20,000 nucleotides of DNA, from IMG/VR virus record IMGVR_UViG_3300021364_000011. The stretch is one strand, 5' to 3'. Below are positions 1 through 20,000 of this stretch, piece after piece. Numbering within the stretch: position 1 is the first letter of the stretch; the number at the start of each line of letters is the position of its first letter. The translations under genes and the position numbers were made by a program. This DNA is from an uncultured virus (IMG/VR IMGVR_UViG_3300021364_000011) (Duplodnaviria > Heunggongvirae > Uroviricota > Caudoviricetes). The notes beneath the pieces are model-generated. The model worked only from the letters and a program-made list of their open reading frames with translations, searched no databases and was not told the origin of the DNA.

Positions 1-467
1 ACGATTTTTCTAGCGACTTCTGCTTTTGTTAAACTTTCGTCAACTTCTTCTTCTGATAATTCACCAAAAGTTTTTTGAAGTTCCTCTTTAGTCATTTCCT
101 TCATGTTGTTGACGATAGCTTTGATGTTCTCCATTTTAGATGTTTCTTGAACATCTTTCTTAGAATCTTCTTCACCTTCTTTGATTTTTTCCATCTTTTC
201 AGGTTTGTCTGCACCTTTCTTCTGAGGGTCACCTTCATTTGAAGGTGCTTTTTCAGCAGCTTTTACTGATGCAACAGCTTTGTCAACAGGATTTTCTTCA
301 GGTTTGACGACATCACCTTTTCCGCTTTCGATTTTCTCAGCGTCAGATGACCCTTGTTTTACAGGCTTCTTGTCACCATCTTCAGCTTTAGCGTTAGGTT
401 GTTGACCTTCCTCTATAGCTTCAACTGTTTCTTCAACAGTTTCTTGGTTTTTTTCTAACTCTGCCAT
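1..467 (-). CDS. gp22: Prohead core scaffolding protein (T4 gp22-like), 5' part; runs off the window edge
   Basis: Not in the ORF track. I read ATG at 467 preceded by RBS ACAGGAG, giving MAELEKNQETVEETVEAIEEGQQPNAKAEDGDKKP..., an acidic/Lys-rich low-complexity protein. It lies directly after gp21, as in T4-like phages. Confidence 0.8.
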   Translation of the reverse strand, partial: MAELEKNQETVEETVEAIEEGQQPNAKAEDGDKKPVKQGSSDAEKIESGKGDVVKPEENPVDKAVASVKAAEKAPSNEGDPQKKGADKPEKMEKIKEGEEDSKKDVQETSKMENIKAIVNNMKEMTKEELQKTFGELSEEEVDESLTKAEVARKI

Positions 468-495
468 GTTTTTCTCCTGTTTGAGTTTACTTTTT

Positions 496-503
496 TATTT
501 ATA
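496..503 (-). promoter_or_regulatory. T4-type late promoter TATAAATA (for gp22)
   Basis: Exact TATAAATA on the minus strand in the gp21-gp22 intergenic gap. Confidence 0.85.
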
Positions 504-505
504 TG

Positions 506-1159
506 TTAGAGGTTCTCAACAAACCTCTTCCATTGGTTTAATTTGACTTCTTCCAACTTATTAGACTTAGCATTCCTAATTTCAGTCTGCATTTCGTCTA
601 CTTGTCTTGCAGTTAATAATCCGTTTTCATATACCCACTCTGTTCCTTCCATAATTCCGTTAACGAAAGCTTCAGGAGCAGAAGGGTCTGCAACGATATC
701 ACCTGCTGTTGCAAGTTGAAAATCATCTTTCACATATTGAGAACCACCTTTTTGTTCTAGTGAACCTAGACCTCTAGATGAAACTCCTAATTTAGCACCA
801 TCATCAATCAAATTTCTTACGATTTGACCATTGGGTGTGCTTAAAATCTTTGCACGTCCCACGTAATTATTCCCATCTTCTTCTAATTTGGTAATTAAGT
901 GTGACACTTTGTCAAGATTGATAGTTGGGCCGTCAGGGTGTCCTAACTCACCAAATGCTCTATCTTTCTCAACGAATTCTTTTACATAACGTTTTACCTC
1001 TTTTTGCATTACTTCTTTAGGGTAAACACGTCCATTTCTGTTCTTTATTTCAGACTGCATGAAGATACCTTCAATAAAGTATTCTTTTTGTCCTTTTTCG
1101 TTCTCCTCTACAATAATTGGAGAAACACTATAGTCATTAAACTCTGATATTAATTTCAT
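506..1159 (-). CDS. gp21: Prohead protease (T4 gp21)
   Basis: Motifs IEGIFMQSEIKNRNGRVYP, GELGHP and GVSSRGLGSL (catalytic His and Ser), DIVADPSAPEAFV; synteny. Confidence 0.97.
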   Translation of the reverse strand: MKLISEFNDYSVSPIIVEENEKGQKEYFIEGIFMQSEIKNRNGRVYPKEVMQKEVKRYVKEFVEKDRAFGELGHPDGPTINLDKVSHLITKLEEDGNNYVGRAKILSTPNGQIVRNLIDDGAKLGVSSRGLGSLEQKGGSQYVKDDFQLATAGDIVADPSAPEAFVNGIMEGTEWVYENGLLTARQVDEMQTEIRNAKSNKLEEVKLNQWKRFVENL

Positions 1160-1442
1160 TGAAAATTTCCTCTATGTCTATGTTTTCTTCTTCTGACATT
1201 TGTTTTATGACTTCTTTCATTCCTTTCATTTCTTTCTCTGCAGTCTTTAAGTCTTTATATGTTGCACCACCGAAGTCTTGTCCATCTACATATACATGAA
1301 CCTTACCTCTGTATTCAGTGTAAGAGATATTAATCTTCTTACCACCAATCTTTACAACATCAGTCTTCAGGTCTTTATGACCACGTGGCAATTTAAATTT
1401 TGCCTCACGTAATTCGACCTGAATGTCTGCAAAGGATTTCAT
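1137..1442 (-). CDS. Hypothetical protein in the gp67/gp68 prohead-core position
   Basis: 101-aa ORF whose start overlaps the upstream stop at 1442 and whose end overlaps gp21 by 23 nt. Positional inference only; no motif recognised. Confidence 0.55.
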   Translation of the reverse strand: MKSFADIQVELREAKFKLPRGHKDLKTDVVKIGGKKINISYTEYRGKVHVYVDGQDFGGATYKDLKTAEKEMKGMKEVIKQMSEEENIDIEEIFNEINIRV

Positions 1443-1627
1443 TACTCGGCTTCACCTGTTGGTTCTTCTTGAGTTTTATTCATCCAATCTACTTGCATTT
1501 CAACTCTTTTCATATCGATTGTTTCTGCAGCTTTCTGTTTGATTCCGTCAAAGACTTGGTCTTTTGCAGTATCTAACTTACCTGCTTCGATTGAGTTTAC
1601 TATCTCTTTTGCTATTTCACTACTCAT
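1442..1627 (-). CDS. gp67: Small prohead core protein (gp67-like)
   Basis: 61 aa directly after the portal gene. The helical pattern IVNSIEAGKLDTAKDQVFDGIKQKAAETID plus acidic tail resembles T4 gp67. Confidence 0.6.
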   Translation of the reverse strand: MSSEIAKEIVNSIEAGKLDTAKDQVFDGIKQKAAETIDMKRVEMQVDWMNKTQEEPTGEAE

Positions 1628-1630
1628 TTA

Positions 1631-3166
1631 TTAAAATCCTCCGAAGTCATCTTCACTTCCTTCATCTGATTCAGACCCACCTTCATCGGTAATCTGTTTA
1701 TCAATTAATTTAATGTCTTCTTCTGATTGTCTTAACACATATTTTCTTACCCATTCTTTTGAGTAATATTGTCCGACATAATCAGAAATATTTGAGAGAG
1801 TATCTAATCTCTCCCTCATGATTTCTGCATCTTTCAACTCTGTAAAGTGGTTGTCTGTTGCATAATCATATTGAATGAAGTCTTTGATTTTATCAAACTC
1901 TTCACCACTTACGATTTCCTTAAGAACTAATTGAGTCTTAAGAATATCTGTAAAAACTCTTGCAAACTTCTTTTGAAGTCTGTTTGTGAACTTATTAAAT
2001 TTAAGTTCGTCTCTAGAAATTTCAGACGCACGACCCATATTGAATCCATTGTCTGCTTCCATTCTAGTCGCAGGAACATTTAATGACTGATATAATTTCT
2101 TCTTGAAGTATTCTATATCGTCTATATCTGCAAGGTTTTGTCCACCAGGCAGGGTAGTAATCTCTGTTCCTCTACCACCTTCTCTTCTAGGCAACCAAAA
2201 ATCTTCTAACATACTCATATGTTTTCTATCATCTTTGATTTCACCTGTATCTGCATTGTAGACTAACTTGTTCTTGTATCGGTTCATAACGTCTGCAAGA
2301 TACTGTTCTGCCTTTGCTTTTGGAAGGTTTCCTACGTCAATGTAGAAAATTCTTCTCTCGGGTGCTCTTGAAATCCTATAGATAACAAGTGCATCTTCCA
2401 TCATTGATAACTGATTTGCAGTCTTCAATGCTTTATGCAAATATCCGATTACAACATTTTTAGTGTAATCTAACAAACCCGAAGTTGTGTATGTCACAGC
2501 TTCAGGTGCAATTTTGACTGTAGTCCCTTCTGAGGCACCACTTTTATCAAAACCTTTATCATTGAAAAGATAAAACTCTTCAATTTTCTTAATTCTGTCG
2601 ACCTTTGTCTTAGGGTCTTTCTGTTTTTCTATGTTTCTGACCTTCTTAATCTTAATCGGGTCAACATTTCTTAGGTCTACAATACCTAATTTTGGTCGTG
2701 ACGAATCAACGACCTTATGGAAGTAAATTCTTCCGTCTACATACCACTTTCTGAATAATTCATGAGAGTTCTGATTGAACTTCATTATAGATAAGATGTG
2801 ATTAAACTCTTCTTGTATCTTATTTTTGATACTGTCAGAGAGCTTTACATCTCTGAGGTCGAGTGATACTATCTTATCTGAAGTGTCAGAAGTGATACAC
2901 TCATTAACTATATCTTCGATTGCCGAATCACACTCGGGAACCAAAGAGGTTTCGCGGTATCTTCGAATGAGTTCTGCCTCATTCTTGATACCACCTTCCA
3001 TATCGACATACGACCCATAGGCTGCACCTGATATGAAACCACTTTGTTGTTCAATGACGGGGGTTCCGTCATCGTCAACGGGTGGCACAAAGGACTTTTG
3101 GTTCTTGTCCTCCGTTGCTCTTAATTCTTCCCTTTTACGGGATATTTCAAACCCAAATAATTCCAT
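1631..3166 (-). CDS. gp20: Portal vertex protein (T4 gp20)
   Basis: Motifs MELFGF, FRKWYVDGRIYFHK, YRISRAPERRIFYIDVGNLP, EDFWLPRREGGRGTEITTLPGG, EISRDELKF. Confidence 0.98.
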   Translation of the reverse strand: MELFGFEISRKREELRATEDKNQKSFVPPVDDDGTPVIEQQSGFISGAAYGSYVDMEGGIKNEAELIRRYRETSLVPECDSAIEDIVNECITSDTSDKIVSLDLRDVKLSDSIKNKIQEEFNHILSIMKFNQNSHELFRKWYVDGRIYFHKVVDSSRPKLGIVDLRNVDPIKIKKVRNIEKQKDPKTKVDRIKKIEEFYLFNDKGFDKSGASEGTTVKIAPEAVTYTTSGLLDYTKNVVIGYLHKALKTANQLSMMEDALVIYRISRAPERRIFYIDVGNLPKAKAEQYLADVMNRYKNKLVYNADTGEIKDDRKHMSMLEDFWLPRREGGRGTEITTLPGGQNLADIDDIEYFKKKLYQSLNVPATRMEADNGFNMGRASEISRDELKFNKFTNRLQKKFARVFTDILKTQLVLKEIVSGEEFDKIKDFIQYDYATDNHFTELKDAEIMRERLDTLSNISDYVGQYYSKEWVRKYVLRQSEEDIKLIDKQITDEGGSESDEGSEDDFGGF

Positions 3167-3171
3167 ACTAA

Positions 3172-3179
3172 TATTTATA
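3172..3179 (-). promoter_or_regulatory. Late promoter TATAAATA (for gp20; only 5 nt before the ATG)
   Basis: Minus strand reads TATAAATA-TTAGT-ATG. Confidence 0.8.
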
Positions 3180-3209
3180 CTCCCTTTTTAGGGGGTATGT
3201 CACTTTGAT

Positions 3210-3707
3210 TTAAAGGACTCTTTCCCAGTGAGAAAAAGTAAAGTCAACTGTAAATTCCTCTAGTGCATCAACTGTATCGTATGATAATTCGATTGCACCT
3301 ATTGCTTTAGGGAACATGTTGAAAAACTCGTATCTCGCAAGGACTGAGTCATCTTTGTTAAGTTGTTCTACGAACGCTCTAGAAATAAGATAGTCTGTAG
3401 AGGTTGAACCTTCACCACTATCTAAGGCTTGAATTTCTTCTTGCCATGCTTCTAGACCACTTCTAACTGAAAACTCAACATCATTGATTACTGTAATCTG
3501 CCAATCATCAAATGTTCTTTCTCCAGCAAGTTTAAGGTTATGTCCTCTGAAAGGAACAATAACTTCTCCTAAAGTTCCTGCTGGGATATTAGCAGCTTTG
3601 CACAAGAATTCAATTTTGTTTCCAGCTCTTGGAATGAAAACTTTAAATCTGTTGGCTCTTGGGCCTCCACCTATAAGTTGTGCTTTAAATTGGTCTATAC
3701 TTGCCAT
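3210..3707 (-). CDS. gp19: Tail tube protein (T4 gp19)
   Basis: Motifs GGGPRANRF, FLCKAANIP, FRGHNLKLAGERTFDDWQITVIND, IELSYD..EEFTVDF; RBS AAGGAG; follows the sheath gene. Confidence 0.96.
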   Translation of the reverse strand: MASIDQFKAQLIGGGPRANRFKVFIPRAGNKIEFLCKAANIPAGTLGEVIVPFRGHNLKLAGERTFDDWQITVINDVEFSVRSGLEAWQEEIQALDSGEGSTSTDYLISRAFVEQLNKDDSVLARYEFFNMFPKAIGAIELSYDTVDALEEFTVDFTFSHWERVL

Positions 3708-3717
3708 TTAGTTCTCC

Positions 3718-5706
3718 TTAAACTGCACTGTAAATCTCTTCAAAGTCGACACCACTTCTGGCAGCAACAAAGTTGAGAGTTATAAAGTTAATACTTCTAG
3801 CAGGTTTCACAAAGATAGAACAAACGAATTCGTTTCTATCTATTACAGTATCAGTGTTGTTTGTTTCGTCACATAATACTGAAAAATCTACTAATCCACG
3901 TCTATTCTTAACATCTCTTAAGAAAGGTTCTACTGCAGCTCTAAATTGCGCTCTTGTGAATGCATCATTGAATTCAAAGAGTTGTGATTTAGCAGCTGTT
4001 GCGATTGCTTTTTCAAGAACAATGAATAACCTTCTGACATTGATTCTATCGAATGCTGAAGGTGATGATAAAGCTGTTTTATCACCGAATAATACTGTTC
4101 CTTGACCTGCGAATGTGCATACTGGGTTAATTCTTGCACGATATAAGTCATCTCTTGATGATTGTGAAGGATTAAATGCAAGTTTAGTAATACCTAAGTA
4201 TTGACCTCTTGAGAAACCAGCTGGTGAGAACCATGGGTCTCTTAATAAGTCTGACCTTGCCATTATCCCTGATGTATGTCCGTTAGCAGGAACATAACAG
4301 TATTTGTCGTTGTATCTGTCGTATGAATATACCCAACCACTGTCTAACACTGCATATGAGGAAGAAGTGACTGAAGCAAAATCAGCAATAACATTTGAAG
4401 ATTGTGTTGATTCACTTGAAACACCTACGACACTTGCACGTCTTGGTGAAGCAATAACCATACAATCTTTTCTATTTTCTGCGATTTGAATGATATTATT
4501 TACGATAGAATTATGGTCTGCAAGAATATCTTGTGAATTTCCTGAACCATCATCTGTTCTTGTAGAACCTACGATTAAGAATGAAACGTCTACTGTCTCT
4601 GCATCACCGAAATGGTCTGTATATGCACCATGTTTCTGTCCAGCAGTTGGGATTCTTCCGTCAACACCACCACCTAGTGATACGTTGATTACTGCAGAAG
4701 GTCTTCCGAAAGCTGTTGTTGCAGATGTTAAATGTGTTCTTTCTTCGTTTGCACTAGTCAATAAGTCGGTTGAGTGACCTGACCAGTAAACGTATTCTGA
4801 TTCTCTTGCAATTACATTTTTGTAGTAGTTAGATTGTCCTTGACTATCTTTACTATCTGAAGCAAGAGATACGAAACCATAAGTTTCTAAAATTGTGTTC
4901 TGAACTCCTGAGAACAGTCCGTCTTCGTCTGATATTACTACGTGAAGTTCATCATCTGAACCTCCAGCAGCTGTTGCTGTTCCTGACTTAGCAGGTGCTT
5001 TATCAAAAGAGTTATAAAACTCCCAATATCTATCTACGTTTGCACCTGAAGCTACAGTTGCAGTTAGACCTGTTCCAGCAGGTTGACCGATTGCTTCGAC
5101 TACGATTGAAGTTCCATCGGGAATTGAAGTCACTCTATATTCTGTATTGTGACCTGCGAATTTAACGATATCTCTTACAAACATACCTGAAGAATCATTT
5201 ACTGAGATAGTTGTTTGTCCAACTGATTCTTGTCCCGAAAGTGTAGTCACTGCATCGTTAAAATATGCATCTGATGACGCACATACTGAAACTTTTAGTG
5301 AATTACCTAATGAACCCGCGTATTTTGCAACCCAATTACCAACTGTTCCGTTTTGTGAACCATTTTGGTAAGTAGATACATACTCGTCATTATTCTTTAG
5401 TAATGCAGTTCCACTTGATGCGTTTGCATTGTTTAACCCAGTTGAGTTAATTCTTACGACCCTTAGTGAAGAACCATATTTAAGGAATGCTTCTGCTGAA
5501 TAGAAGTCTTCTGCTCCAGCATCAGTATTAGCTGGTTGATAGAAATTATCGACTAAACCCTTTGCATCTGAAACTGTTATAACTTCATCAACAGGGCCCC
5601 ATTGGAATTGTCCAGCAAATGCACCTGTAGTCGATGAAACGGCTGGAACAACATTTGTCAGGTCTATCTCTTTTACCTGAACGCCTGGTGATACTTGAAA
5701 TGCCAT
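3718..5706 (-). CDS. gp18: Contractile tail sheath protein (T4 gp18)
   Basis: Motifs SPGVQVKEIDLT, GQFQWGP, PWFSPAGFSRG, FGDKT, FDRINVRRLF, KPARSINFITLNF; RBS CAGGAG. Confidence 0.98.
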   Translation of the reverse strand: MAFQVSPGVQVKEIDLTNVVPAVSSTTGAFAGQFQWGPVDEVITVSDAKGLVDNFYQPANTDAGAEDFYSAEAFLKYGSSLRVVRINSTGLNNANASSGTALLKNNDEYVSTYQNGSQNGTVGNWVAKYAGSLGNSLKVSVCASSDAYFNDAVTTLSGQESVGQTTISVNDSSGMFVRDIVKFAGHNTEYRVTSIPDGTSIVVEAIGQPAGTGLTATVASGANVDRYWEFYNSFDKAPAKSGTATAAGGSDDELHVVISDEDGLFSGVQNTILETYGFVSLASDSKDSQGQSNYYKNVIARESEYVYWSGHSTDLLTSANEERTHLTSATTAFGRPSAVINVSLGGGVDGRIPTAGQKHGAYTDHFGDAETVDVSFLIVGSTRTDDGSGNSQDILADHNSIVNNIIQIAENRKDCMVIASPRRASVVGVSSESTQSSNVIADFASVTSSSYAVLDSGWVYSYDRYNDKYCYVPANGHTSGIMARSDLLRDPWFSPAGFSRGQYLGITKLAFNPSQSSRDDLYRARINPVCTFAGQGTVLFGDKTALSSPSAFDRINVRRLFIVLEKAIATAAKSQLFEFNDAFTRAQFRAAVEPFLRDVKNRRGLVDFSVLCDETNNTDTVIDRNEFVCSIFVKPARSINFITLNFVAARSGVDFEEIYSAV

Positions 5707-5744
5707 ACTTTTACTCCTGTTGTATTAAAAGTTGTTTACTGTTT

Positions 5745-5752
5745 TATTTATA
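5745..5752 (-). promoter_or_regulatory. Late promoter TATAAATA (for gp18-gp19)
   Basis: Exact motif in the gp17-gp18 intergenic gap. Confidence 0.85.
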
Positions 5753-5772
5753 ACTTTATAAAACTCAACAAA

Positions 5773-7374
5773 CTATAATTTTAATGGAACGTCCATTGTT
5801 TTGTGATACCATCTATCCCCCTCACTATCTACAAAGGATTCTTGTTGATTTCCTCCGTCAAAAACCCCTGGCGGCAGTAAGTCGTCTTCGATTAGTTTCT
5901 GTTGTTCTGAATACAATAAGTCTTTGACTGCTGTATCCGTTAAATGAACAAAATACTCAGTTGTCACAAACCAACTGAATAACACTAAATTCATGACCAT
6001 ATCGTCATTATATCCTCTATCTGCTTCCCAACTATTACCTTTATGCACAAAAGTCATTAATTCCGTAATAGTATATCGGTCATTCAGAACAAGTCTATTT
6101 TCTTCTAATAATTCTTTCAGTGTAGAACAACCGATACGTTTAATCTTTCGAGACATAGTCACTCCTATGTCCTCCGCCTTTAATTGTCCTTGAACAAAAA
6201 CATTCGGATATTCGATATCATAATGTAGTTGATTTGCAACTGTTCCACCTTCTGCATTATTTTCAATGATAACAACTGGTTCATTGTAATGTCTTACGTA
6301 TTTATTTATAATATCAGGAAAGAGAAGAGGTGACACCATATTATCTCTATATGTGCATACTTGTTTAAATGGACTTGTTGTCACGTCTATAATAGTGAAT
6401 GTAGAGTAATCCATACCCCTTCCTTTTGATACGTCTACAGTGCAAACGTATCTATGTCCTTCTTTTGGTTTTTCATATAGAAATAGATTGTCTCTATTCC
6501 ATTCAGGGTCTATTGCTCTCATACCAAGTAGTGTATTACTGTTGATAAGTGTATTACCAGTTCCTAAGAATGAATTACCATATTCTTGTTCAAATTGTGC
6601 TTCTGAAGTGTTTGCAATGGTTTCTTTCTTCCATTCTTCATCTCTGCCAGGCACGTCAAACCAGTTAATAAGAAATGATTTGTATTCTGATTGTTCATGA
6701 ACTGCAGACTCATATATCTTGTGGAACATATTACCCACACCATTTGCAGTAGAAGTAATAATAACCTTTGAATCTTTACCTGAGGTCACCACGGGATATG
6801 TTGCAGTATAGAACGTCTCTGCATCGTCCACAAAGGCAAACTCGTCAAGATACAATAAATTGATTGACATACCACGAATCGAACTTGAAGAAGTTGCAGC
6901 TGCGACAACTTTACTATCATTACTAAATTCTATTGACCCTTTGTTTAGAATCTTAACACCAGGCTGTAAAAAGAATGGAACAGACTCTAACATGGTCACG
7001 ATACGTGCAATCATTTCTCTTGCAATTGCACCTTTGTTAGCAAGAACTGCTACAGTGACTTCGGGTTTAAATAGTAGGAACCACAATAGATATGCACAAG
7101 AAGTGATTGATTTACCACTCTGTCTACTTGCAAGAACAACACTAAATCGGTTTTCGTCATAGTGATTGATTAGATTTTCTTGGTATCCACGAAGGGTAAA
7201 GGGAACCATACCTTCGTCTAGTGATATGATTTGTGTATAATTTTCAATGAAGTGTGTAGGATTTTCAGAACACTTCAAGTATTCTGCCATTTCTTTATCG
7301 GTGTATTTTGTTTCTACACCAGCTCTCTTGATTAGATTATTACCAAGATATCCGTCATTCTTAGAATCAGTCAT
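5773..7374 (-). CDS. gp17: Terminase large subunit (T4 gp17)
   Basis: Walker A SRQSGKS, Walker B LLYLDEFAFV, ITSTANG, nuclease motifs TVDVSKGRGMDYS and DDMVM; uninterrupted ORF. Confidence 0.98.
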   Translation of the reverse strand: MTDSKNDGYLGNNLIKRAGVETKYTDKEMAEYLKCSENPTHFIENYTQIISLDEGMVPFTLRGYQENLINHYDENRFSVVLASRQSGKSITSCAYLLWFLLFKPEVTVAVLANKGAIAREMIARIVTMLESVPFFLQPGVKILNKGSIEFSNDSKVVAAATSSSSIRGMSINLLYLDEFAFVDDAETFYTATYPVVTSGKDSKVIITSTANGVGNMFHKIYESAVHEQSEYKSFLINWFDVPGRDEEWKKETIANTSEAQFEQEYGNSFLGTGNTLINSNTLLGMRAIDPEWNRDNLFLYEKPKEGHRYVCTVDVSKGRGMDYSTFTIIDVTTSPFKQVCTYRDNMVSPLLFPDIINKYVRHYNEPVVIIENNAEGGTVANQLHYDIEYPNVFVQGQLKAEDIGVTMSRKIKRIGCSTLKELLEENRLVLNDRYTITELMTFVHKGNSWEADRGYNDDMVMNLVLFSWFVTTEYFVHLTDTAVKDLLYSEQQKLIEDDLLPPGVFDGGNQQESFVDSEGDRWYHKTMDVPLKL

Positions 7375-7777
7375 CTTTTTTCTTTTCTTTCTTCAAAAAC
7401 TTTTGTAGTTCTGAAGTAGAACCAACGTATAGGTGATTTTCAACTTTACCTATTCTTTGTTCGTCTTCCTTTTCTAAATCTTTTAATTTCTTTTGAACGT
7501 CTATGAGTTTTTCTGCAGTATCGGCTACAGTCTTAATAAGTTGTCCTGCGACTTCATATGCACGTGGGTGTTCGGTTTCTTTGGAAAGTTCTAATATACC
7601 TTCGATTGCATCTTGACCACGTTCTACGAGGTTATAGAGGTTCTCTCTTGCATATTTGTAGTCTGTATCGATATTCTCTATCCTTGACGGGACTTTGACT
7701 ACCTTGACTTCTTTTTTGATTTCAGTGTTGATATCTAATAAAGAATCTAACTTTTCATCTACTGTTTCTTTTGTCAT
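7367..7777 (-). CDS. gp16: Terminase small subunit (T4 gp16)
   Basis: Motifs DYKYARENLY, HPRAYEVAGQLIK, YVGSTSELQK; overlaps the gp17 start. Confidence 0.95.
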   Translation of the reverse strand: MTKETVDEKLDSLLDINTEIKKEVKVVKVPSRIENIDTDYKYARENLYNLVERGQDAIEGILELSKETEHPRAYEVAGQLIKTVADTAEKLIDVQKKLKDLEKEDEQRIGKVENHLYVGSTSELQKFLKKEKKKDD

Positions 7778-7779
7778 AA

Positions 7780-8823
7780 TTAACTGTCATCGGTTTCACT
7801 GAATGATTCTTTAGAACCATCGTCATAAAATGTCACTGTTTCTGCAACTACGAAAGTATCACTTGGTTCTACTGAACCTACAAATTTAAGTTTAGTGTTC
7901 TCTCCTAGTGTCACAGCAGAACTTAAATCTATTGATAATCTATCACTTGCAATAGAGGAAACTGTTGGATTTGGTGTTAAATTCGTTCCAAAGACCTCAT
8001 CTCCTACACTTATCTTACTATTTATTGCAGTTGCAAAAGGAACTGTTGCAGTGCTAGTCACTGCAGTAGAACTAGTTTCTGCAAAAGCAGGTTCATAATG
8101 TTTAACTTCTTTGACCAATCCACTCTCATTAATTTGTGAAGTTGTGAATTGACCTGAGATATCAGTATTGATATATTCTCTTTCGACAACGTTTTTGATA
8201 ACTGTTCCAGTATAAACAGGGCCGAAGAAATAAATTTTCATAGTAAATTCAAGTGTATATTCTATTACACGTCTTTCTTCAAAACTTCCTTCGTATGTAT
8301 CTTCCAAACCTACAGAATTTAATGTGATTGGAACGTCCCTAACGTCTGACATATCGTCAATCATTTTCATTGTGACTGTATATTCAGGTTGGAAATATGG
8401 TAAAATTTGTTCTACAATCTGTAATGCATCAGACATATTCTTTGCAAGAACACTTAGTGTAAAGTTTAGATTGTATGGTGCTGGGTTATATTGATACCCA
8501 CGATTTACTCCGTCTGTTTCTAAACTTGATTTAGAATGACGTATTAATTTGTTCTGTTGTCTAGTTGCATCATACTCAAACCCCGTTAATTCGAATGCCA
8601 TTCTTGGAAGGTTGATTGAGGTGACGTTTAAATCCCTTTCTTTTGCATCTTCTGTAAGTCTTGCAAGGAACTTTTGTTTAGGGCCGTATGAAATGGGAAC
8701 GAGTTGTTGTGATAAAACTGTTCCGTCTTCTTTAATCTTTTTACAATAGATATTATTGAACAGTGTTCCAAATATCGATACAGACCTTTTTATGGTTTCG
8801 TGATAAAAATGAGTTCCAAACAT
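7780..8823 (-). CDS. gp15: Tail sheath stabiliser/completion protein (T4 gp15)
   Basis: Motifs MFGTHFYHETI, FGTLFNNI, VPISYGPKQKF, LPRMAFE, QIVEQILPYFQP. Confidence 0.95.
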   Translation of the reverse strand: MFGTHFYHETIKRSVSIFGTLFNNIYCKKIKEDGTVLSQQLVPISYGPKQKFLARLTEDAKERDLNVTSINLPRMAFELTGFEYDATRQQNKLIRHSKSSLETDGVNRGYQYNPAPYNLNFTLSVLAKNMSDALQIVEQILPYFQPEYTVTMKMIDDMSDVRDVPITLNSVGLEDTYEGSFEERRVIEYTLEFTMKIYFFGPVYTGTVIKNVVEREYINTDISGQFTTSQINESGLVKEVKHYEPAFAETSSTAVTSTATVPFATAINSKISVGDEVFGTNLTPNPTVSSIASDRLSIDLSSAVTLGENTKLKFVGSVEPSDTFVVAETVTFYDDGSKESFSETDDS

Positions 8824-9680
8824 TAGGGTTCTCCAAACGGATTTGTTTCACTAAAGTCTAGATAATTATTATCCTTATCTTCGAAGTCTTTATTTTGTGC
8901 AACACTTCCTTCCATAGTCATTACGTCAACAATACTTGCAATCGTTCTTGTTGCACCCGAGGTTGCACCGACAAGTCTATCTCCTTGTGCAAGTGTTGTA
9001 GTGTTATCCTTAATAATGAGTTCTCTGTTTGAACCCCTGAAGTTTACAACCTCACCAACTACGACACTATTCAATGTGACGTTTTCATTTGCAACATAAC
9101 TTCCTGAATCACCTTCACCTTCTGTCATAGTCATAGAAATTGTGTATGCTCTATCTTGTTCAACCAAGTCTGCATCTGTTCCAGTATCGAAGTCTTCTCC
9201 ACCATATTCGAACAATGAACAACGCATTTTGAATACAAATAGTTTTCCTAACTGGAAGAATGGATTTTGGTCTTCTACGAATCTGATTTCAAACATAGAA
9301 CCTGAAAGTGGGAAGTAAATTAAATCCCCTTCATTTGGTCTAAGTGAAGTTGCAAGGTTTGAATCAAGTGATATAAATCTTTCCCATGTTCTCAATGATA
9401 TCACAAAGGTTGCTTCTTCATTGATTTGAACACCAAATTTAGACATGAGGTCACCCTCACCCTCGAATCCACCGCCTGGATTTTCTAAATACATTTCTAC
9501 AGAATATGCATCACCGAAACGTGATTGAACGTCTTCAGTTAGAATTGAGTCTTCTTCGATTATCTCCCTAGGAAGATAGAAGACATCATGACCATAGAAT
9601 CTTAACGACTCAACAACTAAATCTTCGTAAAGGTGTTGTTCAGTGTTGACTGCATGGTTAAAAAATACATTTGTAGGCAT
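8823..9680 (-). CDS. gp14: Neck protein (T4 gp14)
   Basis: Motifs EQHLYEDLVVESL..YGHDVFYLPRE, SKFG, RPNEGDLIYFPL, PFFQLGK, C-terminal DFSETNPFGE. Confidence 0.95.
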   Translation of the reverse strand: MPTNVFFNHAVNTEQHLYEDLVVESLRFYGHDVFYLPREIIEEDSILTEDVQSRFGDAYSVEMYLENPGGGFEGEGDLMSKFGVQINEEATFVISLRTWERFISLDSNLATSLRPNEGDLIYFPLSGSMFEIRFVEDQNPFFQLGKLFVFKMRCSLFEYGGEDFDTGTDADLVEQDRAYTISMTMTEGEGDSGSYVANENVTLNSVVVGEVVNFRGSNRELIIKDNTTTLAQGDRLVGATSGATRTIASIVDVMTMEGSVAQNKDFEDKDNNYLDFSETNPFGEP

Positions 9681-9684
9681 TCAA

Positions 9685-10500
9685 TTACCCCATCATATCC
9701 ATGACTGGCATTTCGAAATTCAGTCGGGATTCTTCTTCTAATCTTGTTATCTCTTCTTGTGCTTCTGTTTTCATTTGAGCTCCGTCTAGTGTTATACCAC
9801 CAGGCAACTCAACTCCTTGGAATTTAGAGAGGTTCTCTCCCCATTGATACTTCACTAATGCAGTTGAATACTTTTTCAACCACATATCATTATAGATATC
9901 AGTCATGTCTGTTGGGTCTAATTTTCTATAACATTCAATAATGATATACTCACCAGCACTTAATTTACTTGCACTGTAGTCCATGTAAAGTCTGTTAGAG
10001 TGCATATTGTATCTAATAGGTATCTGACCCACTAGGATATCGTTTAAAAGTGACAAGTGTGATTGAACTTGTGAATAGTATAAAACACTTGTTGAAGTTA
10101 AATCATATAAATCATTCAATCTTAATTGATACTGGATATCAAACATACTTGAAGTTTGACCTGAATTGAAAGGGAAAATATTGATTACACTTAACACATG
10201 TTCGGGTAGTGTAATGTAGTTTTGACCTTCTCCGTAAGTTTGTCCTGAGATTGCTTGTGTTCCAGTTGTAGCTGCATTATGAGTTTCATTCGTTTTGAAT
10301 GAATCAATTTCATCTTGAGTGATTTGGTGTTTTAAATACGTCTTAATAGAACCATCGTAATGATATTCTCTGAAATATTGCAGTGCTTCGTCAATTCTAT
10401 CATCAAACTGGTCATCGTCCACGTTGATTTCTAGAACGGGAGCTCCAAGTTTTCTTTTGATATACTCTTTTAAGGCTGCTTTTGAATTCGGTTCTGACAT
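9685..10500 (-). CDS. gp13: Neck protein (T4 gp13)
   Basis: Motifs LKEYIKRKLGAPVLEINVDDDQ, WLKKYSTALVKYQWGENLSKF.GVELPGGITLDG. Confidence 0.96.
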   Translation of the reverse strand: MSEPNSKAALKEYIKRKLGAPVLEINVDDDQFDDRIDEALQYFREYHYDGSIKTYLKHQITQDEIDSFKTNETHNAATTGTQAISGQTYGEGQNYITLPEHVLSVINIFPFNSGQTSSMFDIQYQLRLNDLYDLTSTSVLYYSQVQSHLSLLNDILVGQIPIRYNMHSNRLYMDYSASKLSAGEYIIIECYRKLDPTDMTDIYNDMWLKKYSTALVKYQWGENLSKFQGVELPGGITLDGAQMKTEAQEEITRLEEESRLNFEMPVMDMMG

Positions 10501-10530
10501 AGTAATAAATCCTGTTTATTACTATTTATA
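10499..10530 (-). promoter_or_regulatory. Late promoter TATAAATA (10523-10530) overlapping an 11-bp hairpin that encloses the gene 13 RBS and start
   Basis: Minus strand reads TATAAATAGTAATAAA-CAGGA-TTTATTACTATG. Perfect inverted repeat at 10499-10509 / 10515-10525. Confidence 0.85.
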
Positions 10531-10536
10531 GTAATT

Positions 10537-10797
10537 TTAATCTTGGAAATAAGTTTTAGATTGGATTCTATCTAATTTTTCTGATAATCTTTCAATTGAA
10601 TCCATAATTCTTTGGAAATCTGCTTCGATTTGTTCTCTAGTTGCGTAATCACGTGCAATTTCTTCACGTGTTTTGTTGACTAGTATATCAAGTCTTTTTT
10701 GTTCTGAAAGAATGTTTCTAACTAATAAACCTACAGGCATTAGTATGAATGTTAAGATAACATTCCATATGATATGAGCGTCTATTACAAGTTCCAT
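10537..10797 (-). CDS. Small membrane protein (one N-terminal hydrophobic segment plus coiled coil); possibly holin-like
   Basis: Hydrophobic stretch IIWNVILTFILMPVGLLV followed by a charged heptad-like helix. Confidence 0.55.
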   Translation of the reverse strand: MELVIDAHIIWNVILTFILMPVGLLVRNILSEQKRLDILVNKTREEIARDYATREQIEADFQRIMDSIERLSEKLDRIQSKTYFQD

Positions 10798-10802
10798 ACG
10801 AT

Positions 10803-10810
10803 TATTTATG
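10803..10810 (-). promoter_or_regulatory. Probable late promoter variant CATAAATA, 5 nt before the ATG
   Basis: Minus strand CATAAATA-ATCGT-ATG; same geometry as at gp20. Confidence 0.6.
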
Positions 10811-10822
10811 AAATCGTAATGA

Positions 10823-11521
10823 CTATGTAGAAAGTTTATGTATAAGTTTTCCGTTATTATCTACTTCAAAACACAATTCATCAGGGTGAAAACCTTTAGG
10901 GTCACCACCTACGGGGACTTGTTTGGTTAAATACCGAGTAGACATATTAAATGATATACTATATCTATCTTTATCAGTTTGGTTAGGTTCTACCATATGC
11001 ATTAATGCACTTGGAAAAAGAAATAAGTGACCAGTTCTAGGTGCAAGTCTAAAGGTTTGACTTTCTCTTGGTGAATGGGGAAAATCTGAAACTACCTTTG
11101 GGTCTTTATCGAGTGCAACAAAGTTCCCTTCATCTCCTTCTGAATGGACATAGAATACACCACTATACCAACAACCATTATGTAAATGTGGAGCATTCCA
11201 TGCACCTTTATCATTTATGTTTGCCCATGAATTTGAAATGTTTAACTGAACTTGACTAGAACTATGTCCAGTATAATTAAGTAATTCTGTATTAAACTTA
11301 TGATTGATAATTCTCAATAATTTAGTAAAGATAGGACTTGACTCACACCCGTCATTTGATTGCCAACCAGTGTATTGGTTGGATATTCTTCTTCCTACTG
11401 GGTCTGTCTTTCTCATAGAGTCTATTTCATTTTTAAGTAAATCAATATAGTCTTGTTCTAGTTGACCAGTCTCTAATAAGTTGTCTTCGATACAGACATA
11501 TGGAAATAATAATCTAATCAT
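10823..11521 (-). CDS. 2OG-Fe(II) oxygenase (TIGR02466-like family)
   Basis: WANIN..GAWNAPHLH (HxH), SGVFYV, LFLFPSALMHMVEPN, RYSISFN: double-stranded beta-helix metal and 2OG-binding motifs. Confidence 0.88.
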   Translation of the reverse strand: MIRLLFPYVCIEDNLLETGQLEQDYIDLLKNEIDSMRKTDPVGRRISNQYTGWQSNDGCESSPIFTKLLRIINHKFNTELLNYTGHSSSQVQLNISNSWANINDKGAWNAPHLHNGCWYSGVFYVHSEGDEGNFVALDKDPKVVSDFPHSPRESQTFRLAPRTGHLFLFPSALMHMVEPNQTDKDRYSISFNMSTRYLTKQVPVGGDPKGFHPDELCFEVDNNGKLIHKLST

Positions 11522-12425
11522 TATCTAAATCTAACTCTAATTGTTTTTCATAACCTGACATCACATCTGCAGCGTCATCAACAGCACTATGCATAGGACA
11601 TTCAGGTGGTGGATTTCCTTCATTAAAATTTTTACCCTTTTGTTTGTGCATTTTACCCATTCTATAACCACCTAGTTTGTCATCTTTATCCCTAGCTGTT
11701 TGAGAGGTATCTACTTGTCTATTAAATTCGTCCATACTTTTATAACCTGAATTATTTGTAATATGACTTCTATTGTCTAACCAAGATTGGTGTTCATATG
11801 TTATATAGGTTGCCTGCCATTCCTCTCTTTTAAATGGTATGACTTGAACTAGAGGAGTTCCTTTTGGTATAACGAAGGAATGATTTACACGTGGATAAAA
11901 GATAATTTGTGCATTATCGTAATTTGTATTAAAGGTATCTGTATCTATTACACCTTGCCATGTTGCAAAATATTTGTTTTGAAATAAAAATGGGTCTAAG
12001 TAAAACGTTGAATAACCAGGCGGTGTTTTTATGTTCCATGGATTTCTCATTTTAAATGCACCCCTAACTGGTGCATCTTCATCATGTAAATATTGAAATG
12101 CATATCCCATTTGTGCAGAAGGGTGTGTAGGTGAAGGCATTTCTGTTCCTCCGTCAAACTCATGTGTTGCAACCCATTCATCATCTGTATCACCATCAAG
12201 TCTACCATTCTTCACAATAATATCTCTATTAGATAATAGATACCAACCACTCTTCAACCAATCGTCCATAGCAGGACATGAACGTATTGTTGCTTGTTTA
12301 ATTCCACGATTATACTCACGGAATTTCATTTTATTCCACCATTCAGGTTTTATAGATTTTGCAAGAACTGGTTTAGAGTCCTTGAGTGTATCTTCATTAA
12401 ATGTGCTAAATTCTATTGTGGGCAT
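11514..12425 (-). CDS. DUF6065-like protein (often near phage 2OG oxygenases)
   Basis: Motifs PEWW, TIRSCPAMDDWLKSGW, NPWNIKTPPGYS, GVIDTD, IPKGTPLVQVIPFKRE; recognised from memory of the family. Confidence 0.65.
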   Translation of the reverse strand: MPTIEFSTFNEDTLKDSKPVLAKSIKPEWWNKMKFREYNRGIKQATIRSCPAMDDWLKSGWYLLSNRDIIVKNGRLDGDTDDEWVATHEFDGGTEMPSPTHPSAQMGYAFQYLHDEDAPVRGAFKMRNPWNIKTPPGYSTFYLDPFLFQNKYFATWQGVIDTDTFNTNYDNAQIIFYPRVNHSFVIPKGTPLVQVIPFKREEWQATYITYEHQSWLDNRSHITNNSGYKSMDEFNRQVDTSQTARDKDDKLGGYRMGKMHKQKGKNFNEGNPPPECPMHSAVDDAADVMSGYEKQLELDLDND

Positions 12426-13150
12426 TGTCTAAACCAATAATTGTCTTCTACTAATCTAATTTCGTCACCTCGTATTACGATTGACTTCCTATCTATATAT
12501 CGTGCTTCTTCAGTGGGTGCGTCGGCACCATGTGGTATTCTTCCGTCAAAAACCACTAATCTATTTGGTTTGAAAGGAATCTCTGCAATTTGGTGATTCT
12601 TTATATGATTTTCTCTACCATGTAAACCTTGTTGCATTTCGTCATAGATTCTCAAAGGGCCTCCCCAATGTTCTGACCATATAGTATTTGTATAATATAA
12701 AAAAGATAAATTCCATTCGTCTTCTTGCATACAATCTGCATGAGTTGTTCCATGTAAACCTTGTGTTTGTGAATTTAATCCCATGTATTGAAACCTTACC
12801 CATTCAAAACCAAAATCAGTTTGTAGTTTTCTATCTAACCATTTTGCACAACACTTAGTGTCTAGATATAGATTAATTTCGGGGTCTGTATCGGGATAAT
12901 TTCCTACGTCTATCAAACTCGAATTGGTTCCCTTCATCATAGTTGCACCCCAAAATTGGTGATGAGGTAAACCTGTAGGACTATCTCCAGTGACTTGGTT
13001 ATTTTTTGACCAAATATTATTAACACTAACTGCCCTGTTAACCCAATGGTGTAATTGCACAGGCAACCAATCATCAATAATATGAATATCTTTTAGTGGG
13101 AATCCTACGTCTTTTAGTTTAAAGGACTCATTATGATAAATGAGTTCCAT
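12413..13150 (-). CDS. 2OG-Fe(II) oxygenase, prolyl-4-hydroxylase-like
   Basis: HAD (HxD), LSFLYY.N..W...WGG.L, FKPNRLVVFDGRIPH, RKS (2OG-binding Arg). Confidence 0.88.
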   Translation of the reverse strand: MELIYHNESFKLKDVGFPLKDIHIIDDWLPVQLHHWVNRAVSVNNIWSKNNQVTGDSPTGLPHHQFWGATMMKGTNSSLIDVGNYPDTDPEINLYLDTKCCAKWLDRKLQTDFGFEWVRFQYMGLNSQTQGLHGTTHADCMQEDEWNLSFLYYTNTIWSEHWGGPLRIYDEMQQGLHGRENHIKNHQIAEIPFKPNRLVVFDGRIPHGADAPTEEARYIDRKSIVIRGDEIRLVEDNYWFRQCPQ

Positions 13151-13153
13151 ACA

Positions 13154-13717
13154 TTACCTAGTTGACCTAGAGTCGGGAGTGACTAAAGGGTCGGGAATTG
13201 CACCAGCATATTGTTCAAAACTCTTTAAAGTATCTTCTCTTGTTTGTTGAATTTCTGCAACCACATTTTCAAAACAAAACCATATGTTATCAAAATATTC
13301 TAATGCTCTTCTTGCATCAGAACGTCTAGGGTGATTTGACCCTTCTCTTCCAGCTACATTTGCATATAATAAATCATACATTCCATACAATTCAGAACAT
13401 CGTGTTTGATAATCTAACACAAGTTGTTCCAATTGATTAATATATTGTTGATTTAAATTATATCCCAAAGGTGGTTCAGAATTTTTGATATATGTTTCAA
13501 TACTAAGTCTGTCTTCTTCTGACAATGTAGTATGTTCTTGTTCGTCAAATTGTTTTCCGTCTTCCCATTTTAAAATCTTAACTTCAACATCGTCATAAAC
13601 TAACACGTCAAAGTCAAAACCCAATTCAGGTCTATCTACGTTTTCAAAATCATATTGTAAACCATTTTCCTTTCGGATTATGAGTTTACTGTCTTCTGTA
13701 TAAATTAATGCGTTCAT
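13154..13717 (-). CDS. Hypothetical protein, possibly tail-fibre assembly chaperone
   Basis: 187-aa acidic protein with RBS-like GAGG upstream. The C-terminal half (YG.YDL..A...HP...DARRALEYFDNIW...VAEI...IP) resembles helical proteins encoded after phage tail-fibre genes. Confidence 0.45.
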   Translation of the reverse strand: MNALIYTEDSKLIIRKENGLQYDFENVDRPELGFDFDVLVYDDVEVKILKWEDGKQFDEQEHTTLSEEDRLSIETYIKNSEPPLGYNLNQQYINQLEQLVLDYQTRCSELYGMYDLLYANVAGREGSNHPRRSDARRALEYFDNIWFCFENVVAEIQQTREDTLKSFEQYAGAIPDPLVTPDSRSTR

Positions 13718-13747
13718 ACTTTATATTATACCTCAATGTTATAAAAA

Positions 13748-15301
13748 TTACAAGTAGGTTTTTGCCTTCACCCAAATATCTAAATTATTTATGTTGGAAT
13801 AATCCATACCTTTTACCCAAGGGCCTCCCCTAGTGTAGTGTATTCCAGTGTAATCCCACTTCTCATCAGGATTATCATAACCTTCAGTAAAGATATACTT
13901 TTCAGGTATTGGACTTATCTTATCAGTCCACTCAAATTGATGTAATTGAGCTCCCGTCCAAGTGTTCACTACTTCAGGTGTTAACTTCTTACAGTCTTCA
14001 TGTCCATTATTGAATATCATTAATGATGACCATAACTTACATGGATAATCTATATTTACTTGTCCGTCAAATTTAGTTTCGTCATGTTTGATTTGTGGAT
14101 ACTTGATACATGCAACTGCATCGTCCATATTCAGATAATAGAACAATGATAGAATAGATTTTCTCCATATGAAGTCATTATCAATAAAGATACTAAACCC
14201 TTCATAGTTTTCTAAGTAGGGGATTAAAAATCTACTGTAGGTGAATTCAGTATTTTGATTTGCATATGGTCTATTATAATCGGGAAGTTTTGCAATGTCA
14301 AGGAATTTGATTTCGGGTTCCCAATGACACTCTTTCATAAGTTGACCACGGCTAGGTTGTAGTGTTTTTAGAATTGTTTTCTTATTTACTTCGTGTAAGT
14401 CACCATGGTTTGAATCATAACCTATGTAAATGTTTAAAGGTTTTCCTTTTGATTGTAAATGAACTCTCTTATTGAAATCATAAACTTCTTGTCGAAAATT
14501 TAAATCCATTAAATCATGTTGATATTCTATAACTCCATTAACGAAAGTTATGGACGTATTTTTGTGTTTTGAATTTCTCTCGTTTAACTTTTTAGTCCAA
14601 TATTCCAGTGCTTCGTCACACGTTAAGGGTTCTGTATCTAATACGTCCCAAGGGTCTGTTGCAAAAATTTCAAAAGTAGGGTCTTCTAATTCTTCGTATA
14701 CTTTTGACCTTATAGAGCCTGGGTGAATTCTAAAACCAAATCTATCGTCAATTTTAAATGTTGTTCCTTGAATTGGGTGTCTCAAACCTTCTTCTTGTAT
14801 ACTTTGAATTAACCAATGTGCTTTTGCACTATGATAATACATTGAATTTAGAGTGGTTTCAGTCTGAGGTGTGATTTCTGTATTAGGTTCAAACTCTACA
14901 TAATCTTTGATTTGTGCATACTCAGGTTCTCCGTCAACTATCCTTGCACAATCCATTTGACCTGTAATTTTATTTGGTCTTTCTTTACAAGTCCATACGT
15001 GTGGTAAGAATTTTTGATAATGAACTGATTCGTTTGCGGCACCAAAGAAGGGAACAAATTTCTTCTGTTTACGAAGTTCTAAAATATCACCCCATTTAAT
15101 TACTTTAGTAGGTGGTGCAATATTTTCAAACACCCATTTAAAATTTTTATATGCGTCTGACTCTTTATCAACGTCACTTATATCGTCTATAGTTCCTAAA
15201 TGATATGCACCTAGGCTATACCAATCAGCACTACTTAAAGTTTTATAGTCTATAGGTTGAATAGTTGAACGGACTTCTTCTAAGGTTTTCAGTTTTTTCA
15301 T
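13748..15301 (-). CDS. Glycosyltransferase (GT-A fold, C-terminal) fused to an N-terminal ParB/Srx-like region
   Basis: C-terminal half has IYIGYD, TEFTYSRFLIPYL, FIDNDF (DxD), YPCKLWSSLMIFN, LHQFEW, HYTRGGPW. N-terminal half has LIQSIQEEGLRHPI...IHPGSIR, which resembles the ParB-N motif. Confidence 0.8.
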   Translation of the reverse strand: MKKLKTLEEVRSTIQPIDYKTLSSADWYSLGAYHLGTIDDISDVDKESDAYKNFKWVFENIAPPTKVIKWGDILELRKQKKFVPFFGAANESVHYQKFLPHVWTCKERPNKITGQMDCARIVDGEPEYAQIKDYVEFEPNTEITPQTETTLNSMYYHSAKAHWLIQSIQEEGLRHPIQGTTFKIDDRFGFRIHPGSIRSKVYEELEDPTFEIFATDPWDVLDTEPLTCDEALEYWTKKLNERNSKHKNTSITFVNGVIEYQHDLMDLNFRQEVYDFNKRVHLQSKGKPLNIYIGYDSNHGDLHEVNKKTILKTLQPSRGQLMKECHWEPEIKFLDIAKLPDYNRPYANQNTEFTYSRFLIPYLENYEGFSIFIDNDFIWRKSILSLFYYLNMDDAVACIKYPQIKHDETKFDGQVNIDYPCKLWSSLMIFNNGHEDCKKLTPEVVNTWTGAQLHQFEWTDKISPIPEKYIFTEGYDNPDEKWDYTGIHYTRGGPWVKGMDYSNINNLDIWVKAKTYL

Positions 15302-15307
15302 AATATA

Positions 15308-15315
15308 TATTTAGG
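15308..15315 (-). promoter_or_regulatory. Possible late promoter variant CCTAAATA, 6 nt before the GT start
   Basis: Minus strand CCTAAATA-TATATT-ATG; no Shine-Dalgarno in between. Confidence 0.45.
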
Positions 15316-15341
15316 GACGTTCTAATAAGGTCTAAACCTCA

Positions 15342-16550
15342 TTAATATTCACCAACATTACCGCCGGGATCGAAGATTTGTTTCGCCATGTTATGTGCAA
15401 CAACTCCGTCTGTATAGAAATTACCTATTTCTAATATATGGTATACTTCTTTTTCTTCACCAGTATCAATAATATCTTTTAGAACTGCAGAACCCCAAAC
15501 TGATTGAAGTTTATCACCAACTTTTAGATTGACTTCATTTAATTCTTCACCATACATTTGTTCAGTATTTTCAAACTGAGGGTGAGATTCTTTCCAATAT
15601 TCATTATCTACAACACCCCATGTTCCGTCTACTAGTTTGAATGGGTGGTCTTTTGTTGTTCCTAATTCTGCAACTGTATCTCCGTTTTCATTTGCAATAA
15701 CGAGGTTAACAACTTTAGTAGGTCTTGGTGACATAAGTTTTTCAACTTCTTTAACAATTTGACCTTCCTCACTCCAAACTTTAATTTGGTCACCCAATAC
15801 GATTGACTCAATTGGTTTTGTTGTTCCGTCATGCATAAGAATAGGTGTCCCAGCAACGAAACAACCTCCACCACCACCACTGATAAAGTAGTAAGACACT
15901 GCAGTCCTAGCGTTATATGTAAATGGATTCCTTCCACTAACAGGTTGTCTAGCATTAGCAATGTAAGGCACACGATATGTGAAAGGTGACCTAAATGCTA
16001 CTGGTTGTCTAGCATTAGCAATATAAGGCACACGATATGTGAAAGGTGACCTAAATGCTACTGGTTGTTGAATATTCGCAGGATACCTTGCGTCATAAGT
16101 GAATGGGTTTTGTGCATTACTTGGTGACTGAGCATTCGCAGGATACCTTGCGTCATAAGTGAATGGGTTTTGTGCATTTCTAATATTAGGTTGTTGTCCA
16201 TTTACTGGATTCTGATACGTAAATGGTGTTTGTCTATTTCTAATATTAGGTTCTTGTGCATTTACTGGATTTCTATATGTAAATGGTGACCTATGTTGAT
16301 ACGTAGAAGGTTGTCTTGCATCTGCAATATAAGGTTGTTGACCATTTGCAATATATGGTGTTTGACTGTTTGCAATATAAGGATAAGGAACTTGTGTAAG
16401 TTCTTGACCCGAAGCATTATTCCACCCTGAAGGTGTTTTGATATAGATTTGGTCAACTGCACTCCAAGTAGAGGAACCAGTTTTAACCCATGCACCTTGG
16501 GTCGCATTCCAACCTGTAGGTGTCTTGACTGATTGATTTCCTGATGCCAT
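15342..16550 (-). CDS. Repeat protein A: Trp-rich N-terminal adaptor, Pro/Tyr/Gln/Asn repeats, Gly5 linker, C-terminal Hint (intein-like) domain
   Basis: aa 1-48 contain three K-T-x-x-(x)-G/T-W units; aa 53-218 contain PFTY/ANARQP repeats; aa 230-387 form the Hint domain. Confidence 0.9.
   Translation of the reverse strand: MASGNQSVKTPTGWNATQGAWVKTGSSTWSAVDQIYIKTPSGWNNASGQELTQVPYPYIANSQTPYIANGQQPYIADARQPSTYQHRSPFTYRNPVNAQEPNIRNRQTPFTYQNPVNGQQPNIRNAQNPFTYDARYPANAQSPSNAQNPFTYDARYPANIQQPVAFRSPFTYRVPYIANARQPVAFRSPFTYRVPYIANARQPVSGRNPFTYNARTAVSYYFISGGGGGCFVAGTPILMHDGTTKPIESIVLGDQIKVWSEEGQIVKEVEKLMSPRPTKVVNLVIANENGDTVAELGTTKDHPFKLVDGTWGVVDNEYWKESHPQFENTEQMYGEELNEVNLKVGDKLQSVWGSAVLKDIIDTGEEKEVYHILEIGNFYTDGVVAHNMAKQIFDPGGNVGEY
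15390..15863 (-). other. Hint (Hedgehog/intein) autoprocessing domain, aa Cys230-Asn387
   Basis: Block A CFVAGTPI, KPIESIVLGD, block B TTKDHPF (TxxH), LKVGD, block F/G VYHI..NFYTDGVVAHN. No homing endonuclease. The +1 residue is Met. Confidence 0.9.
15897..16394 (-). repeat. Coding tandem repeats, mostly 60-bp (20-aa) period with 24-bp (8-aa) units at the 5' end
   Basis: Near-identical 60-bp duplications are visible, e.g. aggcacacgatatgtgaaaggtgacctaaatgctactggttgt twice (about 15966 and 16026) and cgcaggataccttgcgtcataagtgaatgggttttgtgcatt twice (16077 and 16137). Confidence 0.92.
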
Positions 16551-16558
16551 GTCTTATA

Positions 16559-17131
16559 TTATCCTGTTATTGGTGACCCAGGCCACTGTTGTGATACCAC
16601 TCCGTCCCACCTTGCTTCAGGAGTTCTTCCTTGAGTCGCATATGTTGCTGGTTGTCTATTACTATATGTAAATGGTTGTCTATTACTATATGTAAATGGT
16701 GTCTGAGCATTTCTTATATTAGGTTCTTGTGCATTCACTGGATTTTGGTAAGTAAACGGACTTCTATGTTGATACGTAGAAGGTTGTCTAGCATTACTTG
16801 GGTTTCTGTAAGTGAATGGTGACCTATAGTTATATGTAAATGGTTGTCTTGCATTTGCACGATATGGAACCCTATAGGTAAATGGGTTTCTGTAAGTAAA
16901 TGGTTGTCTTGCATTTGCACGATATGGAACTCTATAGGTAAATGGTGACCTATATGTCACTGGTTGTTGAGCATTTGCTGGATACCTTGCACTATATGTA
17001 AAAGGTGACCTATATGTCACGGGTTGTTGAGCACTCGCAGGATACCTTGCACTATACGTAAAGGGACTTTGAAATGAGAAAGGCTGCTGAGCATTTGCAA
17101 TGTAAGGTTGTTGAGTAATTCCGATTGCCAT
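16559..17131 (-). CDS. Repeat protein B: Pro/Tyr/Gln/Arg repeats, paralogue of the repeat region of protein A
   Basis: 190 aa, almost entirely PFTY/ANAxQP repeats. It shares ARQPSTYQHRSPFTY and NPVNAQEPNIRN with protein A and ends in a short Trp-containing tail. Confidence 0.88.
   Translation of the reverse strand: MAIGITQQPYIANAQQPFSFQSPFTYSARYPASAQQPVTYRSPFTYSARYPANAQQPVTYRSPFTYRVPYRANARQPFTYRNPFTYRVPYRANARQPFTYNYRSPFTYRNPSNARQPSTYQHRSPFTYQNPVNAQEPNIRNAQTPFTYSNRQPFTYSNRQPATYATQGRTPEARWDGVVSQQWPGSPITG
16619..17116 (-). repeat. Coding tandem repeats, 60-bp period with 24-bp units at the 3' end
   Basis: gatatggaac..ataggtaaatgg at 16861 and 16921; gataccttgcactata at 16981 and 17041; ggttgtctattactatatgtaaat twice at 16650-16697. 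Confidence 0.92.
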
Positions 17132-17158
17132 TTAGTTATTTCCCGTTTAAAGTTCTCA

Positions 17159-17166
17159 TATTTATA
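17159..17166 (-). promoter_or_regulatory. Late promoter TATAAATA (for repeat proteins B and A)
   Basis: Exact motif in the 17132-17185 intergenic gap. Confidence 0.85.
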
Positions 17167-17185
17167 AAGATTCTAAACCCCTATA

Positions 17186-18760
17186 TTAGGAGTAAAGAAT
17201 CCACAAGTCACCAACTGCACCATCACCTGAAGCAGGAGCTGATGTTGATTGGTAAACGTTTCTAGCAGTTCCACCACTGTTTGTTGCATTGGTGATAGTA
17301 ATTGCACCTGAGGCAACAGTTCCTACAGAAATATTTGGAGTTCCAGTCAATCCTTGTGCATTTACAGCAAGAGTTGCATTTGAAGCTGTTCCTGTTAAAT
17401 CTCCAGTGACATCTCCAGTGACATTACCTGTTAATGCACCTTCGAAAGTTCCAGCAACAAAAGTTTCTGAACCTACAGTCCATTTGTCATTTGTTTCGTC
17501 CCAAAGAAGTGTCTTAGCAGCAGAACCACCTCTAGTGATACTAATACCTGAATCTTCTGTTGGTGAACCTGAAGTGAAATTACTGTTTAATGCAATTACG
17601 TTATCTGCAAGTGAAATAGTTTCTGAGTTTACAGTCGTTGTAGTTCCTGAAACTGTTAAGTCACCTGTAATTGCAACATTGTCATTTAATGTGACATTAC
17701 CTGAACCATTACCACTTAATACTAAGTTAGTGTCTGTTGATTTTGAAGCAATTGCATCAACTACTATATTATTACTGAATGATATTTCGTTTCCAGCACT
17801 GTTAGTAATATTTTGTCCGTCTTCGATTTGAAGAGGGCCTTTAACAGCAATTACACCACTTCCAGTTGGGTCTAGTTCTAAATCACCCGAACCACTTGGT
17901 TGTATTGACATATTTTGGTTATCGTCTGCACTAAAAACAATAGTTCCTGAATCGTCTTCAATAACTTTTTGTCCGTTAACATATAATGAACCTGGCCCGA
18001 TATACACGTCCTTCCACATCTTGGAAGATGAACCTAAGTCGTAAGTGTTATCTGCACTTGGGATTATATTCCCATCAAAACTTCCACCACCTAAGTAAGA
18101 TTTAACACGTGCATCAGTATAATAGAGGTTGCTTGACCCTTCTGAAAGGTCATCTGAGTCGTTATTAGATAAATCTATATCTGTAGCAGTTTCAGCTTTT
18201 GTTGAGGTGTTCTTACTTCTTGATTGAAGTTTACCATTACTATCTCTTTTAAGAACAAGAACGTCTGAACCTGTTCCAAGTTCGATTTCTGCAACTTTAA
18301 GTGATTTTAATGTTCCACTTTCAGAAACTTCAACGTTTCCGTCTGAATCTTTTGAAAGTTCTGTTCCACCTAAGTTAATAGTTGAACCAGCAAGGTATAA
18401 ATCATTCCACCTTGCACTTGAAGAACCTAAGTCCCTTGTTTCGTTTCCATCAGGGATTAAATTACCTCCCCAAGTTGCACTGTAGTCGATAGCAAGTGAA
18501 ACGTCACCTGAAGTTCCACCACCTGATAGACCTGTTCCAGCAGTGACTCCAGTCACATCACCAGTTTGTCCGTCAATTGTTAGTGTGTTTGCACTATCGT
18601 CATATGTTAATGTTATACCTGTTCCCGCAGTCAAGAGGGTATTGACTCTATCGTCAATCGAATCAGTTATGGTAGAACCCGTAAGTCTACCTGAACTGTC
18701 TATAACCTCTGTTGTCCCGACTGTAAGACCATTCTTGATTATAAAGTTCTTAGCTGTCAT
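17186..18760 (-). CDS. Virion fibre/tail-fibre-like structural protein
   Basis: Gly/Ser/Thr/Asp-rich with motifs typical of marine phage fibres: TAGTGLSGGG, IPxxDxTxDLGSSSxxWxDxY twice, DDLSEGSSNLYYT, GDLTVSGTTTTVNS, LLWDETNDKW, C-terminal SAPASGDGAVGDLWI. Confidence 0.8.
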   Translation of the reverse strand: MTAKNFIIKNGLTVGTTEVIDSSGRLTGSTITDSIDDRVNTLLTAGTGITLTYDDSANTLTIDGQTGDVTGVTAGTGLSGGGTSGDVSLAIDYSATWGGNLIPDGNETRDLGSSSARWNDLYLAGSTINLGGTELSKDSDGNVEVSESGTLKSLKVAEIELGTGSDVLVLKRDSNGKLQSRSKNTSTKAETATDIDLSNNDSDDLSEGSSNLYYTDARVKSYLGGGSFDGNIIPSADNTYDLGSSSKMWKDVYIGPGSLYVNGQKVIEDDSGTIVFSADDNQNMSIQPSGSGDLELDPTGSGVIAVKGPLQIEDGQNITNSAGNEISFSNNIVVDAIASKSTDTNLVLSGNGSGNVTLNDNVAITGDLTVSGTTTTVNSETISLADNVIALNSNFTSGSPTEDSGISITRGGSAAKTLLWDETNDKWTVGSETFVAGTFEGALTGNVTGDVTGDLTGTASNATLAVNAQGLTGTPNISVGTVASGAITITNATNSGGTARNVYQSTSAPASGDGAVGDLWILYS

Positions 18761-19020
18761 TAAAATGTTCCCCCATCTACTTGTGGTAATGATAATTCAC
18801 CCGAAGATGAATTATAACTTAAATTTGATTCTCCACTAGCAAGTGATATAGCACCTCTTGCAAGAGAGTTTGAAAAGTATTGATTAGTTGACCCTTCAGC
18901 AAGTGAATCTGTGTCTAATAAAGATAATGCACTTGCAGCGAGTTTACCCGCACTTGATATGACTTCGGTAGTTCCTACAGTCAATCCATATTCAATTACG
19001 AAGGTATTTTGTGTTGCCAT
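18760..19020 (-). CDS. Short paralogue of the fibre protein N-terminus
   Basis: FVIEYGLTVGTTEVISSAGKL matches FIIKNGLTVGTTEVIDSSGRL; DTDSLAEGSTNQYF matches DSDDLSEGSSNLYY; ends in DGGTF; stop/start overlap (TAATG) with the fibre gene. Confidence 0.75.
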   Translation of the reverse strand: MATQNTFVIEYGLTVGTTEVISSAGKLAASALSLLDTDSLAEGSTNQYFSNSLARGAISLASGESNLSYNSSSGELSLPQVDGGTF

Positions 19021-19056
19021 TGAAGAATGTCCCCTTTACTTTTGATTTTACCCTAA

Positions 19057-19064
19057 TATTTATA
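19057..19064 (-). promoter_or_regulatory. Late promoter TATAAATA
   Basis: Exact motif in the 19021-19110 intergenic gap. Confidence 0.85.
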
Positions 19065-19110
19065 AAGTCGAGTCGTTTAAGCAGAAGGTTATTTTAAAAA
19101 AAATTAAATT

Positions 19111-19362
19111 TTATTCAGGCAATGGTGCGTCTGCAGCTGCTTCACATACACCTAATGTATATGCTTGGTCAATTTGTGCTTCTTCACCTGAGGCAAGAGT
19201 AATATCATTTGCATTGCAGTGTAAAATCAATGCAGAGAGAATCTCTTCTTTAGCAATTCTTGCTCTATTTTGTGCTGCGTTAGTAATCCAATCATCTATA
19301 TCTGTAGTGATTGTATCCAAAGCTTTCTTTTCTGTTTCAGTTAATGTAATTGTATAATCCAT
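19111..19362 (-). CDS. Small fibre-associated hypothetical protein
   Basis: 83 aa (YTITLTETE..AL...DDWITNA..NRARIA..EI) immediately downstream of the C1q-domain fibre. I recall this type following C1q fibres in marine phages. Confidence 0.6.
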   Translation of the reverse strand: MDYTITLTETEKKALDTITTDIDDWITNAAQNRARIAKEEILSALILHCNANDITLASGEEAQIDQAYTLGVCEAAADAPLPE

Positions 19363-19370
19363 AATTCTAT

Positions 19371-20000
19371 TTATCCTATTAAAAATCCACTGAAGTTATT
19401 GTATTCAGATGCAGAACCTTGCCAACCTGAACTTGTTCCTGATTCTCCAACATATGCTTCAATGTAATCATTTGCAGCCAATTTTACTGACATTGACATA
19501 TCAAATCTAGTATGATATTGACCTGTTTTGTGTTGCCAGTTGTATTGCAATATTGAACCATTCTTTCTAAGTGCTATCCAAGCTTGAACAGCACTACCCG
19601 AGTCATGAGTCATAACACTAAAGGAGAAAAAATATCTTCCAGCAACTGGTGCAGTAAATCTTCCATTTGAAGTATTGTAATGACTTCCGTCATTGTGATT
19701 TCTACTTCCAGTTGCATAGTCACAAACAAAAACTGCATCATCAGTTTGATATCCATTGTTTTTTGAAACACTAAATGCAACTTGATTCGGCATAGTGATA
19801 TAGCCTTCTTCATGAATTCTCATTCTTTCTGTAGGACTACTTCCATTACTAATTATTATATCATTAGAATCTTGAACTTGAAATCTTGCTCTTTCAGTTG
19901 AATCATCTCTAAAGAAAATATAATTTGCTTGGTTTCCTCCAGCTTCTATATCAAGAGCTGCCCAGTTTGTATCAGTATTTGTTATCTTCAGTCTTGTGCT
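19371..20000 (-). CDS. Tail-fibre protein with C-terminal C1q-like domain (3' part; start lies beyond the window)
   Basis: The frame stays open from 19823 to the edge (STRLKITNTDTNWAALDIEAGG...SPTERMRIHEEGYI; ERMRI fibre motif). C1q motifs: VAFS, YNTSNGRFTAPVAGRYFFSF, VKLAANDYI, FSGFLIG. Confidence 0.85.
   Translation of the reverse strand, partial: STRLKITNTDTNWAALDIEAGGNQANYIFFRDDSTERARFQVQDSNDIIISNGSSPTERMRIHEEGYITMPNQVAFSVSKNNGYQTDDAVFVCDYATGSRNHNDGSHYNTSNGRFTAPVAGRYFFSFSVMTHDSGSAVQAWIALRKNGSILQYNWQHKTGQYHTRFDMSMSVKLAANDYIEAYVGESGTSSGWQGSASEYNNFSGFLIG

Follow-up and report, generated by a model that had tools for sequence, protein, structure and literature searches.

Type-A bacterial intein-like (BIL) domains have Cys1, a C-terminal His-Asn, and no nucleophile at the +1 position, and they can splice by amine attack, according to PMC4031507, where the characterizations by Amitai 2003, Dassa 2004, and Aranko 2013 are cited. 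The same paper indicates that cleavage products exceed splicing products in the characterized type-A BILs, and one review states that type-A BILs cannot ligate (PMC7765530). BIL2, which is found in the BUBL1 polyubiquitin-like locus of Tetrahymena thermophila, forms an isopeptide bond to a Lys of its C-extein and also attaches its N-extein to further substrates, Ras among them (PMC8616854).

Canonical class-1 inteins carry Cys, Ser, or Thr at +1, lie at conserved sites of conserved proteins, usually those of replication or repair, and occur as occupied and empty alleles of one site. In the PT-HINT family (PF07591), the Hint domain is followed by a C-terminal toxin domain, which it releases. 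In Hedgehog and Hog proteins (1AT0), a C-terminal Hint domain links the Gly that ends the N-terminal product to Cys as a thioester, which an outside nucleophile resolves. Self-cleaving C-terminal domains also occur in phage fibers, where those of T5 pb1 and the endosialidases are intramolecular chaperones.

The Hint domain described here is found at the extreme C terminus of protein A, which is encoded in the window, a 20,000-nucleotide stretch of DNA from an uncultured marine T4-like phage. We assign a probability of roughly 0.55 to the joint reading that the C-terminal 173 residues of protein A contain a mobile type-A BIL Hint domain inserted at the junction of a native poly-Gly run and a short native tail, that this insert excises itself and probably joins the tail back on, and that it is an optional passenger of the system formed by proteins A and B, not a component of that system. 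The Hint domain most likely only excises itself instead of welding A to B.

Layout of protein A

Gene A adjoins a tail-fiber gene, and its orthologues adjoin a fiber-like gene in 80 viral loci. A search for related loci with an alignment of five relatives as the query gave matches; with P0079 as the sole query it gave none. The translated minus-strand ORF runs from YYFIS-GGGGG into the Hint domain, which opens with CFVAGTPILMHDG, contains TTKDHPF, and closes with EVYHILEIGNFYTDGVVAHN; the tail MAKQIFDPGGNVGEY and the stop codon follow (Table 1). Direct sequence reading confirmed the features listed in the initial annotation, which are an intact Cys1, TxxH, and terminal His-Asn, Met at +1 (Met388), VYH in block F (H371), and a tail of 15 residues. 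Cys230 is the sole cysteine of the protein. The head is its best-conserved part in alignments, with K9, K23, and K38 invariant in 17 aligned A-type proteins and a dN/dS of 0-0.22 over residues 1-60.

Table 1. Positions of gene A, its parts, and gene B in the window
Feature	Coordinates	Strand	Basis or comment
Gene A ORF	15342..16550	minus	402-aa precursor: head, Pro/Tyr repeats, Gly5, Hint, tail
Gene A stop codon	15342-15344	minus	ORF list and translation
A head, residues 1-55, two KTPxGWN motifs	16386..16550	minus	alignments
A repeat region, residues 56-224, PYIAN and PFTY units of ~20 residues	15879..16385	minus	sequence
Gly5 linker G225-G229; Gly229 is the -1 residue and predicted acyl donor	15864..15878	minus	sequence
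Hint domain, type-A BIL kind, residues 230-387, 158 aa	15390..15863	minus	homology, profile, fold
Cys230 codon	15861-15863	minus	direct sequence reading
T299-K-D-H302, block B TxxH	15645-15656	minus	
H386-N387	15390-15395	minus	sequence
C-terminal tail (C-extein), M388-Y402, holds Lys390	15345..15389	minus	sequence, alignments
Gene B, 190-aa repeat protein paralogous to A	16559..17131	minus	context; not shown as Hint substrate

Identity of the Hint domain and comparison with known systems

A phmmer search with the Hint domain against 1.84 billion representatives returned 588 proteins with E<=1e-3, of which 59 reached E<=1e-10, and the relatives that were scanned have Hint, Intein_splicing, or PT-HINT Pfam domains. 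The window protein scores below every Pfam curated cutoff (the best, Hom_end_hint, reaches 21.4 versus 32.1 bits), which explains why its close homologues have no precomputed Pfam domain. AlphaFold2 modeled the Hint domain with a pLDDT of 86.6 and a pTM of 0.82 when given an alignment of 24 relatives, and with a pLDDT of only 31.5 from the single sequence. Foldseek comparison of the model with the PDB returned BILs, inteins, and Hedgehog. BIL2 (6TMM, 6Y75) is the best solved match both by fold (E=4e-10; TM 0.75-0.80 on target) and by the profile of the 24 relatives (4e-22), and the Clostridium thermocellum BIL (2LWY) is second (1e-7 and 3e-20), whereas the Hedgehog matches are far weaker (5e-6 and 2e-6). 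That the nearest solved relatives are BILs argues for the type-A BIL reading. The Hint-domain identification is confirmed far beyond chance, and the domain is real, of the autoprocessing type, and apparently active.

The C. thermocellum BIL and the Hint domain of protein A share Cys1, TxxH, His-Asn, and the lack of a +1 nucleophile. Both are about 150 residues long, have no endonuclease, and occupy a variable stretch of a protein that is not conserved. Like BIL2, the Hint domain of protein A follows a flank that ends in Gly-Gly before residue 1. However, this flank belongs to a protein of Pro/Tyr repeats and is not ubiquitin-like, and no Ubl family was among the Pfam matches of protein A; the downstream flank is a short peptide in place of a folded domain. 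The domain also differs from known BILs in belonging to a phage protein of a tail-fiber gene cluster, in its position at the extreme C terminus after poly-Gly, and in its Lys-bearing C-extein of 4-29 residues, whereas known BILs sit between sizeable flanks in bacterial secreted proteins, as the literature consulted describes them.

Protein A resembles Hedgehog in having a C-terminal Hint domain that would place Gly on the Cys thioester. Hedgehog lacks cleavage at a terminal Asn and has a sterol-recognition region (PMC7765530), whereas protein A conserves His-Asn and continues with nothing but a short tail. The +1 residue is Met388, unlike in class-1 inteins, and the insertion lies in a repeat protein, at its variable end of poly-Gly and tail. 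Nor does a toxin domain follow, as it does in PT-HINT proteins, since A-family members have only the tail of 4-29 residues; PF07591 is absent from the Pfam matches of the window protein at E<=0.1, and distant relatives have it. The analogy with the chaperone domains of phage fibers extends to the presence of a removable C-terminal domain. Their fold and chemistry are unrelated to those of the Hint domain, and no self-cleaving fiber-chaperone Pfam family matches protein A. Among cultured phages, no match was found for window positions 13000-19000 (megablast) or for protein A (tblastn). With the Hint domain alone and P0079 as queries, tblastn returned no matches other than true inteins, which lie in terminases, helicases, and polymerases.

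Occupied and empty sites

The Hint domain is present in 65 of 111 distinct A-head proteins. Orthologues that lack it end in YF(Y/F)..GGGG plus 4-18 residues, and in those that have it the Hint domain stands between GGGG and the tail, so that its boundary is the exact junction of the Gly run and tail of the Hint-less proteins. This junction resembles an intein site in its occupied and empty states. Presence of the Hint domain in relatives, tails, A-B pairs, loci, and the tree was called by regular expressions, not by profile.

When mapped on a 48-row tree of p517, a flanking gene, Hint presence requires at least six gains or losses, and none of 500 shuffles gave a number as low, although recombination could decouple the history of gene A from that of its flank. 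The four-row Hint clade that includes the window is nested in a clade of 13 rows (SH-aLRT 100), the other nine of which have no Hint domain. The patchy, facultative occurrence of the domain and its occupied and empty sites count in favor of a mobile insert. The window Hint is 28-34% identical to those carried by other A orthologues, and the genes that flank these orthologues show 49-57% identity to their counterparts in the window. It is no closer to the Hints of the orthologues than to Hints from unrelated proteins. Its low identity in comparison with the flanking genes points to a separate acquisition.

Catalytic residues and the C-terminal tail

C230, H302, H386, and N387 are invariant and T299 is nearly so in 17 A-type proteins whose Hint domains are about 30-39% identical, and in 24 diverse relatives the columns of Cys230, T299, H302, and H386-N387 reach at least 90% conservation. 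The retention of this set at such low identity counts in favor of a self-excising BIL. With a dN/dS of 0.24-0.45 in 10 pairs, the Hint domain is under purifying selection. All 55 Hint-bearing relatives have Gly, the acyl donor with the least hindrance, at -1. At +1, the same relatives have Gly (27), Phe (13), Met (8), Ile (2), Leu (2), Lys (1), Arg (1), and Ser (1), and this single Ser is the only instance of Cys, Ser, or Thr. The traits of a type-A BIL thus occur together: Cys1, TxxH, His-Asn, no +1 Cys, Ser, or Thr, a fold nearest to BILs, a variable site, and no room for an endonuclease.

Block F is atypical in the clade of the window, which has GNFY without the 'HNF' histidine of most relatives, and His at VYH371 in place of Asp (VYD). 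For this reason, C-terminal cleavage might be slow.

No part of the protein changes faster than the tail: five different tails occur among proteins that are 86-100% identical elsewhere. Yet all 40 distinct Hint-bearing tails contain Lys, versus 7 of 20 Hint-less ones. The window tail weakly resembles its counterparts in Hint-less sisters (IFDPGG versus VFGPGG at the same offset), a likeness that is marginal (shuffle p ~0.015 as the best of eight comparisons, uncorrected; p 0.08-0.17 for the other four tails).

Proposed mechanism and alternatives

By analogy with its family, the Hint domain would begin with an N-to-S acyl shift at Cys230 that places Gly229 on a thioester, and cyclization of Asn387 would cut the Hint domain from the tail. 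An amine of the tail would then resolve the thioester in cis. One candidate is the alpha-amine that cleavage exposes on Met388, the nucleophile proposed for type-A BILs; the other is the epsilon-amine of Lys390, the conserved Lys of the tail, in the manner of Tetrahymena BIL2. The 158-residue Hint domain would leave, and mature A would end as the Hint-less orthologues do, with a Gly run and a short tail; a fraction of A would likely be hydrolyzed to A(1-229) instead. The initial annotation had offered a self-releasing Hint as a fallback, and the self-release comes close to the mechanism proposed here, which adds the probable rejoining of the tail. The atypical block F and the marginal tail similarity count against self-removal with rejoining, as does the hypervariability of the tail, which would also fit a discarded peptide. 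So do the predominance of cleavage in the characterized type-A BILs and the statement in PMC7765530 that they cannot ligate.

Perhaps the domain only cleaves. As a self-releasing C-terminal cap, it would be lost by hydrolysis of the Gly229 thioester, with Hint and tail discarded together or separately. Mature A would end in a free poly-Gly C terminus, and the cap may keep a sticky repeat protein soluble or unassembled. The predominance of cleavage in the characterized type-A BILs, as reported in PMC4031507, is in agreement with this, as is the variability of the tail. Moreover, 22 of 82 full-length Hint relatives tabulated end no more than 10 residues past the Hint domain, many with just 'K' after His-Asn, which leaves little to splice. 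A variant in loci L124 and L138 keeps Cys1 and TxxH without the terminal His-Asn, so N-terminal cleavage alone can suffice. However, diverged relatives keep His-Asn and at least one following residue, which N-terminal cleavage alone does not need, and every distinct Hint-bearing tail has kept a Lys. Hint-less orthologues also have a tail after the Gly run, and a tail-less product would differ from them. Cleavage alone is a possible but unlikely account.

The universal tail Lys recalls BIL2, whose C-extein Lys captures the thioester; the isopeptide step is known for BIL2, and a role for the tail Lys of protein A is suggested by analogy. It is rather unlikely, although conceivable on this analogy, that an epsilon-amine captures the Gly229 thioester, either from the tail Lys, which would give a branched isopeptide, or from a Lys of another virion protein.

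Quite improbable is the broader proposal of conjugation in trans, in which a Lys of another virion or host protein, or a small molecule, would capture the Gly229 thioester and fix or decorate the end of A without ATP, in the manner of BIL2 with its ubiquitin-like domains. The conjugation of Ras by BIL2 described in PMC8616854 offers a precedent, and the invariable Gly at -1 is compatible with it. The repeats avoid Lys, with 0 Lys and 16 Arg in the repeat region of A and 0 Lys and 20 Arg in B (0 Lys and 36 Arg in 359 residues together). However, Hint-less pairs avoid Lys equally, so the avoidance is not linked to the Hint domain and was rejected as a sign of amine chemistry. Hint-less orthologues also manage without a thioester, a nucleophile is always present in cis, and no candidate for the acceptor emerged.

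The Hint domain might instead stay unprocessed, as a folded terminal knob that serves in binding or spacing at the fiber end. Other A-head and related repeat proteins have unrelated globular C-terminal domains at the same place, and the atypical block F would suit a domain that is not processed. But a knob has no need of Cys1, TxxH, and His-Asn, which have been kept through about 65-70% divergence, and the -1 Gly rule likewise argues against it. A permanent knob is very improbable.

The initial annotation had called the Hint domain non-splicing and proposed that the N-terminal alpha-amine of B attacks the Gly229 thioester, joining A and B in a covalent hairpin with a Gly5 turn. Its description of an intact autoprocessing Hint domain without a +1 nucleophile holds, and the ligation to B and the label are not supported. 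B accompanies A in all relatives (57 distinct A-B pairs), and B lies downstream of A in most lineages in a whole-locus scan. B has no Lys here, and its N terminus is therefore its sole primary amine. However, the Hint domain is found on A in 15 of the 57 pairs and is missing in 42, and Hint-less A has the same ending. B begins with Met-Pro in 9 of the 15 Hint-bearing rows, and methionine aminopeptidase would remove this Met and leave a secondary amine. The initial annotation also aligned A and B in a mirror register, which lacks sequence support: the anti-parallel sum of 226 gives 20% identity and is not the best mirror sum, whereas the best match is parallel, with offsets of 106 and 126 and 50-53% identity. 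Fusions of A and B, which had been suggested as a check, were found in none of the 111 A-head proteins (0/111 have a B-type end), with fusions of more than 704 aa sought in the 80 loci only. One candidate, P0250, was rejected because it lacks an A head and proved to be a long protein of the B type. Precedents for amine attack on a BIL thioester come from PMC4031507 and PMC8616854: type-A BILs with the same features can splice in this way, and BIL2 ligates to a lysine, both of which speak against the non-splicing label. Given the pairs without a Hint domain, the Met-Pro starts, the lack of fusions, and the parallel match, trans-ligation to B is unneeded and unsupported, and the hairpin is scarcely credible.

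Implications

BILs in the literature searched come from secreted proteins of bacteria and from a ubiquitin-like locus of a ciliate. No description of a Hint or BIL domain at the end of a phage fiber-type protein was found in this literature, in which the papers on Hint domains, phages, and tail fibers concern terminase inteins or unrelated matters. The module described here, a Gly run, a BIL-type Hint domain, and a short Lys-bearing tail, recurs at the ends of proteins from phage tail-fiber clusters. Its consequence for annotation is that the Hint domain lies below Pfam cutoffs and that the gene probably overstates the length of mature A by about 160-175 residues. The natural occupied and empty alleles in collinear genomes provide a test bed for distinguishing splicing, cleavage, and ligation to Lys. 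If capture by an epsilon-amine were true, marine phages would be using BIL chemistry, without ATP or enzymes, to modify or cross-link the fiber end. This would give viruses an equivalent of the ciliate BUBL system and virions a new post-translational chemistry.

Genomic context

The window, whose G+C content is 36%, represents the structural module of a T4-like myovirus. Its matches to PHROG families include the head maturation protease, portal, tail tube, sheath, sheath stabiliser, head-closure protein (Hc2), head-tail adaptor (Ad2), both terminase subunits and 2OG-Fe(II) oxygenases. The portal shares 54-57% identity with its counterparts in myophages of Methylophilales, Pelagibacter and cyanobacteria. 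In many T4-like viral contigs of marine origin (loci L098-L176), the paralogous genes A and B stand just downstream of a fibre-like gene, and from this position in the fibre gene cluster A is presumably a virion protein. A cassette that encodes a ~500-aa protein (phrog_28018, weak DUF3748), a ~185-aa protein and prolyl-hydroxylase-type 2OG-Fe(II) oxygenases (PF13640) is kept after A and B in nearly all loci examined. The Pro-rich repeats are possible substrates of the neighbouring oxygenases. The repeats of A and B lack lysine, with 0 Lys and 36 Arg over 359 residues, compared with averages of 6.1% Lys and 4.0% Arg in the remaining 21 ORFs of the window. Several ORFs of 40-100 aa that lie across A and B in different frames or on the opposite strand are most likely by-products of repetitive, codon-biased sequence. 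A gene A of 88% identity, with a B-like neighbour, also occurs on contig C79 (loci L002, L003, L005 and L007) of a bacterial assembly (G001; 4 Mb, 110 contigs), which could reflect a co-assembled phage or a prophage-like element.

Features in and around genes A and B
Feature	Coordinates	Strand	Remarks
Fibre-like protein, 524 aa	17186-18760	-	Weak tail-fibre and tail-spike PHROG matches
Gene B, 190 aa	16559-17131	-	Between fibre-like gene and A
Repeats of B	16559-17131	-	
Gene A, 402 aa	15342-16550	-	Next after B
Repeats of A	15879-16385	-	
517-aa protein (phrog_28018), 187-aa protein, oxygenases		-	After A, in the order named
Conserved cassette	10823-15301	-	
Small overlapping ORFs	15662-15973, 16262-16507, 16567-16920	-	
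Small overlapping ORF	16293-16822	+	

A Hint domain at the C-terminus of A

Protein A comprises a 55-residue head, Pro/Tyr-rich repeats up to residue 224, a GGGGG run, a Hint domain and a tail. The Hint reads CFVAGT...TTKDHPF...VYHILEIGNFYTDGVVAHN and is followed by MAKQIFDPGGNVGEY; re-reading the ORF and its translation bore out all sequence details that the initial annotation gave for A and its Hint. No Pfam match of A lies above its curated cut-off, and because all six fall below, Pfam alone is insufficient to call the domain. A phmmer search with the Hint against 1.84 billion representatives returned 588 matches at E<=1e-3. Hint-superfamily domains are present in the 24 relatives scanned, and Cys1, the block B Thr and His, and the terminal His-Asn are kept in at least 90% of the rows of a 24-sequence alignment. 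With this alignment, AlphaFold2 yields a model with pLDDT 86.6 and pTM 0.82. In Foldseek the top rank goes to BIL2 (6tmm/6y75, E about 4e-10), a bacterial intein-like (BIL) domain from the BUBL1 locus of Tetrahymena, followed by a Clostridium thermocellum BIL (2lwy, 1e-7), mini-inteins and Hedgehog (1at0, 5e-6). The sequence profile gives the same order (BIL2 4e-22, 2lwy 3e-20, inteins from 3e-18, Hedgehog 2e-6). Profile, alignment and predicted fold together make the assignment to the Hint domains decisive. With Cys1, TxxH, His-Asn, no nucleophile at +1, a mini size, a variable host site and this fold, the domain therefore has every sequence and fold attribute of a type-A BIL. It is under purifying selection (dN/dS 0.24-0.45 in 10 pairs), and the A head is under stronger selection (0-0.22).

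The chemistry and the domain class are already known, and predicted-structure libraries list many uncharacterised phage proteins as 'Hint domain containing'. Among the papers that literature searches reached, none describes a glycine run, Hint and short lysine tail as an end-module of phage fibre-cluster proteins with natural empty and occupied alleles; some of those found deal with terminase inteins. Many non-phage relatives of the Hint (P0018, P0023, P0025, P0026 and others) are tandem arrays of 2-7 Hints joined head to tail (...VHNK/CF...), and 22 of the 82 relatives tabulated stop at most 10 residues past the last Hint, often exactly at 'VHNK'. We know of no described function for such arrays. 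Two long proteins rich in glycine and repeats (loci L025 and L026; 1078 and 1152 aa), which look like tape-measure proteins, also contain BIL-like Hints with Ala at +1.

Optional insertion of the Hint between glycine run and tail

Scanning viral contigs with an A-type alignment yielded 203 confirmed stretches. Among the best 80 of these 203 loci the A-B pair is universal (57 distinct pairs), B being absent only from three loci that are each cut beside A. The gene order is fibre, A, B in most lineages, and fibre, B, A in the lineage of the window and its Hint-less sisters. Only 15 of the 57 pairs carry a Hint on A. A proteins that lack the Hint finish with the same aromatic stretch followed by a glycine run and a short tail (for example ...VVYFYQSGGG-NFLPTGDGTKNVGAL and ...PFFQPFGGGGG-SPNMNLK), and the Hint-bearing end reads ...YYFISGGGGG/Hint/MAKQIFDPGGNVGEY. 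The Hint therefore sits exactly at the boundary between glycine run and tail, which is an occupied site in some orthologues and an empty one in others. A carries an intact, conserved and selected BIL-type Hint as an optional insert at a fixed boundary. The tail of A in the window resembles that of a Hint-less sister (IFDPGG versus VFGPGG at the same offset), which is only suggestive: the best of 8 sisters gives a shuffle p of 0.0145 (uncorrected), and the tails of four other members of the window's clade give p values of 0.08-0.17.

A search with residues 1-229 of A found 433 relatives (221-704 aa), of which the best 120 were tabulated. The A head motif is present in 57 of these, 51 of them with a Hint; a different head ('MSEE...') occurs in 41, none with a Hint, and 4 of the remaining 22 have one. 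In the 55 Hint-bearing proteins, the residue at -1 is always Gly, the tail has 4-15 residues and always includes lysine, and +1 is Cys, Ser or Thr in one. In these proteins, in the loci and for the tree of the flanking gene, Hints, tails and B genes were called by regular expressions on first-Met ORFs, so that a few calls may be wrong. Seven Hint-less repeat proteins (P0191, P0203, P0204, P0207, P0212, P0227 and P0240) have a globular C-terminal domain, then a glycine run and 2-3 residues (for example ...GGSGGGGGPFV and ...AKGGGAPL). The A-head proteins of L124 and L138 carry a variant Hint that keeps Gly/Cys1 and TxxH and ends ...NGHLVDS; it lacks His-Asn, so C-terminal cleavage by Asn cyclisation is impossible there. 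Protein P0276 has an 'MSDE...' head rather than the A head and shares with this variant only its end (...GVLVDS); its sequence gave no match to the Gly-Cys start pattern.

Gain or loss of the Hint

Hint presence was mapped on a quick IQ-TREE tree (LG+G4) of the flanking 517-aa gene, with 48 distinct rows and the two variants lacking His-Asn scored as Hint-bearing. Three long branches (L166, L170 and L120) are flagged, none within the window's clade. At least 6 changes are needed, also when only starred branches are used, and none of 500 label shuffles gave as few. The window groups with its three Hint-bearing relatives (SH-aLRT 99) inside a larger clade of 13 rows (SH-aLRT 100), the remaining 9 of which have no Hint. 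Flanking proteins of the window are 65-75% identical to those of these Hint-less sisters; compared with the next Hint-bearing lineages they are 49-57% identical, and the Hints only 28-34%. By BLAST score, Hints belonging to other A orthologues (best 80.9 bits) are interleaved with those of unrelated proteins (best 82.4 bits). These sequence comparisons favour a separate acquisition in the window's clade, which is not proven because recombination could decouple the flanking gene from gene A.

Fate of the Hint and the tail lysine

The best 80 of 203 loci and the best 120 of 433 proteins together contain 111 distinct A-head proteins, of which 65 have a Hint; the 46 counted as Hint-less include a truncated Hint fragment (P0009) and the variants of L124 and L138. 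Lysine is present in all 40 distinct Hint-bearing tails (0.14 Lys per residue, at a median length of 6). Of the proteins without a Hint, 25 finish with a glycine run and short tail; these give 20 distinct tails (0.036 Lys per residue, at a median length of 11), and 7 of them contain lysine. The same layout recurs in a second family from phages, unrelated to this one: proteins of ~320 aa and a giant of at least 1833 aa each finish with a G5-G7 run followed by a Hint and a short tail, with lysine near the end in the sequences read. Its members include loci L017-L020 and proteins P0049, P0059, P0063, P0079 and P0141; the Hint reads CFTG...CVHN, and the giant ORF runs off its locus.

The N-terminal junction of BIL2 is attacked by a lysine of the C-extein, which gives an isopeptide (PMC8616854); for type-A BILs, the proposed attacker is the alpha-amine that cleavage frees on the C-terminal fragment (PMC4031507). 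The literature examined on ligation is not unanimous: a review holds that type-A BILs cleave and cannot ligate (PMC7765530). Cleavage of A with no rejoining is a possible but less probable outcome next to the constant tail lysine. Capture of the Gly229 thioester by some other molecule seems improbable. That a Hint with its catalytic residues conserved is not processed at all is likewise improbable.

The initial annotation had proposed that the N-terminal amine of B attacks the thioester, giving a covalent A-B hairpin. The two genes are constant neighbours, but 42 of the 57 distinct pairs among the best 80 of 203 loci lack a Hint, so the Hint is no regular part of an A-B system, and B starts with Met-Pro in 9 of the 15 Hint-bearing rows. 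The mirror register behind the proposal (sum 226) finds no support in the sequence: it gives 20% identity, below sums 252, 232 and 272. Identity and the sharing of 6-mers are both highest in parallel alignment, at offsets 106 and 126 (50-53% identity over 123 and 103 positions), and A and B look like parallel paralogues, although identity is no test of anti-parallel packing. The genetically fused form that was to be sought did not appear, as a B-type end is present in none of the 111 A-head proteins; the only listed protein with such an end, P0250, lacks the A head. The B protein of the window has 0 Lys and 20 Arg, and at other loci the full-length B proteins contain 0-3 Lys versus 17-62 Arg with or without a Hint on A; B of Hint-less pairs is equally lysine-poor, and this lack is therefore uninformative on the Hint. 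Attack by B is hardly credible.

We favour, at a probability of roughly 0.55, self-excision of the Hint with rejoining of A to its tail. Cys230 would form a thioester on Gly229, Asn387 would cyclise, and an amine of the tail, on Lys390 or Met388, would resolve the thioester, with hydrolysis as a likely side reaction. The Hint would thereby be released, and A would again end in a glycine run and a tail, as its Hint-less orthologues do.

Follow-up and report, generated by a model that had tools for sequence, protein, structure and literature searches.

The triple β-spirals of adenovirus and reovirus and the β-helices of T4 gp5 and gp12 are repetitive, β-rich virion appendages punctuated by proline or glycine, and to our knowledge each of these trimeric viral fibres is a parallel homotrimer encoded by a single gene, and none needs a second chain of mirrored order. 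Rods built from two arms are found in streptococcal antigen I/II, in which an alanine-rich helix is wound with a proline-rich helix, and in SMC/Rad50 with its coiled-coil arms; as the arms are of matched length, their repeat numbers must change together. In the T4 gp37 needle the strands run antiparallel along the axis because the chain reaches the tip and then returns. The trimer of this needle (domains D10-D11, PDB 2XGF) is described as being held by seven histidine-bound iron ions (PMC6957217).

Here we analyse two adjacent phage genes, A and B, whose repeat tracts resemble each of these systems in part. Like the trimeric viral fibres they are repetitive, punctuated and apparently β-rich, and would form long virion appendages; like antigen I/II and SMC/Rad50 they present two repeat regions of matched length that would run antiparallel in an extended rod, but the latter use α or polyproline-II helices within one chain, whereas A and B have a period of 2, are usually separate gene products and carry a discrete unit code. 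The gp37 needle is likewise a long, thin, β-rich element of a T4-type fibre, and the single-chain relatives of A/B would share its hairpin logic, an out-and-back course with which both their self-mirrored sequences and the mirrored two-gene pairs are compatible. It differs in having one chain per arm pair, of about 200 residues and not split over two genes, and in lacking both proline-punctuated units and a two-type code. Sequence searches of cultured phages returned no relative of the A/B tracts and no cultured phage carrying the pair, profile searches of PDB sequences with the tracts gave no match (gp37 included), and the ESM Atlas yielded weak unnamed or viral clusters only, without a model. 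Literature searches by keywords and by five peptide motifs found no description of the family (one motif match was unrelated), and we found no description in this literature of a fibre design of a mirror-coded chain pair.

The genes are neighbours on the minus strand of a 20,000 nt stretch, the window, of the uncultured virus IMGVR_UViG_3300021364_000011 (Caudoviricetes; Table 1). Gene B has 214 related stretches among viral contigs and gene A 227, while a separate set of 391 homologues of A contains none with a name. T4-type late-promoter-like boxes occur seven times in the window, all on the coding (minus) strand, against 1.93 expected, a count equalled in one of 200 shuffles of the window. 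One such box precedes B and none precedes A, whose ATG lies 8 nt past the stop of B, and the two genes are probably co-transcribed. In each of 70 loci the pair has a fibre-like gene on one side and the gp13-gp21 block on the other; this gene is itself a conserved neighbour, retained in all 70. A C1q-domain protein is also encoded upstream. Two marks of a phage fibre, a late box (before B) and a position in the fibre module, are thus found, and we take A and B to be late, presumably virion-associated proteins of a marine T4-like myovirus.

Table 1. Features of the A/B locus (positions in the window; residues numbered from each start)
Feature	Position	Strand	Basis or remark
Fibre-like gene, 524 aa	17186..18760	(-)	PHROG tail fibre and spike matches; directly upstream of B
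T4-type late-promoter-like box, TATAAATA	17159..17166	(-)	28 nt 5' of the ATG of B
Gene B, 190 aa, shorter chain	16559..17131	(-)	translation
B residues 1-171, proline-punctuated units of 6, 8 and 10 residues	16619..17131	(-)	opposite A 225-55 reversed
B residues 172-190, conserved tail	16562..16618	(-)	R174, W175, D176, W183, P184 and P187 invariant in 26 sequences
Gene A, 402 aa, longer chain	15342..16550	(-)	translation
A residues 1-54, conserved N-terminal domain with two KTPxGWN motifs	16389..16550	(-)	invariant residues
A residues 55-224, repeat tract of 22 units	15879..16388	(-)	proline and unit analysis
A residues 225-229, GGGGG linker	15864..15878	(-)	opposite B residue 1; position of the single-chain turn
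A residues 230-387, Hint domain, bacterial-intein-like type	15390..15863	(-)	AF2 and Foldseek
A residues 388-402, short C-flank, first residue Met	15345..15389	(-)	sequence
517-aa protein; residues 289-510 resemble nucleotide-diphospho-sugar transferases	13748..15301	(-)	annotations of tblastn matches
2OG-Fe(II) oxygenase	12413..13150	(-)	PF13640, 37.1 bits against a cut-off of 27

Recounting the prolines computationally from the translations gave 23 pairs between the two tracts, each summing to 226. Tract prolines run from 55, 57 and 65 to 209 in A and from 9 and 17 to 171 in B; others, absent from the initial annotation, lie in the N-terminal (11, 40) and C-terminal (236-395) domains of A and in the tail of B (184, 187). 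For the repeat tracts the proline lists of the initial annotation proved exact, as did its observation that the irregular spacing of A (10,8,8,8,6,6,8,6,6,8,8,6,6,8,6,6,6,8,6,6,8,6, in which the 10 arises from skipping P57) is read backwards in B and that all spacings are even. Its estimate of about 166 residues for each tract fell short of the predicted zipped span, which sets B residues 1-171 opposite A residues 225-55. No competing register comes close: the next best sum accounts for 14 proline pairs and the best same-direction offset for 15. When the 23 intervals of B were placed in random order, none of 20,000 shuffles reached 23 matches (maximum 20), and when only its eight super-units were permuted 5 of 20,000 did so, which amounts to the true order with identical blocks exchanged.

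The sequence between the prolines is also patterned. Two kinds of unit, drawn by A and B from one vocabulary, can be distinguished: T units (xTY-type) open with P-x-T-Y, and N units (NAQ/YIAN/NIRN-type) end in N-A-Q/R-x-(P), as in xNAQx, YIANxxQ and NIRNxQx. Over the family pairs T stands opposite N in 2248 of 2375 rungs (94.7%), making B a 'reverse complement' of A, though the rungs are not independent observations since much of the type complementarity stems from self-complementary 'words' common to both genes. Shuffling the B units among rungs of equal length leaves a T:N share of 59.2 ± 1.0% (maximum 62.5% in 1000), and hetero-type rungs make up 81% in off-register mirrors and 44% in the parallel register. 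In this phage the rule is obeyed by 20 of 22 rungs, the unit string of A being the reverse complement of that of B at 20 of 22 units. Units of eight residues carry a sub-code, in which xTYx[HY]RS faces the NIR-type 388 times and the YIA-type 5 times, and xTYxxR[YQ] faces the YIA-type 397 times and the NIR-type never. Residue by residue, T2 lies opposite Q/R, Y3 opposite A/G/S, R6 opposite I and G7 opposite Y. In the true register 6% of positions set two aromatic residues face to face, compared with 17% in shifted registers, and aromatic residues opposite small ones are modestly enriched in the two-gene pairs (47% true, 37% shifted), with no enrichment in the single-chain forms (51% true, 60% shifted). 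A DNA-level origin of the mirror was rejected, inverted repeats between A and B being absent and direct repeats alone present, and a sense/antisense origin can be excluded, since a Pro codon does not yield a Pro codon when reverse-complemented and the observed pairs P:P, T:Q and Y:A do not fit.

The mirror extends across the family. We compared 71 A/B pairs with tract spans of 154-545 residues and 59 distinct unit strings, over which the reversed order holds; as the statistics were computed on sequences related by descent, without phylogeny correction, the figures are to be read as such. Tract lengths of A and B correlate with r=0.97, 63 of the 71 A proteins find their best mirror partner in the cognate B, and the median mirror Jaccard index is 0.72 for cognate pairs, compared with 0.27 for non-cognate ones and 0.36 when the register is parallel. 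The initial annotation had proposed to test whether repeat number and mirror register co-vary in homologues, and counted unequal tracts against the pairing: co-variation is borne out by those 63 pairs, while about 5-8 of the 71 (L042, L047, L117, L126 and L149, plus L030, L091 and L057) have no end-to-end match. These mismatched pairs differ by whole super-repeats of 20 or 44 residues in one partner and may reflect errors of assembly or bulges that are tolerated. Among 23 close locus pairs with an indel in the A string, a script scored an equal net change in B in 3, a count that is not a valid measure because terminal units and Hint-domain prolines distorted the script, as they did the gapped unit comparison. 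By inspection, about 7 of the same 23 carry the same block in both genes, 3 are Hint-proline artefacts and about 10 are truly uncompensated.

The register also places the non-repetitive parts of both proteins consistently, with the conserved end pieces of A and B falling at one end of the duplex. The first matched proline of A lies at residues 54-59 in 66 of 71 pairs, and B extends 17-19 residues past the partner of A's first tract proline in 63 of 71. At the other end the poly-Gly of A begins where residue 1 of B ends, and in 46 of the 47 pairs having a poly-Gly its start lies within -3 to +5 residues of the partner of that residue. In 17 loci the A/B slot, bounded by the fibre-like gene and the homologue of the 517-aa protein, is filled by a single gene, of which there are seven distinct forms (434-561 aa) that join the N-terminal domain of A to the tail of B. 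They are self-mirrored in end-to-end register, with 14-28 P:P pairs, a count that in 7 of 7 equals or exceeds the highest among 2000 permutations, and the self-mirror comes within 9-47 residues of the turn in mid-chain. AF2 places β strands at residues 21-45 of the N-terminal domain of A, at a pLDDT of only 46-53, and we presume this domain to be an anchor at the same duplex end as the tail of B.

The power of an apolar/aromatic indicator along the tracts is 13.35 at 180 degrees per residue, 0.38 at 100 and 0.15 at 120, with apolar residues at 55% of odd and 14% of even offsets, a strict period-2 pattern that suggests pairing of the β type. A collagen-like or polyproline-II repeat was rejected on the same spectrum, the period-3 power being 0.15 against 13.35 at 180 degrees, and for want of regular Gly in the units. 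Single-chain β-solenoids (hexapeptide, pentapeptide and similar) were rejected on the absence of a constant coil length, the unit orders being aperiodic with 10-8 repeats and 8-8-8-6-6 runs, and of a confident single-chain AF2 fold: both tracts are modelled at a pLDDT of about 30 (A below 35; B 34.8, with no secondary structure), which is weak evidence in that AF2 can fail on true solenoids.

Because the mirror match is kept in relatives, or fused there into a single hairpin protein, the chains most likely zip head-to-tail, giving a fibre that is long and thin. We put at roughly 70% the probability that the tracts of A and B form an antiparallel, register-coded β duplex belonging to a tail-fibre module, a reading drawn from sequence comparison. 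The proposal of the initial annotation that A and B pair antiparallel in one register, set by the irregular unit pattern, accordingly gains strong comparative support from co-variation, T:N complementarity, the end pieces and the single-chain forms. Residues 55-225 of A would zip with residues 171-1 of B over about 170 residues, a rung forming only when two units match in length and differ in kind, which would make B the reverse complement of A. Within a rung Pro would face Pro, Thr would face Gln/Arg and Tyr would face Ala/Gly/Ser, and the aperiodic unit order would fix a unique register. The resulting ribbon is predicted to turn Tyr, Phe and Ala to an apolar face and Pro, Thr, Gln, Arg and Asn to a polar one; if fully extended, it would measure about 55 nm, as the initial annotation proposed for a very thin two-chain ribbon. 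The N-terminal domain of A and the tail of B would come together at one end, probably anchoring the fibre, with a poly-Gly turn and a variable module at the opposite end; in this phage the module is a bacterial-intein-like (BIL) Hint domain, expected to cut itself off between Gly229 and Cys230.

How such a ribbon would be accommodated in a fibre is less certain. The duplex may be a building block, three A:B duplexes or hairpins packing their apolar faces on a threefold axis to give a six-stranded antiparallel shaft, analogous to the T4 gp37 needle and in series with or beside the upstream-encoded trimeric fibre. The face of the predicted ribbon that is 55% apolar or aromatic would need burial, phage fibres are generally trimers, and both a C1q-domain protein and the fibre-like gene lie upstream, the length of the latter tracking tract length (Spearman 0.67, n=48, without phylogeny correction). 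The gp37 needle is, moreover, described as a trimer stabilised along its length (PMC6957217). However, the mirror registers next in rank are poor, with 14 proline pairs against 23, so a second in-register strand interface between duplexes is not encoded, and on reading the sequences no HxH iron-binding motif was found in the A/B tracts. We hold the shaft as a tentative possibility, with the odds leaning against it.

On another reading, the essential feature would be chemical rather than architectural. Of 70 loci, 62-69 retain the order A/B pair, 517-aa protein, 187-aa protein, 2OG oxygenase (the transferase-domain 517-aa protein in 69, the oxygenase in 62, with many loci ending short of its position), and A/B might be substrates of this glycosyltransferase-domain protein and of prolyl-hydroxylase-like 2OG oxygenases, making a hydroxylated or glycosylated virion coat or adhesin. 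The PF13640 score and the transferase annotation taken from homologues fit such a role; yet no link leads from the enzymes to A/B, and the mirror code would go unexplained. In the pelagimyophage host-recognition region glycosyltransferases are described as common and are read as host-surface modifiers (PMC7029224). We consider modification an unlikely account of the tracts, and one compatible with, rather than opposed to, the antiparallel duplex.

A and B could also be independent repeat proteins, each a β-solenoid or disordered spacer, their mirror a by-product of exchanged self-complementary words. Direct DNA repeats of 65-84% identity do connect the two genes, the 20-residue period of 6+6+8 resembles solenoid coil lengths, and 5-8 of the 71 pairs carry uncompensated repeat differences. 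But recombination between genes on the same strand copies words in the same order, not the reverse order that holds over 59 unit strings with tract lengths at r=0.97; AF2 predicts a solenoid for neither tract (pLDDT about 30) and coil length is inconstant, and in the fused forms one chain carries both arms and brings the conserved ends together, leaving independence very improbable. That the chains run parallel, or as antiparallel A:A and B:B homodimers, as one unit vocabulary in both chains might allow, can be set aside almost entirely, the best parallel offset matching 15 prolines against 23 in the mirror with 44% hetero-type rungs, and A agreeing with its own reverse complement at a median of 0.12 (maximum 0.37) with 7 proline pairs in its best self-mirror.

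AF2 models the domain at the C-terminus of A at a pLDDT of about 90 (residues 230-392) in a Hint fold. Its top Foldseek match is BIL2 6y75 (E 2.6e-10, TM 0.79-0.80), with BIL 2lwy, many inteins and hedgehog 1at0 also among the top matches; 46 matches have E <= 0.001. A PDB sequence search with the Hint region gave matches only at E 0.05-0.9, and A scores below the Pfam gathering thresholds for PF05203 (21.4 against 32.1), PF01079 (18.5 against 29.7) and PF14890 (16.0 against 35.8), while relatives of A carry precomputed PF14890 and PF01079 matches. Pfam side matches of A/B to Cementoin, DUF1388 and AXH, sub-threshold and driven by composition, were discarded. The Hint catalytic residues of A are Cys230, T299-K-D-H302 and His386-Asn387; the Cys, TxxH and His-Asn residues are present in 19 relatives too, and 19-20 of the 71 family members have the domain at all. 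With Met388 at the +1 position, the C-flank of A has no +1 nucleophile, and none of the 19 Hint-bearing proteins (A included) has C, S or T there, the residue being G, F, L or M.

Type A BILs are described as having no nucleophilic +1 residue, unlike splicing inteins, and as mostly cleaving, with ligation possible through a free amine (PMC4031507). On its residues and modelled fold A 230-387 fits the type A definition given there, sharing the Hint fold, Cys1, TxxH, a terminal His-Asn and the lack of a +1 nucleophile; its setting is different, in that a poly-Gly linker joins it to the far end of a repeat protein of a phage fibre.

We see an even chance that A/B are, more fully, a protein analogue of a nucleic-acid duplex, in which two polypeptides, or two arms of one, consist of reverse-complement, proline-delimited units and have their length and register written in the sequence, and in which the Hint end may be captured by an amine of B. 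There would be at least five 'base pairs' (T6:N6, T8h:NIR8, T8a:YIA8, T10:Y10 and the self-pairing V6), and from this small unit alphabet and the reverse-complement chains it would follow that length and register of the fibre are written in sequence, giving β fibres of 50-180 nm that evolve by paired insertions. In Hint-bearing members a thioester at the poly-Gly end may be taken by the nearby N-terminal amine of B, and this capture would close both chains into the hairpin for which other phages have a single gene.

If the chains zip, A/B would establish a new principle for long rods, a sequence-coded antiparallel β heteroduplex in which a modular code sets both length and register, with dozens of natural length variants of the rod, and would offer structural biology and protein design natural rules for programmable β-strand pairing. 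They would also pose an evolutionary problem, as matching repeats must be gained and lost at mirrored positions of two genes. Such a duplex, if real, would account for a pair of genes that is conserved yet lacks annotation in the host-recognition region of marine T4-like phages, which are abundant and uncultured.

The initial annotation of this region held that two adjacent repeat proteins, A (402 aa) and B (190 aa), have mirror-imaged proline spacing and would pair as an antiparallel two-chain filament. Computational recounting reproduced its proline lists for both proteins, and 23 A/B proline pairs do have indices summing to 226, as against 14 pairs at the next best index sums and 15 at the best same-direction offset. 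None of 20,000 random orders of the B intervals reached 23 pairs (maximum 20), and permuting only the eight B super-units did so in 5 of 20,000. The mirrored alignment spans A55/B171 to A225/B1, leaving only the final 19 residues of B outside, and the GGGGG of A (225-229) begins where the first residue of B ends.

The mirror extends to homologues. Two viral-contig scans yielded 160 loci, 130 with a complete adjacent pair, which reduce to 70 distinct pairs, or 71 with the window; the 30 loci left out comprise 25 with a partner cut by the contig end and five single-gene forms. Each distinct pair consists of one A-type protein with the conserved N-domain (A residues 1-54) and one B-type protein with the conserved tail (B residues 172-190), ordered A then B in 59 of the 70 and B then A in 11. 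Tracts span 154 to 545 residues, and the A and B spans co-vary closely (r=0.97; 71 pairs, related by descent, kinship ignored). Mirror overlap has a median Jaccard index of 0.72 for cognate partners, compared with 0.27 for non-cognate partners and 0.36 for parallel registers (71 pairs, kinship ignored), and 63 of 71 A proteins find their best mirror partner in the cognate B. The first matched A proline lies at 54-59 in 66/71 pairs, B extends 17-19 residues past the partner of this proline in 63/71, and, of the 47 pairs with poly-Gly, 46 have it starting between -3 and +5 residues from the A position opposite B residue 1. The register runs end to end in most of the family, and the mirror is a family rule, not a coincidence.

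The stretches between prolines are of two kinds, T units, which start x-T-Y (e.g. FTYRN, STYQHRS, GTYARQGQT), and N units (xNAQx, YIANxxQ, NIRNxQx, YPYIANSQT). With A units facing B units in mirrored register, T stands opposite N in 2248 of 2375 rungs (94.7%; lengths 6, 8 or 10; 71 pairs, kinship ignored), as against 59.2 +/- 1.0% (maximum 62.5% in 1000) when B units are shuffled among equal-length rungs within a pair, 81% in the second to fourth best mirror registers and 44% in the best parallel register. A reads as the reverse complement of B in 20/22 units of the window and in 23/23, 29/29 and 58/60 units of the homologous loci L013, L092 and L145, respectively; compared with its own reverse complement, A shows a median agreement of 0.12, and there are 59 distinct unit strings among the 71 pairs. 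Both exceptions in the window set VAFRS against VTYRS, a self-pairing unit that forms the middle of a self-complementary word with an odd number of units. Rungs of 8 residues show a further level of specificity, in that xTYx[HY]RS is opposite NIR-type units 388 times and YIA-type five times, and xTYxxR[YQ] is opposite YIA-type 397 times and NIR-type never. Residue by residue, Thr2 stands opposite Gln/Arg, Tyr3 opposite Ala/Gly/Ser, Arg6 opposite Ile and Gly7 opposite Tyr; in two-gene pairs aromatic opposite small rises to 47% in the true register versus 37% shifted, and aromatic facing aromatic falls to 6% versus 17%. Direct DNA repeats of 65-84% identity link the two genes (16155-16321 with 16688-16854; 15914-16172 with 16813-17071); these are self-complementary unit words in opposite order in the two genes, on which gene conversion between the partners could act.

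Equal, mirrored tracts are found in most of the 71 pairs, but not in L042, L047, L117, L126 and L149, which lack a single end-to-end register. In L030, L091 and L057 just one of the two genes departs from its counterpart in near-identical relatives, by a whole super-repeat of 20 to 44 residues. Among 23 close locus pairs with an indel in the A string, a crude script found an equal net change in B in three. By reading, three of the 23 are artefacts of prolines in the Hint domain that follows some A tracts, about seven have the same block inserted in both genes (e.g. T8-T6-N6, L011 to L092; T6-N6-N8-T8-T8-T8, L140 to L148), and about ten are truly uncompensated. Misassembly of tandem repeats from short reads may explain these exceptions, or the bulges may be real and tolerated.

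In seven distinct proteins (434-561 aa, 17 loci) the A N-domain and the B tail are joined in one chain; these proteins occupy the same slot as the pair, between the fibre-like gene and the homologue of the 517-aa protein. In all seven the best self-mirror sum is length + 30, Pro58 pairing with a proline 28 residues from the end, and the 14-28 P:P pairs equal or exceed the maximum of 2000 second-arm permutations; matched prolines approach to 9-47 residues of each other at the mid-chain turn. Aromatic opposite small reaches 51% in the true register versus 60% shifted, so shows no enrichment here. Judged by sequence, these proteins appear to be single-chain hairpins, and the common A-then-B order would be such a hairpin split at the turn, the window's B-then-A order being the same two pieces swapped. 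They lend independent support to antiparallel pairing and to the conserved end pieces being side by side. On the contigs of L167 and L169, some 8 kb upstream of the single-chain form, is a second, 508-aa repeat protein (L234:1507-3033, L236:1555-3081) with the same unit vocabulary, different end domains, a GGQFKG loop in mid-chain and 15 self-mirrored proline pairs; two hairpin-type proteins are therefore present in some phages.

Every unit length is even, as first claimed; counted from proline, 55% of positions at odd offsets are apolar or aromatic, and 14% of those at even offsets. Spectral power for this pattern is concentrated at 180 degrees per residue (13.35, against 0.38 at 100 and 0.15 at 120), thus the alternation stays in phase from one end of the tract to the other. 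Antiparallel pairing sets odd offsets opposite odd and even opposite even, which would give a duplex with one Tyr/Phe/Ala face and one Pro/Thr/Gln/Arg/Asn face. Taking about 0.33 nm per residue, the canonical rise of a strand, a stretch of 171 residues would be about 56 nm long; for the longest tracts the figure would be about 180 nm. AF2 models of single chains leave B at pLDDT 34.8 with no secondary structure and A below 35 over residues 48-227; such unfolded models would fit folding on binding, and their low confidence speaks weakly against an autonomous solenoid.

Residues 230-392 of A, by contrast with the tract, are modelled at pLDDT about 90, and match the structures of Tetrahymena BIL2 (6y75; E 2.6e-10, TM 0.79-0.80), Clostridium thermocellum BIL (2lwy), many inteins and hedgehog (1at0); Pfam scores of the window protein for Hint families are below threshold. 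The Hint residues are Cys230, T299-K-D-H302 and His386-Asn387, followed by Met at +1. The module is present in at least 19 of 71 A proteins (16 by one pattern, and three more), probably also in that of L068, and Cys, Ser or Thr at +1 is absent from all 19. Type A bacterial intein-like domains are described, in PMC4031507, as lacking a nucleophilic +1 residue and as mainly cleaving, with ligation possible via a free amine; by its fold and residues the domain in A fits type A. The predicted Hint activity would cleave between Gly229 and Cys230, and the thioester could, speculatively, be captured by the adjacent B N-terminus. Members without Hint have the same poly-Gly, then a short tail or unrelated 90- or 140-residue domains, and this sequence comparison suggests that the Hint domain was inserted at the turn end. 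Unrelated 90- to 140-residue domains replace it after the tract in A proteins of 719-739 aa (L025, L027, L029-L031, L073) and in L078, L104, L114 and L156, loci in which the A-B gap is about 285-330 nt; these domains are possible receptor-binding modules at the far duplex end.

All window genes lie on the minus strand. In transcription order the fibre module containing A, B and their neighbours sits upstream of a T4-type structural block (506-10500; neck proteins, sheath stabiliser, small and large terminase, sheath, tube, portal and prohead protease by PHROG matches), the oxygenase stretch (10823-13150) being placed directly between fibre module and neck genes.

Genes of the fibre module and oxygenase stretch, in order of transcription
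Feature	Coordinates	Strand	Remarks
C1q-domain protein, 150 aa	19371-19823	-	PF00386, 49.5 bits
Fibre-like protein	17186-18760	-	upstream of B
Gene B, 190 aa	16559-17131	-	
Gene A, 402 aa	15342-16550	-	
517-aa protein	13748-15301	-	C-terminal half resembles nucleotide-diphospho-sugar transferases
187-aa protein		-	after 517-aa protein in transcription order
2OG-Fe(II) oxygenase, prolyl-hydroxylase-like	12413-13150	-	PF13640, 37.1 bits
303-aa protein, unknown family	11514-12425	-	between both oxygenases; PHROG 7084, function unknown
Second 2OG-Fe(II) oxygenase	10823-11521	-	PF13759, 73.9 bits

The C1q domain has a trimeric head fold of the kind typically seen at receptor-binding tips, and the open frame of its gene runs on to the window edge. 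A T4-type late-promoter box (TATAAATA) precedes the B start by 28 nt, one of seven in the window, all on the coding strand, versus 1.93 expected; A starts 8 nt past the B stop and has no box of its own. Between 52 and 70 of 70 loci preserve the order fibre-like gene, pair, 517-aa, 187-aa, 2OG oxygenase and 303-aa protein, the lower counts arising largely because loci end early, and the 517-aa neighbour is present in 69/70. Longer upstream fibre genes go with longer tracts (Spearman 0.67, n=48, kinship ignored). Residues 289-510 of the 517-aa protein match the phage transferases with E down to 1e-27, residues 1-288 have no match in Pfam, PDB sequences or cultured phages, and the 303-aa protein has no Pfam hit. 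The first oxygenase is called 'DNA endonuclease V' in PHROG 274, apparently a misnomer. No result ties the neighbouring enzymes to A or B as substrates. The window portal is at most 57% identical to cultured-phage portals, the best being those of Methylophilales phage Melnitz and Pelagibacter phage Mosig, and the 'host recognition cluster' of pelagimyophages, as described in PMC7029224, is the counterpart of the window's fibre region. Locus L162 (G001:C79:43845-45073) belongs to a 4.0-Mb, 99%-complete genome whose contig 79 carries a 93%-identical B copy and an A homologue; contig 79 could point to a host or be a phage contig placed there by binning.

The A/B tracts are absent from all cultured phages in the collection searched and have no match in PDB sequences by profile search, none of 391 homologues of A has an assigned name, and no published description of such a system was found in the literature searched. 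In working principle A/B comes closest to the T4 gp37 needle, in which one chain runs out and back, and to intramolecular antiparallel stalks such as antigen I/II or SMC arms. The gp37 needle is a trimer held by iron (PMC6957217). Unlike any of these, A/B is a two-gene, proline-delimited system with a two-type unit code.
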